Assembly: GCA_050084515.1 (NCBI GenBank)
Contig: CM114271.1
Location: forward strand, 20,708,001-20,772,000
Direction of reading: 5' to 3'
Source: Blasia pusilla
Taxonomy: Eukaryota
DNA length: 64,000 bases
The notes under the pieces were generated by a model, which had not been told where the DNA came from, ran no database searches, and was given only the letters and a program-made list of their open reading frames with translations. The position numbers and the translations under genes were made by a program. Positions 1-64,000 of this stretch are shown here, piece by piece. Positions within the stretch are counted from its first letter, which is position 1. Each line of letters opens with the position of its first letter.

Positions 1-325
1 ACCGCCCTGATTATTGTTGCCGCCCTGATTATTGTTGCCTCCCTGATTGTTGTTGCCTCCCTGATTGTTGTTACCACCTTGATTGTTGTTGCCGCCCTGG
101 TTATTGTTGCCGCCCTGGTTATTGTTGCCGCCCTGATTATTGTTACCGCCCTGATTGTTGTTGTTACCTCCCTGATTGTTGTTGTTACCGCCCTGATTGT
201 TGTTTCCGCCCTGATTGTTGTTGCCGCCCTGATTGTTGCTGCCGCCTTGGTTATTGTTGCCGCCCTGATTATTGTTGCCACCTTGATTGTTGTTGCCGCC
301 CTGGTTGTTGTTACCGCCCTGGTTT
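1..325 (-). repeat. Coding minisatellite, ~18-bp unit (gccgccctgattattgtt) encoding (GGNNNQ)n in frame with peroxidase exon 4
   Basis: Tandem units are directly visible; length variation occurs in whole codons and there is no stop codon on the minus frame. Confidence 0.9.
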
Positions 326-1911
326 CCGGCACCGCCCACGTTGACACGGGTGCAGTCTGTTCGAATCTGACCTTGACCTCCGGTCAACACGTTGAATTGA
401 GTCAACTTACTGTACGCCCCCGAGAAGACGCTGAAGAATTGATTTGGATTAGCTGCGAAGGTCCGGATGTATCCAGATGTGCGGGGATCACTTCCGAGGG
501 CGTCGTCGATGGAGAGTAGAGCCCTTGCCGCGATAACGTCTTTGAAATACTGACTGTCGAATATGAGATTCGTCTGGTCGTTTTGGACCACAGTGTTGGG
601 ATTATTCAGACCTTGCGGACACTGTGCTCTGAGGCCGGTTCCGTAGAGGGCATTCTTTTGTAGAGTTGAGTCGAATTGAGGGTACAGACGATTCTCGAAG
701 TTCGCGCAGTGAGCAACTCCTACCGTGTGAGAACCTGATTCACAATAGAAATATCAAATTAAGTACGCGACGAGGGCAGAGTCCAACGAGGCATGCATCG
801 TTTCACCCCTCGGCAGATCGGGATATGAGTAGCAAAATGATTTCTTTCTAAAATAGTGCGGACCCATCTCATCATTTGAAGTACTCGGAACCGTGGCTGG
901 GCTCACCTAGTAGCGCGACTGTCTCTTGGTCACTCATACCCATCTGAGCGAAAGTGCTCAACACGGTGGAAACGGAGGCGTCGCCAGGAAGAAGAGAGGA
1001 TTGTGCAAGACTTGTGCTAGCGGACGAGCCGTCTTCACGACCGAGCGGAATTGCGATAGTAGGTCCTCCAGCCTGAACAAGAAAATTCATGAGTCGTTGA
1101 AATCCCCGCCTAATCCAGTGGCAATGCCGGGGATTCACAGGAACGAAACGAGACGGAAATTGAGGACCATACGGTTGTCAAAAGCGAAGGAAACTCACCA
1201 AGGCCACTGCCTCGCGACCGGCCAAAGCCACGATATCAGCGCATGAGACCACACCGGGGCAAGTGCTCTCCAATCTTTGTTTGATGGCATTGATGACGTT
1301 CAAGTTCCCGATTCCCACATTCCTCTCAGCATTCTTCTCATCCGTGATTCCGGCCCCGTCCGAATTCAGCATGATAGATGCATCGCAACCCTGGAAAACA
1401 GAAAATGACATCACAGACTTCAGCACTATTCAGACATTCGAGGAAGTGTAACGCCCTCAAAAGAGAAGATCTGATCATACTCTGTCGCGTCTAGTTGTCA
1501 AGACAATGTGAAGCCTACATCAAGTCATCCTTACACCGGGTGGTTTACTAACACACTCCTACGAACTGTAATGAACACAGAGTTGGTCGTGAGCGATCAA
1601 CAGCGGAGAGCGCTAACTGAAACAACCCGCATTACAACGTAGCGAAGTCACGTCAGACATGAGATATGCGTTACCTGGACAGCACAGTCATGGAAGGCAA
1701 GTCGGAGAAGGGAAGCAGGAGCAGTGAGTACGTTCAGCAGATTGATTTGCTGAATGAAAGTAGTCTTCACTATGGACTCTACGTTCGGGCACGAGCTAGT
1801 GTAGTAACCAGCGCTCAGCTGGGCATTCATTCCTCGAAATCGACAACTCAACGCCAACACGAAGACCATGAGACAGAGAGTCATTTTACATGGCTCGTGC
1901 CGGGCTGCCAT
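1..1911 (-). CDS. Class III secretory heme peroxidase, 4 exons (1911-1675, 1390-1199, 1072-907, 734-<1), with a long Gly/Asn/Gln repeat C-terminal extension; 3' end lies outside the window
   Basis: Signal-peptide-like N-terminus. Motifs [13 protein letters not shown], distal-His [43 protein letters not shown], proximal-His [16 protein letters not shown] and GQIRTDC. Three GT-AG introns at canonical positions; exon 2 is 192 bp and exon 3 is 166 bp. Confidence 0.95.
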
Positions 1912-3012
1912 TGCTGGATCTCGTGTTGTGCTTCTACCAGCGCAAACCTCCGAGCTGTTGTGGACGTGTGAAACTCGAAACACCTGTGTTCTTAAGCAAG
2001 AGGGGCAGTAGTCCCTGGATGAGACACTCCAAGGATGATGTCTAGCTCCCCGCGAGCAGCCGTATTCTACTATGCTGCCACCACTGTCTGCTCCCCACTG
2101 AGAGAGAAGTGGAACTGATGAATCAGAGCGGGCAACAGTCTGCTATAAATACAAGTCAATGAGAACCTATGAGACTGCACGAGGGTGGGTACAATATTAA
2201 TGAGGCAGATTGAGCTTCTGAGCTTCAGCGGCCTTGCAGTCCCCTAAACCCCCTTCGCTCCGATTACTCTCTCCAGAGTCCAGATTCTAGCTAAAGCTCG
2301 CTCGCGCCATCCATTGCTATGGAAGAGGCTCCGCAGAACGCACCTCTATTCATTTAGCAGCTAAATTTTGATTTCTGATCTTCTTCACATTTTTTACTAT
2401 TGTAGGAGAAGTCGGTTCGCGATACAGTAGCGAGTACAGCCCAAAAGACCCCGTTCGTACCGCACGAGAACACAATAGAAGAACTAGAACTAATGTTCAG
2501 TTTGTTCAGTTACACACTAAACTCGCGTTATGGGATTACCGCGCAGACAGCCACGTTAACCTCATATCGCATGATCTAGGATCATCTAGCTTTTCGTATT
2601 CCACGTGCTTGCATCGCGGTGGCCCAAGCAAAACTCAGATCAAATTCCAACGGTTTGCCCATGTATAATAACCAGTTTTTTTAATCTAAGATATACTCGC
2701 ATGGCATTTTAAAAAATCGGAGAAGCATGGAGAAGAGAAGAAAATGGTTAACACGTCATATAGAGTTGCGTGAAGGTGCACAACATTATAAGTGAGGAAA
2801 CAGTAGCAAAGAAGAAACGCACTAAAAGGGGGAGTATACAATGTGGAAAACACTGAAAAATATGTTAATGCCAAAAAAACCTAACTAATTTTAATAGGAA
2901 GTGAATCCAAATATCTCTATTCACATCCAACGCTTGCGAATTCGATTTCGTTTGCATTCGGAATCAACTTCGCACTCAAACCAAATGCCACAAGAAGAAT
3001 ATGTGGTAGTAG

Positions 3013-3034
3013 GAGAGAGAGAGAGAGAGAGAGA
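3013..3034. repeat. (GA)n microsatellite
   Basis: Direct sequence. Confidence 0.9.
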
Positions 3035-4674
3035 ACCAATTGATAAGGCCTAGTAGTAGGGGCCGTAAGTAATCAAACAAAATTAAAAAGAAAAATAAAT
3101 TTATCTTTCGCATCATAATAAAAATAGATTATCATTGGAGAAAGTATTCTCATTTTTGCAAATTTTTCTCCTTTGGATGCTTGTCATTTTCAATTAATAG
3201 AATCATTTGAAATTAAATTTAAATTCTTCGTACAAATTTTGAGGTTAATTATGATAGGTAATTTAAACTTGTGCATCGTCCAAACTTACACAAGAATTAT
3301 AATTAAAAGTTCCATTTTTTCAGTTTAACCTCTTGTCTATTCATCCTCTCTGGTATTCTCCTTTGAAACAAAAATAAAACTTTTATGTTCTCTTTGTTGA
3401 CGTGAAAAAGACCATAGCTCAAAGGGCAACTCCTCCCCTTGAAAAATAGTTGGTCGCATGTTTGAATCTAGCTCAGATACTCAATTTTGCCAAAATACCC
3501 CCTTGCTTAACCCGAATCTCATCCCTATGATCTAACCTGAGGATGAATAGACGCGAGGCATTTTAACATGTTACCTCTATTATTCAACATGGAAAAACTC
3601 GTCTTACAAGATCATACTTTCTTCCTTCTAGTTGGATATGAAATATTAGCCTTGATAAATATTTCAGGGAAAACAATTAGTTATTGGATTTGATGCATGT
3701 GAAGTTTACCCACAAAGGAAAGTAATCTTTGGCAAGGATTTCCATTAAGTATGCAAGAGAATTTTGAATTTTTGGATTAATGTGAATTCTTGATTTACAA
3801 ACAGCTCTCTAGTAATTGAAACATGATAGTGGGGCATAAGGAAATAAGTTGTAGTAACCTATGCAAAAAAACAAAGTTTTGTTTAAATTTTTGGTAGCAT
3901 GATTATGGGTCTTGTGTTATCCATGGTTGTACACTAGTCCAGTTTATGATAAAATCAAACCTCATAAAAGGACAGGAAAAGGAAAAAATATATATCCCAA
4001 AAAGGGAAGGAGAAGAGGGAAGCAAAAAGAAAATGAAAATAGAATCTAAATTCATTTAGGTATAGAAGTGTTAACAGATATTTAATGTAAATTGTAAAAA
4101 AAGTACTTACTAACAAATTTTAGAGAAATTAAGAAAGAAAAAAGACACACAATCATATAAAATTACATGATTTTTTAATCCAAATAGAAAAGAAAGATCT
4201 TGCCCGTTGAAGGAAAGTTCGTGTTATATAAGTAAGATAGATATTGTGAAAATACTCAAAAAATTGTATATTAATGATAACAAATATTATAGAAATTTTG
4301 GATTTGAATGGAAATGTGTGCATGATGTTATTCACATGAATTAAAAATATATTTATTCCAATGTTCCATACTATTAAAAATAATCCTCATCAAGAAAACT
4401 CGTAATTCGCTTTGAAAACATGCCAAAAAATCCTATAGCGCATAGCTGAGAAAAATTATAAGGAAAAACTATATGAGCTTATTTTTCTTTCTAGTCAAAG
4501 GAAACATGCACATTTCATTAAATAACATTTCCACCCGTCAGGAATAGCTAGCAATAAGATATTTTTAGAAAATTAGGATTTTGAAAATAAAGATATTTGT
4601 GGAAGTATTTGTAATCTACTAATTGACTTTTTGAGGGAAAGGGAAGGTGAGGGAGATTTTTTGTTATATTAGTA

Positions 4675-4701
4675 CTAGAGTATTGCCCGTGCTATGCACG
4701 G
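4675..4701 (-). mobile_element. Helitron 3' terminus (hairpin + CTAG|T)
   Basis: Minus strand reads CCGTGC-ata-GCACGG gcaatact CTAG t. A second, similar 11-bp-stem hairpin lies at 4882-4906. The element body probably extends rightwards, but its 5' end was not identified. Confidence 0.7.
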
Positions 4702-7700
4702 ATGATCATCAAATTTGAAAAAGCATGTGGTACTCCTTCCCCTCCTAATTTAATTTAATTTTCTCCTCTTAATTGGACTCACAAAGTGACATGTGTCAAT
4801 ACCCTAAGAACCCGTAGAGGAAATATGTCAACACTTGATGAGGGTTTCCTCAAACTCCATCCTTTTTTAATTATGTAAGATGTCACCCGTGCGATGCACG
4901 GGTGACCAAGTTTTTGTAATTTAATCATTAATATAAATACTGGAGAATCATAGATTTCAAGAATAGAAAAGAGTTTCAAATCTTCACCATCCAAATCAAT
5001 AATTGTAATCAATTCACCTCACTAAAACCTAAATTTTATTTTGATACATGAGAGATTCATTTAAATAATTTAAAGTAAAATTGAGATCTCCATACTCATC
5101 ACTACTTTGATGGTTTCATTTCTTTTGGAAAGGATGGATTTTCTTCCACTATCAAAATTACACATTTTTAGTGTTGGGTAGTCAACACTATTTTGACTTC
5201 AAGTTTTTTCAAGGAGATATCTTGTTATGAATGATGTCACCCGTATTTAGAGGGTTATCTATTATTAAAGCTCCTTCAACACTCGGTTCCGAGAGTAGAG
5301 GTTGGAGAACGCAAGTTACGCAAATTTCTTGACGCTCGGATAAGAATTTTTCAAGAGTCGGATGAATGTGAATATACTCCATTGTGTTAGCGTCAATGCT
5401 CTCATTAATACATAAGTTATTTGTGAGAAAACCGAGTGATGAAATCACTGAAATCTATTACAAATTTTGAAGATACAAAGTGGTCTGGTCCGTCCACGCG
5501 CTCACGCGAGAGTTTCGATGGAACCTAAACATGGAGATAACTCGACATACGAGAATGCACTACTGCTGCGGCTCCCGACTATTTCACTACTTGGGAAACT
5601 AGGGTTTTTTTTACCTATTTTTATTTGTTTCTATTAATAAAAAATTTATTAGGATTATCTAATCCTAGTAACGCTACTCCATAAACCACCTACAACTAAT
5701 ACTATGACTCCTTCCACATGTAAGTCAGAACCATCAATCTAGGCTTTTCCTCATATAAGGGGGGCGATCATATTAATGATGCTCAGAGAAATGGATGTTG
5801 AGAATCCAACATTATTCCTATTACTCTAAGCCTTCTTGTCACCGTGTTACTACTCCGTGTGGAATTTTTCATGTTCTTTCCTCAACACGACTTCTCATGC
5901 CCACGTATTAATCTTCTCCAAACCTCCGAACAAATATACGACGTTAAAAAACTCAAAACCATGGTGGTTTGAACAACAATTTAGAATATGCTTGAGCTCT
6001 CTTTTCAACTATTATATAAGTGATTCAACTACCTTGTAACCAACTGCTCACATACTATCTTGATTGATTGATCTACTAGATTTATTGAAAGGATCTTCAC
6101 TCTTATCTCTCAACTAACAAAAACTTTATAGCATTCATTGTGGGAAATTATTTCATGCTCAATCTTTGAAAGTCGGTGTTTTTCTTACCTCTTTTTTTGC
6201 CACTTTGTCTTGATCAAATTGTATGCTTACAAGCAAGAAGTTAATTTTTTTGACCTCTTCATCTTTCTCTAAATACACTGTTATTCTTTGAATAATAGTG
6301 TATTTGTATGAAGGATGTTTGTGATATTGATTACTACGCATCTGGAGAAGAATGAATATTTTCTCAAGATGTCGCAAAGAGTTTATAACACGTGCGGCTT
6401 GTGTAGGAAGTGGAAAGATAGACAATTACACAAGAGAAATTAAATATTATAAAATATTCCACCATTAACAAAACAAGAAATCAAGTATAGTCCAATTTTT
6501 CTCGTTTATTCTCAAGGATTTTGTTTATTGAGAGATGTAGTAGTTGCTTATCTTAAACCCTATAACTTTATGTGTTGAGTTGCTTGCTCAAAAGGTACTA
6601 TGAATGATGCAGCAGTAAAAATCTAAGAGTGAAGTATGACCTTATTCTCTTTCCAATGGAAGTATTTCACCATTTACATATGCCATTCTATGCTTTCCTT
6701 GGAACACATATATTAATGTATTCCAAGGAATTTCTTCGAATTGACAAATTCTCTCCTTCTCATTTAATGGTTTCTTTTAAATTGTTTGAGCCCAAGTGTC
6801 ACATTGTTCACCTCGAGCTAATTATTTGTTGCTAATGTTGTCTGAGTTATTTCACACGGGAAGGAACCCGTATGAGTGGTGAACTGATAGTGGAATCCAG
6901 AGGAAAGGCTAGATGAAGAGGGAAGAAAAAAACATTCAAAGTAATGATTTGTCAAATTCCGCACACTCTCTTTATTACAAAATTTTAGTTTGTTCATTGA
7001 AATTCAAGTAATTTTCTCTTCTTATAAACTATTATTCCATTTGTGAACATTTTGTTGTTTCTTTTTATTTGCCCCGGTCCCTACGTCATCCAAAACTCAA
7101 AAACAACTTTTGACGCTCGAACCTTATCGTATTTCACAAAATTTGTGTTAAAAACGAAGAAGAATCGCCTCCTCTTGCGAGAAGGAAAGGGGAACATTAA
7201 AACCCCACTCGACGCCTTAACAAGGCAATATTCTTTTGCTAGGCCACCCCCACGTAAACGATGTAAATGAATGTAAGCGTGATTGGCGAAGAGACATCGA
7301 AACTGTAGGGCTTCTCCGTTCGATCTCTAACGGTTGGGACTCCCGAACGAAATTTGGATCAGAAGAAATCGAGAGGTTTTTGTTTTCCCACACGGAAAGA
7401 GCATAGAGCTAAAACGACACGAGCAAAATGCAACTAACTCGTCAGACGACCCTTAGCAAGATGCATGTTTTGTGCGAGGGTGTTCTTGTACGGCTAGGAG
7501 AAGACATCGCCGGATGTGAAAATCGCTGTCTTTTTCTCCCGCCGTCTGTGACCAAGATCTCGGTGACACTCTGGCGACACCTGTCCATTGGCGCAACTGG
7601 ACACGCAGTCAACGCGGCGTTACTCGCATACTACCTGTGTGCATGGGATCATGACCGGTAATACCCGTCCTCCATTAAGCGGCATTAGTTGGTTTGGTGA

Positions 7701-8749
7701 GCGAGATCTGTGAGGGCCGCAGAAGAGAAATATCGAGAAATAAAACCCGACACATTCCCATGATTCCGTCTCCCCTCCATATCCCTCGGAACTCGCGGAA
7801 CGGGACCACTGTTCCTCCGTCCTCTGATGGAATCTTTTCTTGGGTCGCTATGAAAAACGAAACGTTGCCAAATGGAGACCGCAGGGAAACTTACGGTTTA
7901 CGATGACAAAACTGCTTCCATTTATTTCCGACCTTCGACTTAAATTTAAAGTAAAATAACTAGTTAGGGACCGGATCAGTTTCTCTCGTATGAACCCCAC
8001 TTAAATGACAACAATATTTTTGAAAAAAAATATTGCCACGTGTCAAACGGAGGAGCAGCCTGCATCCTCCCATATGATTTAGCGCCTCTCTCCCTTTCCA
8101 AACTTTCCACACCAAGTCTGTTTAAATTGTGCTTCTTCAACATGCATTTGTTTTCCTACTAATCTCTGATGTTTTGAATCATGCGAAACTGAATTGTTTG
8201 TATATCTTGATTCATCTTGAACATGTCGCCGAGTATTTGTTAATGGATCGCGAAGGCCCTCCGTCCCGGAGTTTGGCATTTATGACCGCACGAAAGACGG
8301 CAGCGCGCTTTTTGGCTCGGCAGTGGCTTCGGTGGGGTCCTATGAGGAGCGTCGTATGTTATCCCCCTACGCGGTGGATAGGTGTAAAGATGTTAATACA
8401 CACAGAGTGGAATTTCGTGTGAGCCGCTTTTTGGACGGTATTCATACTATTCCGTACGTTTTTAGCGTCGTCCATAAGGAAATTGGAAAACTCAAATACG
8501 AGCCTCCCGTACTAATAAACAGCTCTTAAGTGTTTTTTAATACAATTTCTTTTCAAAAGATGATAGACGCATTTTTAGATGGCTACATCTGTCATAAAAG
8601 GAGGATGTCATTAATGTCACATGTCAGCAAAGGGAGGCGATTTCGTGGGAGGTGCTCCTCCTCAACAATGATATACAACTTGGTACATTTCTTTTTTTTC
8701 TTTTTATAATATGTGTTTTATCATTTATAAGATAAAAAACAAGCTATGA

Positions 8750-9190
8750 ATAAAAGAAGATGGATACAAGTAGGGTGAAACAGTTGGGAACCCCCTCACA
8801 TATGCAAGGGGACAAAGAAGATAGGTGGAACCCCTTAAATCCTAACCTCACCAACAACAACCAACAACGAAAAGACTAGTAGCAATATCTGAATAAGTAT
8901 GACTACCGAAAAGATGGCGTCTAGTTGTCGTGTCAATTATAGATTGCTCCCGCCTTAGAAGCCCATCGGCTTGGGCATGTTGCAAAGTGACAAAGCCCCA
9001 TGATTAAGTATAGGAGCATGATAGCTAAAGAAAACCCATTTCTCTAGTGGAGAAGATGAGCATAGTCGATTAGGAAAGCCTAAAACCTCTCCCCCACAAG
9101 CCCATATATCTCAAGGGATACTGGGACAAAATTGGTGTCCTTTATTTTGATGACTCTGAAGTTGAGTTTTCTTCCCCCCATTGCTCATTA
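8750..9190 (-). mobile_element. Diverged 3' fragment of a CRE-like LINE related to the element at 10000-13350
   Basis: Minus strand encodes KKTQL..KGH..LEIYGLVGERF..TLQHAQADGLLRR, homologous to KKTHIY..KGHIFIPLAIEMYGAMG..VLQRAQANGILRR at 12915-13140. Nucleotide similarity is visible (e.g. ctccactagagaaatgggtt). Confidence 0.75.
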
Positions 9191-9999
9191 CGGCCTCTAC
9201 AGATGCCGTCGATTATAAATGTTGGTCATTGGTGGCTCCACGTCCCTATTTTGGCTCTCGACGCCAGCCGCCAAACCTCCGATGCTTCAGAAATTGTGGC
9301 CGTCCTTACGCCTGTTGCAATTGAGTCCGAGGAACTTCCTGTCCTAAAATCATAACCTCACGCGTGAGAACAGAATGTTACTGCCTCTACTGTTTTGAAG
9401 GCTCGTGCCATGGTAGATTCTTAAGATCTGATACGCTTCCAGTCAGCAACAAAGAAGTTGTTATGACGGCTCTACAATCTTTTTTGATCTCGTACGGAGT
9501 ATCCAACGGAGCAGCGATTTTGGGCGGGGACGGCGAGAGGCATGGACTGGGACGGCGGGAGGAAGGACGGAGGGCGTAGGGGACGAAAAGAGACGTGCTA
9601 CATGTCGAAACGGAGAGCGTGACGAGAGCTTCGTTTTGATCCGGACCTTGCTGCATGGCGTGAAGTATTTTTATTTTTATTCATCTTTTTAGAATTCGGT
9701 TCATATTAGGGTTCCAAATGTGAATATTAGGTTTAGCTTATTGTCATTTGGAGAAATTTCCCAAGGTAACGCCTCTATTCACCCACCCTTCCCCTCCTTT
9801 CCCAAGTCCTTTCTTGTTTATCGTATTTTTGTCGTATGTGCTTCTCATTTTGGTTCGATTCGTTTGTATTTGTTACCCTTCCCGTACATACACTTTTCTT
9901 CTCATCTATTTTATCTCGAAGGGCCCATGATCTTTTCACACTCTTAGCAACTCTCGTATTCATGAGTTTATTTTTGGGAGGGGTTGGGACTAGAAGTCC

Positions 10000-12900
10000 T
10001 AGGTGATGTCGGTAGGTGAGAGTTTATGTTCTGAGGAGCATTACCGTGGGACGGGAAGAGAGTGGTTTGCCAGACCGCTCGTTTGAATGGGGATGACAGA
10101 TCATATTGATGGGGATTGTCGACGATTTTATTGGAGGGGGCCATGTCCTCTTCTTGGTGAGTTGCATCCATGCCTCGACCCACATCGGCTCCCCGTGTGG
10201 GGACCCGTGGGTCGTCTAGTCGGGATACTAAATGCCCATGTTGTCCCGAATTCTTCACTGTTCAGAATTCGGAACCACTTAGCGGCTAAACATCCCGACT
10301 TTGATAGATTTGGATGGGTGGTCCCTCCTGTCGACCATGGATGTTCTCCGGGCTTCGCATCATCACCCCCCCGAGGCATGGGAGTGGTTGAGGTCCCACC
10401 GGGTAAAGATTATAGGTCTCTTGAGACCCGTTTTCCCCCTGCCGAGGTTGTTTCATAGGATCCCCATGCTATTCGGGACGACCTCCCACGCATTCCTCCT
10501 TCCCCTCGCTAGGATCGCCCTTGATCCTATGGATGAGCTCTCGTGGTACCTACTACTTCTCCTTCCACGATGGTGTCTTCGTTACACTCGGGGAGGGAAG
10601 GCCGGTCATAGAGAGGTTATAGCACGTCTGAGACGCTTTCGAGGAGGTGATTGGGAGTCTCTGCAGAGTGAGTTTGTGGCATTCGCGAGGTAGTAGTTCA
10701 CCTGGTTTTCGGCGGACGATCCTGGAGCAGCCAAGTTGCGACGATGTAGGACACTGGGGCGAGCCTGTGAGTACTCGCTAGCTGCACGTGCTCTTCGCCC
10801 GATGGACATGGCTCCTTCTTCAGCTGTTACCATCGATGCCCTCCGGAGGCTACATCCTCGTCCATCGGTTGACATTCCAGCTTTTGCACGTGACTTCCAC
10901 CCTGACACGGCTATATGCCTTGACCCGTCCCTCTTTGCACGGGCACTCGGACGTTCTCCGAGGATTGCGGCCGGAGGTTTGTGCGGTATGATGTACGAAC
11001 ACCTTCGTGATTGCTTTCCTTCCGAGGACACCGCTAGCGGCTTCTCCGAAGTTGCTTCAGTTGCCTCTCACCTAGCTCGGGGAGAGTGCCAACAATGATG
11101 GCCAAGTATTAGGGGCGGGGCGACTTTGGCGTTGTCAAAGGGGGTGGTGGTATCCGTCCGATTGCCATAGGTGAGGTGCTCTTGCGGTTGGTGAGTCGTA
11201 CTCTCGCTTTGCAATTCCGTGAGGCTTTCGATCATCTCGAGTCCGCACCGGTTTGGAGTTGCCACGCCACCGGATGTGAGACGGTTGCCTTAGGTTTGAG
11301 GGCTTGTCTAGATGTACATCCAGTGGGTGGTTCTCCAAGTGGGACGTGGAGAACGCCTTCAACTCAGTATCTCGGCTACTATATTCACAAAGTTGAGGGA
11401 CGCGGGTGGCCCCATGGCGAGCCTCATTCCCTTTGTGCAAAGCTTTCTATGGGGCCCCTTCGGCCCTCTATTTCCACCATGGTCAATTCGAGGAGGAGGT
11501 CACGGTCTTGGAGTGCGCACGGGACTCGTCGGGGTGACCCCTGGGTGGCGCGTTGTTTGTTTGTGGCTCATTACCGAGCGGTTCTTTCTCACGGTGGAGG
11601 CTTTCCCGGGTTGCATGTTCCTTTGCGAGATGATACTCATATTGTTGGTCCTGGAGATCTGGTTGTCCCTACATTTGAGCACTTTTCAGCACAGTTGGCA
11701 CGTGTCGGCCTGGCGGTGAAGGTGGGGAAGTGCAAGGTTTGGTCTCCATCAGGCCTACGTGATGATCTACATTTACCCGACGGCTTCTTGCGACTGGTCG
11801 GAGGGCCGAGTCTTGGGAGTACCGCCGGGAGCCAGGACTTTGTATCGACTTTCGTGGCACCGGCTCTACCGAGGATCTTCTCCACGTTGATGATCTTACG
11901 AGGATTGGTGACCCTCAAGTCGCCTTCGGCATTCTCTCTTCTTGTTTTGCTCGTGAGACCTGGTTACCTCACTAGAACTCCCGGACATCTAGTCACCTTT
12001 CTTCCCTATATAGATCCTTTGATAGGAAGCTCATGCAGGTGTTTGGGGATCTTCTAGGACCCGGCTCCTTAGAGTGCCCCATGGGGGAGTTAGCTCGCAG
12101 ACAGGCCTCTTGGCTGATTTCTTTTGGTGGAGTAGGTCTTCTCTCGACCGAGTTAGTGGCGCCCTCCGCTTTTTTAGGGAGTTGGGCCATAGTGGCACCC
12201 CTCCTTTGCTCCCGATTTTTGGTTAGAGATAGACCGCTCCTTCTACACTACGTCTCCCAGGTCGAGGATGGCTCTTTCCCACTTCAGTCTTCACTCACAG
12301 CTTGTAGAGATTCCCTTCGAGTTGAGGCCAGAGCCGTTCTCCCCACTTTCTCCTCCTTAGTTACCTCCGGTCAGTCTGGGCTCCAATCTTCCTTGATGGA
12401 AGCCCACTTTGAGGCAGTTTTTAGAGGCACTATGTCTGACGGGAATATCCCCATGGAGGTTAGGGCCCGTATTTGCTCTTGCTCCGGAAAGGGGGCAGGC
12501 TCATGGGTAGGGGCGCCCCTTCTCCAAAGCTTTCGATCGCACCACTTACCTATACCCACGATGCGGTTCCGCTTTGGGCCTCCCCAACCATCGGTGGTTG
12601 GTTCGACACACCTGCGAGTGTCGCCGAGCCTGGATCCACTTGGTGTGCATTTGGCACGCTGTCGTTGGGGTGAGAGGATAGCCACTCACGATGCGGCGGG
12701 ATATCATGTTCGATATTGCTCGGGAGAGTGGCTTCCATGTGCAGAGAGAGAGGCACTACTCCATGCGGGATTCCCTCATTCGTGCCGATCTCTACATGAC
12801 ACGTGAGGCTGAGGTGGTTGTGGCGGACGTGGTAGTCACAGATCCTACGCGGGAGGCAGTGCGAGCCCAAGTGGTGGCCCAAGGGCGAATGCTACAAGGA

Positions 12901-13350
12901 GCGGCGGCGGCGGCGAAGAAGACACATATCTACAGTCGACTACACAAGGGACACATCTTCATCCCCCTGGCCATAGAGATGTATGGGGCTATGGGGAGAG
13001 GTTCGACTCATTCCTTACGGACTACGCCCATCATCTCCACTCGAGAAATGGGTTGTCCTTAGCTACTGCGATTCTGTATTGTAGGCAGCGGGTCTCCATA
13101 GTGTTGCAGCGTGCCCAGGCTAATGGGATTTTGCGGCGGGCTCAGTGTGGGAGACGCCAGGCGCTAGAGGCCCACTTAGTAGTAGTCATAGCTCTCTTCT
13201 TGTTGTTCTTTGATATTGTCTCTGCTTTGTTGGTGAGTTTCGTCGTTAGGGGGGGAATGCCCCTTCTTCCTTTTCTGGTCGTGTTGTGGCCTTCAGGTTT
13301 TGACTCTTTGAGTCCCCCTCTTTTGTACTTCCGATGGGTTTTCCATCACT
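10000..13350 (+). mobile_element. Non-LTR retrotransposon with RT and C-terminal restriction-like endonuclease (CRE-like), frameshifted; boundaries approximate
   Basis: RT motifs IRPIAIGEVLLRLV, DVENAFNS, GTRRGDP, DDTHIVG and GLAVKVGKC. These are followed by a Zn motif (DPLGVHLARC..HDA) and RLE motifs RADL..VADVVV..KK..Y..FIPLAIEMYG. No APE domain was seen. Confidence 0.85.
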
Positions 13351-15443
13351 CGTTTTTATCGAAGTGCATCTTTGTTTCTACAATCTTGCGTTATTCCCTT
13401 TCCATCTCAGTTCACAACGCCTTCCTTGTTCCCGCTCAATTAGTTCTTGTCCTCAAGCTCTGTTACTCTCAATTTGTAGTCTGCTCGGTCGTAAGGTGTC
13501 GTGGGGATGATAGATCAGCTACTGTCAATTGGTTGCCTTCGTAGCGCTCGGAATCATTCTCGTACGCTACATTCTTGCAATCGTGAAATCACTAGCATCA
13601 GTATGCACCTCGAACGATATGTCGAACTGTGACCACTTCAGCACTAGCTCGTACGATAGGACCTCCTTGACTCGGTTGAACGCCTTATTCACTTTTTGAG
13701 TCTAGGTCATGTTAGCAAACTTTCTGGTCCAATCCGTAAGAGGTCTAACTATTCCCGAAAAGTTTCTCATGTAAGTCCGATAAAGTTGAACTGCTCTGAT
13801 GAACCTCCTCATTCCCTTCACTGTAGAAGGCGGTTTCCACTCAGAAATTTCTTTCACTTTATCCATATCCAAACTAACTCCATCTGCGCTAACCGCATGA
13901 CTGAAGAACATGATCTTGCTTAGCTCAAATTCGCTCTTCTCCACATTTGCATACAACTTGTTCGCCCTGAGTTTCGACAAGACCGCTCTCAAGTATTGAG
14001 CGTGCTTCTCTAGTGACTTCCAATATATAAGTATGTCATCAATTTAAATGATCACATACTCATCCGTCTTCTCATGAAAGATGGATTTCATCAACGTGAT
14101 GAATGTCAAAAGGGCATTCCAGAGACTAAAGGGCATCACTAAAAACTCGGACAAGTCGAGGAACAAGCCATATCTCATCCTACATGCACTCTTCTCCATA
14201 TCCGCTTTGGCGATCCGAATATGGTAATATCGTGACTTCAAGTCAATCCTACTAAAGTACTTAGACCTTGACAGTCTATCAAAGAGATCATCGATCCTCA
14301 GAAGAGGGTACATAATTATTCCTCACCATCACTTTATTCAGTGCATGATAATCAACACAGAATCTCAACTTCTCATCCTTCTTCTTCACAAAGAGAACTG
14401 ACACTCCATAAGATGACTTGCTAGTTATGATGTAATCGTACCCCTTTCTAAGAGCTCACCTAACTGCTTTTTCAAATAAGCAAGCTCCTCCTAATTCGAT
14501 CTATATGGAGCCTTTGAAGGCGGTTGAGATCCGAGTATGACCTATATCTTATGATCAAATGCCCTATGTGGTGGTAATTGAATCGGAAGCTCCTTTGTCA
14601 AGAAATCACCAAATTCCTTTACTACTCTCTTGAGCATTTCAGGGATTCCCCTTGAAGCTGAGTCATGATCTCCATATTTCTCGCTTGGAGCCTCCTCTAT
14701 TTGTCTCATCAAGCAGAGAAACCCATCTTCTAACTCGATCAAACTCCTCCTTGTAATGGCATGCACCAACTCCTTTTTCACAGGAACCTCACGCACTAGC
14801 CTCACCTACAACCTCTTGCCTTTCACTAGAATGCTCAACCTCAATGGTCTTTGATTTAGCTCCACATACCTCAAACGCATCCACAAATGTGTTCCCCAAG
14901 ACTTGGTTGATGCCATCTATCTTGCACATAGTGAAATTCTCATTCAACTCAAATACTCCGCATCCAAAGGTTAGTCCCAAAAGTAACTCTAAAGTCCGGT
15001 GAGACTTGCCTTTGACAAAGCCTACATGAATGGTTTTTTCCACCTTAGTGGTTGACAAACCCAACTCCTTTACAATTCTCGGACTCAAGAAGGAGTGCGA
15101 AGCACCTGTATCAACGAGCAACATCATATCACAATCATATACACAAGATTGGGCGTCCTCTTGGTGACTTGAAGGGACGTTTCCACACCTCCTTAGCAGC
15201 CAGCGCAATCATACTCTAAGTACTAACCATGGTCAAGCATCGGTTTACAATTATCTCTCGGCTTTTGTTGCTTGACTTGCCGCTTCCTTAGCTCTTGGTT
15301 TCCATCAGTAAGCCTTCGTCTATTGAGATCTCCTCCTTGTTTCTTGCATCCCTTCCCGAGTGTCTAGGTCTGACTATTACCTTGAGTTCTCCCCAAGTGT
15401 TCAGTTGCTCCTACGACCTCAAATCCTTGGTCACCAAGGATTA

Positions 15444-15455
15444 GCTATGATACCA
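15444..15455 (-). promoter_or_regulatory. Primer-binding site complementary to initiator tRNA-Met
   Basis: Minus strand TGGTATCATAGC matches the canonical TGGTATCAGAGC at 11 of 12 positions, 2 nt inside the LTR end. Confidence 0.85.
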
Positions 15456-15457
15456 CA

Positions 15458-16487
15458 TGTCATGCACCTATTCCTCTTGAAGATAATTGTTTTGTGTTGC
15501 GGAAGCATACATTCAGTAAGACACGCTCTCATTGCCGATCTACATCCAAACACACTCAGGTTAGTCAGGTCTGAGTCAACCAGCCTTCCAACTGACCAAG
15601 TTCTTAACTCTGTACCTCATCAAGCTCAACCTTCCTTGTTCGTAGCTTCCCAACATGGTCAAGTCTTCCGAGACTTGGTCTCGAGGACTTGGTACAGACT
15701 TTATGGTTAGTCCAAAGACCTAAAACGATGTTCACACGTCTAACAGTCCCAATTGTCCAATGGACATCGCATAAGCCCCAAACCAAGACCCAACTAAATG
15801 ACTTTCATGTTGGAATAAAATAGGGACCTAAAAAATCCACTCTATTGGACTTGGTTCAAGTTTTGAATCCTAACGCTAAAACTCCTGATCCATTCCGTGC
15901 CCTTGCATTGGGTCACCCCATAGCACCCCAAAGTGAGGTTCCAGTCCCAAACACTCTTGGAGACCTTCCCCCTTTACTAGAACTTATGGGGTTCTCCGCC
16001 CGCCCCCTATCCTTGGGTAAAATATGTTCGGGCCGCTCTTTCTGGCCCTCATCCAAACTCCCTGTACAATCATTTATAGGCAGTTTCTCAACCTCTCCTT
16101 ATGCATTTTTGGAGATCTTTGTGCATTGGAACCGGCTTTGCATAAGATTTTTAAGGACTCCTTAGTTGTCTCAAATTCATCTTAGGACTAAAATTTATGG
16201 TCCAAAATACAATCGAAACCCCAAAAGCTAGTCATATTCCATATCGGGTTCTCACTTCTTTGGCAACCACTTTTCCTAGAATTGAATCCTTTCAAGTCTT
16301 GGCTTACGTTTGGTTTAGATTTCCTAGTCGTGACCATAAATGCATGAAACACTCAACTTTGTTCGTGTCTCACCTCTTGTGTCTCTTCCAAAAGACCTCT
16401 CCAACACACAAACTATCATAGCGTACATGAGCCCGCTAGAGTTTTGATGTTAGGTGTGGCGCTTGTTGGGTTGTGAGGGTCGTGATA
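15458..16487 (-). repeat. 5' LTR of the truncated Gypsy element
   Basis: Termini tgtcatgc...cgtgata; homologous to the solo LTR at 28278-29091; adjacent to a PBS. Confidence 0.8.
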
Positions 16488-17379
16488 TTCTACCATCCTT
16501 GGCTTGCATTAATTGACCATGGGACAAATCACGCCAATGCCCAAAATAGGACTCTTGGTTCAGATCAAGTGTGTGTTCAGACTATATTTCGATGTCCGAC
16601 TCTACATACCATTGGTTGATGATTATTAGCCACCATCATTCATCACAATAAAATTTTTTCTATGAAATCTCTATACCATCTGAACTTGCCCTCCAACAAA
16701 GCCTTATTTCCTCTGCAAGTCATGACCAATTTAGTTTAGAATTAAAGACCACACTAATCAAGATGGGGTTGGCCAAGGCTCCCCAACGTATTTCTATATG
16801 TTTTCCGAATCTCAGTATGTGTGACATTCTTCTCATTTGTGTCATGATTTTTACTTACTCTTCCTTTGGCATGTGTTATGTGCATGTCAAATCTCGATCA
16901 TGTATCACTAACTCTCGAGAGACGTCCACTCACTCCAATAAAAAATAGACTCATTCCATTTCAGAGTACGAGGGGACAAGCGAGCATATTGAAGCACCTC
17001 TCTCCAATGTAAGCACAATTTCATTTCGCCATATCTTTCAACATTTGGTTTTTGGTCATGAGAAAGTAAGGCTCTATTGCACTACTATATGTTATATAAG
17101 GAAATTCATGGCTTTAAATTTTGCACTTTTGCAAATATTTTTTGTAGACTTCCTTCTTCATAAAATCCTACAAATCTATGTGATTTCTGCAATTACACTA
17201 AACGCAAGTGGGCACGTACAGAGGCTAAAAAAAAAATTCGAGCCTATCGTGCGGAGAAATTAGCACACCAATTTCATTCATTAAAATATCTCCAACGTAA
17301 GTTCATTCCATTCATTATGATTCACCATGTCAATCTATTGCTCAAGATTTCTAATTTCATGTATGTGGGATTTGTAGAT

Positions 17380-18666
17380 TATCAGTCAATAATGATGGGG
17401 TGCACTTCATCCATGCTACAATGCTCATTACATGGGATGAAGCATTTATGACTCATCATCATGCATTTGAGGCAGAAAAATCATACTTTGCAAGACATTA
17501 TGGGAGCGGTCTCTATTGATCTTTGAAAAATACCATTTCGCAAAAAATTCATGGGATTTGGTGATGATTTTCGTCAAGTCTTGCTTGTGGTTCGTTGTGG
17601 GGACCATCCATAAATCATCCAAGCCATTATAAAGAGGTCATCTCTTTGGTCTTCTATAAAGGTAATGAAGTTAACCGCAAACATGTTAGTTCATAGGTTG
17701 GAGGGTTATACGCGTGCTGAACAACAAGCCTTTGCGGATTGGTTATTGGAGGTGGGAGAGGGTCATGTACCTTTGCATCCTCATTTAGGAGAAGAATTTA
17801 TAAGATTACCATATGAAATAATTACGAGTAATAATAAAATATGTGATCTTATTGATCTTATCCATGGAATTTCTCCTAGCCGATTCCATGACAATGATCA
17901 CATTCTTTTCTTATAGGATATGACTACTTTGACACCGAGAAATAGAGATGTTGATGATTATCATATAAATGTAGACATCATGTCTCAATTTCTTGGGCAA
18001 GTAATTCTTATTCTACATATTTTCCTTAAGAACTTTTTTTTGGAGATTTGGGTACTAATAAATTATTCTTCTTCTAACTATTTCACAATATATTATGTAC
18101 AAGAACATATTTATCTTAGCGTCGACGCTGTTTCAAATGAGGAGGCGAGTCATATATATCCCATTGAATTTCTCAACATATGCTTGCGTTTTGGATAACC
18201 TCCATTGTGACATTGCTTGTGTTCAAAGGTTGGCGCACCATTATGGAACGTGAATGGGTTACAAATACAAGCAAACCTGGAAGCAAACTGGACTAGATTG
18301 ATGATTCGTGGATTAATGCAACATTGAATAGATGATGAAATTATCATGGGGAAGAATACTGAAGATTGTGCTTTTATTCCACATATCCCCTTGATTGCAT
18401 GTGACTTTACTACTTTAGGTTGCTATTTGATTTACATAAGTTTCAATTCTCGATTTGTTATGAGTGTTAATAAATTTGAAGGTTAAACTCTACATAACGG
18501 TGTAGTTTTCTTGCCTACTCCCCTATTCTCTCATGGTTAATTATACATAACATTATCTAGAGTAGGAAAGAGAAATTCCATCCACATAACGATTGGAAAT
18601 GAATAACATTCAAATAAGGGAGGTGATTACACGCGAAATATAGTATAGAAAGAAATCCTTGGTTGA
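17380..18666 (+). pseudogene. Helitron PIF1-family helicase remnant
   Basis: Motifs DEAFM, GDDFRQV, SSLW..LTANM, FADWLLEVGEG, LTPRNRDV, YPIEFLN, KVGAP, FSHG*LYITLSRV and terminal TRNIV*KEIL. Multiple stops and frameshifts; a short intron is likely near 18001-18100. Confidence 0.85.
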
Positions 18667-18693
18667 AATAAACTATTCAAATTTTTTATGCAG

Positions 18694-18868
18694 GTGAAGA
18701 ACTATACAAATCATGATCGGCACTTACTAGTTCTTTGAATAATTCATCCAGTGAAGAACTATACATATCATCATCGGCACTTACTAGTTCTTTGAATAAT
18801 TCATCCAGTGAAGAACTATACATATCATCATCGGTACTTACTAGTTCTTTGAATAATTCATCTAGTGA
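18694..18868. repeat. Three tandem copies of a 57-bp unit
   Basis: Unit gtgaagaactatacatatcatcatcggcacttactagttctttgaataattcatcca; copies are near-identical. Confidence 0.95.
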
Positions 18869-21343
18869 GTTGAACATCACAACCACTCCTATCTTTTAGG
18901 AAGTAGAAGATTAATGCAAGGGGGGTAAGTTATCCATGCTATATTAAGAGAAGACACTTCATTACTTCCATCCAAATCAGCATGGCCCATAGTCCCAACA
19001 TGTGTTTAAAATTTGACATTATACAAGGATCATGTAGAAATGAGAAAAATATAATCAATACACTAAACTTACCAAAATTGAATGCAAGATACCAATCATT
19101 TCAAGATTTGATTTTAAGATGTGAGCCAATATTTTAAGATGATGAGTTAAGTGCTCACATTTTTAAGATGATGAGGGGCAATTGCTTGAGGGTCCCGGGA
19201 GATTTTGTTTTCCCCACTTTATTTTGACATACAATACACGAGGCCAGTTTTCGAATGGAATGTCTCCAAATTATCCAATTTGCTACATCATCCCACCATT
19301 TCAAATTCCCCCTTCCAACACAAAGAAAACCCTAATTTCTTGCCGGGAAACCTCCGACCAACGAAAGCCCCGTTCACAGGTGTCAATTGCGGCAAAAATG
19401 TACGGCAAGGAATGGATTACATCGAGGAGTGATCGCCAAATAAGTTCGAATATCGGGACATCTGCGCAGGCGAGACTCTATTCACCTTTGCGGCCTTGCT
19501 GTGAGGGATACGAGAACTGCCAGCGGAGTATGGAACATCTGCTGCTGCGGCAGCAGGTAGATCTGCTTTGTGCCTCGGGAATGGATCTGCGATAAGGCCA
19601 TATCAACAGCTATGACCAACCGCAACACAAAGCATCACGGGGAAGCTTCCTGAGCAACACCGGATTAACCAGCATCCACCGATGCAGCTTCCGGGAAGTT
19701 GTTGAAGGCTGGTAACCAGTTTCACAGAGTGTTGTCGTAGTCATCATTCCCTTAGCTTGGGCGGTTGTAGATAGGCCCTGTCGTAGTTGACCTATTGTAA
19801 TCCACTAATTGAGGAACAACTGGGGGTTAACTTAGTTTGCGCACTGCGCATTCAAAGTTCAAATCAGACGAGGTTCATTCTCGGGTCTTCCTTCCCTCCC
19901 TAGATGTGCCTGCCGGCGAGTCGACACAGTGAGCCCGTGTGGCAGCATCCGGCATGTGCAAGGTGCCCAGGAAGCTCTGGAGCTATAATCCGAATGCAAG
20001 CGCAAGGATGGTCCGGTGGGAGGACCTCGCACGAGAGTGTTTAATGGGAACACTCTTCCGCGCTTGCTGAAGACAAATCTAACCGCACTTGCGCTGTTCC
20101 GCACGCAAGTCTAGCTGTTTGGCGGCGTCATTATCACCTCTGATCTGGGTTTCCCAGCGTCGAGGTGGCTACAATAACAACCACCGAAAGGTCGTTCTCT
20201 CAATCTTTGCAACTACCTCGCTCGCCGTAGATTAAATTGCTGACTCGGGCTCCCGTGGAAACCGTAGAATCATTGATTCATAATTTGTAAACCCTCAGAA
20301 GAAAAACCCTCGGAATACACGAGCGTCGCGGAAACAAAAAGTTCGAAACCATCGTGGTTCCTGCTAGTCAGGTCAAAATGCGCGTGAAAGGGAGATGAGG
20401 TTAGGAGCTTGACGTGGGAATCCAGTACGCAGTGTTCAGGATATGCTAGAAGGCAGCACTCCAACCTACTCGGGAGAAGCACGCGTGGACAACCTCAGTA
20501 TGGTTAGGATCGCATGGAACTTCGTGGTTCAGATCTCAACAACGATGTCGAACAAATTCAGCGGAAACCCACCGGCCTTTCAGCTCTTTCAACAATTCCG
20601 CGACGGTTCACATTGAATGCAGATCCGTATTGTCCAAATCACTGACATGCGGACTATAACACACGTCTTATCGGCAAACTCCCGAATGCGGCAAGGCTTC
20701 GAACTTTCCTCGCAAACCCATCGTGCACGTCTGCGAGCGAGGTTTACAAATCGAAATCAGAGTAATTACTGGTCGAATTCCAGCTCTTGTCAACTAAGTA
20801 GCCCTGGAATAGCGGGAAAATCAACGACTCGGTGAACGTCAACATTCTGTGCTGGCTGGACGTCATGGAAGAGTGCCTAGCGAGTGTGGCATTCCTGAGT
20901 CCAGGAGCTACCGAACCCACCTAACCTCTTCCAAAGATAGATGATTGGCACCTTCTTAATTTCCGGGAGTGTTCTTTCGTTGGTCTCGTATTTGCTACCC
21001 TGACTTTGACAACGAAGATGATTACTCGAAATAGACGACGTTCCGTCACACTAAGATGGTTGAAACGCTGATGTTAGTACGCTCCACACCACAAGATTCC
21101 CTGGTACCAGCTCGAGAAGGTACTCTGAGCTGTGGGAGTGCCCACTCTGCTGTCTAAGAAGAAAGGGGCAAAGAGGCTAGCATACAAAACATGGTGTGAT
21201 ACATATAGATAGCAGCTGCGACGTAACACACAATTTGCATTGTTCTGCATACGGAGCCAAGCTAGGTAAGTTGGAGGTACAGTTCACCAGCAGCTGGAAG
21301 GACAGGAGAAGCCCAGATGAGAAGATGTCGGTGCTACTCCGCT

Positions 21344-22570
21344 TTAAACTGGCACAAAAGGATTCAGTCCTGGGTGGAAGGCAAACCTCGCCAAGCTTTT
21401 CCTCCGGATGGCCGTTTCAGTGTAGAATGGAGGAGGCGGTAGATTGGTCCATTCCCGCTTGCGCACGTTGAAGGCAATCACTGGGCAGACACTCAGTGTT
21501 TGATCTCCAACGAAGTATATGCAGGAGTCATCACTGGTGCATGAGTCCACCGCAGTTCCGACTACCGATTCTGGAGGACCCCGTGACACTTCTTTCAGGT
21601 TGGAAGAATCAAGGTTCACACTGTACACAAGAATGCTGTCGCTGCCGGTGTGCACCACATCCTTGCTTCCACAGCTGCAGCCATTAGTATCAGGGCCCCC
21701 GCAACGTTCCAGTGCCACCACAAACATCATTTCGGAGTCACATGCAAGAATTTCGTAGAACTTGATGTAATTTTTCATTAGCGGAAACTGGTTGGCGACA
21801 TAGCTCCACTCACATTTTTCCAGACCGTAAGCCACCAGTAACCGAGGAACTCTGCGATCAGAGCCATACAAGATGTACAGGTCTCCGAGGAAGTAGGTAC
21901 TGCTTATGAAAACCAACGTGGTATAAGACACCCTCGGCAGTCGTTTAGTGAACCAGGTACCTAAAATAGAATAGTATATTTCGAGGTATGTCGACGGTCC
22001 CAAACTTTGAGGAAGAATAACAATTCTGTACCCTTCCCTTCCGAAAGGAACAACATGAGCGTCACTGGGAATTCTCTTGTCTGTTCGGGACGGCAACCTC
22101 TTCCAGTTTCTCGTCACTGTGTTTGTAACCATGATGTCATATATCTTAGAACCAGCACTCGTCTCCTGAAGATGGCATACGAGCGACCCAACCCCAAATT
22201 GAATTCGTGGGCCATCACCACTTCTGTAGGAGTCGCTGGAAAATCTCTGCCAGTGTCCACTTTTTTCCAAGCCAATCAACCTTCGCTCGTCACAAAAGAG
22301 CGGACAGTATATGTTCCATTTGTGGGAAACTGACAAAACCTCCAACTGGAAGGAAGAAAGACCCGGAGGAGCTGCGCTGCAAAATTTCGCGGCCCATGCC
22401 TTGCTGAGAGAACGAGCCTTTAACACAAAAGGGAATGGAATCCTCGCAATAATCATCTCCACCAATCCCTCTGGCAGCACTTTGGCTGTGGACTTCAGAT
22501 CTGCGCGGCGGTTCTTTTCACAGTTTCCACAGAGGAAGCTCACGTTCTCCGACAAGCTTCGAGGAATCAC
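21344..22570 (-). CDS. F-box protein with a probable kelch-like/beta-propeller C-terminal domain; true start uncertain
   Basis: 408-codon uninterrupted ORF with F-box motif LPEGLVEMIIARIPFPFVLKARSLSKAW, plus VTNTVTRNWKRLP, EIYYS..TW and a terminal FAFHP motif. No in-frame ATG precedes the F-box. Confidence 0.8.
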   Translation of the reverse strand: MIPRSLSENVSFLCGNCEKNRRADLKSTAKVLPEGLVEMIIARIPFPFVLKARSLSKAWAAKFCSAAPPGLSSFQLEVLSVSHKWNIYCPLFCDERRLIGLEKSGHWQRFSSDSYRSGDGPRIQFGVGSLVCHLQETSAGSKIYDIMVTNTVTRNWKRLPSRTDKRIPSDAHVVPFGREGYRIVILPQSLGPSTYLEIYYSILGTWFTKRLPRVSYTTLVFISSTYFLGDLYILYGSDRRVPRLLVAYGLEKCEWSYVANQFPLMKNYIKFYEILACDSEMMFVVALERCGGPDTNGCSCGSKDVVHTGSDSILVYSVNLDSSNLKEVSRGPPESVVGTAVDSCTSDDSCIYFVGDQTLSVCPVIAFNVRKREWTNLPPPPFYTETAIRRKSLARFAFHPGLNPFVPV

Positions 22571-24240
22571 AAAGTCCCATGGATCTTTCCATCTACATCA
22601 TAATACATGACACGCACGTGAACAGATGATACAGAGCGTTGACCTCGATGATGGCTGCGACGGAGCAAGCTGGCCAACTAAAGGAAAGACTCCATATTCC
22701 TGTGAATAACCAACAAATATGGAACTGTAGAGCTCAACAGTGCCAAAATAAAGAAAGTTTGATCTGAGTAGCACGTAGGAACGCTGGTCCTAGACACTTC
22801 CTCACCGTCTCTCAGCAAGCGACTTTTTCCTTTTTACTTTCTAATTCAGGTGAGATCAAACATGTTGGTGAGTGTGTTGCACTAAAGCTGTGTGTTACGC
22901 ATCAAGACCGTGTGTGAACAGTCTCTCTCAGAATTTCACAATGATGAGGGTAACTTACTCCGAATTACTGCCAAAATTACAGAGCAGGGCTTCAGAGCTG
23001 TTCCAGATGTCCAGTAGCCAATATTCAAGCTTGTGGTCTGAAATGTGCCGAGTATAGAACCCTAGATTTAAAGCCAGAAACTTCGAATTACCAAGCTTTT
23101 GGGAAATTGTGTAGTATGCAACTTCTTGGGTGACAAAGACGCACAGCTCCAACCCTCTCGGCGGTAAGGACTCAAGCTGTAGGAACGTACCTCCTCTCAT
23201 CCACAGCTTTCTTGGCTTCTACTTTCGGCACCCTCCAGTGACACTATCCAACTAGGACACAAGGTCTTTTATTCAAGGTCCTAACCGGAGCTCGAATGAA
23301 CTCTGTCTCATTCTACCTCCCAGCACATGGTACTTCATGTGATCCACCCTTACCCGGGGCACTAAAACCTTCCAACTCAGGCGCCAGGTACAGACACAAT
23401 TCTCGCAATACAGAGCACAGTGTTCGCTTGAACAACTGTGCAAGGGCTGACGGTTTTCATGTCCAGTAGATTCGAATAGCTACGTTTCTAAGCCACTGTA
23501 TGGTTGATGGACTTGAAAACATGTTGAGCACTTACTTCCCAGGACAGTGCTGTCCTGTTAAGGCTCCAAGCATCTCAGGTGATTAGGAATAACTACGAAT
23601 AGAGCGATTACAATCCCCATATCTTCTAGGGTGTCCCAAGGACAAAATTCCCTACATTCGTTCGTTTTGCGCAGTCTTCCACCAGACCTACCCCCGTTAG
23701 ACCTGCAGATTGTTTTAATGATCTCTAGACCTATGACGAGCACTAATTTACGAAAGTAGTCACTCGTGACTAACCAGAAAACTGATTCATTGCACTGACT
23801 AGATGCTCAAACCCGCAGCTTCCAACTGTCTCAAGTTCTAAAACCTCAGTGAGTGAAGATTGTGAATCCCCTTTCTGGCCAAGGCACTGCACTAGAGACG
23901 GGAGAGTGCTAGTGAACTGCTGCCCACAAATCCTCGGTCCTAGTTGGACCCGTGCCATTTGTCGCCGGAGAGACTGAGGATGTGGGCGACCAAAGTAACA
24001 CCACATTGGAACTTTCAGGTTGCGACTTTCGAAATGATGAATTCAAGTCTTTTTAGAGCCTAGAACTCCAAAGACAGGAAAGGAGAAGTCAAACTTTCGG
24101 TAGCTTTGCTGCACATTCCACTCGTCTCGGGAGTGAGGATAGTAGGTGCACTACATTCATTAATCCGTCGAAGAATCCTTCTCTCGTCACCAAATGGCAT
24201 TCAGTTTCCTTTCTCCAGTCCGTCCAACATCTTCCACAAA

Positions 24241-24603
24241 GCCTTTGGGATTTGCGGAGCATTTCAAATACGGAATTCTGGTGCTGAACTAGACACTACT
24301 AGACCTGTCTACATTTATTTGGGCGTTAGCTACATTGTCATAGTCGACGCTTCCTTCAAGTGGCTTGGGATTTGCTGAGCAGTTCAAGTACGGAATTCCG
24401 GTGCTGGACAAGACACTACCTGACCTGTCTCCATTCGTTTAGACGTTAGCAACATTATCGTAGTCGACTCTTCCTTCAACTGCCTTGGTTGGGATTTACG
24501 GAGCAGTTCAAATACGGAATTCTGGTGCTGAACAGAACACTACCCGAGCTGTCTACATTTATTTGCATAGTGCCTACCTTGTTATAATAGGCGCTTCCTT
24601 CAA
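24241..24603. repeat. Three diverged tandem copies of a ~120-bp unit
   Basis: ttgggattt..caaatacggaattctggtgctg..cttccttcaa recurs at 24245, 24365 and 24489. Confidence 0.85.
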
Positions 24604-25295
24604 CTCCATTGCCAACTTGCGTTTCATGGGCGAAATCTCCACTGAAACGTCCACCCACTTCTGCGCAGTTGCATATCCATTCTGCGGTGTTTCTTTCGAT
24701 CTCTGTGGAAAGCTGTGACACACATCAAAAGAGACATTAGAAGCCCAAATTCAACATCCCTTGCCACCAAGAATAACGTTCTCTTTTAAACCTTGGTGGG
24801 TGGGTGGGTGGGGGGGGGGACATGACAGAAATGAACATCGATTCTTGGAGATAGGAATCCCGACGCCAGCTGCGATGAAGATATGGGACAACGCGTCAAG
24901 TACGAATGGTTAGACTAAGCCGAACGCCGGGGGAGAATCAATGTCTGGATTTCCATGTCAACTTTACCGCAAAGCGAGACACATTACCTAAGGAAGCTTG
25001 AATGCCCGGACAGCCTGATTCTCTGATTGTGTGTGGCCTTGATTCAACAAAATGAACCGGTGACACATTTAAGTTACCACACATTTCAAAAGAATACGTA
25101 CAGAGCAACATCAGATGATGATGAATGGAACCTTTCAAGAAATAGTCTCTTACTGGATACTTAGTAGAGGAAAAGGCAAGATGGGGCAACTTCAGAGAAG
25201 ACCATAGATTGTATCTTCGACACACACGGCGATTAGACTGATCAGTTGAACGGCTGAGAACGAAATCCGCTTTTGCCAGATTCGTTGAACGCTAC

Positions 25296-25650
25296 CTACA
25301 TTGCCTGTGTGGACGCTTTCTTCAAGTTCATGGTAAACACGCCATCATCTGCATCTGTATCATCCGTCAATGCCGCGTCTCGTTCTTGAGCGGCTCTTCG
25401 TCTGGTTTGAACCGCCTTTCTCGCTTGCTCTTTCTTCCGCTCTCTTTTCTCGTGAAGCGCCAACCGAGCAATCTCCAACCCTCTCCTCCATTTCTCTCGG
25501 ATGGCTTCTCGCCTCTGTAATTCCTTTCTTCCGAGTCGTGTGACTCCACTCCGCGTGGCAATCTTCACTGTCTCTGGTCTCCCCTGAACCGCTACGCAAG
25601 ATATCGAAGATGCACTTGCCGAATTTTGCCGGATCTCATTCGTTGCCATC
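25296..25650 (-). CDS. Possible exon or small gene encoding a basic, coiled-coil-like protein of unknown function
   Basis: Open frame MATNEIRQ...RREAIREKWRRGLEIARLALHEKRERKKEQARK with protein-like composition and a GT donor-like site at its end. No recognised domain. Confidence 0.3.
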
Positions 25651-26944
25651 TCCTTGGCTCGGGGTACATGGGCAATCTCCCGGATCTTCCTCACGTAGTT
25701 TGGTAATAGGATGGAGATCGTGGAGGTGAGACTAGCTCGGCTGTACAATTCCTGCGTGATTTCGATTCTAGCTCAGACCGAGATACACTAAGCGTCACAG
25801 GAACTGGATGTCAGCTCTGCCAGTAGACTGATCCATGTGAAGCCATTTCACGCTCAATTTGTTGTGGTAAAGTTAATCAAATCCGGTGTTTCGCATCCCT
25901 TCACTTGACCAACGGTATGTTGTCAGGGAAATCCGCCTAACGATACTCACACTGCGGCTCGTAGGCATCAGAAGAGATCATTCATTAGGTGAACTAGTAC
26001 TAGATACCTACGAATTCATTGAAAGCCTTTGATGAAATTAGTGTGCGAAACGATCGAATTTACAAAGCACGGACAAATAGGAAGACACGAGCCTACGAGG
26101 TGGTCACGCTCGTCCGATTTCTCCTTGCGCTTTCCGTGCATTCTACGGTACGAACGAAATACGATTATTATTTCTGGAACATGCAATTAACGGGGCGATT
26201 GTGGGCGCCGGCGGTGCGAGTCGGACCCCGACTGATTTTACCGACCCAAATTCCAATGACGAAATCTACACGTACGAGCTGCCAGATCTTTCGAACTTCC
26301 ACGGTGGCCTTCTTCACGTCCAGCCTACACCCTAGAGATCCCGAGACTTTGAAACCTAGAGTAACACGGGCGTCGTATTTCCTTCCCGACGATCCAGACA
26401 TAGTGTTCAGCGACTTCAGCCGTTGAAAGGCAAAACTCCCGAGGTTACAGCGGCCTCGCGCTTCGATTCCGCATTTGGACGGAAGAACCGATGTACATGT
26501 GCGGCATCGGCACCATGTGACTGCCATCGCAGTGTCGACATTCCCGGCAACGCCAGGTTGCTCTTCAAATCTTTCTTAGCAAAGATCTTTGCCGTTCAGA
26601 TCTTAGATTGTCCCAGTTGCTTCTCCGTTGGCTTCAATTGTTGGGTTTGGAATTGTACTCTCGATGATACATGACTTCTCCAAGTCGGACCATGTTTGTC
26701 TTATGTGAGGCGGGCAATTGCAATTTTTGTTTTGAATTTCCATACTTGTGCAAGCTTAGCAGAGAATCCTCATCCATGACTGGTGTCGGCCGGTCACAGA
26801 GTAAACACAATCGTAGAAACGATCAGCGTGAAGGAAACTCTCGTGGAAACGATCAAGGTTGCCTCGTAGTCACTGCAATTCTAAATGTCACTTTGAATTA
26901 CCCTTACGTTAGGTGTCGATTCTTCGTAATTCATTCAACGGCAT

Positions 26945-26996
26945 CACTCGAAGCGCACAGATAGAAGCACCACTCGAAGCGCACAGATAGAAGCAC
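26945..26996. repeat. Perfect 26-bp tandem duplication
   Basis: cactcgaagcgcacagatagaagcac occurs twice. Confidence 0.9.
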
Positions 26997-28277
26997 AGTA
27001 CCCGGGACTGCCAACTATCTATCCGTCATACTTTTAAGGTTGCGAGAAGCACCATCTTTGAAGCCGTCATTGGGGATCAAGAAGCATGAGTGCCAGTATT
27101 CACCCACACGGTGTCCAGGCTAGCTAAGAAGGTACTTTCTTTGGATCCGCACGATGCCGGACGCTTTGTCTCCAACACGCTAAAGACTCCGCAGTAAGCC
27201 ATTACAGATCCAGTCAACGACCTATGGTAAGCCCGTAATGCGCACGGCACTCGTGGGAAGAAGGATCTAGCACCACTTGTCAAAACTCTTTCTTCGACTC
27301 CATGAACTTCTTCGTGAAACCTTGCGAAGGTAGGTTTCATCCTAGGCTTCTTGGAATTTGCAAAAACTATGCGTAAGGGGACGGCCAGATAGCATAGCAC
27401 AGGAGGCGCAGGAATAGGCTATCTCACAAATGTGGAGGCATCGACCGCTGAAATCAATTCCAGTAGGTTCTCGAAGGACTTTTCCTCTCGCATTTCAGCA
27501 TAAGTTCTCTTGCGCATTCTTTCCACGCCGTCGAACATCTGGAGTTAATTGGGCAACCATTTTTACTGTTTTGGTGCAATGTATTTGTAGCACAACTTGA
27601 GGATGCGAAAGAGCGGGCAGTTTGGGCCATGCATGGGAGTGAAAGATTTTTTATGGCGCCACATAATTTTTGCCACATAATTTTATTTAATTTTCTTTCC
27701 GAAGAGGGAAAAAATATAGATTGGGATGTAGATCACTTTTGCCATTTCAGATTGGCCATATGGTGAGAAAGAGAGAGATACATACGGAAGTGGAGGGAAG
27801 GGCATATCTTGCACACCCGCATATTGAGCGCTTCTTCCCTCCAACCTCCATCTCGTCGTATTCCGCCCTTTGTCATTGATTATGACACATTTTCCTGTTT
27901 CAATCGAATATGGCCATCATTCAACCACTAGTTCTACGATTGTATGTGGCGAAATCTGACCACGAGCACCGCTAGTTCTTCGATTGTATGTGGCGAAAGC
28001 CCGTTGACCACGAGCAGTCTCGTGAACGTCAAGTGGTTTCTTCCGTTTCTATATCCCATTGTATGCCATCCCCTTGTTATCCCTAGTTATTTCTTTTGCC
28101 ACCAATTTGGACGACATGTCTCGTTTCGTGCAATCCTCAAGCATAGATAAGAGTTATGAGTCCCAATGTATAGTGATGGAGGGGCGAGCTCTTTTGCTGC
28201 TCGGAGATAGATTTCGAGTCTTAATTGCGAGGATTCTTTATGTAGACCCTTGGAAGAGCTGTGAACTAAGTTGAAGA

Positions 28278-29091
28278 TGTCGTGCGCCTACTCTCTTTGA
28301 ACGTTAATCTTGTTTGTTGCGGAAGCGTGCGTTCAATAGGTCACGCTTTCAAGGATGATCTGCATCCAAACACGCACTTCGGTTAGTCGGGTCTTGGATC
28401 AATCAGCGGGATTACTTTCTGAGTTCTCGTCTCGGACTCTCATCAAGCTCACTCTTCCTAGTTTCGCGGTTTACAACACGGGCAAATCTCGAAAGACTTG
28501 GGACAGACTTTCTGGTCGGTTCAGGAACCTGAAACAGCGTTTCGCGCCTAGCGGTTCCAATTGTCCGATGGACATCCAATGAGTTCCTCACCAAGACTCG
28601 CACGAAGTGAATCTCGGGTTGGAATCCAAGTGTGGCGTACAAAGTCCACTCCCTTGGATCAGGTTTGGGTTTCGGGTTTCTGCGCCAAACTCCCGTTCCA
28701 TTCCGTGCCTCTGAAACGCCGTTTGGCGCCCAAAGTGGGGATTCGTTTCCCGAGACATCTCGGAAAGGGTCCTCCCTTACTAGTACTTCTGGGGATCTCC
28801 GGGGGCCCCCGGGCCTCTCCAATTGGCCCTCAACCCGATTGCTCTCTCAATTGTTTTCGGCCAATCTCTCAGCATATACTTATGCGTTTACTAAGATCTT
28901 TGGTGCGTTGGAAGCGTCTCAAGATCAGCTTTCCAACGCACAACTCTGTTCCGCATTTTTTCTCTTAGACTTTTCCAAGAGACTTATCCAAACGCCTCTC
29001 CAAAGCGCAAACCTCGCAACGTGAGTTCCTTTGAGTTCCGATGTTTCGCTTGGCGCCTATTTGATGTTGTTTGGTTATGCGGGTCGCGATA
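28278..29091 (-). mobile_element. Solo LTR related to the LTR at 15458-16487, with 5-bp TSD GAAGA
   Basis: Termini tgtcgtgcgc...ggtcgcgata; GAAGA at 28273-28277 and 29092-29096. Confidence 0.9.
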
Positions 29092-29600
29092 GAAGAGGCC
29101 CGAATTCTCATTTCTCACCCTAGAACCAAACTCACCCTCTGAATAGTTCTAGATGGAAGTCACATACGATCGAAAATCATTTTGCACCTTCCAAGCCGTG
29201 ATGTACAAAACAACAACTTCTTTTGTTCTTGCAGCTTTTCTCCTCGCCTTTCTCTCACTTCTCTGGTGAATTCTTCAGAGCCCATGATACACTCTACTAT
29301 GGATCCATACGTCGTATACTTCCTTGATCAATTCTAAGATTTTCTCTCGCTCATTCAATCGCTCATTCACTGGTTGCTCGCAATTGCAGATCTGGACCCG
29401 ATTCTGATTTCTGGTCCTAGGCTGCATCCATAATTCAATCAATCCCAAGATCCCTGGATTGAGCGAGTATCCTCTATGGGACTCTAGGGAGATTTCTTAG
29501 GATAGAGTCCATCAGAGCTGATAAAAAATTGAGCAAGTCATAAAAAAACCTACGAGAGTTCTGTTTTGGTGTAAGTTGAAGGAAATTGCGAAATCAATAA

Positions 29601-29919
29601 CAAGGTTGCATGTGGACAAAGTCCGTGTCCGTGGACTTATGTCTGTCCTATGGAAGGACTTATCCATATGGGCCCCACCTTTCCCTTCTTTCTACTTCCC
29701 CTCACTTGCCTTCGTGTTCCATACTCCCCCATTTCTTCCTTCCTCCACCTCCACTCCCTCCTCCCTCCTCCCTCATTGTTCCACTCATCCTTGCCTTGCC
29801 TTCCATCATGGACTATAAATGTGGATCCCACCTCTTAGAACCCATGTCCGTGGACATGTCAAGACTTGTCCGTCTATGTCTGTCGTAAGGAAGGACTTGT
29901 CCGTTTTTGTGCAACCATG
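29601..29919. mobile_element. Non-autonomous hAT-type MITE
   Basis: TIRs CAAGGTTGCA / TGCAACCATG, perfect 8-bp TSD ATCAATAA (29593-29600 and 29920-29927), and subterminal gtcc/ggac motifs. Confidence 0.85.
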
Positions 29920-29933
29920 ATCAATAAGCGATG

Positions 29934-30050
<117 letters not shown>

Positions 30051-31708
30051 AGAAGATGAAGACGCCACAACAATTTAGGAGTATGAGCTCCATAAATACA
30101 CCTTCCCTCCACTGATGAGCGAATTCCGTTTCGCTTGATTATGAATGCTAGTAGAGAATGAATGTGAATAAGAGTAAGAGGGAGGTGTGAATTTTTTGCA
30201 GGAATTGGAGAATGGAGTTGATGGAACACTGATGGAGTGGTTGTTGATAGGAGTGCCGATCGAAGCCCTAGCCAAAAAGATCTACAGGAGCACAATTCCT
30301 CAATCGAGTGAAGACATGCAATACAAAAAAATAGCAGAATTAGAGCATGTGTGATCGTCACCTCACCTTAGATGATTTGATAATCGATGAAAATTATTGC
30401 TAACTGCTCGAGAAATCTACTTCACTTCTTAAACTCGAATGCTTCTCAGATGAACTGTGATTCTAGATATTTTCACTTGCATATCTACCAATTTATTTCC
30501 GGCTAAAATAGGCGGTTTCTTATCTTACCCAGTGTCACATTGAGTTGCTGTAAGAAAAATTTATTTTCTTGTGGAAGGTAAGGAACCTCCGTCATAGAGG
30601 GCCAGATGTTTCACTACGATCCATGAAAAGAAAGAGTTAGAGTCTTCTATTCGAGGGACTTCTAAAATAAAAGCAAGCTTCACTTCTTATAGAAATATAA
30701 AAAAACCTTCTTGCCACATATAGTAAGCCCCATGTTTCAATAATAGTATATATTTCCAAATGATGGTGGAAATTAGAAATAATTAACCAATTAACATGCC
30801 CATGTAAAAGTATTAAAAGTGATTTATAAATAAATAAATCTTTCAGTCTTTGATAATTTCCTCTATTCATTTTTCTTAAAAGAGTAGTAATATTTCACTC
30901 TTTTAAACAACTCCACTCCTCCATAAATTTTGAAATAACATTTTACTCTTCAACACAGGGTTAAATAATATAGGAGGTTGACAATAATGGGAAAACATAT
31001 CTACCCAATTTTTAGGGGCTACCACGGCCTACTAGACTAGTTGTCCCTCAACTTCTAAATAGAACATGTAAATCCATTTTCCTTTGCCACAACTCACGGG
31101 CAAGGAAAAAGGGTGGCTTTTAAATATCTTTTCTTTAACATGAAAGAGCTACTACAAATAGAAAATTAATAGCTACGGGTAGAAAGGAGGTTGAAATTGA
31201 CTTTCATGCGCTGCCCTCACCCAATTGGAATGCACAAGGGAGGCACATGTTTAAGAACTATGTGGGATATATATAACTCATGTGCTCATGAGGGACATAA
31301 TGATGACGTATATAAGTGCATTGCCAATGACATCATATATAAGACTCATAATAGGAGGATTTTTGAGAAAATGACCTAAAATATTATAGAAAGAATTAGA
31401 GGAAAAAAGGGGGAATGGGTGTTACATCTCAATTGCATGGAGACATGACTTGGGCATAAATTTTATCAACAACTTTGTTCCTTCATGTCAAAAATAGGTT
31501 TATTTCTTTAGAAACATATCATCAAACCTTTACAGTTGGTTCCCATATTTATATGACATTGATTTGATATTTTTTTTGGTTGTGCATACTATGTGAAATG
31601 TTAATTTAATGACGTCTTCTCCTAAAAAAAGATGAATAAATATATAGACCATTGGAATTTTCCCTCTTGCAAAAACCACTTGAGATATTTTTATTATTGA
31701 TGATCGCA

Positions 31709-31711
<3 letters not shown>

Positions 31712-31767
<56 letters not shown>
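31712..31767. repeat. Compound (TC)n(TA)n microsatellite
   Basis: Direct sequence. Confidence 0.95.
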
Positions 31768-34700
31768 GATATATCATTCAATCGAAGAGTGTTGGTGCGC
31801 CCTGCTTCCACTCTCACCTTTTGCACCAGCCATGCAGAAGGAGAGATCGTTGTAGGAAAACAATGTGGCTTTGTTGCTCATTGAGAGGATACACGATGGA
31901 TGGTTTTGGAATAATATGTTCAATTGCACATGGGAGAGTAACAAGAGTCCCCATCCAACTGCTAGAGATGGTTTGAGAGTGCTTCGAGATCCCTCAAGAA
32001 TACGGAAATCCATACGGAAAAAATATTAAATTCAAAATTTTAAATACATATTAGAAATGTCTTCTGGAAAATTCCCAAAAATTAGGTGAATTCTAAAAGA
32101 TAACTTTATACGTTATACTGAAGTGGCATACTTTTTAAGGGTTTTTTTCCCATCCTTAAGTTTAGGAATTTATTTTGTATTTTTAAAATAGGAAAATAAA
32201 TAATTTATTAGATTGATGGGGTTGCATTTCTCTTCCCGCCTTTCTATGTCTTGAGGTGGTAGCCGCTCGACGACGATCGAGTATCGTGCCGTGACACCCG
32301 TAGCCACAATGCGTCGCCAATTGTCGTGCCGTGCCGCTCGTGGCCGCATCGCACCGTCTCGATCGCGGAGCCGCTCCATCATTGGGGAGCAGATTGTGTT
32401 TTGTTGACTGAGGAGGGTATGCCGCCGAGTGCCGCATCTCATTTCTGAGTGACGTGCCGTTTGTAGCTGTTCCGTGCCGCCAATGCCGCACCGTACCGCT
32501 GGACCCGCACCGCACATCAAGGAGATTTGAGCATCGTTAGTACCAGAGGAATACGACTTGCAAGTTGGAGGACTATATCTTTACGACCAAGTTGGGATCA
32601 AGGTTTGAAATTTTTTAGGAGCAACATCGATATTTATTGTCAGGTTACCCATTCTGGTCTTTTTCCCTCCACGTGTTAGGGAATTCCGGGTATTGGGCAG
32701 TTATTTGGGGATATTGGATTTCGTGCGGATGTTGAGAGCATCATTGATGTATGGGTTTAGGGGGCATAGACCTGTGTGGGATGTCCAAAATTGAGGGTAT
32801 TTCTTGTCGATGAGATGATAGGAAAATAACTGATTTCCGCATCACGCCGCATGTTGCCGTAGAACACACGTCTCAATGAGAGAGTGTAGATTGAGTGCTG
32901 CATGTTAGATTGAGTGATTGAGTGATTACTTGCAAGGTTGAGAGTGATCACGTGAGAGGGGCATGAGCATCATCACGACGTCCTTTTGGGACTTTGAGAG
33001 GCGAGGTGGTGGACCTAAGAGGTGAGGGTTTACTCGGGGTGGTGAGAGGTTTCGAGGGTCTTCATGTGAGAGACCACCTTGATCTCCTTCTCTGTCATCT
33101 TCAAACGAGGAGGAGAGGGTAGAGGAGTGTGTTAGTGCATCACCACATAGAGTTAGTGGTCCTACCGCTTGGGAGTAGAGGACCGCGTAGGTTTCCGGGT
33201 GCTATAGGCACTATAGAGTTACACGACTTCATTGCAGAGTTTAGGAGTTGGTGTGACTCACAGCGGGGTAGGAACTCTAGAGAGTTCAACCCGTTTACAA
33301 CATGGTATGGAGGGGGCACCCATGGACGATTACCATGAGTTCTCTCATAGATATGCCCAGGAGATTGAGGTATGGAGACTCTATTATGACCCACACTATG
33401 TGTGATGGATAGAGCCATTCCCAAATGAGGAGGAGGAGTCAGGAGAGGCTACTTCCTCTTCCACCACTGATGTTTTAGGAGGGGTAACTCGCACTGGAGC
33501 AATTGCATCGTCCAGTTGGGTTCGTCCCAGGTTCAACCCCGTGGTTGAGTTCTTTGTTGAGTTACGGACGAGCTACTAGGGGGTATGGACCGAGGAGTTG
33601 CGGAACATCCATGACTTCTAGAGGCGCCTGAGTGAGAGTTTTCCTGAGGCCTACACTCGCTTGCGCCGATTGATTAACATCACTAAAGGGATGATAGAGT
33701 CCTAAACTATCCGGTGTCATGACCATACGGATTATGTCGTAGAGTATAGTGCTGGTAGAGGCCATTCCTTATGTAGGACCGTAGTGGCTTGGTAGAGATG
33801 CGGTTCCATACATAGGGTTGGGGGTTACTCACTTGGGGGTGACTTTCCCAGTAGGGCCCGCTCTTAGGTTGGAGGATATAAGGTGGCTTGCCCTCAAAGA
33901 ACGATCAATTCTTTGAGTTGAGCACATTTGCGTTGGGAGTTAGCCTTGGTAGTGAGTAGAGCTCTTGGCTATGGTGTTTCCAAGCCGACCTAGATTCTCC
34001 CATCGTGGAGTGGGTTTGGCTCGATTGTATGTGATTGTAAACGTGTTTTATGACAGTAGGTCTTTCACGGATTTCACTCAAAGAACTGGAGTAGATCGAT
34101 GGTAGCTTTGATTGTAGATCAGTAGGATCTGGTTAGGGCTGATTGTGTACTCAGCCGTGGATGTTCATGCTTGTTTCCTATGTTGGAGGTGTGAATCAAG
34201 TGCGTGGTTGGTTGGGAAAGAAGGGCCTTGCTGAGAGCTTTCCAACGCGCTGTAGATCGCCGGATTTCGTCAAGGGAGTTGGAAGTTATCAAGCATTGAA
34301 GATTCTGGTTCGTGTTCGACAGTTTTCTGATGTGGAGAGCTTGGAGTGCGGAAGCTCTGTTGAAGTTCATCCAGATCGGGTGAGAGGTTCCTATTGCTAC
34401 TTGTATTGTGATCTCATGTGAAGCTATCTGCTCGAGTGCGTGGAGCGTTATGGATTTTGCGTGCATGAAACTTGGCGGAAGCTATTTGTTGGATTTGTGG
34501 TTCTAGAGGTGTATGGACAACAAGTTTGTCTGATTTTTAGCTCGGAGTACGGAGCTCGGTTGTAGCTGAGTTTTTGTGGGGAGATAGCTATGGTGGTCAA
34601 TTGAATTCTGATCGAAACAAATTTGATTTCGGTCACGTATTTGTGAAGAAATTTCTGATCGAAATTTTGCGGATTAGCTCAAGGTCTGGCTATGGTGGAC

Positions 34701-35449
34701 AGCGGATCGGAGGGGCTGGTTGGTTGGTGACTCGTTCATTGTTGGAGAGGCTTCAAGGCAACTCGTGGTAGCTCGGGGTGAGTGGGCGTGAGAGGCGGAG
34801 TAAGGAGCAAGGAGCAAGCAAGCAAGCTTGCTTGCTTGGGGGTGAGGCAATTTTTGCAGGATTTAGGATTTGAGTTTTGCATACCTGGTCACCCATCTTT
34901 GGGCTATTCTGCCTGGAGGACGCTTAACTGCTGAGTTCTTAACTATGCCATTGTCTGCATTGTTGTAGCTCATTTGGTGCTGTTCGGAGAGGTGTTAGGC
35001 ACTTTATGCATCTCAGGTTATTGGTTGATGTACCTCTAGCGCATAGTACGGTGTAGCCTCTCCATGCAGGTGATATTTTCAGGTGCTGCGAGTTCGACTA
35101 GCACGTCATCGACCCGCGGCGGAGTAGCTATTGCGTTAGAATTGTGTGGTGGGTTTTGTGGATTCAGAGGGCACCACGTTTGGTGGATTGTGTTACCTTG
35201 ATTTCCATTTGCGATTGGAGGGTTGTCGTTGGATGTCTTGTGTTTGGATCCCCTCCATTGTGCTTCTTGCTTGCGCGCCCATTGTTAGGGTTGACGCTGA
35301 TTTCCATAGTAGTGTTACTCCTATGTGCTACTGATAGTGAGGCTGGAGTGATGACCAGTAGACCGTGGGAGTCTTCTTGTGGTGATGAGAAATTAGGTTG
35401 CCTACACCCATAGCTAGTAGAGCTACAATAGTAGAGCGACATCGACGTC

Positions 35450-38400
35450 AATTGGGTAATTTGGTGGTGGTGCGGCATCGGCGTTGGTCATCACGGAGCT
35501 GTCGGGTGGTCTGGTTGGGGACCGTGGTGCGGACAGTGGTGGTTTCACATGGAGTGGATTGAGGTATCGGCTACCTTTTCCACTTCCGACGGTTGATGAA
35601 GAGGAGGACGAGGGTGTTCCAAACACCGAGTCTTCTACGTTGTTATCGAGTGTTGCAGCTCCATTGATTTGGGATATGGACGGTGGATATGGGGCCATGA
35701 AGGGCCCACGACGATACTCGGGTGCAGTGGGCACCATTGAGTTGGAGGACTTCATGCAGGAGTTTGATACGTGGTGTGATATGTAGATGTTGCGGAACGC
35801 CACGTTGTTTACACCCTTCTTGGCTTGGAAGGGGTTATTTCAGCACTTGGAAGGACCACCCATGGATGATTACCATGAGTTTAGGAAGGACCATGTTGCT
35901 GAGATTGAGGCATGGAGACAATATTGGTCTCCAGGCTATGTGTCTATCACCCATGGTGGTATTGGTAGTAGTGCTCCTACTATGCCCCCAACCCGGCCTG
36001 AGTGGTGGCAGTACGAGCCGGAGTGGGGTACGGTGGAGGTACTAGTGGGGGTACTAGTGGAGGTACTAGTGCCCCACCATCGTTTAGCCCGGTTGCAGAG
36101 TTCTTCAAGAGGTTGAAGAAGAATTATCAAGGAGTGAAGACGGAGAAGTTGAGGAATCTTCAGGACTTTGAGCGAAAGACTGGTGAGAGTCTTCGTGAGG
36201 CATACACGCGTATGCGACGCTTGATTTCAATTACCCAGGGTGTGACTAAGGATCAGGCAGTCCAGTTTTGGTATGGGATCTTGGACAGAGATTTGCGCCG
36301 TAGGGTACGTGATGCTACTCTTATGAGTGATGATTCACCCACATTGACCCATGTGTTTGCTCTATCTGAGAAGATTGAGCTTAACATGGTGAAGGAGAGA
36401 GTGGTGACATCCGCATTCAGTAGGGATACAACTACTACTTCTCGTGTTCAACCGCCCACCTCACAGTCTCGTAGTAGTGGTGGTGGTAGTAGAAGTGGGA
36501 GTCGTGGGGGGTACACGCGACCTCAATCAAGTCCTAGAGGGACATTTGTGCAGAGACCATTGCCTTCATTTGCTGCCGGCAGGCGATCATGTTGGACATG
36601 TGGAGGTGATCATGTTAGGAAGTTTTGTCCCCAAGAGGATGGGAGACGGACTTTGGAGGATGGGCCTCGTCGGCCCCAACTCAGTGTGATCATTGCGGGA
36701 GACTAGGTCATCCTCGAGCGTTGCTTTGATCTTCATCCGAGTTGAGATCGGGCCGTGGCCGTGGTGGAGTAGCTCCAGAGGCCGAGGTGATAGAGGTGGT
36801 AGGGGTGGTAGAGGTGGACCAGTGGTTGGAGAGCCTACGGTGGCTACCCCTACCACTACGACAGTCACTATGGTCGCCAGGATTGAGCTTGATTGGAGCA
36901 GAAGTTGGCTACTATGGGTCGGGTATCTAGCGTAGATCAGGTTCGGGAGAGGGGCTTCCACCTCTTATGGAGGGATGATCTCTCTTATATGGCGAGTGCA
37001 AGACAAAGTTGAGGCATCACCTGCATTACGAGAGGAGCCACTCGGCGTCGAGCCACGTGGTGCTCTTGTGGAGTTGGACCCTGAGGGGTGAGGTTGGGAG
37101 GCGGCTAGGCTTCCCCAATCATTCTTGTTGTCGAGGTGCTTAGGACTCCATCCATGGTTCCTAAGCCAGCCTATTGAGCCGACAGTGGGGACTGAGGCAT
37201 CTACATCGCGTGTAGTAGACACGGATCGCAAACATCTAGTGTGATTGCGGATGGCAACCGGTGTTGGGATCCCCATTGTTTTCGCCACGGAGTCGATGGC
37301 TTTAGGAGTTGACTTAGCTCTGTATTTCAACTTGCAGCCACCTTGTGTGAACGTGGGGGTGTTACTGCTACACGTGTTGAGGTGAATGAGGATGTTGCGG
37401 TGGAGCGACCCTCTATGTCAGGAGTAGCATTGAGTACCAGTGCTACTTGGCAGGCAGCGGCGGCGAAGATGGATGCATTACCCGGCCCGGCCAGCCATTG
37501 ATCGTGAGAGGCTTACACTGGTGTATGTATGTTGGACAACCGGAGTGGGATCTTCCGATTGGTGAGTCCTACAGGCAGTGTATAGACCAGATAGAGTCTT
37601 GTTAGACTCAGGTGCCCGACCTTTGATGTTGGGAAAGGCGGCATGTATTGGTTTGGGTATTCGGAGGTCACGGCCTTGAGCCTTGCCCATTCGATTCAAA
37701 CATCACTTGGAGGAGCCAATGATAGGTCTCAATTCATGACACGGGAGAAGTTTTCATGCAGTTGAGACCAGATCATGCGACCGATAGCTCCCGGTTGGGA
37801 GTATCTGACGGTAGTCACATCACCAAGTCGTATGATGTACTAGTTGGAGGAGCGATGATTGTACCCGATGGGTTTTCAGATGGATTCTTCGGATCGAGAC
37901 AGCGTCTTATAGACCAGGTTGGCAGTCGAGGATGGACGTATGAGCCAAGTTCTGTGAGATTTATTTCTGGGGCTCGACCAGAGGGTCTTCCCAACAAAGT
38001 GTTAGCATCTGTGGCTGGTTTTAGTGGAGTAGTCACTTGGCCAAGAGACTTTTGGAGGGTAATGTTTCTACTATGGATTCTCTCGCATGAGAAGGTAGAG
38101 GAGGTCCCTATTTTTGCAGTGGCATCCTCATCGTTGGATGTGCCACTTTGGAGTTCAGGCGGTGCACTACGGCAGAGGTCGATCACCTAGTGCGAGGAGA
38201 GGCTTGGTGTGAGGGTCATATACCTCACGAGGAAGAGGAGGCCCCACGGTGGACTCCTACTGCCCAGCTTGATTAGGTTATCCCTTTGGATACTACACCC
38301 ATTGTATGGCAGTATCCGCCGGAGGGCATTTGTGTGTTAGATCTCTTTGGTGGGATTAGCACTGGTTTGGCGGCAGTGTTGCAGGCCGGTATTCATGTGC

Positions 38401-41400
38401 GGAGATACGTGTATGTGGAGCGAGATGAGACGGCCCAAAGAGTCTCATCCCGACATATTGGTCAGTTGATGCGGAGATATCCTGAGTTGTTGCCGCCATT
38501 AGCTATTCCTGGGTACCAATGTGCTTTACCATCACACATTGCATTGTTAGGAGTGCAGGACCTTGAGAGGGTTGGTCCTGTGGATTTGGTGATTGCTGGA
38601 TGGCCATGTCAGGGTCATACACGTGCTGGTCGTGGTGAGGGATTACATGACCCTAGGTCTCGATTGTTTTGGGAGATGTTACGGGTGTTACGACATCTTC
38701 AGGTTCATCAAGCACGTGCTCTAGCTTACATTCTGGAGAATGTTCCATTGTTGGGTGACACTCGGACCCGGATGATGGCGAGTGTTCATGAGGTGCGGTC
38801 TTGGATTGGACCAGCGGTGTTGTTGGATGCAGCGCGAGTTGGCTCGCGTGCACATCGTCCACGCTTGTGGTGGACAAACTTGTTGCCTAGGGAGGTTCTA
38901 CGTCGAGCATATGATGCAAAGGCGGCGGGATCCGCCTTCAAAGTGGATAGTATCTTGAATCTTGGCGACTTTCTCAAGTGGTGAGGGTTATTGATCGGTC
39001 ACCCATGGCGGTGGTGAACCGTGTGGGCCGACCTAGGATGGCACTACCCACATTTGTGAGTTTTCCGCGTCACATGCCTACAGGGGAAGGTGGTCGGGGC
39101 TTGTATGGGATTCTCATGTGCGGCAGTTGGTGGAGCCTAACGTTGATGAGAGAGAGCGTGCGATGGGATTTACTCTTGGCGTGGCGGTTGCTTCTATTTA
39201 CGAGGCTTCACGACGTCATGTGTTGGGTGAGGCCATGGACCTGAATTGTTTGACTTGGATTTTGAGTCTTGGTATGGCCAAGGCGTCGACTTCGGACTAT
39301 GTCGTGGGTCTTCCACCCTTGTAATGAGCTCGATGGCTACCGGGACGGTAGAGGCATCGGTCAGCGCAGGAGAGTAGTATTTTGCATCCTTGGAGTAAAT
39401 GGGATGTAATGGTTGGGCATGTGGAGTTGGTTGCTCATCTGGTGGAGGAGTTATTTGCTCGGATGATGGTGTAGCTAAGGGTGTATCATCTTGTGAGGGG
39501 GTTGCGAGCGACCAATGGCATCGTCCTCTCCCTCTAGTATGCCAGTGGAGGAGACTTGGGAGCCATTACTTGGGCCCAAGCTTACGGGGGAGGTGAGAAA
39601 CGACGCTGACACGGTTCCTACGTGCTTATAGGAGTTGTTTTGTCTTTAGCATGAAGGAGTTGGGTTCTCTGGTTGGACCGGTATACGGATTGATTTGGCT
39701 AGTGATACGCCAATCTTCCGTCGTCCCTACCGATATAGTGATATGGAGAGGGACCTGATTGAGTAGGACGTTGGACCTTTTGGAGGCTGGATTAGTGGAG
39801 TTGTCGCATGGAGAGTATGCATCGCCACTATCATGCACGCTAAAAGGATATGCATGGCAACTACACGGATAGGCGGATGTGTGGAGATTACCGCCCTATC
39901 AATCGGCAAACCAAGGCCGATAGGTATGCCATGCCTACACGAGGAGATCTTTGATGTGGTGGGACAGCAAAGATTTTCAGTACTTTGGATCTTGAGGCAG
40001 GATACCATCAATTGCCGATTTGGGAGAGTGACAAGGCCAAGACAACATTTTGGGGTGTCAACTCTCATGGCAAGGGGATTGTTTGTACAAGTGGAAATTC
40101 TTACCCTTTGGGTTGAAGAATGCACCTGCCGAGTTTCAAAGAGTGATGGACAGGATCCTAGCAAGGTTGGATTTTGTTCGGTGTTACATTGATGATATCT
40201 TGGTGTTCAGTAATACGGTGGAAGAGCATCAGATACATTTGCAGATGGTGTTTGAGCGGTTGAAAGCTCATGGTCTACGTTTGCATCCAGGAAAGTGTAA
40301 GTTCTTCCATGAGGATGTTGAGTACTTGGGTCATGTGATATCTCCAGGTGGTTTGGGAGTTCAGCAAGCAAAGGTGGAGGCTATTGCACTTATTCCGCGT
40401 CGGGTAGATGTAAGTAGAGTTCGAGCATTCATGGGATTGGCGAACTACTATCGGAGGTATGTGAAGGGATTTATTGCTATGGCAAAGCCTTTGAACCAAT
40501 TGCTGAAATCAGACCAAGAGTGGCACTGGGGAGATGATCAGGAGAGAGCTTTTGGGGAGCTTAAGGCCCAGTTGGTGGCGGCGCCTATCTTGAGGAGACC
40601 TATCAGAGGGCGCCCATTTCAGTTACACACTGATTGGAGTAGGTTGGGACTTGGAGTGGTGTTGACACAACATGATGATGAGCACATGGAGTTTGTGGTG
40701 GCCTATGCAAGTCGTTCGAATAATGCAATGAGTCACGCGCTATAGTTCATATGAGGGAGAGTGCTTGGCAATAGTGTGGGTGTGGCACACTTTAGGTGTT
40801 ACTTGTTTGGCACACAGTTTACCCTTGTTTGATCACCGGCCGCTCAAGTGGTTGATGGAGTCGGACAAACTTACAGGGAAGCTTGCACGATGGGCTCTTA
40901 TCTTAGAGGAGTATGACTTCCGGGTGGTACATAGACTGGAGTTGCCAACCTTGATCTTTGATGGGTTGAGTAGGAACCCATGTACTAGCCAAGAGGATAC
41001 AACTGGGGCTAGATGGCATGGCAAGGTTGATGAGGAGATGGTGCCAGGTTGGCATGCATCCGCCTTTTATGTTGGTTAGGGGTGGACTCTAGTATGGAGG
41101 ACCACATGATATCTTACTCTAGTCGAGAGTAGATGGCGACCTTCGATCCTAAGGTTGGAGATGGTGGTACGGATCAAGGTGATATTCATGATGATGCGTT
41201 GGTGTTGGAGTTCCTACGGACCAGTAGGGTGCCAGGCATAGTGAGTGCCAAGGAGCGAGACCGTGTTCTTCAACGTGCTAAGAGGTATAGATTGGAGGGA
41301 ACACATATTCTCCCATGTGGGAGGATGTTAGAAATGCAGTAGTGCCACATTTGGCTCAGAGAGAGCGCATTGTGCGACATGCCCATGAGGAGTTGGGACA

Positions 41401-42605
41401 TTTTGGGATAAAGCGTGCGTATAGCTTACTCCTTGGCGTATTGGTGGCGTGGCATGCATACTCAGTGCAGCGATTGGTGTCACGTTGTATGGTTTGTGAC
41501 CGGGTGAGGGCATCATTTAATGCCCCTACACCACAATTACACCCCTTGCCTATTATGGGGTTGGGTTACCGTTGGAGTGTGGACTTTTTGGGACCGTTAC
41601 CATTGGTATGCGACATCATTGATATGTGTTGGTGATGGTGGAGCACTTCTCCAAGTGGATTGAGTTGGTGGCATTACCGGACAAGGCAAGTGAGGAACGG
41701 CGTATGCGTTTTGGATAGAGTGCTTAGTCATTTTGGTGCAATGGTGAAGTCTTGACCGACCGAGTCTGAGTTTGGTGGTGAGTTTTAGGTCTTGTGTGAC
41801 AAGGCATTGATTGATCATCGGACCACGTCTCGAGATCATCGAGGCGGATGGTTTGGTGGCGTGTGGTTCAGGCGGTGAAGAGGGCATTGCGCAAGTATGG
41901 CCTCTGAAGGGCATCTTAGGAGGATATTCGGTTGCCATGGTTAGCCATGGGGTATAGGTTCAGTCGCCAAGCATCCTTGGCTTCCTTCTCACCTTATTTT
42001 CTGTTATACGGCCGTGATCCAGACTTGCCAGCAACAATTCGTCGGGAGTCTAGTGAGGTGGTGGACCTTGATGACCCAGAGATGTGGATGAGGGTGTGTT
42101 CTCAACGGGCGGAGCTCTTTCGGAGAGTTATGCCAACAGCCTTTGAGAATCTTGCCATTGCTCAACACAGGGATACGTTGCGGTATGCAACCATTCGGGG
42201 TGGGGGCTATCAACCATCGATTCGTAGGTTCCATGTGGGGGACTATGTCTATTTGCAGCAGATTGCCCCGACAACGTTGGATGTGACGGCAGCGCACTAT
42301 TTTACGAGTGCGTGAGGTATTAGCTTCTAGAGTTCTCATGTTGGAGGGTCGTGATGGAGTTGTTTGGAAGGACCATGTGCATAATTGTGCGCCATGTCAT
42401 CTTCCAAATGTGGATGGTATCTTATTGACCCAAGCTTAGCCATGATACGTGCTAGCTTGAGGTGCATGTTGTGTGGGTCTGCTTTGTGTAACGCACCCGT
42501 ATGTTGGTGTGTGATCGGTGTTCTAGGGGTTGGCACATGATGTGTTTGACTCACGTTTGGATGTTGTTCCTCTTTGGAAGGTGGGTTTGTCCTCGATATA
42601 CTTAG
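35450..42605 (+). pseudogene. gag-pol polyprotein of element A
   Basis: Gag (FQHLEGPPMDDYHEF; knuckle CWTCGGDHVRKFC), protease VLLDSGA (~37600), RT LPFGLKNAPAEFQR..YIDD (40100-40200), RNase H FQLHTDWS, integrase HHCC (HAHEELGHFG..CMVC) with core WSVDF, and a degenerate PHD at ~42463-42597. Confidence 0.9.
38325..39240 (+). pseudogene. DNMT3-like C5-cytosine DNA methyltransferase domain within the element A polyprotein
   Basis: Motif I VLDLFGGISTG, II YVERD, IV DLVIAGWPCQG, VI YILENV, VIII RAHRPRLWWTNL, IX ERERAMGF and X RHVLGEAM, in linear order. Confidence 0.9.
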
Positions 42606-44837
42606 GAGAGGTAGATGACTTGATCTTTGCATGATATGGATTACGGATGTGCGACTAACGACGGGCAACCTAGCACCGGCCTTCGATTCGGGCACCCAAG
42701 AAGGTGTATAGCATGTAGTAGATGTATAGGGCTACAGGAGTTAGAGGGACCTAACCGCCTTGATTAGGGGGCGAGTTGTGGTACACTTGCGTTTGTGGAT
42801 ACTCTCGTCTATGTTATGTATGTATGTGAGTATGGTATGTCGATGATGTATGTTGTATGGCGATGGGGATTCGCACGACAATCATCATGACCATACGGAT
42901 TATGTCGTAGAGTATAGTCTTTGGTAGAGGCCATTCCTTATGTAGGACCGTAGTGGCTTGGTAGAGATGCGGTTCCATACATAGGGTTGGGGGTTACTCA
43001 CTTGGGGTGACTTTCCCAATAGGGCCCGCTCTTAGGTTGGAGGATATAAGGTGGCTTGCCCTCAAAGAAACGATTAGTTCTTTGAGTTGAGCCTGCTTGC
43101 GTTGGGAGTTAGCCTTGGTAGTGAGTAGAGCTCTTGGCTATGGTGTTTCCCGCAAGCTTCGACCTAGATTCTCCCATCGTGGAGTGGGTTTGGCTCGATT
43201 GTATGTGATTGTAAACGTGTTTTATGACAGTAGGTCTTTCACGGATTTCAAGTTGTGGTACACTTGCGTTTGTGGATACTCTCGTCTATGTTATGTATGT
43301 ATGTGAGTATGGTATGTCAGCGATGTATGTTGTATGACGATGGGGATTCGCACGACACCCGTCATACGCGATGCTGGATGGAATCCTACAAACACGGTGA
43401 TATGGGTGCGAGAGGGGGTGCTTCTTATGAACACCTCACCTACATTGAGGGATGTTTTTAGGACCGCCAAGAATATTGAGTGCAACATGGTGGAGGAGAG
43501 CGTAGCCACCATGAGTTCTGGGCGAGATCAGTTACGATTGCCTACACCACCAGTGCAGCAACGTGGATTCCGCGATAGGTCTGTGGCACCACGAGCTCAG
43601 GGAGGATACCAGGAGGCCATGCCACAAAGACCTGCGCCTTCATATGCGGCTCAAAAGTAGCCGCCTATGATGATTTGTTGGGCATGTGGTGAAGCCCATC
43701 ATTAGCGTGATTGCACTCGTCAAGGTCATGGACGCGTGCCTCAACATGGAGGAGGAGATGGTGCTGCACTTGGAGGTTATTGGCGTGATTATTGTTAGAG
43801 GAATGGTCACACACGCGCCATGTGTTTCAGCTTATACCAGCTTATGTCCGGACCGAGGGCCAAAGAGGGCACGAAAGTGAGTTGCCGGTCCGGGTTTGCC
43901 TAGAGATCCTGCACTAGGTGGTCACGTTGGGAGACGAGGAGCTAGATTCGCTCAAGGGGGTCGTGGAGGAGGTAGAGTCCCACCATCTAGACACCTCGAG
44001 GGAGACGCCAAGCAGGAGGTTGGGATGACTGCTCAGACAGAACAACTACAACACCAGATTTCTGCTATGGCATTGAGGCTACCCAATGCCGGATCCGTGG
44101 CATCGACGTCTTATGGAGCAACCAGAAATATGGAGGATCATGGTTGGATATGCGGGGTTGCCCAAATGGAGGCCACCGCAATTGTTACGTGTGGAGCAAC
44201 CGCAGAGTTGGATCCACACGAGGGGAAGCCAGCAAGCCGACTAGGCTTCCTCAATCTTCACATTGTCTTAGGCGATGAGGACCCCATCGACGGGTCATGC
44301 TTAGAGTTCCCAGAGAGTTGGTGATACTATTGGTGTGCACACATGGAAGCGAGTGCAATGACTCCTATTGCTAATGCTCAGGAGGAGCATATGTCAAGCA
44401 CATTGTTGGGGGTGGTCACTATTGTGTACCGCGCTCCTTTATTTTCTGCTTCCGATGTTATGATGTTGGAAGGTACGCCTGCCGAGGTTTTTTGGCTGGC
44501 CGCTACGTTATGTGATCGTGGATTTGGTGTTCCTACGTCACACTCAAGGGTGATTGTAGAGGAGGTGATGTATCTGCCCTTGGAGCTTATGCTCGGGCCG
44601 TCCACGTCAGATTCATGGCAGGCTGTGGCTGCTAGGATGGCGGAGATTCCCGTTAGACCCATGATAGAATATGCCATGGCTTCTCTTGGTGTTGTGTTGC
44701 TGGATAATCGGGGAGCGGTCTTCCACTTGGTGAGTCCAGGACGTAGAGTTTTTAGTCCGCAGCGTGTCCTATTGGATTCGGGAGCGCAACCCCTGATGTT
44801 GGGGAAAGCGACATTAAAAGTTGGGCTTGACAAGAGC

Positions 44838-45480
44838 TGTCGTGCGCATACAAATTGCTGCATAACATACATCGCTGTCACCAAACACACACACAAACAT
44901 ACACAATCCCAAGCTAACTCATGACATCCAAACAACGAGACAAGAAGTACCAAAATATCTCCAATAAATCAAGATCCAATCTCTCTCAACACCATATCTC
45001 TCAAATGTGTGCACTCCCATATGTCTTTCTCAATGTCAAACCAAACCCACTCTCCTAATGAGAGGCTTGGGTTACACAGAAAAGGCAAGCAAGACCATAG
45101 CTCTGCTGCCTCATGCCAAGAGGTTCAACAATGAAAGAATGAGCTCTCAAGCTCTCTCTCCTTGAGGTATACCCCTCCCCTCTCCCAAGCTCTCTCCATG
45201 GTAACCTATGCTCCCAAGTCACCTCCTTGGCTCTTGACCTGATGTAGGAGGTCAAAGGCCACTTACCAAAAATATAAAGTCGACCATATACTCAAAAGGA
45301 TACTTACCTAAAATAATAAGTTTCTCAATATGGCTCCAAATCAACCGAAACGAAGGGGAAACATGCTCTCTCAGGTTTCCCGGGGCCTCAGCAAGTCATC
45401 ATCGACCTCGTGAGCCTGTCCTCCACTACTAGCAAAGGCGCTCTACTAGATCTCACCGATATATCCTAAAAGACGTGATA
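44838..45480 (-). mobile_element. Solo A+B terminal-repeat unit of the element B family, with 4-bp TSD GAGC
   Basis: Highly similar to 53568-54209. GAGC at 44834-44837 and 45481-45484. Host codons GLTRA|DVERC rejoin across the insertion. Confidence 0.92.
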
Positions 45481-48400
45481 GAGCCGACGTGGAGCGTTGT
45501 TCATTCCGGATATAGACATCCTTGGATGGAGCAAGTACCACACAATATATCACCCAACAGGAGGTCGTGATGAGGATTCGTTTGAGACATCCTACAGATG
45601 AGTCCGTGGTGCAAGCCAAGGCGATAGTGACCGATGTAGAGTCCTACGACGTCTTGGTTGGTGGAGCAATGTTGTACCCTATGGGATTTTCCCTATATTA
45701 CTGGAAGGAGTCAGCGTCCTACAAAAAAGGATGGTGGTCCAGTGATGGACGAATTTGTCCATTATTCGTTCGATTCATAGGTGGAGTGATCGAGCGACGG
45801 CCACTAGAGATGGCGACTTTATCAATATTTAGCAACGCCATCAGGTGGCCTTCTAATTTGATTGAGGGCATTGTCATTGCATCAGGGCATTTCCGGGCCG
45901 ATCCATGCATGAGGGCATCGTCTAATTTGATCCATGGATCGGCCGGACAATGTTGTTGGATGCGGCGAGTGTAGATTCACGAGCACATCGCCCGCGTCTT
46001 TGGTGGACAACCTTGGTGCCACATGAGGTTTTTCCGAGGGCATGCGTGAGAGTGGAGTGCCCCTCCCATTTTTTGGTGGATTCTATTATGGATCCAAGTC
46101 GTCGATCACAGGGAATACGACACGATGATCGACCTTCTTTGACTATGGTCAACAAGATTGGCATGCCACGAGCTGCCTTTCCCACATTGGTGAGTTTTCC
46201 CGCTTCCTATGCATTCAAGGAGGCCGGGCCTGGCTTGGTTTGGGATGACCAGGTATAGCGGTTGGTGGAGCCCAACGCTGATGAGCGAGAGCGAGCGATG
46301 GGATTCCCCACAGGAGTGTCGGCACTACCGTCACTATGAGAGGCATCACGACATCATGTCTTAGGTCAGGCAATGGACCTGAACTGCTTGATATGGATTT
46401 TCAACTTAGGAGTAGCTAAGCAAGGTCATTTGAGGATGCAACAGATCATACCTGTTGCGTTGGTGAGCCCAATGCCTACCGAGACGGTTGAGGGAGTGGC
46501 TGGGGGCGAGACCTCAAGAGCTCAATACACCAGGGGCATGGTTGCACAAAAATGGACAAGTCCTTCCTTAGGATGGACATGGACGGATACACCAGTTCCT
46601 TAGGAGTTATAGGAGTTTTTTTTGCATTCAGGATGTATGATTTGGGTAAGGTGAAGGGTCGAGGGATCCACATTGAGTTGTTGAGTGACACGCCGATCTT
46701 CTGGTATAGGATCCTACAGGTACAGTGTCATGGAGAGGGCTCTTATTCACAGTGGGAGCTAGGACTTGGTTGGAGCAAGACTAGTGAAGATGTTGCATGG
46801 AGAGTATGCATCTGCCACTATCATGCCCGCCAAGAAGGATGTGCATGGCAATTGGACGGATAGGCAAATGTGTGGAGATTACCGACCTATCAATCGGCAG
46901 ACAAAGTTTGATAGGTATGCCATGCCCACGCCTTAGGAGATCTTTGATGCTATTGGGCATGCAAAGGTCTTTAATTCTTTAGATCTTTGAGCGAGATACC
47001 ATCAACTGCCTATCTGATTGGAGGACATATAGAAGATGATATTTTGGGGCATCAATCCTCAAGGGAAGGATTGCTTATACTAGTGGCGGTTCTTACTATT
47101 TGGGTTAAAGAACGCCCCGTGTGAGTTTCAGAGGGTCATGGATAGGATCTTGGCAGGTCTGGATTTTGCTAGGTGTTATATATATGACATCGTAGTCTTT
47201 AGCGCCAAGGTTGAGGAGCATGAGCGACACTAGAGGAGGTATTCCGACAATTGCAGTTACATGGGTTGAAGCTACATCCAGACAAGTGCAAGTTCTTCTA
47301 TGACCAGATTGAGTACCTAGGTCATACGATATACCTAGGGGGCCTTGGTGTGCAGCTGACGAAAATAGAGGCCATTTCAAGCATTCCACGCCCTACAAAT
47401 GTGAGTCGAGTTTGAACATTCATGGGATTGGCAAACTTCTATCGACGACACGTCAAGGGTTTCAGTTTGATTGCGAAACCGCTTATCAAGGTGGATCAAG
47501 AGTGGCATTGGGGGATGAGGAGGAGAGAGCATTTTAGCTGCTCAAGGACAGATTGATATCCGCGCCCATATTGATCGAGGAAACTGATCAGAGGGCCTCC
47601 TTTCCAGTTGCATACCGATTGGAGCATGTTGGGGCTTGGAGCCATGCTCACCCAACATGATGATGATGGTAGAGAGTTCGTGGTGGCTTATGCTAGTTGC
47701 TCAAACAACGCTGCAGAGGCGAAGTATAGCTTGTATGAGGGTGAGTGCTTGGCTGTGGTCTGGGTTGTTGCACATTTCATGTGTTATCTATTCAAGAACC
47801 CCTTTACCATCATTACAGATCATCAACCACTTAAGTGGTTGATTGAGTCTGACTTAAGTGGTTGATGGAGGTTTCATCAGGGAGACTATGTCTACTTGCA
47901 AAAGATGGCATCCACGACGTTGGATGTGACTATAGGGCGCACCATCTTGAGAGTGCGTGAGATTTTTCCATCTTGTGTTCTCTTATTGGAGGGACCATGT
48001 GCATAATTGTGCGCCATGCCACCTTCCTAACATTGATGGTATAGTTGATTCGAGCTTAGCAGTAGTTCCTATAGGCTTACGATGTATGTTGTGCGGTTCC
48101 GCTTGTGGTGCAGCCACTATGATAGTTTGTGATGATTGTTCAAGAGGATGGCATATGGCATGTTTGACGCCACCTCTCACTAGGGTTCCTCAGGGACGAT
48201 GGAAGTGTCCCAGATATACATAGAGTAGGTAGTTCTAGATTCCGACTTGTGTTTGTGACATGGATGACAAGAAGGCGACCAATTATGGGTCTCGAACCCC
48301 GATGTATGGCTCAAAGTTGGATCCAAATAGGATAAAAATATTTCTAGCATGGACTCCACACTTATGGACAATCTCCATGGTAACAAACAAGGCAACCAGA

Positions 48401-50142
48401 AGCTACATGACGTATGATGCCACTACAAGATATTTGATCTTACACAACTATCCTAAATTTGCCCCTCCGTTCTTCAAGGTATGGCATGCTCATATCCCAT
48501 TTAAATTTCAAGATGCCAAATCTTTAAGGAGGTTGACTGAGACAGAAAATGCCTACGAAGGTGAACAAGAAGAAGGTCCCACTATTTGTCTCCAAAGATG
48601 AATTGAACGCACACTTGGATAGCCCTGTTTGCCCAAATATTCTTCAAGTAGAGTTCAAGAAGTCGTGGCTCAAGTGGCCAGATCATGCAATTGGTCATTT
48701 GCAAGGAAAGTGGGAGAAGATGAGTGGAAGAAGGATCCGGTCTTGTTCAATGGCCTTACAAGTTATGAAGACCTCTTGGCAAAGAAAAGGAAGTTAGTGA
48801 GCAACGTATTTGTCAAGCTCAAAGTTGCGAAGTTGATGAAGGGCATGGAGGTTCATTATGGTGATGTGGAGTGCAAAATGAAAAATCCCCATCGATTTAG
48901 TCAAAACGAATAAGGGTTCATACTCTACCAAACTTTGGAAGTATGGGAATATATCCACAATATGAACCTCAGCCATCATCTTCTTGGCCGCATAGAGGAG
49001 ATCAAGGAGTGGTTGTATCACGAAAATATTGGTCATGCAAAGACCAACAATATGGATTGTCAAGAAACCTTAGAGGGCTACTATCTTCTTTGGATGAATA
49101 GAGAAAAAAACTTCTTTGACCAAAGAGGAGATAGATGACAGAAATGAAAATGAAGGGCGAGCCCAATTTGGGGAGAAAACTTTGAGGACATAAGAGATGT
49201 CTTGAATGACCTCAATGTAGGTCGTAATATGAGTTTTGATGGGCTAGAGTGATTTTCGATCGCGGTGTACAAGCGACCTTGTTCCTAGAACCTTTCGTGG
49301 GGAAAATGCTCCAAAAAATAGTTAGGTTATATCTCGTCTATCATAGTTCTAGATTTTCATAAAGAATTTCCAACGCACTTTTTATTTGGAAGCCGAATTT
49401 AATATTTTGAAGGGAAAGCACCAAAAATTGTGTGAGGAACACGAGAGACTAAAGAGAGAGATGGAGAGGATCATGAAAAAATCAATTGCACATATGAGCT
49501 CTCGAGAAGAAAAATATTTATAAAGGCAAACCGTATGGCAAGGGAGGAGGACATACCAGTCCATCATGGCAAGATGACAAAATGACAAAAAGAAATGGAT
49601 AAATTACTATGATGGAGAGCAAGGGGCAACGTGGGAGAACTCGTCCCCAAGACAACTCTACCTGAGGGTCATCTCGTGAAAGAGGTTGATATGATCTTAT
49701 TTCAACCTTTTGGCAAGTTGTGGCTGTCATCTCTACGCACAATATGGGACAATGCAATGGATCCAAACGTTGCCAACTATACTTCTTTGATGTTGGTACC
49801 AACACCTCTTAATCCGAGTACACAAGAGCAAGATATACTTGATTGGATGATGGCAATCATTATAGCCAAAGAATTGGCCCAAATGCATGATTTGCTTCAA
49901 CTTGATTGCCGTAGAAGATTGTTGCGTGATAGACACATGTGAAGCATGTTATTGGCATCCATATTGTCTTCAAAAGGCCATGTTATTATTACACAAATGT
50001 CTGACTTGTGAACAATCTTGATCAAGAAGATTATATCCCCTTTTTGGGAGATCTTTCCGTGCACCTGATAGTAATGCATCACCTTTGTATCGTAAGAGAA
50101 CCCAAGAGTAAGACAATTTCACTTTCAGTTTGGGATATCATA

Positions 50143-51060
50143 GCGCCCACCACCTAGACGCGTCAAGGGAGACGCCGGGTGTGAGGCTAGGATGACTACT
50201 CAGATACATCAGCTACAAGAGCAGATTTCCGCTATGGCATTGAGATTACCCGATGCCGGATCCGTGGCATCGACATCATATGGAGCAGCCAAAGATATGG
50301 AGAATCCTAGTTGGATGTGCGGGGTTACCGTGATGGAGGCCGCGGTAGTTGTGACGCGTGGAGTAGCCGCAGAGTTGGATCCACAGTGAGGGAAAGCGAG
50401 GAAACATACTAGGCTTTCTTCAGTCTTTCACGTTGTCCGAGGCAATGAGGACCCCATCGATGGGTCTTGATCAGACTTCCTAGAGAGTTGGTGATGTTAT
50501 TGATGTGCACGCACGAAGGGCGATGGGAGAAGCGAGTGCGATGACTCCTATTGCTCATGCTCAGGAGGGGCATGTATCGAGCACGTTGTTGGGGGCGGCC
50601 ATCGTTATGCATGGAGTTTGAGTTCTTGCATCACGTTCAGAGGTGATTGCAGAGAAGATGATGGACCTGCCCTTGGAGCGGATGCTGGGGCCATCCACGT
50701 GAGATTCATGGCAAGCTGCGGCTGCTAGGATGGCAGAGATGCCCACTAGACCCGCGATAGAGCGTGCCATGGTTTCTCCTGGTGTTGTATTGCTGGATAA
50801 CCGGGGAGAGGTCTTCCAATTGGTGAGTCTCGGAGATAGAGCTTTTAGTCCGCAGCGCATCTTGTTGGAGTTAACGTCCTACATACAAGGATGGCAGTCA
50901 GATGATGGGCGCCTTATCTCATTACCCGTTCGATTCACAGGTGCAGTGGTTAAGCGACGGCCAGGAGAGATGGCGAACTTAGCAGCATTTAGCAATGCCA
51001 TCACTTGGCCTAGTGATTTGATTGAGGGACATGTCCATGCAGAGGATACTCCCGTGTGGA
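50143..51060 (+). mobile_element. Additional internal fragment (gag end/protease region) of the element B family
   Basis: QIHQLQEQISAMALRLPDAGSVASTSYGA and PGVVLLDNRGEVFQLVS match ORFs 59735-60454 and 59474-59707; internal deletions are present. Confidence 0.85.
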
Positions 51061-52647
51061 GCGAGATGTTTGCACGAAGTGCATATAAATTGGGTGGTTA
51101 ACGCAGAAATCTCACGTCAACAAAGAATTGATCGGGCAAGTCAATCGTGGTTGATCTGCTTCATTGACATGTACGATCGAGGAGAGCTTATTCACAAAAT
51201 TTCCATAGATCTCCAAAATCGAGAGGTGGAAAACTTTTTCTTTGTGCAAGGGTTACATCCACAAGAAGTTCGGGATGCCTTTAACACAACTCGACAACTT
51301 GTCCTAAAAAATCATCAAAATCCATTGATAGATAATCTTTTCTTGAGGAGACTCGAATTGATTTTTCCACATTTCTTATGGCAAGATATTCCTCAAAGGA
51401 TGGAAGGGGGCTATTCACGAATATACCATTACCCTCGTCCAATGCAACAGGAAATTTTCAACATTGAGGGATGTTGTCAACACGGGAAACATAAGACATA
51501 GCTGATGGTGAAACCAATGTTGTATTGGATAGGACTATTCCTTGTGGAGGGGAAAAACACATTATTAGAGCTAGGGAAAGAGTTGGTGAGACCTCTGAAC
51601 CGGTGTAACATATATCCGATCATGAATCATATTAGATAGAATGAGTTTGTGGTTATATCTCTGTAATATATATAAGCATGAGGTTCCTCTTAATCCACAG
51701 GTTGTTGGGTACTACCCATTTTTATAAAAAATATATATAATTTTCTTCTTGAAAGTGACTTAGTTCTACAATCTTATGGACAAATGCCACACCCCTTGAG
51801 AAAAGTTCAATGCATGTTTTTGCATGATGTTCTATGGATGGGGATTTTGAGTTGGAGGGTAATTAGGAGTTGGAAGATTAAGAGTTGAATTACCTTCAAA
51901 ATAGAAATTTCAACCTTATTGATTCCTACTATTATAGGCATTTGCTAACTTTGAAGACATGTGAATGTGAACTTGTTAGGAAAACTGTTCATGAAGTTTT
52001 CTAAGTTTTCTGTAAGGTTATCCTTGGGTAAGGTGGAAATGTGCATTTGATTAAAAAGAATTATATCTCTATTTACTATAATTAAATAATTTTGCATATT
52101 TCCAAAAAAATCAATTTATATTTTACAAGGAGATAAAATTTATTAGTTTCCTTGAATTATATTCTTAACTTTAACCTTTGTACCTTTATTAAACTGAAAA
52201 GTAGAACAAGCATAAGGATTTAATCATTAAAATATTATAAATTATTTAAAAATAAAATTTTATGAAGTACTATAATTTATTTCATATTTTGGCAAGAAAT
52301 AGTAAAAGAAAATGTGAGAGTGTGTCCAAACAAGAAATCTTCTTTAAAATTCTGAAAAATATCTACTTGAAATCTTAAACTAAATGTGTGACTGGGAAAT
52401 ATCCTTCAAAAAACATGTCCACATTTTTTTAAAACTCTTAAAGTCAAGGGCATGGTTAATTCTAATCTTATTTTTATGATTTCTTGTGCAGTTTTCCTAA
52501 CCTTTCGAGAATTTATTTAAAATTTCATATTTTCCAATATATTTTTAGTACTTTTGATGGTCTATTGATCCGTTGTAGGGGTATAGTTTCTTTCTAACTA
52601 GTCTTTATTAGGTTCTAACATTATGAAGCCTTTTAGAATTACAAATT

Positions 52648-52850
52648 TTAGGTTACAAATTTTTAACCTTCCATGTCTAAACAATTCTTTTTCAAATTTT
52701 TCAAAATTTGAAATTTATTAAGAATTGTTTAGACATTGCTACATGTATGTTGTGTAGCGATGTCTGAAAAATTCTTAATAATTTAGACCTAAGTAATATT
52801 AGGTTACAAATTTTTTACCTTCCATGTCTAAACAATTCTTTTTCAAAATT
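52648..52850. repeat. AT-rich direct duplication (~50-bp block, ~151-bp spacing)
   Basis: ttaggttacaaattttt..ccttccatgtctaaacaattctttt recurs near 52648 and 52799. Confidence 0.7.
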
Positions 52851-53099
52851 TCTTTAGTTGGAAATCATACTATTCAATATTAATTCACTACTTCTCCTTC
52901 TGTTATCCCATAAAATTATTTCAAGTAAATTAATATTCAAAACTATATTCAACCATGTATGTGCTACGTAACCTTCTAAAGTTCCTCTTGGAGAATATTA
53001 CTAATTTATCTTCTTTTGTTATCTTAAATATTTTATTTCCTTCTTAAAAGTAACAAATATTTCTTTCATAATCCTACTTTTTAAGTTCAGCTGGAAGGC

Positions 53100-53567
53100 A
53101 AAGATAATTCATAGGAAAACTCTAAGAAAAATGGAGTTGTGATGGAAAGCTCGAAACTATTTAAATGGTTTTTGCACCCGTGCGATTAGACCTTCTTCCA
53201 AAAGAAAGTTTCTCTATTTTTCATCTTGTTAAGGGATCTTATCTTGACCTGATGTTTAGGACACTTGATCCTTAAGGTGTATTTAGACTTCTTGAAAATT
53301 TTGAAGCAAAATAAAGTTGTGACCAAAATCTCAAATCTATTTCAGTGGTTTATGGACTTGAGCAATCACACCTTCTAGCAAAAGATACTCTTTCCAATTT
53401 CCATCTTGTTCAAAGAGTTCATTTTGTCTTGAAATTTGTGCCACTTGATCCTAAAGGTGAATTAGAGTTTCTGCAAAGTTTCAAGTACAATGAAGTTATA
53501 AACCAGAGTCCAAAAATCTCTAAATTTTTTTGGACCTATACGATTAAACCTTCTTGGAGAAGAGGGT
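53100..53567. repeat. Degenerate ~180-bp tandem repeat, continuing at 63817-64000 beyond element B
   Basis: Homologous anchor motifs at 53136, 53316, 53495 and 63928 (equivalent to 53675 once the insertion is removed). Confidence 0.65.
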
Positions 53568-54529
53568 TGTCGTGCGCATACACATCGCTACACAACATAC
53601 ATTGTTATCATTGAACACACACACAAACACGCACGATCCCATGCTAACTTATGGCATCCAAATAACGAGACAAGAAATACCCAAATATCTCCAATAAAGT
53701 AAGATCCAATCTCTCTCTACACAATCTCACACCATAGCTCTCAAAGGTGTGCACTCTCTCTCATGTCAAACCAAACCCACTCTCCTAATGAAAGGCTTTG
53801 GTTACACTCACAAGGCAAGGGACCATAGCTCCGCTGCCTCATGCTAAGAGGTTCAACAAATAGAGAATGAGCTCTCAAGCTCTCTCTCCTTGGGATATAT
53901 ACTCCTCCCCTCTCCCAAGCTCTCTCCATGGTAACCTATTCTTCCAAGTCACCTCCTTGGCTCTTGACCTGATGTAGGAGGTCAAGGGACACTTAACAAA
54001 AATAGAAAGTCAATCATATACTAAAAATGGTACTTACCTAAAATAGTAAGTTCCTCAATATGGCTCCAAATGAGCCAAAACAAAGGGGAAACCTGCTCTC
54101 TCAGGTTTCCCGGGGCCTCAGCAAGTCATCCTCAACCTCCTAGGCCTGTCCACCACTACTCTTGAAGACGCTTTACTAGATCTCACCGATCTATCCTAAA
54201 GGACGTGACTGCTGTCGTGCGCATACACATCGATACACAATATACACCGCTATGACTAAACACACACACAAACACGCACGATCCCATGCTAACTCATGGC
54301 ATCCAAACAACAAGACAAGAAGTACCAAAATATCTCTAATCGCCCCCCTAGCTAGTGGTTAGGTCCCTCTAACTCTAGATAGCCATCTATCCCTACCTAC
54401 CATGACATACATCTTTCGGACGCTAAGAGCAAGAAGGCCGGGTGCTCATGTGGCCCCATCGTTAGTCGTCTTCCTATCATCCATGTCAGAGAAAAAGTCG
54501 CGATCGAAACCTACCTAGTATCTCCTCTA

Positions 54530-54665
54530 TGTACATCTGGGACACATCCATCGTCCCCAAGGAACCCTAGTGAGAGGTGGCGTCAGACATGCCATATGCC
54601 AACCTCTCAAACAACCATCACAGACTAGCATCGTGGCTGCACCACGGGCAGAACCACACAACATA
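54530..54665 (-). other. PHD finger at the integrase C-terminus
   Basis: CMLC..LVCDGCLRGWHMACLTPPLTRVPWGRWMCPRC is a complete Cys4-His-Cys3 pattern. Confidence 0.92.
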
Positions 54666-57600
54666 CAACGCAAGCCTGCAGTAACTACTGCTAAGCTTGG
54701 ATCCACTATACTATCAATGTTAGGAAGGTGACATGGTGCACAATTATGCACATGGTCCTTCCATACCATACCATCGTGTCCCTCCAACAAGAGAACACCG
54801 GATGGCAAAACGTCACGCACTCTCAGGATAGTGCGCCCTGCAGTCACATCCAACGTCGTCGGTGTTGTCTGCTGCAAGTAGACATAATCTCCCTGATGAA
54901 ACCTCTGGATAGTTGGTCGATAACCACCACCCTGAATAGTCGCATACCTCAACGTATCCTGATGTTGCGCAATCGCCAAGTTCTCGAACGTCATGGGCAT
55001 CACTCTCTGAAATAACTCAGCCCTCTGAGAACATGCTCGCACCCATACATCTGGGTCATCAAGGTCCAACACCTCACCAGCATCTCGACGAATGGCCGCA
55101 GGTAAATCTGGCTCTCGGCCATAAAGTAGCAAGTACGGTGAAAAAGACGCTAAGGATGCTTGCCTGCTGAATGTGTATCCCATCGCCAACCATGACAACT
55201 AGAGGTCCCAATCTCCTAGGTGACCTCTCTGCAAGCCATACTTGCGTAAACCCCTCTTCACCGTCTCCACAACTCTCTCCACTCATCCATCCACCTCAGG
55301 ATGATCTCGCGAAGTCGTGCTGTGGTCGATCAGCGCTTGATCACACAAGGCTTGGAACTCACCCCAAAACTCGGTACCCTGGTGTGTCAACACCTCAGAC
55401 GGTGCAGCATAATGACACAACACTTTGTCAAGGAAGGCATAAGCTACTCCCTCACTCGCTTTTTCAGGCAATGCAACCAACTCGATCCACTTCAAGAAGT
55501 GCTCGACCATCACCAACACATAACGACTGTGACGCTGTGTCAAAGGCAAAGGTCCTGCAAAATCCAAACTCCATCTATACCCTAAGCCCATGATCGGTAA
55601 TGGATGCAATTGTGGAGTCGGAGCATTGAACGATGCTCGGACCCGATCACACACCATGCACCTGGAAACAAATTGTTGAACGTCAGTCTGCATGCCTCGC
55701 CACTAATACTGGATCTGGAGCAAGCTGTACGTCCGCTTCACCCCAAAGTGACCCAACTCCTCGTGGGCATGCTGCACTAGTCGTGCTCTTTGCAAAGGAT
55801 GCGGCACTACGCGTACTCTGCCATCCTCCCAAACCCTCAAAATATGTGTCCCCTCCCAACGGAACCGTCTGGCCCGCTGTAGGATCCGATCTCGCTCTCT
55901 AGCACCCACAGTGCTTGCAACGCTGCCAGTACAAAGGTACTCGAAGACTACTCCATCAGCATGAATATCTCAGCCACCTATCGTCTCCTCACTGGCCTCG
56001 GGATCCAAGGACTCTCCATTAGACCTCGCCATCGAAGTCTCCACACTCTGGCTCTCCATAGCCAACATGCCTAAATAGGCTGACGCGTGCCATCTTGGCA
56101 CCGACTCCTCATCACTCTCTCCATGCCATCGAGCTCCAGTCGCATCTCGCTGACTCGGGCATGGGTTACGACTCAACCCATCTGCATCTTGGTTGAGCGT
56201 CCTAGGTCTATGTACCACCTGAAAATCATACTCCTGCAACAATAGAGCCCATCTTGCAAGCTTCCCTGTAAGCTTGTCGGACTCCATTAACCACTTGAGT
56301 GGTTGATGATTAGTGATGATGGTAAAGGGATTGCCGAATAAGTAGCACCTGAAATGCGCGACAGCCCACACCGTAGCCAAGCACTCACCCTCATACGAGC
56401 TGTACTTTGCCTCTGCAGCGTTATTCGAGCGGCTAGCATAAGCCACCACGAACTCTCTACCCTCATCATCATGCTGGGTGAGCACCGCTCCAAGCCCCAA
56501 CATGCTTCAATCTGTGTGCAACTGGAAAGGACCCCCCCTGATCGGTCTCCTCGAGATGGGCGCAGACGTCAACCTGTCCTTGAGCAACTGAAATGCTCAT
56601 CCCCCCAGTGCCACTCGTGATCCACCTTGGTCAGCAAGGTCAGTGGCTTCGCAATCGAACTGAATCCCTTGATGTATCGCCAATAGAAGTTCGCCAATCC
56701 CATGAATGCGCGAACCCGGCTCACATCTATACGGCGTGGAATGCGTGAGATAGCCTCTACCTTCATTTTCTGAACACCAAGGCCCCCTTGGTATATCGTA
56801 TGACCCAAGTACTCAATCTGGTCGTAGAAGAACTTGCACTTGCCTGGATGTAGCTTCAGCCCATGTAATTGCAATCTTCAAAACACCTCCTATAGATGTC
56901 GCTCATGCTCCTCAACTGTGGCGCTAAAGACTACGATATCATCAATATAACACCTAGCAAAATCCATACAAGCCAAGATCCTATCCCTCACCCTCTCAAA
57001 CTCAGCCGAGGCGTTCTTTAACCCAAATGGTAAGAACCGCCACTAGTACAAACAATCCTTCCCGTGAGGATCGATGCCCCAAAATGTCGTCTTCTGCCCA
57101 TCCTCCAATCTAATAGGCAGTTGGTGGTATCCGGCTCGCAAATCCAATGAACTGAAGACCTTTGCGTGACCAATCGCATCAAAGATCTCCTCAAGGGTGG
57201 GCATGGCATACCTATTGGACTTCGTCTGTTGATTGATAGGTCGCTAATCCCCACACATCCGCCTATCAGTCCAGTTGCCATGCACATCCTTCTTGGCGGG
57301 CATGACGGTGGCAAATGCATACTCCCCATGCGACATCTCTACTAGTCCTGCTCTGACCAAGTCCTGGCTCCTACTCTGAATCAGAGCCCTCTCCATATCA
57401 CTATACTTGTAGGGTCGTCGGAAGATCGGCGTATCAGTCGACAACTCAATACGGATCCCCGGTCCCTTCAGCGTACCCAAATCCTCCATGCTAAACGCAA
57501 AGCAGCTCCTATAACTCGTGAAGAACTGATGTATCCAGCGCCGCTCTCCTCCTTTCAACTTAGGACCCATATCGGCTCCCAAGTCTCCATCGTGACTACG

Positions 57601-57959
57601 GTAGGACTCTCTGGCGCGGGTATCGGTGGTTGCTATGGTGCAACCCCGTCTTGAACAACAACGCTCGGCTGCTCTTTTGCAGCCAACTGCAAACTTTGAT
57701 CTCCTCCATATGCAGTGCCCGAAACCACGCTCGATGTTGTGGCTATCATCTCCTCGCGTACATGCAAAACATCCCAAGAAGTCCAAGGGTGTCTCTCCCA
57801 ATCTCCCCTAGTGCGTAGATCTCCTCGGGTTCGCCCCCAGCCAGTGCCTCCACCGTCTCGGTAGGCATGGGGCTCACCAACGCAACCGTTGTGATTTGTC
57901 GCGATCTCATACGACGCTGCTCAGCCACTCCCAAGCTGAGGATCCATGTCAAGCAGTTC

Positions 57960-58885
57960 AGGTCCATCGCCTGACCCAAGATATGGTGTCGTGATGCCTC
58001 TGACACTGACGGTACTGCCGTCACTCCTATGGGAAATCCCATCACTCGCTCTCTCTCATCGGAGTTGGGCTCCACTAACTGGTGAACCTGGTCATCCCAA
58101 ACCAAGCCAAGACTGGCCTCCTTTTATGCATAGGAAGCGGGAAAACTCACAAACTTGGGCAAGGCTGCCCGCGGCCTGCCTACCCTGTTGATCACAGTCA
58201 ACGGTGGTCAATCATCGTGCCTCACTGCCTGTTATGGACGACCTGGATCTAGAATGGAATCCACTAACAAATGGGAGGGGCGCTCAACTCTCGCATACGC
58301 CCTCTGTAACACTGCATGGGGCACCAATTTGGTCCACCATAGACGCGGGGGATGGGCTCTAGAACCTACACTCGCCGCATCCAAGAACACTGCTGGGTTG
58401 ATCCAAGCACGCACTTGATGAGCACTCGTCACCACCCGTGACCTGGAGTCTCCTAAGATCGGCACATTCTCCAAAATGTAGGCTGGAGAACGAGACTGGT
58501 GCTCCTGCAACTGCCGTAAGACCCTCAACATCTCCTAAAACAACCTGGACCGAGTGTCAGCCAACCCGCTGCCTCGTCCAACACTCGATTGGCCCTAACA
58601 TGGCCAACCGGAAATGACCAAATCAATGGTCCCTACCCGCTCTAAGTCCTGCGCCCCCAACAACGAAATATCCCTCGGTAGGGAACTTTGGTACCCATCA
58701 TGGACGCTTGTGCATAATAAGTCGGAAAACGAGGCGAATCGCACCACATGTCGTAGTGAGACGCGCCTTGCAACATCATCACTCTCCACATACAGGTACT
58801 GTTGTACTCGCACTCCTGCCTGCAAAACAACAGCTAACCCGGTGCTAATCCCTCCAAAGAGATCTAACACTCGAATACCCTCCCC
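57960..58885 (-). pseudogene. DNMT3-like methyltransferase domain of element B
   Basis: VLDLFGGISTG, YVESDD, DLVISGWPC*G, YILENVP, RAHPPRLWW, ERERVMGFP and RHHILGQAM. Confidence 0.9.
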
Positions 58886-61800
58886 CGGGATACACCACAC
58901 AATGGGTGTGATATCCAAGGGTGTCATCGTAGCACTCCCTGCTACCTCAGGTTCCTCAGACCTTTCACGCTCCGCTGCAAACGCTTCGCTCCACGCGGTT
59001 TGCACGTGCTCATCTGCCAATCGTCGAAGCTCCTCAGTCGAGCCCCACAACGGCACCTCTACCATAACACTCCTCTCCATAGAAATTTCAGGAATGGGAG
59101 TATCCTCTGCATGGACATGTCCCTCAATCTAAACACTAGGCCAAGTGATGGCATTGCTAAATGCTGCTAAGGTCGCCATCTCTCCTGGCCGTTGCTCGAT
59201 CACTACACATGTGAATCGAACGGGTAATGAGCTAAGGCGCCCATCACTTGACTGCCATCTCGGTCTGTAGGACGCTGACTCCTCCTAGTAATCCCAAGAA
59301 AACCCCATTGGGTATAACACTGCTCCACCAACCAAGACGTCGTAGGACTCTGCATCAGTCACTATCGCCTTGGCGCGCACCATGGACTCATCTGTAGGAT
59401 GTCCCGGGCGAATCCTCACCACAACCTCTTGTCGGGTGATATACTGTGTGGTACTCGCTCCACCCAAGGATGTCTATATCTGGAATGGACAACGCTCCAC
59501 ATCGGCTCTCGTCAAGCCCAATCCTCTGAATGACGCTTTCCCCAACATCAGGGGTTGCGCTCCTGAATCCAACAAGACGCGTTGTGGACTAAAAGCTCTA
59601 CCTCCAGGACTCACCAACTGGAAGACCTCTCCTCGGTTATCCAGCAACACAACACCAGGAGAAGCCATGGCACGCTCTATCGTGGGTCTAGCGGACATCT
59701 CCGCCATTCTAGCAGCCGCAGCCTATCATGAATCTCACGTGGACGGTCCGAGCATACGCTCCAAGGGCAAGTCCATCACCTCCTCTGCAATCACCTCTGA
59801 ACGTGATGCACGAACTCCAACTCCGCGCTCACATAGCGTCGCGGCCAGCTGAAAAGCCTCGGCGGGCGTACCCCCCAAGGTCATAACATCAGAAGTAGAA
59901 AATAAAGGAGTGCGGTACACAATGGTGGCCGCCCCCAACAATGTGCTTGACACATGCCCCTCCTGAGCATCAACAATAGGAGTTGTCGCACTCGCTTCTC
60001 CCATCGCCCTCCGTGCCTGCACACCAACAACATCATCAACTCTCAAGGAACTTTGATGAGGACCCATCGATGGGGTCCTCATCGCTTCGGACAACGTGAA
60101 AGATTGAGGAATCCTAGTCTGTTTTCTGGCTTTCCTTCGTTGTGGATCCAACTCTGCGGCGGCCTCCATGTGGGCAACCCGGCACATCCAACCAGGATCC
60201 TGCAGATCTCTGTGTGCTCCATATGATGTCGATGCCACAGATTCGGCATCGGGTAACCTCAATGCCATAGCGGCAATCTGCTCTTGTAGCTGCTGTATCT
60301 GAGCAGCCATCCCGGCCTCACGTCCGGCGTCTCCCTCGATGCGTCGAGGTGGTGGTTCTCTACCTCCTCCATGGGAGGCTCCACCACCATGTCGGAAAAC
60401 TCGAGCTCCTCGTCCTCCAACAACACCACCTTGGTGCACTATCTCTAGGCCCACCTGAACCGGCTACTCGCTTTGGTGCCCTCTCTGGCCCTCGGTCCGA
60501 ACGTAACTCACAATGTACACTGAAATACCTGGCGCGTGTATGAACATACCTTTGACAATAGTCACACTGATAACCTCATGGTGCAGCACCATCTCCTCCT
60601 CCATGCCGAGTCATACGTCCATGACCTTGACGAGTGCAATGGCGCTGATGATGGGCTCCACCACATGACCAACAAGTAATAGTAGGCGGTTGCTGTTGAG
60701 CCGCATATGAAGGCGCAGGTCTCTGTGCCACGGGCTCCCGGGAGCTCGTGGTGCCACAGTTGACCTATCTCAGAGTCCACGCTGCTGCACACGTGGTGCA
60801 GCCAATCGCAATTGCTCTCACCCAAAACCCATGGTGGCTACGCTCTCCTCCGCCATGTTGCGCTCAATGTTCTCAACGGTCCTAAAAACATCTCTCAATG
60901 TAGGGGAGGTGTTCATAAGAAGCACCCCCCCACTTTGTGGGCGCGCAGGTCAGTCGAGCATCGCGTACCATGACTGGATAGCATGAGCCTCTGTCACCCC
61001 CTGAGTGACGTTGATCAACCGGCGCAAACGAGTGTAAGCCTCACGTAAAATCTCACCCGGGTGCCTCTGGAAGTTGTGGATGCTCCGCAACTTTTCCCTC
61101 CGTACCCCTTGGTAGCTCGCCCTCAACTCAGCAAAAAACTCAACCACGGGGTTGAACTTGGGACGAACCCAACTAGACGGTGCAACTGCTCCAGTGCGAG
61201 TGACCCCTCCTAAAACATCACTAGTGGAAGAGGAAGTAGCCTCTCCTGACTCCTCCTCCTCATCTGGGAACGGCTCTGTCCATGACACATAGTGTGGGTC
61301 ATAGTAGAGTCTCCATGCCTCAATCTCCTGGGCATATCTATGGGAAAACTCATGGTAATCGTCCATGGGTGCCCCCTCTAAATGCTGGAACATACCGTTC
61401 CATGCTGTAAACGGGTTGAACTCTCTAGAGTTCCTGGCCCGTTGGGAGTCGCATGAACTCCTAAACTCTGCTATGAAATCGTGCAACTCAATCGTACCTA
61501 CTACACTTGAAAACCTACGCGGTCCTCTACCCCGGTCGTCCATCTCGTACGCCCAACTGGTAGGACCACTCACAATGTGTGGCGATGTGCTCACAAATTC
61601 CTCTACACCCTCTCCCTCATCTGATGATGACACACAAGGAGGTTGAGGTGATCCCTGAAGTGAAGACCCTCGGAACCTCACGCCACTCCGCGTAAAACCT
61701 CTAGAGCTACTCTCGGGTTCACCACCTCGCCTCTCAAAGTCCCGAACGGACGCCGTGATGATCCTCGTGCCTTTCTCATCCAATCACTCTTGCCTCGCGA

Positions 61801-64000
61801 GTAATCCTTCAATCACTCATCCCAAACATGCGGCACTCGATCTACAGTCTCCCTCCCCGAGACATGTAACGTGCGGCAATAAGCAGCGTGGTGCGGCAAA
61901 TCGACCAGGCTATCATCCCATCGATAACCTACCCTCAACTCTGGACATCCCACACACGTCTATGTCTCCTAAATCACATACATACATGATGCTCTCAGCA
62001 TCCACACACCCAATATCCCCAAATAAACTACCCAAATCCCAGAATCCCTCACACGTGCAGGGTAAAGGACCAGAATGGGTAACCTGAACACATGTCGATG
62101 TCGCTCCTCATAAACTATGAATCTCGACCCCAACTCGTTCGTGGAGACAACTCCTCCAATCAGCAAGTCATACTCCTCCCGTACTGACGTTGCTCAAAAC
62201 TCCTCGATAGACGGTGCAGTTCCAGCGGAACGGTGCGCGTTGCAGGCGGCACGGAACGGCATGGCCCTCGATGATGGGATGCGGCACTCGGCGGCATACC
62301 CTCCTCAATCAACAATAAACCCACACTCTGCTCCACAATGCCAGAGCGGCTCCGCGATCAAGACGGTGCGGTATGGCCACGAGCGGCACGGCGCGGCAAT
62401 CGACGGCGCGTTGCGGCTACGGGCGTCACGGCACGGTACCCAATCTTCGTTGAGCGGCTACCAATCACAACATAGCAGCAGGAAATCAAAACTCAAACAC
62501 TATAACATGAGGTCATATGCCATCACAGGTTGATGACGGTGGCGGCCAAAACAAAGTTCGTGATGGCCACGCAAGTCCGAGAATCAACGAACGTTGTGGA
62601 AGACCCTCCACTCCGTAACGGTGGCAATAGCAACCAAGGGTGGAAAACGGAAGGTGGACCATTGACGGTGACGGTTGACCGTTGATGGTGACGGACCAAT
62701 GGTGACAGTGACGGTTGACCGTCGAAGGTGAAATTTTACCGTTGACGGTTGACAATGACTATGACGGCGACGGACGCCGCCGGTGTGGCGGCTGGTTTAG
62801 GGTTTGCACAATTTAACCCTAAAAATTTCCTAGCAATGGCAGTATTGCACAGCGTGCACAGCTTCACGATCTATGCCAGCATTAAAAAATATTTGGAATC
62901 GGACATTCCAGTAAAAACTGACAGGGATTGTTGTAAAGCCCAATGTCTCTTTCTTCTACCCAACATTCGGCAGCGCTTCCGCGCTGATTCCTCCCAAAAT
63001 AATTGTAAAACCTATAAAAATGCAAATCAGCAAGCGACATGGTGCTCCCGAAAGCACCGGCATGGGGCAACCCGCCCCCATACTCAATCCCTATCAGAAA
63101 TTGGGCAGCGCTTCCGCGCGCCACTCTTTCACACGAAAAATCGGCAAATGCAACGAAAAATCCAAGCAACCCTTGCTCCGATGAGCACTCCCATGAGCCG
63201 TTGAATGGGGAACACGGTCCCCAACCTACAAAAACAACGAGTGACCAGCGAGCTCCTCCATGAACCTCTCTCACTCTCTCATTCTCGCATTCTCTCTTTA
63301 TAAAGTAAGATTCAATCTCTCTCTACACAATCTCACACCATAGCTCTCAAAGGTGTGCACTCTCTCTCATGTCAAACCAAACCCACTCTCCTAATGAAAG
63401 GCTTGGGTTACACTCACAAGGCAAGGGACCATAGCTCCGCCGCCTCATGCCAAGAGGTTCAACAAAGAGAGAATGAGCTCTCAAGCTCTCTCTCCTTGGG
63501 ATATATACTCCTCCCCTCTCCCAAGCTCTCTCCATGGTAACCTATTCTTCCAAGTCACCTCTTTGGCTCTTGACCTGATGTAGGAGGTCAAGGGCCACTT
63601 ACCAAAAATAGAAAGTCGATCATATACTCAAAATGGTACTTACCTAAAATGGTAAGTTCCTCAATATGGTTCCAAATGAGCCAAAACGAAAGGGAAACCT
63701 ACTCTCTCAGGTTTCCCGGGGCCTCAGCAAGTCATCCTCGACCTCCTAGGCCTGTCCTCCACTACTCTTGAAGAGGCTCTACTAGATCTCATCGATCTAT
63801 CCTAAAGGACGTGATAGGGTCTTTTCAGTTTACATCTTGTTCAAAGACCTCATCTTGATCTTAAATTAAGGAAACTTGCTCCTCAAGCTGTATCTAGAGT
63901 TATAAGAAATTTTTAAGAAAAAATGGAGTTGTGATCAAAAGCCCAAAAATATTTAAATGATTTTGCAAACCTACGCAATCAAACCTTGTAGAAAAAGAGA

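Follow-up and report, generated by a model that had tools for sequence, protein, structure and literature searches.

Repeats, limits and coding capacity of the element

The window, a 64,000-nucleotide stretch of Blasia pusilla DNA, contains a retroelement (E) whose terminal repeats are split, reading in order A1, internal region, G-rich tract, B1, A2 and B2. A repeat search and blastn of the window against itself recovered the A1...B1-A2-B2 arrangement claimed in the preliminary description, with 95.4% identity between A1 (33717–34076) and A2 (42885–43250; 368 aligned bases, E value 1e-165) and 96.3% between B1 (42774–42880) and B2 (43251–43357; 107 bases, E value 5e-45). On the + strand, the full A1 feature spans 33715–34076, and its start, TGTCATG (the left integrase end), is the insertion boundary. 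B1 is the internal copy of the 3'-terminal repeat and ends in GCACGACA; A2, for which limits of 42883–43250 are also given, is the 3' copy of A; and the CA end of B2, the terminal B copy, is the right integrase end. The same searches of the window found no B copy next to A1.

The outer limits of E were fixed without using the repeats, by flank alignment to a paralogous empty site in a related element, M. In the window self-blastn, the left flank (33024–33699) matched 61701–60989 on the minus strand at 81%, and the right flank (43414–44500) matched 60929–59844 at 79%. These two matches adjoin each other in M, so that 33715–43357 represents one clean insertion. E begins with TG (33715–33716) and ends with CA (43356–43357), and the TG..CA ends proposed earlier were thus borne out at the empty-site boundaries. 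The 4-bp flanks, CCGG (33711–33714, +) and CCCG (43358–43361, +), were read from the sequence and the empty-site alignment as the two copies of a target duplication with one mismatch. Another copy, from sequencing run X12, had a different flank at E position 33715. E is decayed, its A copies being 5% diverged and its pol carrying many stops.

E and a solo repeat unit both lie within an older relative, H (32244–48289, +), which survives as pieces 32244–33714, 43358–44837 and 45480–48289 and is collinear with M at 79–83% identity; no terminal repeats belonging to H were found in the window. The solo unit (44838–45478, −) is an A-B unit of the M family with the 4-bp duplication GAGC, 85.8% identical to 53568–54208 and matched by an empty site in M. 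M itself (53568–63814, −) belongs to a second family, has the target duplication ACCC and is again arranged as A...B-A-B, with minus-strand repeats A1 63814–63300, B1 54340–54213, A2 54208–53694 and B2 53695–53568 (A copies 96.1% identical, B copies 89%).

Judged from its sequence, the E-type pol order is protease, C5 cytosine DNA methyltransferase (C5-DNMT), reverse transcriptase (RT), RNase H, DDE integrase and PHD finger, and by tblastn the pol domains map in Ty3/gypsy order (protease-RT-RNase H-integrase) on E, H and M. All the coding features of E are on the + strand. A gag remnant (36002–36706) gave a weak Pfam match to Retrotrans_gag (E value 0.0021, under the curated cut-off). The broken protease region (37170–37888) aligned by tblastn with residues 6–245 of the Marchantia protein P0005 and is labelled by its position in pol, without a Pfam match. 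Next comes a broken C5-DNMT domain (38277–39270; PF00145 E value 5e-10 at 38277–38984; tblastn to P0005 and P0024), and precomputed Pfam lists place PF00145 also in the relatives P0001, P0005, P0016 and P0024. The broken RT and RNase H (39557–41079) matched RVT_1 (E value 3e-25), RT_RNaseH_2 and RT_RNaseH, and the protein nearest to this region was Marchantia polymorpha P0001, at 84% identity.

The integrase, with its H2C2 zinc domain, DDE core and C-terminal PHD finger (41291–42596), is heavily broken in E. It matched Integrase_H2C2 (E value 7e-5) and showed 42–46% tblastn identity over ~340 residues, PHD end included, to P0024 and P0009. The sister element M gave rve at 39.1 bits (cut-off 32.6), H2C2, a PHD finger above cut-off and RNase H, in agreement with the HHCC/DDE integrase first assigned to E. 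On these sequence grounds, E is classed as a Ty3/gypsy-type LTR retrotransposon, now decayed, of the streptophyte clade with KnitGypsy-Dnmt3.

The A...B-A-B layout is identical to that described for DIRS, Ngaro and PAT elements, in which a tyrosine recombinase would insert closed circular cDNA with B1-A2 as the bridging template, and SymbioDIRS-Dnmt3 has been described in part of one report as A-coding region-B-A-B (de Mendoza 2018, PMC5890265). We regard membership of that group as scarcely credible for E. A Pfam scan of 20 ORFs of E and M found no tyrosine recombinase (PF00589), and the Pfam domains precomputed for 120 relatives did not include one either; M has rve, H2C2 and PHD instead, and the RT clusters with Gypsy-type proteins. 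The TG..CA ends and 4-bp duplications also argue against it, DIRS elements not being known to make a target duplication.

Priming site, polypurine tract and joints

By sequence reading, no TGG stands directly at the A1 boundary of E, where the following bases are CTCAAAGAACTGG, and the preliminary description was right that no tRNA-type primer-binding site (PBS) follows A1. There is instead a putative self-priming PBS, ACTCAAAGAA (34076–34085, +), whose bases at the A1 end are the perfect 10-nt complement of a segment within A1, TTCTTTGAGT (33909–33918, +), predicted to be the RNA 5' end and self-primer. A TATA-like box, GATATAAG (33872–33879, +), lies 33 nt upstream of this segment inside A1. 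A self-primer of this length was reached by only 1 of 300 shuffles.

Perfect self-primer complements of 10–17 nt were present in 10 of 14 elements, each reached by at most 1 in 300 shuffles; the other four (L010, L074, L049 and L066) lacked a significant match. The TATA box was 30–34 nt upstream of the self-primer in 9/14. Complementarity was retained with differing sequences in M, L012, L019 and others, and this variation between families suggests that the pairing is maintained by compensatory change. With its TATA box and, ~32 nt downstream, a segment complementary to the bases after A1, A therefore reads as U3-R-U5 with predicted self-priming of the Tf1/sushi type.

A polypurine tract (PPT), ATTAGGGGGCG (42763–42773, +), lies immediately 5' of B1. 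A G-run adjoins the start of B1 in 25 of 27 related elements, so plus-strand DNA should begin at the B start. Between B1 and A2 is a joint, J (42881–42884, +), consisting in E of the 2-nt spacer AT followed by CA where relatives have TG; it amounts to the right end of the element, 2 nt and the left end, a near-palindrome. Across the related elements the consensus is CGACA-NN-TGTCATG, with a 2-nt spacer in 23/27, and other copies from sequencing runs had the same left end and a J with a GT spacer. The ends that face outward in the element (TGTCATG...CGACA) thus face each other inside it, at B1|A2. A2 opens with TA, CA or AG, and not with TG, in E, M and five relatives, so a copy's own A2 does not in every case template the outer TG of its A1.

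The A2|B2 boundary (43250/43251) looks like an LTR-LTR circle junction, because A ends at the base before the PBS and B starts at the base after the polypurine tract. Read by eye, this joint differs by 1–2 nt among close relatives while the spacing of J is constant: L039 carries one additional T, resembling the base with which the PBS begins, and L045 one additional G, resembling the base with which the tract ends. This variation lies between diverged subfamilies and could reflect ordinary divergence instead of fresh joining in each cycle.

The A2|B2 joint might alternatively be inherited, with RNA reading through A2 into B2 and being copied by some other priming, B then being a second terminal redundancy. 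The joint was exact, by eye, in 11 of ~21 relatives of one subclade, as such inheritance would have it. We nevertheless consider this unlikely: a B start set by the polypurine tract (25/27) and an A end set by the PBS are expected for cDNA ends and not for an inherited joint, and, on the standard model, a minus strand begun at the predicted self-primer would transfer to the R of A2 and leave B2 uncopied.

The layout across the clade

We examined 63 metagenome loci, from 80 fetched. A...B-A-B was complete in 13 of them, and 15 more had B-x-B after pol. Together with E and M, all 15 full-length elements carried A...B-A-B; none had B at the 5' side, and none had two identical LTRs, one per end, the 5' end having A only and the 3' end B-A-B. 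Six loci of a separate clade, run through the same script as a method control, had ordinary LTRs and a TGGTATCAGAGC PBS.

The 13 full metagenome elements come from two deep subclades. With the exception of the long-branch L028, the layout-bearing loci fell into one 68-row RT-RNase H clade (SH-aLRT 100), which includes E, M and H and proteins of Marchantia, Calypogeia, Closterium and Klebsormidium nitens; the last are represented by P0036 and P0043, which may belong to KnitGypsy-Dnmt3 itself. Exact 4-bp duplications flanked M, the solo unit, L012, L061 and L073 and, by eye, L065 and L067, and duplications with one mismatch flanked E, L010, L019 and L023; this length agrees with the 4–5 bp of Ty3/gypsy elements. 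All copies examined are decayed.

E is old and broken, with diverged A copies and many pol stops, and might thus be a rearranged ordinary element with a B-A or A-B LTR that lost its 5' B and gained an extra B through deletion or duplication after insertion. We hold this to be very improbable. The layout recurs in M, in the 13 full metagenome elements of both subclades and, according to the literature, in K. nitens; host sequence breaks off precisely where A begins and continues precisely where B stops; and a 5' B was found in 0/15 elements. A-BAB as the consensus, the point that the preliminary description wanted tested, was upheld, and complete AB repeats at both ends with a PBS were not encountered among the full elements. 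As far as these sequences go, members of E's clade are normally integrated as A...B-A-B.

Over a deep clade of plants and algae, the layout breaks the rule of two identical LTRs for DDE-integrase retroelements, and E bears on the origin of the DIRS-type layout without a tyrosine recombinase. With the split layout clade-wide, LTR finders that pair identical ends would be expected to miss such elements or misplace their bounds.

A possible integration route and comparison with known systems

The explanation that we favour, and think somewhat probable as a whole, is that E is a self-primed Gypsy element whose joined cDNA is opened by integrase at J. Reverse transcription would yield a linear cDNA, B-J-A-PBS-internal-PPT-B-J-A, the two blunt ends of which (A end and B start) would join as in a 2-LTR circle to give the A2|B2 joint. 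Integrase would then nick both CA sites of the PBS-side J, leaving recessed CA-OH ends with 2-nt 5' overhangs; cutting of palindromic LTR-LTR junctions by retroviral integrases is described in parts of two reports (PMC1180852 and PMC1905944). The inserted product would be A-internal-B-J-A-B, and joining could precede or follow cleavage.

What seems unusual is the substrate for integration. The preliminary description had proposed both non-canonical priming and unusual strand transfer; priming without a tRNA stood, as a predicted case of the known Tf1/sushi-type kind, whereas unusual strand transfer did not, since nothing in the sequence seems to require any.

Opening of a joined circle at either J also predicts the permutation A-B-J-A-internal-B, which was seen in 0/15 full elements, and this one-sidedness is unexplained by the joined-circle model. 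A rival route needs no closed circle: acting on linear cDNA, integrase would cut at J in the left LTR and insert the A start together with the end of the released B fragment, and host end-joining would seal the A end to the B start; or an end-to-end template switch by RT would add B. The product would be identical, the two half-sites would already lie side by side, and the one-sided outcome may fit if the left LTR alone is cut. Single-B forms (A-internal-B) were found at 10 distinct loci, without extra 5' repeats and with exact 4-bp duplications in two of the four checked, and would fit cutting of J in linear cDNA; recombination between B1 and B2 explains them equally well. Cutting of the right LTR would again yield the unseen permutation. 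We judge the linear route possible, if rather unlikely.

Building on the favoured route through joined cDNA, we advance tentatively, as a real possibility that falls short of probable, the stronger proposal that this whole streptophyte clade of Klebsormidium, liverworts and relatives integrates obligatorily from head-to-tail cDNA of the 2-LTR-circle type, through a palindromic att joint, CA-NN-TG, with A2|B2 carried into every copy. If so, the long-rejected 'circle as integration precursor' would be the main route of a natural lineage, and a Gypsy element would have converged both with DIRS in layout and with IS elements in circle-junction logic.

A...B-A-B on a Gypsy-type element is already in print, for KnitGypsy-Dnmt3 of K. 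nitens, which the Fig. 4c legend of de Mendoza 2018 (PMC5890265) describes as a DIRS-like repeat arrangement with Gypsy-like domains. As described there (PMC5890265), it shares with E the A-coding-B-A-B repeats and a Gypsy-type pol enclosing a Dnmt3-like C5 methyltransferase; it comes from K. nitens, whereas the host of E is liverwort-like, the nearest protein being from Marchantia (84%). Section 9 and the Fig. 4 legend of that paper give no ends, duplications, priming site or mechanism, on which its supplements may say more (PMC5890265). New relative to the legend remark are the candidate self-primer in A, the tract before B, the palindromic J with its 2-nt spacer and the circle-type internal junction, which together suggest a concrete hypothesis for the integration substrate.

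Troyka, which the preliminary description had named as having such termini, proved a mistaken parallel. It is, like E's, a Gypsy-like lineage with unusual termini, but its LTRs are ordinary, its termini are CG..CG, its duplications measure 3 bp and its known hosts are all animals (Kojima 2025, PMC12440569); the passages on Troyka in that paper make no mention of split repeats. With TG..CA ends and 4-bp duplications, E was rejected as a Troyka element (PMC12440569).

The DIRS, Ngaro and PAT elements resemble E in their split direct repeats (A1...B1-A2-B2) and in probably needing joined or circular cDNA, but have a tyrosine recombinase and no DDE integrase, whereas in E's clade the integrase is of the rve type, the ends are TG..CA and the duplications 4 bp long. 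Tf1/sushi and Tcn1 chromoviruses have two identical LTRs, the 3' one immediately preceded by the polypurine tract, and carry a chromodomain, not a PHD finger. Like E, they have a DDE-type integrase, and their PBS is complementary to their own RNA 5' end, as predicted for E, and not to a tRNA (Neumann et al. 2019, PMC6317226, in part). E differs in the B segment between the tract and A2 and in having integrase ends internal to the reverse-transcription unit.

In retroviruses, it is the circle junction that forms the palindromic joint; its spacer is 4 nt, and the circles are side products. These 2-LTR circles resemble E in having a palindromic joint of integrase ends that, according to parts of three reports, a DDE integrase can cleave internally (PMC1180852, PMC1905944 and PMC4372172). 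In E, by contrast, the palindrome is internal to the LTR unit and its spacer is 2 nt, and a circle-type A|B junction lies within the integrated copy.

Repeats, ends and coding content of the nested element

Two repeat-finding tools recovered the split direct repeats A1...B1-A2-B2 of the preliminary description in E, a decayed Gypsy-type element at 33715–43357 (+). The A copies (A1, 33717–34076; A2, 42885–43250) were 95.4% identical over 368 aligned bases and the B copies (B1, 42774–42880; B2, 43251–43357) 96.3% identical over 107 bases. From 5' to 3', A1 is followed by the internal region, by a G-rich tract and then by B1, A2 and B2; reading the sequence at the 5' end revealed no B copy adjoining A1. 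The flanks of E (33024–33699 and 43414–44500) matched adjacent minus-strand stretches of a related element, at 81% and 79% respectively; host sequence ended at 33714 and picked up again at 43358 in this alignment, identifying E as a clean nested insertion whose outer ends are set independently of its repeats. E begins with TG and ends with CA, as had been described before and as the host alignment bears out, and its 4-bp flanks are CCGG and CCCG. Inspection of boundary sequences found TGG absent from the A1 boundary in E, in a second element of the window, M, and in relatives, in agreement with the earlier claim that no tRNA-type primer-binding site (PBS) follows A1.

Every reading frame of E was broken, as were the ORFs of all 12 full metagenome elements described below, and all copies examined are decayed. 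In Pfam searches, E matched RVT_1, Integrase_H2C2, two models for RNase H and a C5 cytosine methyltransferase (E-value 5e-10), with a further, weak match to gag. By tblastn with four related proteins, E, M and the host of E, an older relative termed H, shared one domain order: protease, DNMT, RT, RNase H, integrase, PHD. The methyltransferase domain lay between protease and RT in each (E, 38277–39270; M, 58870–57917; H, 45935–46423). The DDE-type integrase reported earlier was upheld by H2C2 on E and by rve, which, with PHD, scored above Pfam cut-offs on M; no tyrosine recombinase was found by Pfam on E and M ORFs or in the domain lists of relatives. The closest proteins to E were from Marchantia polymorpha (84% identity) and Calypogeia fissa, with Klebsormidium nitens and Closterium proteins as more distant relatives; among related proteins, many carried rve with a C-terminal PHD finger and some carried PF00145. 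The methyltransferase domain, in print for a Klebsormidium retrotransposon, is here in a genome with liverwort proteins nearest.

On the plus-strand elements (32000–52000), T exceeded A and GC skew ranged from +0.18 to +0.29, a pattern mirrored on minus-strand M (54000–64000); this strong sense-strand asymmetry of E, H and M may be either the composition native to the family or a result of one-sided C-to-T decay. Elsewhere in the window, tandem repeats in an 18-bp register occupied the window start (1–324), and a dinucleotide-type microsatellite at 29937–30056 was repeated in inverted orientation at 31712–31750.

Split repeats across the clade

Element M (63814–53568, minus strand) had the same repeat order as E, with A copies 96% and B copies 89% identical and an exact ACCC duplication. 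Contigs from public runs indicated that the E family is highly repeated, with other copies sharing the left end at 33715. A joint leading from 43357 back to 33715 was rejected as proof of circles, since the B|A joint in other copies explains it most simply. In another family copy, represented by a contig from the public sequencing run X14, the contig left the element at 40762 for sequence that begins, in reverse complement, with the B end, which suggests that a second element is nested there in opposite orientation. Also in the window, 50146–51053 was 80–90% identical to the 5' (gag-side) part of H/M-family elements, of which it is a further partial copy, and 13576–14310 (−) gave a weak RT-like tblastn match to the proteins also mapped on E, M and H (28% identity, E-value 1e-20) and is probably an unrelated, older retroelement remnant.

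Scanning metagenomes with nine aligned polyproteins gave 80 loci; 17 contigs of 7 kb or less were left out and 63 loci were examined. The full A...B-A-B arrangement was present in 13 of these (L067 and L070 being one element); in a further 15 loci, of which two duplicate full ones, a B-x-B pair followed closely on pol. The remainder comprised two loci with an A pair only, six with ordinary LTRs and 27 with no repeat, many through lack of flanking sequence. In the six ordinary elements the LTRs began with TG, a polypurine tract immediately preceded the LTR and the PBS read TGGTATCAGAGC; their recovery confirms that the script does detect normal LTRs.

In an RT–RNase H tree of 86 rows, from which 10 loci with less than 70% cover were left out, one clade (SH-aLRT 100) held all 15 full split elements and 9/10 partial ones, together with Marchantia, Calypogeia, Closterium and K. 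nitens proteins. A separate, equally supported clade (100) comprised the six ordinary elements, and L028 was a long branch outside the split-repeat clade. The preliminary description had allowed that most copies might carry complete AB repeats at both ends plus a PBS; every full element was instead split, and, judged from repeats and tree together, A...B-A-B is the rule in the clade of E.

Fine anatomy and a proposed integration route

Across 27 elements, the ends TGTCATG...C(G/A)ACA formed short inverted repeats, and 4-bp duplications were exact in seven cases and had one mismatch in four; the termini of L023, L045, L065 and L067 were placed by eye, the automatic end-finding regular expression having misplaced them. 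At the B1|A2 joint, J, a right end and a left end faced each other across 2 nt, as CGACA-NN-TGTCATG and in many cases as the palindrome GACAGCTGTC. This pattern was matched by a regular expression in 23/27 elements, and the remaining four, viewed by eye, had CA-to-TA changes or a misplaced search window; J of another copy, on a public-run contig, had a GT spacer. A G run, read as the polypurine tract, adjoined the B1 start in 25 of the 27. Some 10–20 nt upstream of the polypurine tract, the liverwort-type subclade had a conserved small inverted repeat, GTTAGAGGGACCTAAC (E, 42740–42755; M, 54388–54373; also L010, L012, L007 and L028), which may form a hairpin.

Bases directly after A1 were perfectly complementary, over 10–17 nt, to a mid-A segment in 10 of 14 elements, a match length reached by at most 1/300 shuffles. 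Because families differ in the sequences that pair, it is compensatory change that keeps them complementary. With a TATA box 30–34 nt upstream of the self-primer segment in 9/14 elements, the pattern bears the signature of self-priming of the Tf1/sushi type, which we predict for these elements and which has been predicted for the plant Tcn1 clade too (PMC6317226).

By eye, the other repeat boundary, A2|B2, differed by 1–2 nt among close relatives, with an extra T in L039 (like the first PBS base) and an extra G in L045 (like the last polypurine-tract base), while J spacing was constant throughout these relatives.

We propose that A behaves as U3-R-U5 with the PBS directly after it and that plus-strand synthesis would begin with the first B base, which would make B-J-A the reverse-transcription unit and B-J-A-PBS-internal-PPT-B-J-A (PPT, polypurine tract) the linear cDNA. 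At A2|B2 the last base upstream of the PBS meets the first base downstream of the polypurine tract; these are the two predicted cDNA ends, and A2|B2 would thus be a circle-type LTR–LTR junction, with the inserted ends of the element located at J. Because the cDNA ends would be joined at A2|B2 and the inserted ends would lie at J, we infer from these sequences that the DDE integrase opens head-to-tail-joined cDNA at J. Two nicks, one 3' of each J CA site and 2 bp apart, would leave recessed CA-OH ends with 2-nt overhangs, the ends that retroviral integrases normally make. The 1–2 nt variation at A2|B2 with fixed J spacing would be a supporting detail for the joined-cDNA model. Retroviral integrases have been reported to cut palindromic LTR–LTR junctions (PMC1180852, PMC1905944).

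Some points do not fit. A circle opened at the other J should yield A-B-J-A-internal-B, which was seen in 0/15 full elements. At ten distinct loci, a lone B lay between the polypurine tract and the flank (PPT-B|flank). Of four such loci checked, two had an exact 4-bp duplication around an 'A-internal-B' element without a second A (L024, TGCA, A start 4276, B end 14066; L005, TACA, A start 5969, B end 17071); the flanks of L013 showed no matching duplication, and L027 yielded no A start. These single-B forms may have arisen directly, by cutting at J sites, or through B1 × B2 recombination. The solo A-B unit inside H (44838–45478; duplication GAGC, with the empty site present in M) is equally ambiguous in origin, between J cutting and recombination.

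Comparison with described elements

The Troyka group, whose termini had been suggested earlier as a match, was ruled out as the identity of E, since Troyka, as described by Kojima 2025 (PMC12440569), is unrelated in ends, duplication length and hosts. In the main texts of openly accessible papers, no description of the split layout with a DDE integrase was found besides de Mendoza 2018 (PMC5890265). There, the Fig. 4c legend gives the K. nitens element KnitGypsy-Dnmt3 a DIRS-like repeat arrangement with Gypsy-like domains, and the main-text account is without ends, priming site or mechanism. E is a liverwort-type member of this kind, already in print but barely characterised, and the anatomy and the proposed integration model are new as far as that same literature shows.

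Follow-up and report, generated by a model that had tools for sequence, protein, structure and literature searches.

The window, a 64,000-nucleotide stretch of Blasia pusilla DNA, holds three Ty3/Gypsy-type elements (A, B, and C), nested or adjacent, each with a C5 cytosine methyltransferase (DNMT) between the protease (PR) and the reverse transcriptase (RT) (Table 1). They are copies of one Ty3/Gypsy-type LTR retrotransposon lineage in two diverged families, and the earlier note's description of two families plus a partial third copy was borne out: DNMT nucleotide identity is 66% between A and C and 82% between C and B, which retains the C-terminal half of the domain and is placed by sequence in the family of C. 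The elements nest in one another, with A sitting in the gag of B. They are CpG depleted, with observed/expected ratios of 0.28 to 0.75, compared with 0.76 to 0.91 in the remaining window.

Table 1. Features of the elements in the window (L047, an intact related locus on a metagenome contig, served as tblastn query where named)
Feature	Position	Strand	Evidence or detail
Element A, whole, 9,643 bp	33715..43357	+	Self-blastn; comparison with uninterrupted homologous site in C
A target duplication, 4 bp	33711-33714 / 43358-43361		CCGG / CCCG, flanking A
A repeat A1, 5' terminal, begins TGTCATGACC	33715..34076	+	95.4% identity over 368 nt to 42885-43250
A gag, CCHC knuckle	35676..36739	+	Weak Retrotrans_gag PF03732, E=0.002, under cut-off; tblastn to Marchantia proteins, 62-79%
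A aspartic protease region, contains stops	37587..37875	+	LLDSGA at 37587-37661; tblastn, PR of L047
A DNMT3-like C5 cytosine methyltransferase domain (predicted)	38277..39270	+	Motifs I, IV (PCQ), VI (ENV), VIII, IX, X
A leaky-stop remnant (putative)	39499..39514	+	Alignment: G-AG CGA CCA vs TAG CAA CCC/A in relatives (1-nt deletion)
A RT + RNase H	39606..41312	+	PF00078 E=3e-25, PF17919 E=5e-17 on 40032-40745; tblastn
A integrase, H2C2 zinc domain + core	41291..42593	+	PF17921 E=7e-5
A degenerate C-terminal PHD finger of integrase	42495-42593	+	tblastn with PHD of L047, E=1.4e-9
A 3' terminal block	42774..43357	+	Repeat family D8, 94%
A 3' block layout	B1 42774-42880, junction 42881-42884, A2 42885-43250, B2 43251-43357	+
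Element B, same family as C (by sequence)	32244..48289	+	Interrupted by A and by inverted solo A+B repeat 44838-45478
B PR	44754-44807 and 45486-45689	+
B DNMT, C-terminal half only	45935-46510	+
B PHD finger	48032-48211	+
Fragment D, gag-PR piece of C-like family	50146..51068	+
Element C, whole, 10,249 bp	53568..63816	-	A repeats share 96.1% identity over 515 nt; B repeats belong to family D3
C target duplication ACCC, 4 bp	63817-63820 and 53564-53567
C terminal repeats	A1 63300-63816, B1 54213-54373, junction GC, A2 53694-54210, B2 53568-53693	-
C aspartic protease, VLLDSGAQPLMLGK, LLDSGA within	59300..59638	-	tblastn with PR of L047
C DNMT3-like domain (predicted)	57830..58921	-	Single frame, 5 in-frame stops, motifs as in A
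C leaky stop TAG (putative), then CAA CCA	57633..57635	-
C RT (frameshifted) + RNase H + integrase + PHD	54527..57570	-
C RNase H	55970-56506	-	PF17917 E=2e-32
C integrase core	55283-55702	-	PF00665 E=9e-10
C C-terminal PHD finger	54539-54718	-	PF00628 E=2e-10

All three window copies are decayed pseudogenes: A carries two frameshifts, five in-frame stops interrupt C, and the N-terminal half of the DNMT is gone from B. The stop-to-stop DNMT frame of A (38277-38984, +) encodes motifs I (VLDLFGGISTG), IV (GWPCQGHTRAG), VI (ILENV), and VIII (GSRAHRPRLWWTNL), and motifs IX/X (PTFVS.., ERERAMGF.., GEAMDLN) lie in two further frames (38951-39244 and 39037-39324); the domain therefore contains two frameshifts, located near 38961-38968 and 39058-39061. 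A C5 methyltransferase in Gypsy-like elements, claimed in the earlier note, was confirmed in A by a PF00145 match (E=5.1e-10, 39.7 bits; cut-off, 22 bits) and by motifs in linear order. Pieces of the C domain searched singly against Pfam gave no match because the stops, one of which stands at the Q of PCQ, cut the domain. Pfam searches with the window PR-DNMT pieces found no further family.

Direct repeats in split form (A1-coding-B1-NN-A2-B2), with TG..CA ends, make up the termini, and the target duplications are 4 bp long. Complete sets were found in A, C, and two metagenome loci, L037 and L038 (duplications CCGG/CCCG, ACCC, AAGG, and CATA, respectively), and L024, L040, and L045 likewise have B1/B2 pairs. 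The internal B1-NN-A2 junction is a copy of the element 3' end fused to the 5' end. In A, a purine run (TTAGGGGGCG) precedes B1, and repeat B terminates in GCACGACA. Figure legends in de Mendoza 2018 (PMC5890265) give DIRS elements as 'A-coding region-B-A...' and describe Klebsormidium Gypsy-Dnmt3 repeats as arranged alike.

Searches recovered 74 related loci in metagenome contigs, 29 longer related proteins (annotated Marchantia, Calypogeia, and Sphagnum proteins among the named relatives), and 3774 cluster representatives at E<=1e-3, so the presence of a DNMT in Gypsy elements is not due to chance. Intact relatives, which the earlier note had suggested seeking, exist: a frame free of stops over the whole DNMT domain was present in 5/58 examined metagenome loci (L003, L033, L047, L049, and L053). 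dN/dS (NG86) between L047 and L053, both intact, was 0.15 for the DNMT (367 codons), 0.04 for RT-RNase H (RH), 0.03 for integrase (IN), and 0.20 for the PR region; the DNMT value between L003 and L033 was 0.18. Within the window, C gave 0.16 (DNMT) and 0.11-0.20 (RT) against A and 0.33 and 0.24-0.25 against B. The DNMT in this family was under purifying selection. In the DNMT tree, sequences in PR-DNMT-RT order (66 rows) stand apart from those in RT-RH-DNMT-IN-PHD order (79 rows; SH-aLRT 85 and 94), and the RT-RH tree splits identically by domain order (9 versus 47 rows; SH-aLRT 98). The window copies cluster with Marchantia, Calypogeia, and Sphagnum in the DNMT tree (21 rows; SH-aLRT 100). 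The congruent trees support the view that the DNMT is an inherited module, and with the purifying dN/dS they uphold the earlier rejection of a one-off capture.

The methyltransferase is classed as DNMT3-like from the ranks of PDB matches and from predicted fold, in agreement with the earlier preference for DNMT3 over DRM. Its best PDB matches by sequence and by profile were DNMT3A/B/C: a single-sequence search gave 1.3e-12 for DNMT3A and 2.2e-5 for DRM, and a profile search, in which neither DNMT1 nor CMT appeared at <=1e-3, gave 3e-27 and 6.5e-17. An AF2 model of the intact relative L003 (pLDDT 78.6; 259/449 residues >=90) was compared with the PDB using Foldseek, where among the matches listed (to rank 50) all were DNMT3A/B/C catalytic domains, with TM(target) mostly 0.77-0.83 and E~5e-19. 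Intact L047 ORF1 matched PF00145 at 1.8e-13. Motifs I, IV, VI, VIII, IX, and X align across Marchantia, Calypogeia, and metagenome copies. Members of the bryophyte clade retain the catalytic Cys, ENV, and motif I, which binds SAM. The P of motif IV is replaced by E (ECQ/A) in 13/42 rows with PR-DNMT order and 44/64 rows with the other order.

Reading frame 1 of the lineage runs from Gag (CCHC) through aspartic protease to a complete domain of this predicted DNMT3-like class; downstream lie RT, RNase H, and an integrase of DDE type with a terminal PHD finger (PF00628, 2.6e-10 in L047 ORF2), a finger also found in elements with the other architecture. In intact relatives, one conserved in-frame UAG with a CAA-CCN / CAR-YYA context separates Gag-PR-DNMT from RT-RNaseH-IN. 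L047 comprises ORF1 (976-5082, 1369 aa), TAG, and ORF2 (5086-8226, 1047 aa) in one frame, and L053 has the same layout. The DNMT is therefore the C-terminal domain of ORF1; the order PR, DNMT, RT given in the earlier note stands, but its assignment of the enzyme to Pol does not. The first in-frame stop upstream of RT was at the common position in 38/48 copies with an RT anchor, spanning sublineages with only 46-63% DNMT identity. Its contexts were TAG CAACCC (23), TAA CAACCC (10), TAG CAGTTA (2), and TAG CAATCA, TAG CAACCA, and TAA CAACCA (1 each), so TAA is used in 11/38. C retains TAG CAA CCA, and A retains a remnant with a 1-nt deletion. Tobamoviruses use UAG_CAR_YYA as their type I readthrough motif (PMC3542737); exact CAR-YYA occurred at only 5/47 junctions, the commonest CAA CCC differing at the last base. 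Protein clusters of ~1330 aa, at least 12 of them distinct, terminate directly past the DNMT. One distant group in PR-DNMT-RT order (P0047 and relatives) was called as a continuous 2188-aa protein without a stop at the junction.

Element structure, leaky-stop expression, and a packaged DNMT, taken jointly, form the best explanation and in our judgment a probable one, the working part of which we infer as follows. Most ribosomes would end at the UAG, giving Gag-PR-DNMT, and rare readthrough would give Gag-PR-DNMT-RT-RH-IN. The methyltransferase would be made in Gag-like rather than Pol-like amounts, packaged with Gag, and freed by the protease. The likeliest of its candidate functions, put forward tentatively, would be methylation of the element's own new double-stranded cDNA before or at integration. 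The predicted target is probably CG, by analogy with DNMT3 and with SymbioDIRS-Dnmt3, two copies of which methylated CG de novo in yeast (PMC5890265). The integrase PHD finger may read the histone H3 tail state and guide insertion, and a new insertion would arrive pre-marked like resident methylated DNA.

An active enzyme might instead act mainly on the chromatin of the host, either near and at the insertion site or in trans, and together with the PHD finger create a heterochromatic niche or enter an existing one, or restrain copy number (self-silencing), which we think unlikely. The histone-reader type domain on the integrase, the nesting, and the CpG depletion agree with such a substrate, and insertion-site chromatin effects and slower retrotransposition are among the options named in de Mendoza 2018 (PMC5890265); yet the present data fit cDNA methylation equally, CpG depletion is expected of any methylated transposon, and self-silencing fits poorly with a gene that the element carries under purifying selection, unless long-term element fitness rises. 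We consider it quite improbable that the domain no longer methylates DNA and has an RNA or RNA/DNA hybrid substrate or a noncatalytic structural or binding role in Gag-PR. It shares ORF1 with RNA-binding Gag, many relatives carry the motif IV replacement, and no methylation was seen with the Klebsormidium domain in yeast, where human DNMT3B also gave none (PMC5890265). Against this stand the catalytic Cys, ENV, and motif I of the bryophyte clade, the low dN/dS (0.15-0.18) across the entire domain, and a modeled fold that matches DNA-bound DNMT3A/B throughout, including the target-recognition part.

The stop past the DNMT could also be damage inherited from a dead master copy rather than programmed readthrough, a reading to which we give very little credence. 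The majority of carrier copies are decayed, and the TAA variants, the inexact commonest context, and the distant group lacking the stop would suit it. However, the codon position is identical in strongly diverged sublineages, L047 and L053 have an intact in-frame ORF2 with dN/dS of 0.03-0.04, a null stop ahead of RT and IN would prevent spread of the family, and protein clusters repeatedly finish just past the DNMT. An assembly chimera, or a transposon in which a piece of a host DNMT gene landed once as a nested insertion, has negligible probability: nothing was found in its favor, and it is refuted by the same in-frame order in three window copies and 74 loci on other contigs, by the annotated bryophyte proteins, and by the congruent trees.

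Several known systems share parts of this organization. KnitGypsy-Dnmt3 of Klebsormidium nitens, as described in PMC5890265, has Gypsy domains, an intronless, unrearranged DNMT3-type domain inside the polyprotein, Ka/Ks <0.2, and DIRS-like A-coding-B-A-B repeats. Its host is a charophyte alga, whereas the host here is of land-plant type, and the named relatives come from liverworts and mosses; compared by description, the portions of that text consulted do not mention a leaky stop past the DNMT, a DNMT beside the protease, or an integrase PHD finger. Green-algal and metagenome Gypsy elements (named proteins from Cymbomonas tetramitiformis and Chlamydomonas eustigma) resemble the lineage in having a Gypsy RT/RH/IN, an integrase that ends in a PHD finger, and a related DNMT (32-33% identity; profile E 1e-99 to 1e-109), but carry the DNMT between RNase H and integrase and fall on the opposite side of the DNMT and RT trees. 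SymbioDIRS-Dnmt3 of Symbiodinium is reported to encode a DNMT3-type domain within its retroelement polyprotein, to have split direct repeats, and to be under purifying selection (PMC5890265); it is a DIRS element with a tyrosine recombinase, unlike the window elements with their DDE integrase (PF00665) and 4-bp target duplications. The catalytic domain of animal DNMT3A/3B/3C is the best sequence, profile, and fold match, with linear motifs I-X, but identity is 20-23%, and the element domain has no adjacent PWWP or ADD and is part of a Gag-PR polyprotein. In chromoviruses the integrase is described as likewise ending in a domain of histone-reader type (10.64898/2026.05.21.726589), there a chromodomain rather than a PHD finger. 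Leaky-stop gag-pol expression of tobamovirus type (UAG CAR YYA, the motif given in PMC3542737) yields the upstream ORF in excess over downstream enzymes, but the stop of the window lineage follows PR and DNMT, not Gag.

From its shared architecture and repeat structure, the lineage appears to be a bryophyte-type (land-plant) branch of the KnitGypsy-Dnmt3 kind. The earlier remark that such elements are scarcely characterized in land plants agrees with our literature search, which found no publication on them there, only citations of 'streptophytes (Gypsy-DNMT3)' deriving from Klebsormidium. DNMT-bearing Gypsy elements are evidently common in mosses and liverworts, and a kind of element so far described from one green alga here has a land-plant representative.

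Three decayed Ty3/Gypsy-type retrotransposon copies (elements A, B, and C) carry the DNA methyltransferase (DNMT) domain that the earlier note had picked out from its motifs. Its coordinates and motif reading were correct; the domain was seen in A and C, and its C-terminal half only in B. One frame of copy A holds motifs I (VLDLFGGISTG), IV (GWPCQGHTRAG), VI (ILENV), and VIII (GSRAHRPRLWWTNL). The remainder of the domain (PTFVSF.., ERERAMGF.., GEAMDLNCLTW) is spread over two other frames, and copy A therefore has two frameshifts. Copy A matches the PF00145 profile (E=5.1e-10; 39.7 bits against a cut-off of 22), as does the first open reading frame (ORF1) of the related metagenome locus L047 (51.1 bits). 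The same domain lies in a single frame in copy C, with ENV present and five in-frame stops, one right after the catalytic PC; element C fragments taken singly gave no PF00145 match. PC (motif IV, with the catalytic Cys), ENV (motif VI), and FxGxG (motif I) are all kept in A and in the bryophyte relatives. Each copy has the protease (PR) active site LLDSGA upstream and reverse transcriptase (RT), RNase H (RH), and integrase (IN) downstream.

Judged by structure-match ranks and predicted fold, the domain is DNMT3-like and not DRM-like, as the motif wording had suggested. A single-sequence search of solved structures placed DNMT3A (1.3e-12), DNMT3B, and DNMT3C at the top, followed by DRM (2.2e-5) and M.HaeIII (7e-5). 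A profile of 16 relatives returned DNMT3A (3e-27), DNMT3C (3e-25), DNMT3B (2e-24), DRM (6.5e-17), and M.HhaI (1.5e-8), with DNMT1 and chromomethylase absent at ≤1e-3. The AlphaFold2 model of an intact relative (L003:9896-11242; mean pLDDT 78.6, core mostly >90) retrieved only DNMT3A/B/C catalytic domains among the matches listed (to rank 50), with target-normalised TM-scores mostly 0.77-0.83. In contrast to DRM, the motif order is linear and unpermuted (I-IV-VI-VIII-IX-X). Unlike in the DNMT3 subfamily, no PWWP or ADD domain lies beside the methyltransferase (L047 ORF1 yielded only protease and PF00145), and the element's PHD finger is remote from it, at the integrase C terminus. The Protein Atlas search gave only generic PF00145 clusters, mostly with viral or bacterial labels.

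Longer proteins related to copy A numbered 29 at E≤1e-3, among them many Marchantia polymorpha "hypothetical proteins" (57-77% identity) and proteins of Calypogeia fissa and Sphagnum; in two Marchantia models, DNMT is fused with RT and RNase H. Cluster representatives gave 3774 matches at E≤1e-3 (648 at ≤1e-10), and the 10 long representatives looked up had metagenome sources only. A metagenome scan yielded 74 related loci; a stop-free frame spans the whole DNMT domain in 5 of 58 examined (L003, L033, L047, L049, and L053).

The proposal that the domain is an inherited module was borne out by Nei-Gojobori (NG86) dN/dS, which for DNMT is 0.15-0.18 between pairs of relatives and 0.16-0.33 between window copies. 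For L047 and L053, both intact, DNMT gave 0.15 (367 codons), RT-RH 0.04, IN 0.03, and the PR region 0.20; L003 and L033 gave 0.18 for DNMT. Within the window, where the values also contain post-insertion decay, C versus A gave 0.16 (RT 0.11-0.20) and C versus B gave 0.33 (RT 0.24-0.25). These values agree with the Ka/Ks of <0.2 given for Klebsormidium elements by de Mendoza et al. 2018 (PMC5890265).

Two domain orders occur in related proteins of at least 900 aa: Gag-PR-DNMT-RT-RH-IN, as in the window, and RT-RH-DNMT-IN-PHD, which includes proteins of the green algae Cymbomonas tetramitiformis and Chlamydomonas eustigma. In a quick maximum-likelihood tree of the DNMT domain (148 rows), the two orders fall on opposite sides of a split (66 versus 79 rows; SH-aLRT 85 and 94), and the window copies group in a 21-row clade (SH-aLRT 100) with Marchantia, Calypogeia, and Sphagnum. 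The split recurs in a tree of RT-RNase H from 56 proteins (9 versus 47 rows; SH-aLRT 98). Both trees are midpoint-rooted only and cover DNMT-bearing Gypsy elements; their shared split argues that the methyltransferase has long accompanied its element. Copy A DNMT matches moss copies about as well as liverwort ones (72-78%; Sphagnum P0013 and P0026, Calypogeia P0002, Marchantia P0005, etc.) and is nearest to Sphagnum rows in the DNMT tree, a likeness that may reflect slow evolution or transfer between bryophytes. Motif IV is unusual in many relatives: the residue preceding the catalytic Cys is E, not P (ECQ/A), in 44 of 64 rows of the RT-RH-DNMT-IN-PHD order and in 13 of 42 rows of the PR-DNMT order.

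The region between DNMT and RT contains a conserved stop codon. L047 ORF1 (976-5082, 1369 aa, protease and PF00145) ends in TAG, and ORF2 follows in the same frame (5086-8226, 1047 aa, RT, RNase H, integrase, and PHD); L053 has the same layout, and the downstream ORF is intact in both. When 48 copies were walked upstream from RT, in the RT frame, to the first stop, 38 had that stop at the same homologous position, 63 or 84 nt upstream of the anchor. The contexts were TAG CAACCC (23 copies), TAA CAACCC (10), TAG CAGTTA (2), and TAG CAATCA, TAG CAACCA, and TAA CAACCA (1 each). Element A has the stop site with a one-base deletion. Protein models also end shortly after DNMT in Marchantia (P0005, P0007, and P0004), as do at least 12 metagenome protein clusters of ~1330 aa; P0047, from a more distant group, is one continuous frame.

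We infer programmed readthrough at UAG as the probable reading of this site. UAG CAR YYA is the tobamovirus type I readthrough signal (PMC3542737), and it occurs exactly at 5 of 47 junctions, element C included. The rival reading, a conserved stop that is not programmed, has on its side that the commonest context, CAA CCC (33 of 48 copies), differs from the CAR-YYA of the tobamovirus signal at the last base; against it stand the single homologous position and the intact downstream frames. With programmed readthrough, more of a Gag-PR-DNMT product would be made than of RT and IN, and DNMT would form the C-terminal domain of that product. This reading corrects the earlier placement of the enzyme within Pol.

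The window copies fall into two families, one of B, C, and a gag-PR fragment, D (~82-89% nucleotide identity), and one of A (66-79% to C). Reading frames compared with relatives revealed decay in A, B, and C alike; the element C stops stand at codons that are Q or W in relatives. The elements are CpG-poor (observed/expected 0.62-0.75, relatives 0.28-0.69, remaining window 0.76-0.91). GC skew of the coding strand (G-rich, C-poor) is +0.20 to +0.26 in A, C, and the metagenome locus L037, +0.11 to +0.17 in the more intact L047, L053, and L033, and near 0 in the remaining window. T exceeds A on the coding strand of most elements (A, C, L037), not L033, and CpA is over-represented (1.36-1.56) more than TpG (1.13-1.33). 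This bias is a strand-asymmetric pattern of mutation or selection.

Features of the window (coordinates are window positions)
Feature	Coordinates	Strand	Remarks
Element A	33715-43357	+	Terminal repeats 95.4% alike; sits in gag of element B
Element B	32244-48289	+	From self-comparison; interrupted also by the inverted solo repeat
Element C	53568-63816	-	Repeats 96.1% alike
Fragment D	50146-51068		From self-comparison and comparison with intact relatives
Solo A+B repeat	44838-45478	inverted	C-like family, in element B protease region; 86% identical to 53568-54208
DNMT frame, copy A	38277-38984	+	Motifs I, IV, VI, and VIII
DNMT, copy B	45935-46510		C-terminal half
DNMT, copy C	57830-58921	-	Single frame
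Stop codon, element C	57635-57633	-	TAG CAA CCA
B1-NN-A2 junctions	42774-42884; 54211-54373		Element 3' end joined to 5' end
31-mer span, element A	34077-42884		Near-identical 31-mers in other runs
Peroxidase gene	1-753; 1648-2142	-	PF00141, E=1e-18
Tandem array	1-321		(NNNQGG)n
LTR-type remnant	13600-15208	-	PF13650, E=2e-6
GC-rich block	10283-13544	+	GC 0.51-0.55; long open frames
Microsatellite	29950-30060	-	Dinucleotide; (SL)n in one frame
417-aa frame	21344-22597	-	

Near-identical 31-mers of element A were present in DNA runs labelled with several organism codes (A-F) and in air metagenomes. In run X1, 230,033 contig pieces match element A at ≥90% identity, a figure that is not a copy number; the spread would fit a very abundant family common to close relatives. 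Runs X13, X14, and X18, whose RNA label is a guess, contain contigs 90-99% identical over most of element A, DNMT included, and such contigs cannot show transcription.

The elements have the Ty3/Gypsy domain order PR-RT-RNaseH-IN with a DDE integrase, whose C terminus ends in a PHD finger (PF00628; E=2e-10 in C, 2.6e-10 in L047). Element B and the RT-RH-DNMT-IN-PHD architecture have the finger too; in A it is degenerate. Their terminal repeats are not plain LTRs; these are split into parts A and B, two copies each, in the layout A1-coding-B1-NN-A2-B2 (NN, junction bases). Elements start TG(TCATG..) and end ..GCACGACA, giving TG..CA ends. The flanking 4-bp target duplications are CCGG/CCCG for window A, ACCC for window C, AAGG for L037, and CATA for L038; B1/B2 pairs recur in L024, L040, and L045. 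A purine run (..AGGGGGCG) precedes B1, and the sequence after A1 (CTCAAAGAACTGGAG...) does not start with the TGG of a primer binding site. At the B1-NN-A2 junction, ~2 bases separate the element's joined ends; the site resembles a saved copy of a circular or end-to-end joining, comparable to the internal complementary region of DIRS elements. Unlike DIRS-like retrotransposons, which use a tyrosine recombinase, the window elements nonetheless have a DDE integrase (PF00665 and PF17921) and target duplications.

De Mendoza et al. 2018 (PMC5890265) give the DIRS arrangement in figure legends as "A-coding region-B-A..." and describe the Klebsormidium Gypsy-Dnmt3 as combining DIRS repeat structure with Gypsy domains. 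The window elements resemble that Klebsormidium nitens element, KnitGypsy-Dnmt3, in Gypsy composition, a DNMT3-type domain in the polyprotein, A-coding-B-A-B repeats, and Ka/Ks<0.2. They probably belong to its lineage, mainly because the DIRS-like repeat oddity is shared with the published description of the Klebsormidium element; no Klebsormidium protein was among the 29 longer proteins or the named relatives, and the best 150 of the 3774 cluster representatives are unnamed. The literature, as far as its text was accessible, reports transposon-borne DNMT3 from Klebsormidium and Symbiodinium only, with later papers citing "streptophytes (Gypsy-DNMT3)." That text does not describe bryophyte copies, the stop, or the PHD finger, some of which figures or supplements may hold. 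The window elements are a land-plant-type branch of a kind already known from Klebsormidium, with added anatomical detail.

Elsewhere in the window, the C-terminal part of a peroxidase gene runs into a long tandem array, and its second piece (FHDCAVQ), taken alone, had no Pfam match. Together with the bryophyte affinity of the transposon proteins, this peroxidase points to a land plant. An unrelated LTR-type retroelement remnant with an aspartic protease has an RT 25-28% identical to that of the DNMT elements, and no methyltransferase was seen beside it. Frames of the GC-rich block had no Pfam match, and the block is possibly another repeat; the 417-aa frame had no homologue or Pfam family.

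Given the observed domain identity and order, selection, conserved stop, PHD finger, and repeat structure, a mechanism can be sketched. In the bryophyte-type branch, the leaky stop would supply a DNMT3-like writer at Gag-like amounts; the protease would release DNMT, which would be present in particles, and the PHD finger on the integrase may guide insertion. That the enzyme methylates element cDNA is a tentative suggestion, somewhat against the odds. Taken jointly, an old green-lineage Gypsy clade with a kit of writer and PHD reader, whose packaged writer would methylate cDNA before integration so that insertions arrive pre-marked, is a little more doubtful still.

Against this mechanism, all local copies are dead and enzymatic activity is known for none of the lineage; in yeast, the Klebsormidium domain gave no methylation, a result that its authors call inconclusive (de Mendoza et al. 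2018, PMC5890265). Less probably, the enzyme might act on host chromatin or in self-limitation. An RNA-directed or non-catalytic role, less probable again, would fit the yeast result, with the catalytic residues kept in A and in bryophyte relatives standing against it. Of these readings, methylation of the element's own cDNA is the likeliest.

Since 2018, the question has been why transposons keep, under selection, an enzyme class that hosts use for silencing. The sole streptophyte example described so far comes from an alga in which manipulation is difficult, and the yeast assay of the algal enzyme was without result. The bryophyte-type branch is evidently abundant in bryophytes, among them the genetic model Marchantia polymorpha. 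Annotation of that species lists related copies, in part intact-looking, as hypothetical proteins, which moves the question into bryophyte models. Transformation, mutants, and methylomes are available for M. polymorpha. Experimental handles are the Gag-PR-DNMT first frame with its leaky-type UAG, the PHD finger on the integrase, and the internal repeat junction that joins the element's ends. Many bryophyte gene models named "DNA (cytosine-5)-methyltransferase" are transposon genes, a warning for annotation. If the mechanism is true, a transposon would be writing onto itself the mark that its host uses for silencing, and a tractable land plant would offer the first chance to test this strategy.

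Follow-up and report, generated by a model that had tools for sequence, protein, structure and literature searches.

The 64,000-nt stretch of Blasia pusilla DNA that we analyzed (the window) contains, on the minus strand at 53568-63816, a degenerate, stop-riddled Ty3/gypsy element. It reads in the order A1, internal region, polypurine tract (PPT), B1, the dinucleotide GC, A2 and B2, and its coding content comprises gag, protease, a DNMT3-like methylase, reverse transcriptase (RT), RNase H, DDE integrase and a PHD finger, all features lying on the minus strand. Pfam matches to RVT_1, RT_RNaseH, Integrase_H2C2 and rve follow one another in the order expected of Ty3/gypsy: RT in three fragments (56572-57243; RVT_1 E-values 4.7e-7, 0.0026 and 0.0032), RNase H (55970-56506; RT_RNaseH, 1.8e-32) and, over two stop-to-stop frames, an integrase with an H2C2 zinc domain and a DDE core (55283-55969; rve 9.4e-10, Integrase_H2C2 1.1e-5). 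Pfam domains are likewise present in the second full element of the window (element A) and in related proteins. The PHD finger (54533-54667; PF00628, E 2.2e-10, residues 178-222 of ORF 54527-55198) forms the C-terminal end of the integrase frame. At the other end, a gag-like region (60579-60764) carries a CCHC zinc knuckle recognized by eye in the translation (CWSCGGAHHQRHC) and has no Pfam match. Scans of 37 ORF translations from the two window elements, and of seven related proteins, gave no Phage_integrase (PF00589); rve is present.

Between these regions lies the remnant of a C5 DNA methyltransferase (57749-58663), with ENV and GFP motifs visible in the translation and no Pfam match in this copy. 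Part of it (58320-58663) aligns by blastn at 71.8% to positions 38544-38887 of element A, in which PF00145 matches ORF 38277-38984 (E 5e-10). The best relatives of the methylase among solved (PDB) structures are DNMT3A and DNMT3B (E 1e-12 to 1e-9), with DRM2 or HhaI reaching only about 1e-3. The Gypsy polyprotein thus appears to include a C5 methylase of Dnmt3 affinity, as in Gypsy-DNMT3 elements, of which the 53568-63816 copy keeps a remnant only. Among related database proteins, P0008 and P0015 have the methylase ahead of RT and RNase H, P0024 has a protease match, weak and sub-threshold, upstream of the methylase, and P0026 carries rve.

We next compared the repeats. A1 (63300-63816) is the 5′ repeat and has no B adjoining it; A2 (53694-54210) is its 517-nt, U3-R-U5-like counterpart. 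B2 (53568-53695) is the terminal 128-nt repeat, so that the element’s 3′ end reads ...GCGCACGACA, and B1 (54213-54340) is the internal copy. A2 and B2 share 2 nt (AT) where they meet, and the GC spacer (54211-54212) separates the end of B1 (..CA) from the start of A2. In this family A ends in ..TTTAT, not CA. In blastn comparisons, A2 (53694-54208) and A1 (63300-63814) are 96.1% identical along 515 nt; B2 and B1 are 89.1% identical along 128 nt. An earlier note on this DNA had proposed these repeats at positions that blastn and a repeat search bear out to within 1-2 nt. It had also proposed aligning the pairs: global alignment gives 95.7% over 517 nt for A, ungapped and with 14 transitions and 8 transversions (K2P 0.044), and 89.1% over 128 nt for B (K2P 0.121). 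The two B units differ from each other significantly more than the two A units do (Fisher p = 0.003), and 8 of the 14 differences in the B pair cluster within about 26 nt. At the outer end of B2, exactly at 53568, 39 contigs of run X5 split into unlike flanks.

Both flanks of the element are copies of a ~180-bp satellite, the insertion target; in the left flank (53127-53567), repeat families recur at spacings of 180 and 179 with 63-87% identity. The earlier note’s GGGT is present on both sides, at 53564-53567 (ACCC in element orientation) and at 63817-63820. Neighboring uninterrupted monomers carry the target once and in register (aaaaga-aagt-ttctct and aaaaga-tact-ctttcc), as against agaaga-GGGT, the element and GGGT-cttttc at the occupied site. 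Where homology to other copies defines the ends, a 4-nt match has a chance of 1/256. Taken alone, this copy could also be read as having a 5-bp duplication (AGGGT), because the element’s last plus-strand base is A. We tabulated 12 insertions with both ends: seven have perfect 4-bp duplications, three match at 3 of 4 positions and two have no match. Only a 4-bp duplication fits all 12 insertions compared, in keeping with the length claimed earlier. The usual target duplication of plant Ty3/gypsy elements is 5 bp. A contrast drawn with a 5-bp duplication at a solo LTR at 28278 could not be confirmed: taking the visible ends, 28278 and 29573, the direct repeat flanking that segment is 8 bp (AGTTGAAG), and the segment has no blastn match elsewhere in the window.

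The same layout recurs in both full elements of the window and in a solo A-B unit. Element A (33715-43357, plus strand; flanks CCGG/CCCG) belongs to a second family and, by sequence comparison, consists of A1 (33715-34076), a primer-binding site (PBS; 34077-34085), B1 (42774-42880), the spacer AT, A2 (42883-43250) and B2 (43251-43357). The solo A-B unit (44838-45480, minus strand; flanks GAGC/GAGC) belongs to the family of the 53568-63816 element and has an empty-site paralogue at 59505-59509. That the repeats of the two families differ except at their extreme ends, as had been claimed, is roughly right: blastn finds no match between their A units, their B units agree at about 67-70%, and the termini TGTCA(Y)G...GCACGACA are common to both. 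The family termini TGTCAYG...CGACA, together with the short target duplication, are those of a Ty3/gypsy element, although the second base reads A in the 53568-63816 copy. Beyond the window, five independent metagenome sites have B1, then NN, then A2 (L003, L030, L056 = L070, L073 and L077), and four of the five also retain B2; L003 ends at the locus edge. The NN spacers in these loci are GC, TC, GC, GC, AT and GC, and all eight B1-A2 junctions seen in window elements and loci read CA-NN-TG, with NN mostly GC or AT.

Could the layout have arisen by mis-joining of repeats in the window’s assembly? The family is very high-copy in the sequence runs compared, and contigs over the 1.3-kb stretch are 80-125 nt long, no single record spanning all of it. 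Against this, the B1-A2 junction (place 54210) is bridged by 6 and 29 DNA contigs and by 23 and 30 RNA reads of the family, the satellite flanks and duplication are in register, and the layout appears independently in the second window family, in metagenome contigs assembled separately and in a genome already published, making an artefact extremely improbable. That an ordinary LTR element was rearranged once inserted is also very improbable. A 5′ A-B might have lost its B with a local duplication, a solo LTR might have landed at the 3′ end, or two elements might lie in tandem or one within the other. Nesting is heavy in this region, the solo A-B unit shows that B1/B2 or A1/A2 recombination can occur, and contigs reading PPT-B-flank exist. 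None of these, however, accounts readily for precise PPT|B1, CA-NN-TG and A|B junctions recurring in two repeat-dissimilar families and five independent sites, or for a duplication that flanks the A1 start and the B2 end and no inner unit. We also looked for a B copy next to A1, which the earlier note had named as evidence against its reading, and found no B end upstream of any of 22 5′-type A copies in the loci. A figure legend describes the same layout in Klebsormidium nitens elements (PMC5890265).

The layout recurs in a second family, a solo unit and five metagenome sites, 5′ A copies have no B upstream, and the duplication is 4 bp; our data therefore support the earlier conclusion that A...B-A-B is a lineage trait, integrated in its present form, and neither an assembly error nor a tandem insertion. 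Overall, 53568-63816 is very probably a dead Ty3/gypsy LTR retrotransposon of the Gypsy-DNMT3 kind, inserted by integrase into a satellite array with a 4-bp duplication and bearing the split repeats A1...B1-NN-A2-B2 of its lineage. All copies examined are degenerate, with no active master among them. RNA reads lie almost exclusively in the orientation expected for sense transcripts.

In element A, in L073 and, in part, in L077, B1 and B2 of one copy have states in common that are specific to that copy, and A copies have no shared A2-specific states, which speaks for homogenization with every cycle. Two different insertions, L056 and L030, have two B1-versus-B2 differences in common (p about 0.03 by a rough estimate); these, and the higher divergence of the B pair noted above, speak against single-template copying of B1 and B2 in every cycle.

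We next considered the signals for reverse transcription. Directly after A1 lies a putative self-priming PBS (63288-63299, AAAGAGAGAATG) with a perfect 12-nt complement within A1 (63464-63475, CATTCTCTCTTT), for which we estimate a chance expectation of about 517/4^12 = 3e-5. The complement lies about 31 nt downstream of TATATAT (63501-63507), at the predicted transcript start. Element A has a 9-nt perfect PBS complement, and in 14 of 15 locus copies a PBS complement with at most two mismatches sits at the corresponding position, following a TATA-like box. PBS sequences differ between the two families and each is matched by its own complement, a case of covariation. A putative PPT (54341-54350, TAGGGGGGCG) lies directly upstream of B1; a G-run stands directly before B1 in both window families and precedes 23 of 32 B matches in metagenome loci. 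In two loci (L023 and L024), a 9-nt PBS copy lies between the A end and the B start; some circle junctions likewise hold a PBS copy. Judged by sequence, then, the element has a putative PBS adjoining A1 and a putative PPT adjoining B1, as in Ty3/gypsy elements, and the positions of the two predict an LTR unlike that found in the chromosome.

In canonical self-priming Ty3/gypsy elements, such as Tf1 of S. pombe, the PBS can pair with the transcript’s first nucleotides. The Blasia element resembles these in its gag-PR-RT-RH-IN order, PPT, self-complementary PBS, TG...CA ends with a short inverted repeat, and short target duplication. It differs in that two identical bounding LTRs are replaced by unlike terminal repeats (A alone at the 5′ end, B-NN-A-B at the 3′ end), in that its integrase termini lie inside the LTR predicted from PBS and PPT, and in the 4-bp length of the duplication.

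Split direct repeats had been associated with tyrosine-recombinase retroelements. B1-NN-A2 is the element’s end joined to its start, and the order A1, coding region, B1, A2, B2 with such an internal joined copy of the termini is that of DIRS-order elements (PAT-like, Ngaro; SymbioDIRS-Dnmt3). Those elements encode a tyrosine recombinase and, to our knowledge, make no integrase-type target duplication; in contrast, the Blasia element encodes a DDE integrase (rve + H2C2), has TG..CA termini, duplicates 4 bp of its target and possesses both a PBS and a PPT. Some DIRS-order elements also carry methylases, SymbioDIRS-Dnmt3 being an example (PMC5890265). Nor is the A-B-A-B layout new in kind: it is in print for KnitGypsy-Dnmt3 of K. 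nitens, which combines Gypsy domains with repeats in the DIRS-like order A-coding-B-A-B (de Mendoza et al. 2018, Nat Commun 9:1341, PMC5890265, Fig. 4c legend). Like the Blasia element, KnitGypsy-Dnmt3 combines this layout with a Gypsy-type pol and a Dnmt3-related methylase in the polyprotein, going by the same source. The likeness noted here is one of layout and domains; the nearest named proteins of the Blasia element come from bryophytes (liverworts and Sphagnum), not from Klebsormidium. Relative to the legend, the PHD finger following the integrase counts as a difference, and we add the bryophyte nearest named relatives, the Tf1-like self-priming site after A1, the PPT before B1 and the abutted-ends CA-NN-TG junction. 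The passages cited mention neither target duplications nor a PBS, PPT or junction, and some overlap with the published description is possible.

These features suggest the following route of replication. Transcription would begin about 31 nt after the TATA box in A, and the first 9-12 nt of the RNA would fold back onto the complementary site right after A1 to prime the minus strand, as in Tf1. The G-rich PPT immediately before B1 would prime the plus strand. Under canonical rules, reverse transcription would then yield a product with B-NN-A LTRs at both ends, in which the integrase ends (TGTCAYG...CRYGACA) would not be at the tips but abutted inside each LTR as CA-NN-TG. The integrated copy would then be a circular permutation of this product: circularization would join the A end to the B start, creating the A2|B2 junction, and re-opening at one CA-NN-TG would give the chromosomal form.

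The junctions of circular insertion sequences are abutted transposon ends. As at these and at 2-LTR junctions, the two ends here lie head to head with only a very short spacer between them, and CA-NN-TG may by analogy be a substrate of a DDE enzyme. Retroviral integrases are reported to cleave palindromic LTR-LTR junctions (PMC1905944, PMC1180852). Compared with the retroviral 2-LTR circle junctions of these sources, the junction here is permanent, inherited and transcribed within the integrated element, not just a transient by-product. That the integrase acts on a joined-ends, 2-LTR-circle-like intermediate is a tentative proposal to which we give appreciably less than even credence, and its circle step we purely infer. 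The ..TTTAT end of A in the window family, in place of CA, counts against it.

A DIRS-like restoration of ends offers a different route. Such restoration has been proposed for the split direct repeats of DIRS, PAT and Ngaro. Here RNA would start within A1 and end within B2, direct copying would supply most of A1, B1, A2 and B2, and the internal B1-NN-A2 would serve only as a template or splint restoring the untranscribed A1 start and B2 tail before the DDE integrase inserts the product. The identical layout of DIRS-order elements, the two position-specific differences common to L056 and L030, and the greater divergence of the B pair fit this route, as does RNA depth that continues over B2, though B1- and B2-derived reads are indistinguishable. 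We nevertheless consider it unlikely: the PBS by A1 and the PPT by B1 are conserved, covary and alone predict reverse transcription with the ordinary two jumps; position-specific inheritance is not seen among A copies; B1 and B2 share copy-specific states in three diverged copies; and we could devise no concrete way of priming that would employ both signals and also copy B2 from RNA. No RNA 3′ ends of the family were located among the reads mapped.

We thus favor the joined-ends route, and as a whole, identity and mechanism together, it is the best explanation we can offer, at a confidence just short of even. In its strongest form, the integrase recognition ends would have moved into the LTR interior, integration would have to proceed through a 2-LTR circle or its equivalent opened at CA-NN-TG, and the split repeats would be the footprint of that step; this we hold to be somewhat unlikely.

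In the literature, we found split repeats in an integrase-bearing Gypsy element only in one figure legend, for a charophyte alga, and no mechanism in print. Among the relatives considered here, with named proteins from bryophytes, the trait is widespread, and it comes with a clean 4-bp integrase-type duplication and ordinary-looking priming signals, yet these signals predict another LTR than the chromosomal one. The replication route is therefore directly testable, as perhaps, by analogy, is that of DIRS-like elements. Annotation is affected as well: programs that search for a pair of identical LTRs will mis-call these elements, along with their solo A-B units and whatever A-internal-B forms exist. 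If the proposed route is true, the A...B-A-B structures of DIRS, PAT and Ngaro could share a formal origin, a two-LTR circle opened within one LTR, and these would be the first LTR retrotransposons in which circular cDNA is an obligatory intermediate and not a dead end.

The element at 53568-63816, a degenerate copy on the minus strand, carries its repeats where the earlier note had placed them. A repeat search and a self-blastn of the window align A2 (53694-54208) with A1 (63300-63814) at 96.1% identity over 515 nt, and B2 (53568-53695) with B1 (54213-54340) at 89.1% over 128 nt. Global alignment gave 95.7% over 517 nt for the A pair (K2P 0.044) and 89.1% over 128 nt for the B pair (K2P 0.121), with eight of the 14 B1/B2 differences falling within about 26 nt (54233-54258 versus 53588-53613). 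The element is long dead, its A pair having diverged by about 4%. The GGGT target duplication can be read directly in the sequence at 53564-53567 and 63817-63820, and the flanks are copies of a satellite of about 180 bp (families D2 and D4; spacings 180 and 179). Tandem Repeats Finder did not detect this satellite, whose copies are only 63-87% alike; a separate repeat search did. Two uninterrupted neighboring monomers contain the position of the target tetranucleotide once and in register. These monomers act as paralogous empty sites, indicating that the element really inserted as one piece.

We compared the duplication over 12 insertions for which both ends could be read; three lie in the window and nine at sites in metagenome contigs (loci L056/70, L017, L075, L033, L023/24, L038, L046/44, L045 and L047). 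A 4-bp duplication is perfect in seven and matches at three of four positions in three; the remaining two show no match. Taken alone, the copy at 53568-63816 could also be read as AGGGT. A 5-bp duplication is ruled out, since each possible extension fits only some copies, as expected of chance (a T follows in 4 of 8 copies, an A precedes in 3 of 8), and L023 permits only 4 bp. Moreover, the 4-bp reading preserves TG...CA termini with a short inverted repeat (TGTCRTG). The length proposed in the earlier note is thus the only one that fits. The contrast it drew with a 5-bp duplication around a solo LTR at 28278 was not confirmed: with ends at 28278 and 29573, the flanking direct repeat is 8 bp long (AGTTGAAG; 28270-28277 and 29574-29581), and no 5-bp repeat is obvious. 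This segment starts with TGTCGTGCGCC, resembling the end of B units, and self-blastn found no relatives of it elsewhere in the window.

On the minus strand the internal region is badly decayed, with 152 stops in one frame and domains spread over all three frames. Searches of its stop-to-stop ORFs identified, from 5' to 3', Pfam matches to RVT_1 fragments, RT_RNaseH (E 1.8e-32), Integrase_H2C2, rve (E 9.4e-10) and a PHD finger (PF00628; 54533-54667, minus strand; E 2.2e-10) at the C-terminal end of the integrase frame. Chromoviruses carry a chromodomain in this position, and the PHD finger may serve as a targeting module that reads chromatin. A methylase remnant, located between the protease-like region and RT, matches positions 38544-38887 of element A, the second family in the window, at 71.8%. 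There, an open ORF of 235 aa (38277-38984, plus strand), also located between protease and RT, encodes a C5 DNA methylase (PF00145, E 5e-10) with readable motifs I (FGG), IV (PCQ), VI (ENV) and VIII (RxR). Among proteins of solved structure, DNMT3A and DNMT3B match it best (E 1e-12 to 1e-9); DRM2 or HhaI score about 1e-3. All named members among 29 related longer proteins come from Marchantia polymorpha, Calypogeia fissa or Sphagnum (47-78% identity), where they are annotated as hypothetical proteins. Judged by these nearest neighbors, the element's host is probably a bryophyte. Seven of the related proteins were scanned: two have the methylase upstream of RT and RNase H, one has a weak, sub-threshold protease match before the methylase, and one has rve. 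A tyrosine recombinase domain was absent from these seven proteins and from 37 ORF translations of the two window elements. The element is very probably a decayed Ty3/gypsy element of the Gypsy-DNMT3 kind.

Element A (plus strand) shows the same layout, with A1 at 33715-34076, B1 at 42774-42880, a 2-nt spacer, A2 at 42883-43250 and B2 at 43251-43357, and is itself nested inside a third, fragmented relative. A solo A-B unit of the first family lies at 44838-45480 between two copies of GAGC, and the element at 53568-63816 contains the empty-site paralogue of this unit, at 59505-59509. At least one further plus-strand relative, about 80% identical to that element (32244-33699, 43414-44837, 45480-48289 and 50147-51053), is interrupted by element A and the solo unit, and this nest of one superfamily adjoins satellite DNA. 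The repeat search also identified a tandem array at 1-400, with a period of 18-21 nt and at least 14 overlapping copies.

A pattern scan of metagenome contigs with methylase alignment yielded 357 stretches, including 211 confirmed relatives, and 80 were kept as loci; family-wide counts rest on these metagenome loci only. Self-comparison of the 32 loci of at least 9 kb, together with motif scans, located B1-NN-A2 in L003, L030, L056, L070, L073 and L077. B2 follows in each except L003, which is cut by the locus end. Since L056 and L070 have both flanks in common, these loci represent five independent sites. The earlier note had regarded a B copy beside A1 as contrary to its layout: 22 of the 26 full-length A matches are 5'-type, a PBS-like motif follows 17 of the 22, and a B end precedes none of the 22 in the metagenome loci. 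The second window family, the solo A-B unit and the five independent metagenome sites all support the architecture as a lineage trait; that it reflects rearrangement or artefact, the two taken together, is highly improbable. A more distant family in L042 (16576-17234) has two B-like units at a distance of 495 nt, the first preceded by a long G-run, and the junction CATGACA-GT-TGTCATG, which is the same layout again with a non-palindromic spacer.

A putative PBS of the first family lies directly after A1 (63288-63299, minus strand) and has a 12-nt perfect complement inside A1 (63464-63475). In element A, a 9-nt stretch inside A is perfectly complementary to the putative PBS directly after its A1. 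The PBS sequences differ between the two families, each being matched by its own partner, and a complement with at most two mismatches occupies the same position in 14 of 15 locus copies. In all three groups a TATA-like box stands about 31 nt upstream of this complement, so that the complement falls at an expected transcript start. The same arrangement is known from self-priming elements such as Tf1, in which the PBS is complementary to the first nucleotides of the transcript. At the predicted transcript start is a perfect small palindrome in which a loop of 3-7 nt separates a PBS-sequence copy from its complement (e.g. CTCAAAGAAC-ATA-GTTCTTTGAG); it is found at 33888-33917 (plus strand) and near A position 155-180 in L017, L014 and L023, giving A a second PBS-like site just upstream of R.

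A putative PPT, a G-run of the form AGGGGGGCG, directly precedes B1 in both window families, and a G-run precedes 23 of 32 B matches in the loci; upstream of A2 there is no purine-rich stretch. B1 ends in ..CGACA and A2 starts with TGTCA.., separated by a 2-nt spacer (GC, TC, GC, GC, AT and GC in the loci; AT and GC in the window). In B1-NN-A2, the element's end is thus linked to its own start. A2 directly abuts B2, with a junction of equal length in four locus copies and 1 nt longer in element A. Variable inserts at this junction among sequencing records may reflect subfamilies.

Short Logan DNA contigs from two runs of different studies with the same species label (X1 and X5) were compared with positions 53460-54800 of the window. 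Their summed depth is very high, indicating that the family is highly repeated in both, and 39 X5 contigs diverge into unlike flanks exactly at 53568, confirming this position as the terminus. The B1-A2 junction at 54210 is crossed by 6 X1 contigs, 29 X5 contigs and, in two raw-read RNA runs with the same species label, 23 and 30 RNA reads. All carry another letter at this place, so that the junction reads CA-GC-TG. DNA and RNA thus back the junction that the earlier note described, at the level of the family rather than the locus, with each record covering only part of the stretch. RNA covers the internal region, B1, A2 and B2, nearly all in one direction (300.7 versus 3.1 in bin 54000-54044 of the RNA run X22), which in most stranded libraries would be that of sense transcripts from a minus-strand element. 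For most RNA reads the likeness to the copy at 53568-63816 is only 90-95%, and they therefore derive from relatives. No pile-ups of RNA starts or ends were reported over 53460-54800, and 3' ends were not located. At 54233-54258 versus 53588-53613, other letters are carried by nearly all RNA reads, and by the few DNA contigs, covering B1 there.

With this PBS and PPT, the ordinary two-jump scheme would produce a linear DNA with a B-NN-A LTR at both ends. The chromosomal form, A - internal - B-NN-A-B, would correspond to that linear product with its left B shifted to the right end, a circular permutation. In a 2-LTR circle of the linear product, the junction would be equivalent to the A2|B2 contact, and a cut at one internal CA-NN-TG would lay bare the chromosomal ends. 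On this basis, we tentatively prefer a model in which integrase assembles on the abutted-ends junction of a joined-ends intermediate, and consider a circle or abutted-ends mechanism a serious possibility. B1/B2 copy-specific states are shared in element A and L073, and partly in L077, and A copies have no shared A2-specific states; both observations fit the circle model. So do reports that retroviral integrases can cleave palindromic LTR-LTR junctions (PMC1905944, PMC1180852).

In a DIRS-like end-restoring route, B2 would instead be copied from the B2 of the parent. Position-specific inheritance is absent from A copies and amounts to two shared B sites in one pair: L056 and L030, which have unlike flanks, have two B1-versus-B2 differences in common. 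This is natural under the DIRS-like route, as is the significantly greater divergence of the B pair than the A pair at 53568-63816 (Fisher p = 0.003). Both observations could also stem from hypermutability of a (TG)-rich tract, from chimerism of metagenome contigs or from gene conversion. We consider the DIRS-like route rather unlikely.

Seventeen rows, representing about 14 sites, have the PPT and B followed by flank, without A2-B2 (among them L017, L027, L028, L033, L038, L042, L044/46, L048, L066, L071, L075 and L078), and several have matching 4-bp duplications (L017 TGTT, L075 TACA, L033 TGTG). They could equally well be LTR-less insertions, as produced from a 1-LTR circle, B1/B2 recombinants or short-read assembly collapse. 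Since collapse and recombination give the same product, these contigs were counted neither way. Moreover, L033 (13868-18641) and L073 (8251-12916) have a downstream flank in common that is 95-98.8% identical, with elements only 91% alike; next to this flank, B stands alone in one contig and belongs to B-A-B in the other. Either the site has undergone conversion or at least one of the two contigs is a chimera, which makes PPT-B-flank contigs unreliable. At L023 12587-13485 (the same site as L024), a perfect 4-bp duplication (CACA) bounds an aberrant copy. Part of A and one internal segment are inverted in it, followed by R-U5, an exact 9-nt PBS copy, 5 nt and B. The copy resembles the product of a misfired reverse transcription that was integrated all the same, and the PBS copy and 5 nt, which separate the end of A from the start of B, were counted as fitting the preferred circle model.

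Dnmt3-related methylases inside Pol of a Gypsy element have been described in Klebsormidium nitens (de Mendoza et al, 2018; PMC5890265), in a paper whose Fig. 4c legend assigns that element's repeats the arrangement of a DIRS retrotransposon and whose Fig. 1e legend gives the DIRS arrangement as 'A-coding region-B-A-B', and a 2026 preprint refers to 'streptophytes (Gypsy-DNMT3)' as previously described (10.64898/2026.05.21.726589). Literature searches on split direct repeats with integrase and gypsy, KnitGypsy-Dnmt3 (the K. nitens element) and Gypsy-DNMT3 returned nothing further on layout or mechanism, and those on Marchantia or liverwort retrotransposons with a methyltransferase returned nothing further. 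The element at 53568-63816 belongs to a kind that is already known but barely characterised.

Follow-up and report, generated by a model that had tools for sequence, protein, structure and literature searches.

A PHD finger at the C-terminus of the integrase in a Gypsy retrotransposon family that carries a DNMT3-type methyltransferase

Three related elements, here called A, B and C, lie in the 64,000-nucleotide stretch of Blasia pusilla DNA that was analysed (the window). The polyprotein of element C ends in a C4HC3 zinc finger, which is the C-terminal PHD of the integrase in a Gypsy-type LTR retrotransposon. It is almost certain that this is a real PHD finger borne on the integrase of the Gypsy family, and its role is probably that of a docking device for the choice of insertion site. 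The same polyprotein includes a DNMT3-type cytosine methyltransferase, and the order of its parts is gag, a region like the upstream Pol of relatives, methyltransferase, reverse transcriptase, RNase H, integrase and PHD.

Results

The PHD finger of element C

Translation of the minus strand from 54527 to 55198 gave an open frame of 223 residues (54530-55198 without the stop codon). This frame ends ...CMLCGSARGAATMLVCDGCLRGWHMACLTPPLTRVPWGRWMCPRCT, followed by the TAG stop at 54527-54529, with a single Thr between the last Cys and the stop. The zinc ligands are arranged as C-x2-C-x11-C-x2-C-x4-H-x2-C-x14-C-x2-C, which is the C4HC3 pattern with the spacing of a PHD finger. The sequence upstream of the finger in the same frame is integrase, and the PHD is therefore the end of the polyprotein. 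The coordinates of this and all other features are given in Table 1.

An earlier note on this DNA had described an intact C4HC3 finger in both B and C, a degenerate one in A, and had suggested a search with the Pfam profile PF00628. The profile was matched by copies C and B with 40.9 and 40.2 bits respectively, against a cut-off of 24 bits. The intact finger was confirmed in element C (E=2.2e-10), the only one of the three copies in the window to have it. Element B does not have it, as a TAT codon places Tyr at the eighth ligand. Degeneracy in element A was evident from a frameshift and a stop within the finger, together with a Cys-to-Tyr change at the eighth ligand. Weaker Pfam matches (PF23011 and PF13832) were found, while the ADD_DNMT3 profile was unmatched, and a captured ADD domain was rejected on this result. 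The conserved motif NCAPCH, upstream of the finger, was considered as an additional zinc knuckle and rejected; a single Cys of the motif is invariant and the other is absent from the relative P0016.

The AlphaFold2 (AF2) model of the element C open frame was moderate as a whole (mean pLDDT 74.9, pTM 0.40) and had pLDDT values of 82-92 across the PHD finger. Foldseek superposed the predicted finger on the PHD fingers of DPF2/DPF3, ATXR5 and BAZ2A/B with an rmsd of 0.7-1.7 Å over 47-51 columns. On this model the finger of element C is predicted to adopt the cross-brace PHD fold. The top matches of the whole model were proteins that combine a barrel with a PHD, namely PHF1/MTF2 (Tudor-PHD) and UHRF1 (TTD-PHD).

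Table 1. Features of elements A, B and C in the window, with positions numbered from its first nucleotide
Feature	Position	Strand	Evidence and remarks
Whole element C	53568-63816	-	Split direct repeats; flanking 4-bp duplication GGGT
Element C, repeat A1	63300-63814
Element C, repeat B1	54213-54340		Followed by 4-bp spacer
Element C, repeat A2	53694-54208
Element C, repeat B2	53568-53695
DNMT3-type cytosine methyltransferase domain, element C	57917-58939	-	Upstream of reverse transcriptase; tblastn with P0016, P0044
Reverse transcriptase, element C	56593-57543	-	Pfam PF17917/PF17919; tblastn with P0016
RNase H, element C	56228-56506	-	Pfam PF17917/PF17919; tblastn with P0016
Integrase zinc-binding H2C2 region, element C	55634-55792	-	Pfam PF17921; in the frame of the PHD
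Integrase rve catalytic core, element C	55298-55579	-	Pfam PF00665; in the frame of the PHD
SH3-like beta-barrel, integrase C-terminal domain, element C	54734-54886	-	Directly upstream of PHD; AF2 strands, P0001 residues 105-155
PHD finger (C4HC3), element C	54533-54667	-	Pfam PF00628 E=2.2e-10, 40.9 bits, residues 178-222
Whole element A	33715-43357	+	About 75% identical to C; nested within element B
Element A, repeat A1	33717-34076
Element A, repeat B1	42774-42880		Followed by 4-bp spacer
Element A, repeat A2	42885-43250
Element A, repeat B2	43251-43357
DNMT3-type methyltransferase domain, element A	38322-39270	+	Pfam PF00145 E=5.1e-10; tblastn
PHD remnant, element A	42463-42602	+	Frameshift and stop between second and third ligand pairs; Tyr at eighth ligand
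Element B	32244-48289	+	Self-blastn; 79-83% identical to C; split by element A and by the solo repeat in the next row
Solo repeat unit (A plus B parts, 641 bp) within element B	44838-45480	-	4-bp duplication GAGC
PHD finger, element B	48083-48220	+	Tyr for Cys at eighth zinc ligand (CPRYT, then stop); Pfam E=3.4e-10, 40.2 bits

Structure and decay of the three copies

Pfam and tblastn maps of A, B and C gave the Gypsy Pol order of reverse transcriptase, RNase H and integrase. The repeats of elements A and C follow the DIRS-like order A1, internal region, B1, A2, B2. In element C, A1 and A2 agree at 495 of 515 positions and B1 and B2 are 89% identical across 128 bp; Tandem Repeats Finder reported nothing relevant around this element. 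Target duplications of 4 bp flank element C, the solo repeat and, in decayed form (CCGG / CCCG), element A, and these support insertion mediated by the integrase.

Family DNA makes up ∼27 of the 31.6 kb (about 86%) between 32244 and 63816. The earlier note took the dense self-nesting as consistent with steered integration. Nesting was rejected as a sign of targeting, as the local density of the family alone predicts it: an insertion placed at random at 32244-63816 would mostly land in a relative anyway, so self-nesting has no evidential weight and is expected by chance.

All three elements are dead relics. Across its 689 codons, the RNase H-integrase-PHD part of element C, when translated by read-through, has five premature stops but keeps a single frame, and the second catalytic Asp of the integrase is replaced by His (THQGTEF, compared with DQG in relatives). 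In element B the integrase has been deleted, such that RNase H (to 47853) almost abuts the PHD region and the tblastn alignment skips from residue 890 to residue 1391 of P0016. Because all three copies are dead, no function is demonstrable from the window.

The methyltransferase domain

The earlier note had placed a methylation writer in the polyprotein of the PHD, and this was borne out by a DNMT domain in element A (Table 1) and further DNMT domains in C and, by tblastn, in B. In element A the N-terminal part with the catalytic motifs lies in a single open frame, and the alignment retains FGG, PCQ, ENV and RxR. Its top matches among solved structures were DNMT3A, 3B and 3C at E=1.3e-12, above DRM2 and bacterial enzymes. 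The domain of element C has five in-frame stops, and its FGGISTG, PC and ENV motifs are recognisable. In the element type of the window the DNMT and the PHD are at opposite ends of Pol, ∼1,300 residues apart.

Transcription of related copies

The numbers of reads that aligned to element C in three RNA-seq runs were 3885, 3902 and 4016, and about 87% of the reads on the element were 90-95% identical to it. First mates were mostly on the plus strand (117 vs 7 in the PHD bin, for example); in common stranded libraries, first mates on the plus strand over a minus-strand element represent sense RNA. The reads have sense codons at two of the five premature stops of element C. Related copies of the family appear to be transcribed in sense, a sign that the family is alive.

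Distribution and phylogeny of the PHD finger

The finger is conserved across the family. All eight zinc ligands were invariant in an alignment of 28 sequences with 35-78% identity, and M190, D194, G199, P213 and W217 were invariant or nearly so among the 28 relatives. Of 120 listed relatives, 117 have an annotated PF00628 domain. Within P0001-P0043, the set formed by the query and the matches of two protein searches, 34 of 43 proteins had the complete C4HC3 pattern and the remainder were truncated or decayed. The family core reads M-[LIV]-[LV]-C-D-x-C-x-x-G-W-H-x-x-C-L-x-P-P-L ... P-x-G-x-W-x-C and is common to the fingers of KDM5, CHD4 and DPF proteins.

Named relatives came from Marchantia, Calypogeia, Coleochaete and volvocine algae, with the top named matches in Marchantia polymorpha and Calypogeia fissa; the Coleochaete relative with the finger is a complete transcript ORF. 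The family occurs in liverworts, charophytes and chlorophyte algae, and is probably to be placed among the 'Gypsy-DNMT3' elements known from streptophytes. One of its relics has been annotated in Marchantia as the gene model Mp_7g09570.

An integrase tree of 143 rows was built from an alignment stripped of its PHD columns. A PHD follows the integrase in 73 rows, and all of these fell into a single clade of 83 rows (FastTree SH-like support 98); the arrangement was found in 0 of the 60 rows outside it. IQ-TREE, run with 54 of the 143 rows, recovered the same split (SH-aLRT 99). Every DNMT-bearing row was located within this clade. When only representatives with enough sequence past the integrase were counted, the PHD was present in 49 of 52 that bear a DNMT and in 16 of 62 without a DNMT match. 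The DNMT occupies one of two positions; 47 of 150 representatives carry it immediately upstream of the integrase rather than ahead of the reverse transcriptase. The closest lineages outside the clade have their PHD between RNase H and integrase, and the DNMT profile was unmatched in the closest PHD-bearing outgroups, namely P0198, P0200, P0204 and P0213 by pattern search and P0213 and P0230 by Pfam. The finger can therefore persist without a detectable DNMT, as these lineages keep the same kind of PHD. The linkage of PHD and DNMT is a single shared inheritance and not repeated co-evolution.

Histone-reading class of the finger

With PHDs that are true binders of histone tails, the finger shares 38-48% identity. 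Sixty solved relatives were listed, which included CHD4/5, PHF12, PHD1 of KDM5A/B/D and Lid, KAT6A/B, DPF2/3, KMT2C/D, PHF21A, ATXR5, AIRE, BAZ2A/B, WSTF, UHRF1/2, ORC1b, EHD3, RCO1 and Cph2; known readers of H3K4me3 such as ING, BPTF and TAF3 were absent from the list. Most of these relatives (KDM5 PHD1, CHD4, ATXR5, BAZ2A, UHRF1 and others) are established readers of unmodified H3K4 or of the free H3 N-terminus. Among the Foldseek matches were entries for BAZ2A, UHRF1 and ATXR5 whose titles name a complex with the unmodified H3 tail (rmsd 1.0-1.5 Å).

The fingers of ING and BPTF have a cage Trp two residues ahead of the His ligand. At this position, 138 of the 146 distinct fingers of the family have Gly. 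In BHC80, AIRE and CHD4, acidic residues before the first Cys contact the Lys4 amine of H3. The subfamily of the window has A-G-L-R/K ahead of Cys1 and so does not share this mark of unmethylated-H3K4 readers, while a D/E-rich stretch precedes the first Cys in more distant relatives, whose DNMT is placed between RNase H and integrase. Because the subfamily has Gly-Leu-Arg where distant relatives are acidic, the specificity may differ from unmethylated H3K4, or may vary within the family. Unmethylated H3K4 is put forward tentatively as the mark that the finger might read, and we hold some doubt about it.

Discussion

Function of the finger

We lean slightly towards a finger that tethers integration to chromatin, because the closest solved PHDs read the unmodified H3 tail. 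The finger would bind the N-terminal tail of H3, perhaps when Lys4 is unmethylated, and would thereby anchor the complex of integrase and cDNA to nucleosomes distant from active promoters, in a role equivalent to that of the chromodomain in chromoviruses. The notion that the finger is not a working feature, being either a chance pattern of cysteines or a fragment of a host PHD gene beside a dead element, can be set aside with very little hesitation. The three copies are pseudogenes and two of their three fingers are damaged, yet the PHD match is no accident, because it recurs in the two other copies of the window and in 117 of the 120 listed relatives, and its ligands are invariant in the alignment of 28 sequences. 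The PF00628 match, the invariant ligands and the same placement, in frame with the integrase in the three copies and shared by relatives from several green lineages, refute this explanation.

A working finger could have a target other than histones, such as DNA (the element ends, for example) or a host protein that assists in multimerisation, in nuclear import or in a function of the SUMO/ubiquitin type. Zinc fingers of the cross-brace kind take on varied roles, the PHD-like C-terminal finger of the piggyBac transposase has been described as binding DNA and not histones, and the stretch before the first Cys is basic rather than acidic in the subfamily of the window. Against this stand the identity to histone-tail-binding PHDs (38-48%), the close superposition on solved fingers (0.7-1.7 Å) and the conserved core common to KDM5, CHD4 and DPF fingers, and a non-histone target appears unlikely. 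We consider it similarly improbable that the PHD chiefly serves the element's own DNMT, reading unmethylated H3K4 on a new copy and recruiting or licensing the DNMT3-type domain for self-methylation, much as ADD serves DNMT3 in animals. Self-methylation of retrotranscribed DNA was reportedly proposed by de Mendoza et al. in 2018, and PHD and DNMT do co-occur (49 of 52 DNMT-bearing representatives vs 16 of 62 without a DNMT match), all DNMT-bearing rows being inside the 83-row clade to which the integrase-PHD order is confined in the tree. A single DNMT-integrase-PHD protein is also conceivable for the 47 of 150 representatives in which the DNMT directly precedes the integrase. However, this co-occurrence is one shared inheritance, and the closest outgroup lineages have the same kind of PHD with the DNMT profile unmatched. 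In the element type of the window, moreover, the DNMT precedes the reverse transcriptase, ∼1,300 residues from the PHD, and protease cleavage would normally split the two. Tethering of integration and service to the DNMT are compatible roles and not mutually exclusive.

A wider scenario, which we regard as rather doubtful, would join the two. One Gypsy clade, spanning chlorophyte algae to liverworts, would have kept both an integrase-borne histone reader and a DNMT3-type enzyme throughout its history, with the DNMT in two positions; the DNMT-integrase-PHD form would insert into chromatin free of methylated H3K4 and add methylation to the new copy on site, reinventing the ADD-plus-catalytic logic of animal DNMT3. 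Transcription of the family would continue to this day in a land plant.

Significance

The finger is real and family-wide, but PHD-bearing Gypsy elements of the green lineage have already been published. The caution of the earlier note about the novelty of the PHD by itself was justified, as a PHD has been published in transposable elements of green algae, Gypsy elements among them; its mention of such Gypsy elements from lycophytes was not matched by any title in a literature search. If the finger steers integration, the family would be the PHD counterpart of the chromoviruses and would provide a second, independent natural system for the tethering of an integrase to a histone mark. A DNMT3-type enzyme is present in the polyprotein of the PHD, and the two therefore form a compact reader-plus-writer pair, which is useful for studying whether a mobile element influences its own epigenetic state. 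Published chromatin maps exist for the liverwort lineage. For annotation, relics of the family are being labelled as host genes with a 'PHD-type domain'. The presence of the family in liverworts takes methyltransferase-carrying retrotransposons into land plants, from which a review had stated methyltransferase-encoding transposons to be absent (PMC6338049).

Comparison with known systems

The readers of unmodified H3 (KDM5A/B PHD1, CHD4 PHD2, PHF21A/BHC80, AIRE, ATXR5, BAZ2A/B, UHRF1 and the second finger of DPF/MOZ) were the top matches of the finger in sequence and fold. They share its core motif and likewise lack a Trp two positions ahead of the His ligand. Several of them use acidic residues before the first Cys, which the subfamily of the window lacks. 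The ADD domain of animal DNMT3A/3B/3L, with which the earlier note had drawn a parallel, offers an analogy in which the DNMT3-type catalytic domain has a partner that reads unmethylated H3K4. The parallel holds for this logic but not for the domain itself, since the finger is a plain PHD (PF00628) without a match to ADD_DNMT3, and its reader and writer are at opposite ends of Pol, ∼1,300 residues apart, rather than adjacent.

The EpiLTRs of Cymbomonas and Euglena are LTR retrotransposons that likewise combine chromatin reader and DNA methyltransferase domains, as outlined in the preprint (bioRxiv 10.64898/2026.05.21.726589). They differ in that their reader is a chromodomain and their enzymes are an adenine methyltransferase and a DNMT4-related DNMT, and their acquisition is stated by the authors to be distinct from that of Gypsy-DNMT3. 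KnitGypsy-Dnmt3 of Klebsormidium nitens and the elements of the window both have a Gypsy Pol with an intron-less, DNMT3-related methyltransferase in the Pol frame, but they differ in host, which for the window is a liverwort. According to a figure legend its terminal repeats are as in DIRS elements (de Mendoza et al. 2018, PMC5890265), and DIRS-like repeats (A1, internal, B1, A2, B2) are present here in A and C. The term 'PHD' is absent from the text and three supplements of that paper in the form available, and no K. nitens protein was found by name among the matches of the protein searches for relatives.

Gypsy-7a_cRei of Chlamydomonas reinhardtii has a PHD in its Gag-Pol. As described in the section on this element, its 86 new insertions were intergenic at 2.6 times the expected rate, and the authors suspect targeted insertion from this intergenic excess (Craig et al. 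2022, PMC9940879). The domain order given there is RT, RH, PHD, INT, in contrast to the PHD after the integrase here, and the element is active with no DNMT reported in that section, whereas the copies in the window are dead and DNMT-bearing. In chromoviruses such as MAGGY and Tf1, as in the family described here, a small histone reader follows an SH3-like C-terminal domain of the integrase and a tethering role is presumed; they differ in that the reader is a chromodomain and not a PHD and that it reads H3K9me rather than the predicted H3 N-terminus. Pfam found no chromodomain in the 263 ORFs of the window or in 18 scanned relatives, and a chromodomain elsewhere in the element was rejected on the scan of the window ORFs. 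The PHD, fused to the C-terminus of the integrase, occupies the position of the chromovirus chromodomain, as the earlier note had recognised.

The PHD finger closes the polyprotein of element C

Translation of minus-strand nucleotides 54527-55198 in element C, one of three related Gypsy-type retrotransposon copies (A, B and C) in the window, gave an open frame of 223 residues with the C-terminus CMLCGSARGAATMLVCDGCLRGWHMACLTPPLTRVPWGRWMCPRCT, followed by TAG, and the ligands at the end of this frame are spaced as in a C4HC3 PHD finger. Pfam was run on every stop-to-stop frame in the window that was at least 70 residues long, 263 in total. The search with PF00628, which the earlier note had proposed, matched residues 178-222 (nt 54533-54667) with E=2.2e-10 and 40.9 bits, the cut-off for this family being 24 bits. 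The integrase rve core and the H2C2 zinc-binding region lie 5' of the finger in a shared frame, with RNase H beyond, and the PHD is therefore the final domain of the polyprotein, as had been claimed. None of the 263 frames matched a chromodomain.

The presence of a methylation writer in the same polyprotein was also borne out. The DNMT3-type methyltransferase (DNMT) of element A matched PF00145 (E=5.1e-10, Pfam) and its top solved relatives were DNMT3A, 3B and 3C (E=1.3e-12), ranking above plant DRM2 and bacterial enzymes; the alignment to solved relatives includes the FGG, PCQ, ENV and RxR motifs. The domain is also present in elements B and C (tblastn).

Structure and decay of the three copies

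The elements were delimited by self-comparison of the window and by tblastn with intact relatives.

Positions of the retrotransposon copies and their domains in the window
Feature	Position (nt)	Strand	Remarks
Element C	53568-63816	minus	almost full length
Element C DNMT	57917-58939	minus	tblastn
Element C reverse transcriptase (RT)	56593-57543	minus	
Element C RNase H-integrase-PHD	56596-54533	minus	
Element B	32244-48289	plus	79-83% identity to C; integrase lost
Element A	33715-43357	plus	~75% identity to C; sits inside B
Solo repeat unit (A plus B, 641 bp)	44838-45480		inside element B
Further fragment	50146-51053		

The finger is intact only in C. The earlier note had described an intact C4HC3 in both B and C and a degenerate one in A; this held for C and for A but not for B, where the finger reads CPRYT* and the eighth zinc ligand is Tyr. 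The finger of A has the same substitution, together with an internal frameshift and stop. Element B is split by A and by the solo unit, and the loss of its integrase brings RNase H almost up to the PHD. All three elements are dead. Over the 689 codons of C that run from RNase H through the PHD, there are five premature stops and no frameshifts; His replaces the second catalytic Asp of integrase, the DNMT has five additional in-frame stops and the two long repeats differ at 20 of 515 positions.

In elements A and C, split direct repeats take the place of two equal LTRs, with the parts ordered A1, internal region, B1, 4-bp spacer, A2, B2, yet both elements have a DDE integrase and 4-bp target duplications, one of which was found at each of A, C and the solo unit. 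The sequences flanking C (53389-53532 and 63820-63965) share 74% identity over ~145 bp, a length and a divergence that do not fit a target duplication; C may have inserted into repeated sequence. GC skew was strong and strand-specific, at +0.18 to +0.29 over A and B on the plus strand (32000-44000) and -0.13 to -0.23 over C on the minus strand (52000-64000), and the sense strand of the family is therefore much richer in G than in C.

Elsewhere in the window, three minus-strand frames at 1-1429 match peroxidase (PF00141, E=1e-13 to 2e-20) and resemble exons of a haem peroxidase gene of the plant type that extends past the window start. A fragment at 17614-17913 (+), possibly left by a Helitron, matches PIF1-like helicases (PF05970, E=5e-8), and a decayed Gypsy-type element of another kind, with RT and aspartyl protease fragments, lies at 13576-15208 (-), being only ~29% identical to the RT of the family to which A, B and C belong. 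Long open frames at 11113-13541 (+; 314, 276 and 243 residues consecutively, in DNA of 51-55% G+C with strong AT skew) and at 21347-22597 (-; 417 residues) matched no convincing Pfam family.

Transcription of related copies

Three raw RNA-seq runs bearing the same species label as the best-matching DNA dataset were placed on element C at a minimum identity of 90%. Sampling of 6-12% of each run yielded 3885, 3902 and 4016 fitting reads, which covered 30 of 30 bins; ~87% were 90-95% identical to C, and only 18-25 per run were at least 99% identical. Among the variants listed, sense codons were found in reads at at least two of the five premature stops of C, with Trp at 56507-56509 (65/65 in X22, one of the runs) and Leu at 55283-55285 (42/42 in X22). 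These identities and sense codons indicate that related copies, rather than element C itself, are transcribed, the PHD-coding part included. First mates on the plus strand predominated, with depths over 54594-54935 of 117.5 versus 7.2, 118.3 versus 3.1 and 91.5 versus 5.4, which corresponds to minus-strand, that is element-sense, RNA if the libraries are stranded in the usual way.

Distribution of the finger and its linkage to the DNMT

With the last 223 residues of C as the query, 39 longer proteins were found, the top named matches coming from Marchantia polymorpha (gene models, 77-79% identity) and Calypogeia fissa. Among the Marchantia models, Mp_7g09570 (P0003) also contains a DNMT domain start 68% identical to element A and represents a family relic that has been annotated as a gene. 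It is annotated "PHD-type domain" and is a chimera in which the DNMT start is joined to the integrase C-terminus and PHD. A Coleochaete scutata relative (64% identity) has a complete transcript ORF encoding RT-RNase H-integrase-PHD; with its integrase-PHD part as a second query, PF00628 was present in 117 of the 120 relatives listed, the named ones including Haematococcus, Volvox, Pleodorina, Tetrabaena and Chromochloris. Across 28 aligned members with 35-78% identity, none of the eight zinc ligands varies. From these comparisons, the finger is a trait of the family.

Intact metagenomic polyproteins have two architectures. The DNMT lies before RT in the window elements, P0016 and P0044 (2811 residues, its PHD at the extreme end). 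In most metagenomic relatives (for example P0042, P0043, P0033, P0041 and P0047) it is placed between RNase H and integrase, and a tail of 300-360 residues extends beyond the PHD. Both types occur within one clade, and the scatter of the before-RT type over the integrase tree suggests moves or repeated capture.

The best 150 representatives from the Coleochaete protein search were assessed with a custom DNMT profile and a ligand-pattern search. A DNMT match was present in 59 (8 before RT, 47 before integrase and 4 partial). Among proteins with at least 230 residues beyond the integrase core, the finger was found in 49 of 52 DNMT-bearing representatives and in 16 of 62 with no DNMT match. Many of the rows with no DNMT match begin just before RT and could miss an upstream DNMT. 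In an integrase tree of 143 rows, constructed with the PHD columns omitted (FastTree), one clade of 83 rows (SH-like 98) contained every DNMT-bearing row and all 73 rows in which a PHD follows integrase, and the 60 rows outside had neither feature. A further tree of 54 of these 143 rows (IQ-TREE) placed the 33 chosen PHD-after-integrase rows on one side of a branch (SH-aLRT 99). Lineages just outside the clade have a PHD of the same kind between RNase H and integrase (P0198, P0200, P0204 and P0213 by pattern; P0213 and P0230 by Pfam).

Type of finger and its proposed role

The best solved sequence relatives of the finger are CHD4, PHF12, PHD1 of KDM5B and KDM5A, Lid, KAT6A, DPF2/3, PHF21A, ATXR5, AIRE, BAZ2A/B and UHRF1. 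An AF2 model on the 28-row alignment had a mean pLDDT of 74.9 (82-92 in the finger); the finger superposed on DPF2/3, ATXR5, BAZ2A/B, MOZ and UHRF1 with an rmsd of 0.7-1.7 Å, and the barrel-plus-finger pair matched the Tudor-PHD/TTD-PHD proteins PHF1, MTF2 and UHRF1 with a low TM-score (Foldseek). Most such PHDs (CHD4, KDM5, ATXR5, BAZ2, UHRF1 and others) bind H3 at its N-terminus when Lys4 is unmethylated. In fingers that read trimethylated Lys4 (such as ING and BPTF), the second residue ahead of the His ligand is Trp; among 146 distinct family fingers, 138 have Gly there. Several unmethylated-Lys4 readers use acidic residues preceding the first Cys, which are present in more distant relatives but missing from the window's subfamily, and this argues against a simple assignment to that class. 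The unmodified H3 tail is tentatively put forward as the most likely ligand.

The finger would tether integration to chromatin, and this predicted role is the one we favour, with modest confidence, because the finger follows the integrase SH3-like domain, precisely the position occupied by the reader of chromoviruses, because of the class of its nearest PHDs and its strict conservation, and because an insertion bias is published for a PHD-bearing Chlamydomonas Gypsy element (PMC9940879). The dense self-nesting that the earlier note had offered as support for steering is no evidence for targeting, since family DNA accounts for ~27 of the 31.6 kb from 32244 to 63816. It is improbable that the finger guides the element's own DNMT; the two occur together in one clade by a single shared inheritance, and linkage alone therefore does not show functional coupling. 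By analogy with piggyBac, the finger might bind DNA or a non-histone partner, which we also regard as unlikely.

Comparison with known elements

PHD fingers in retrotransposons are already in print, including one with suspected targeting in a green-algal Gypsy element (PMC9940879), and the earlier note was right to doubt that the PHD alone is new. LTR elements combining a reader and a methyltransferase are likewise published (bioRxiv 10.64898/2026.05.21.726589), and a review gives methyltransferase-encoding transposons as absent from land plants (PMC6338049). The literature search found no published report of a DNMT3-bearing Gypsy family in liverworts, of a clade-wide PHD-DNMT linkage, or of an integrase ending in a PHD in the DNMT3-bearing family, although supplementary figures may show the finger.

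Chlamydomonas Gypsy-7a_cRei is listed in PMC9940879 with the same domain order as the lineages just outside the clade. A DNMT3 in a streptophyte Gypsy element, KnitGypsy-Dnmt3 of Klebsormidium, has been published with DIRS-element-like repeats and Gypsy-like domains in its figure legend (de Mendoza et al. 2018, PMC5890265). The window elements resemble it in repeat arrangement and Gypsy domains, and are grouped with this kind on the domain and repeat features compared rather than by phylogeny.
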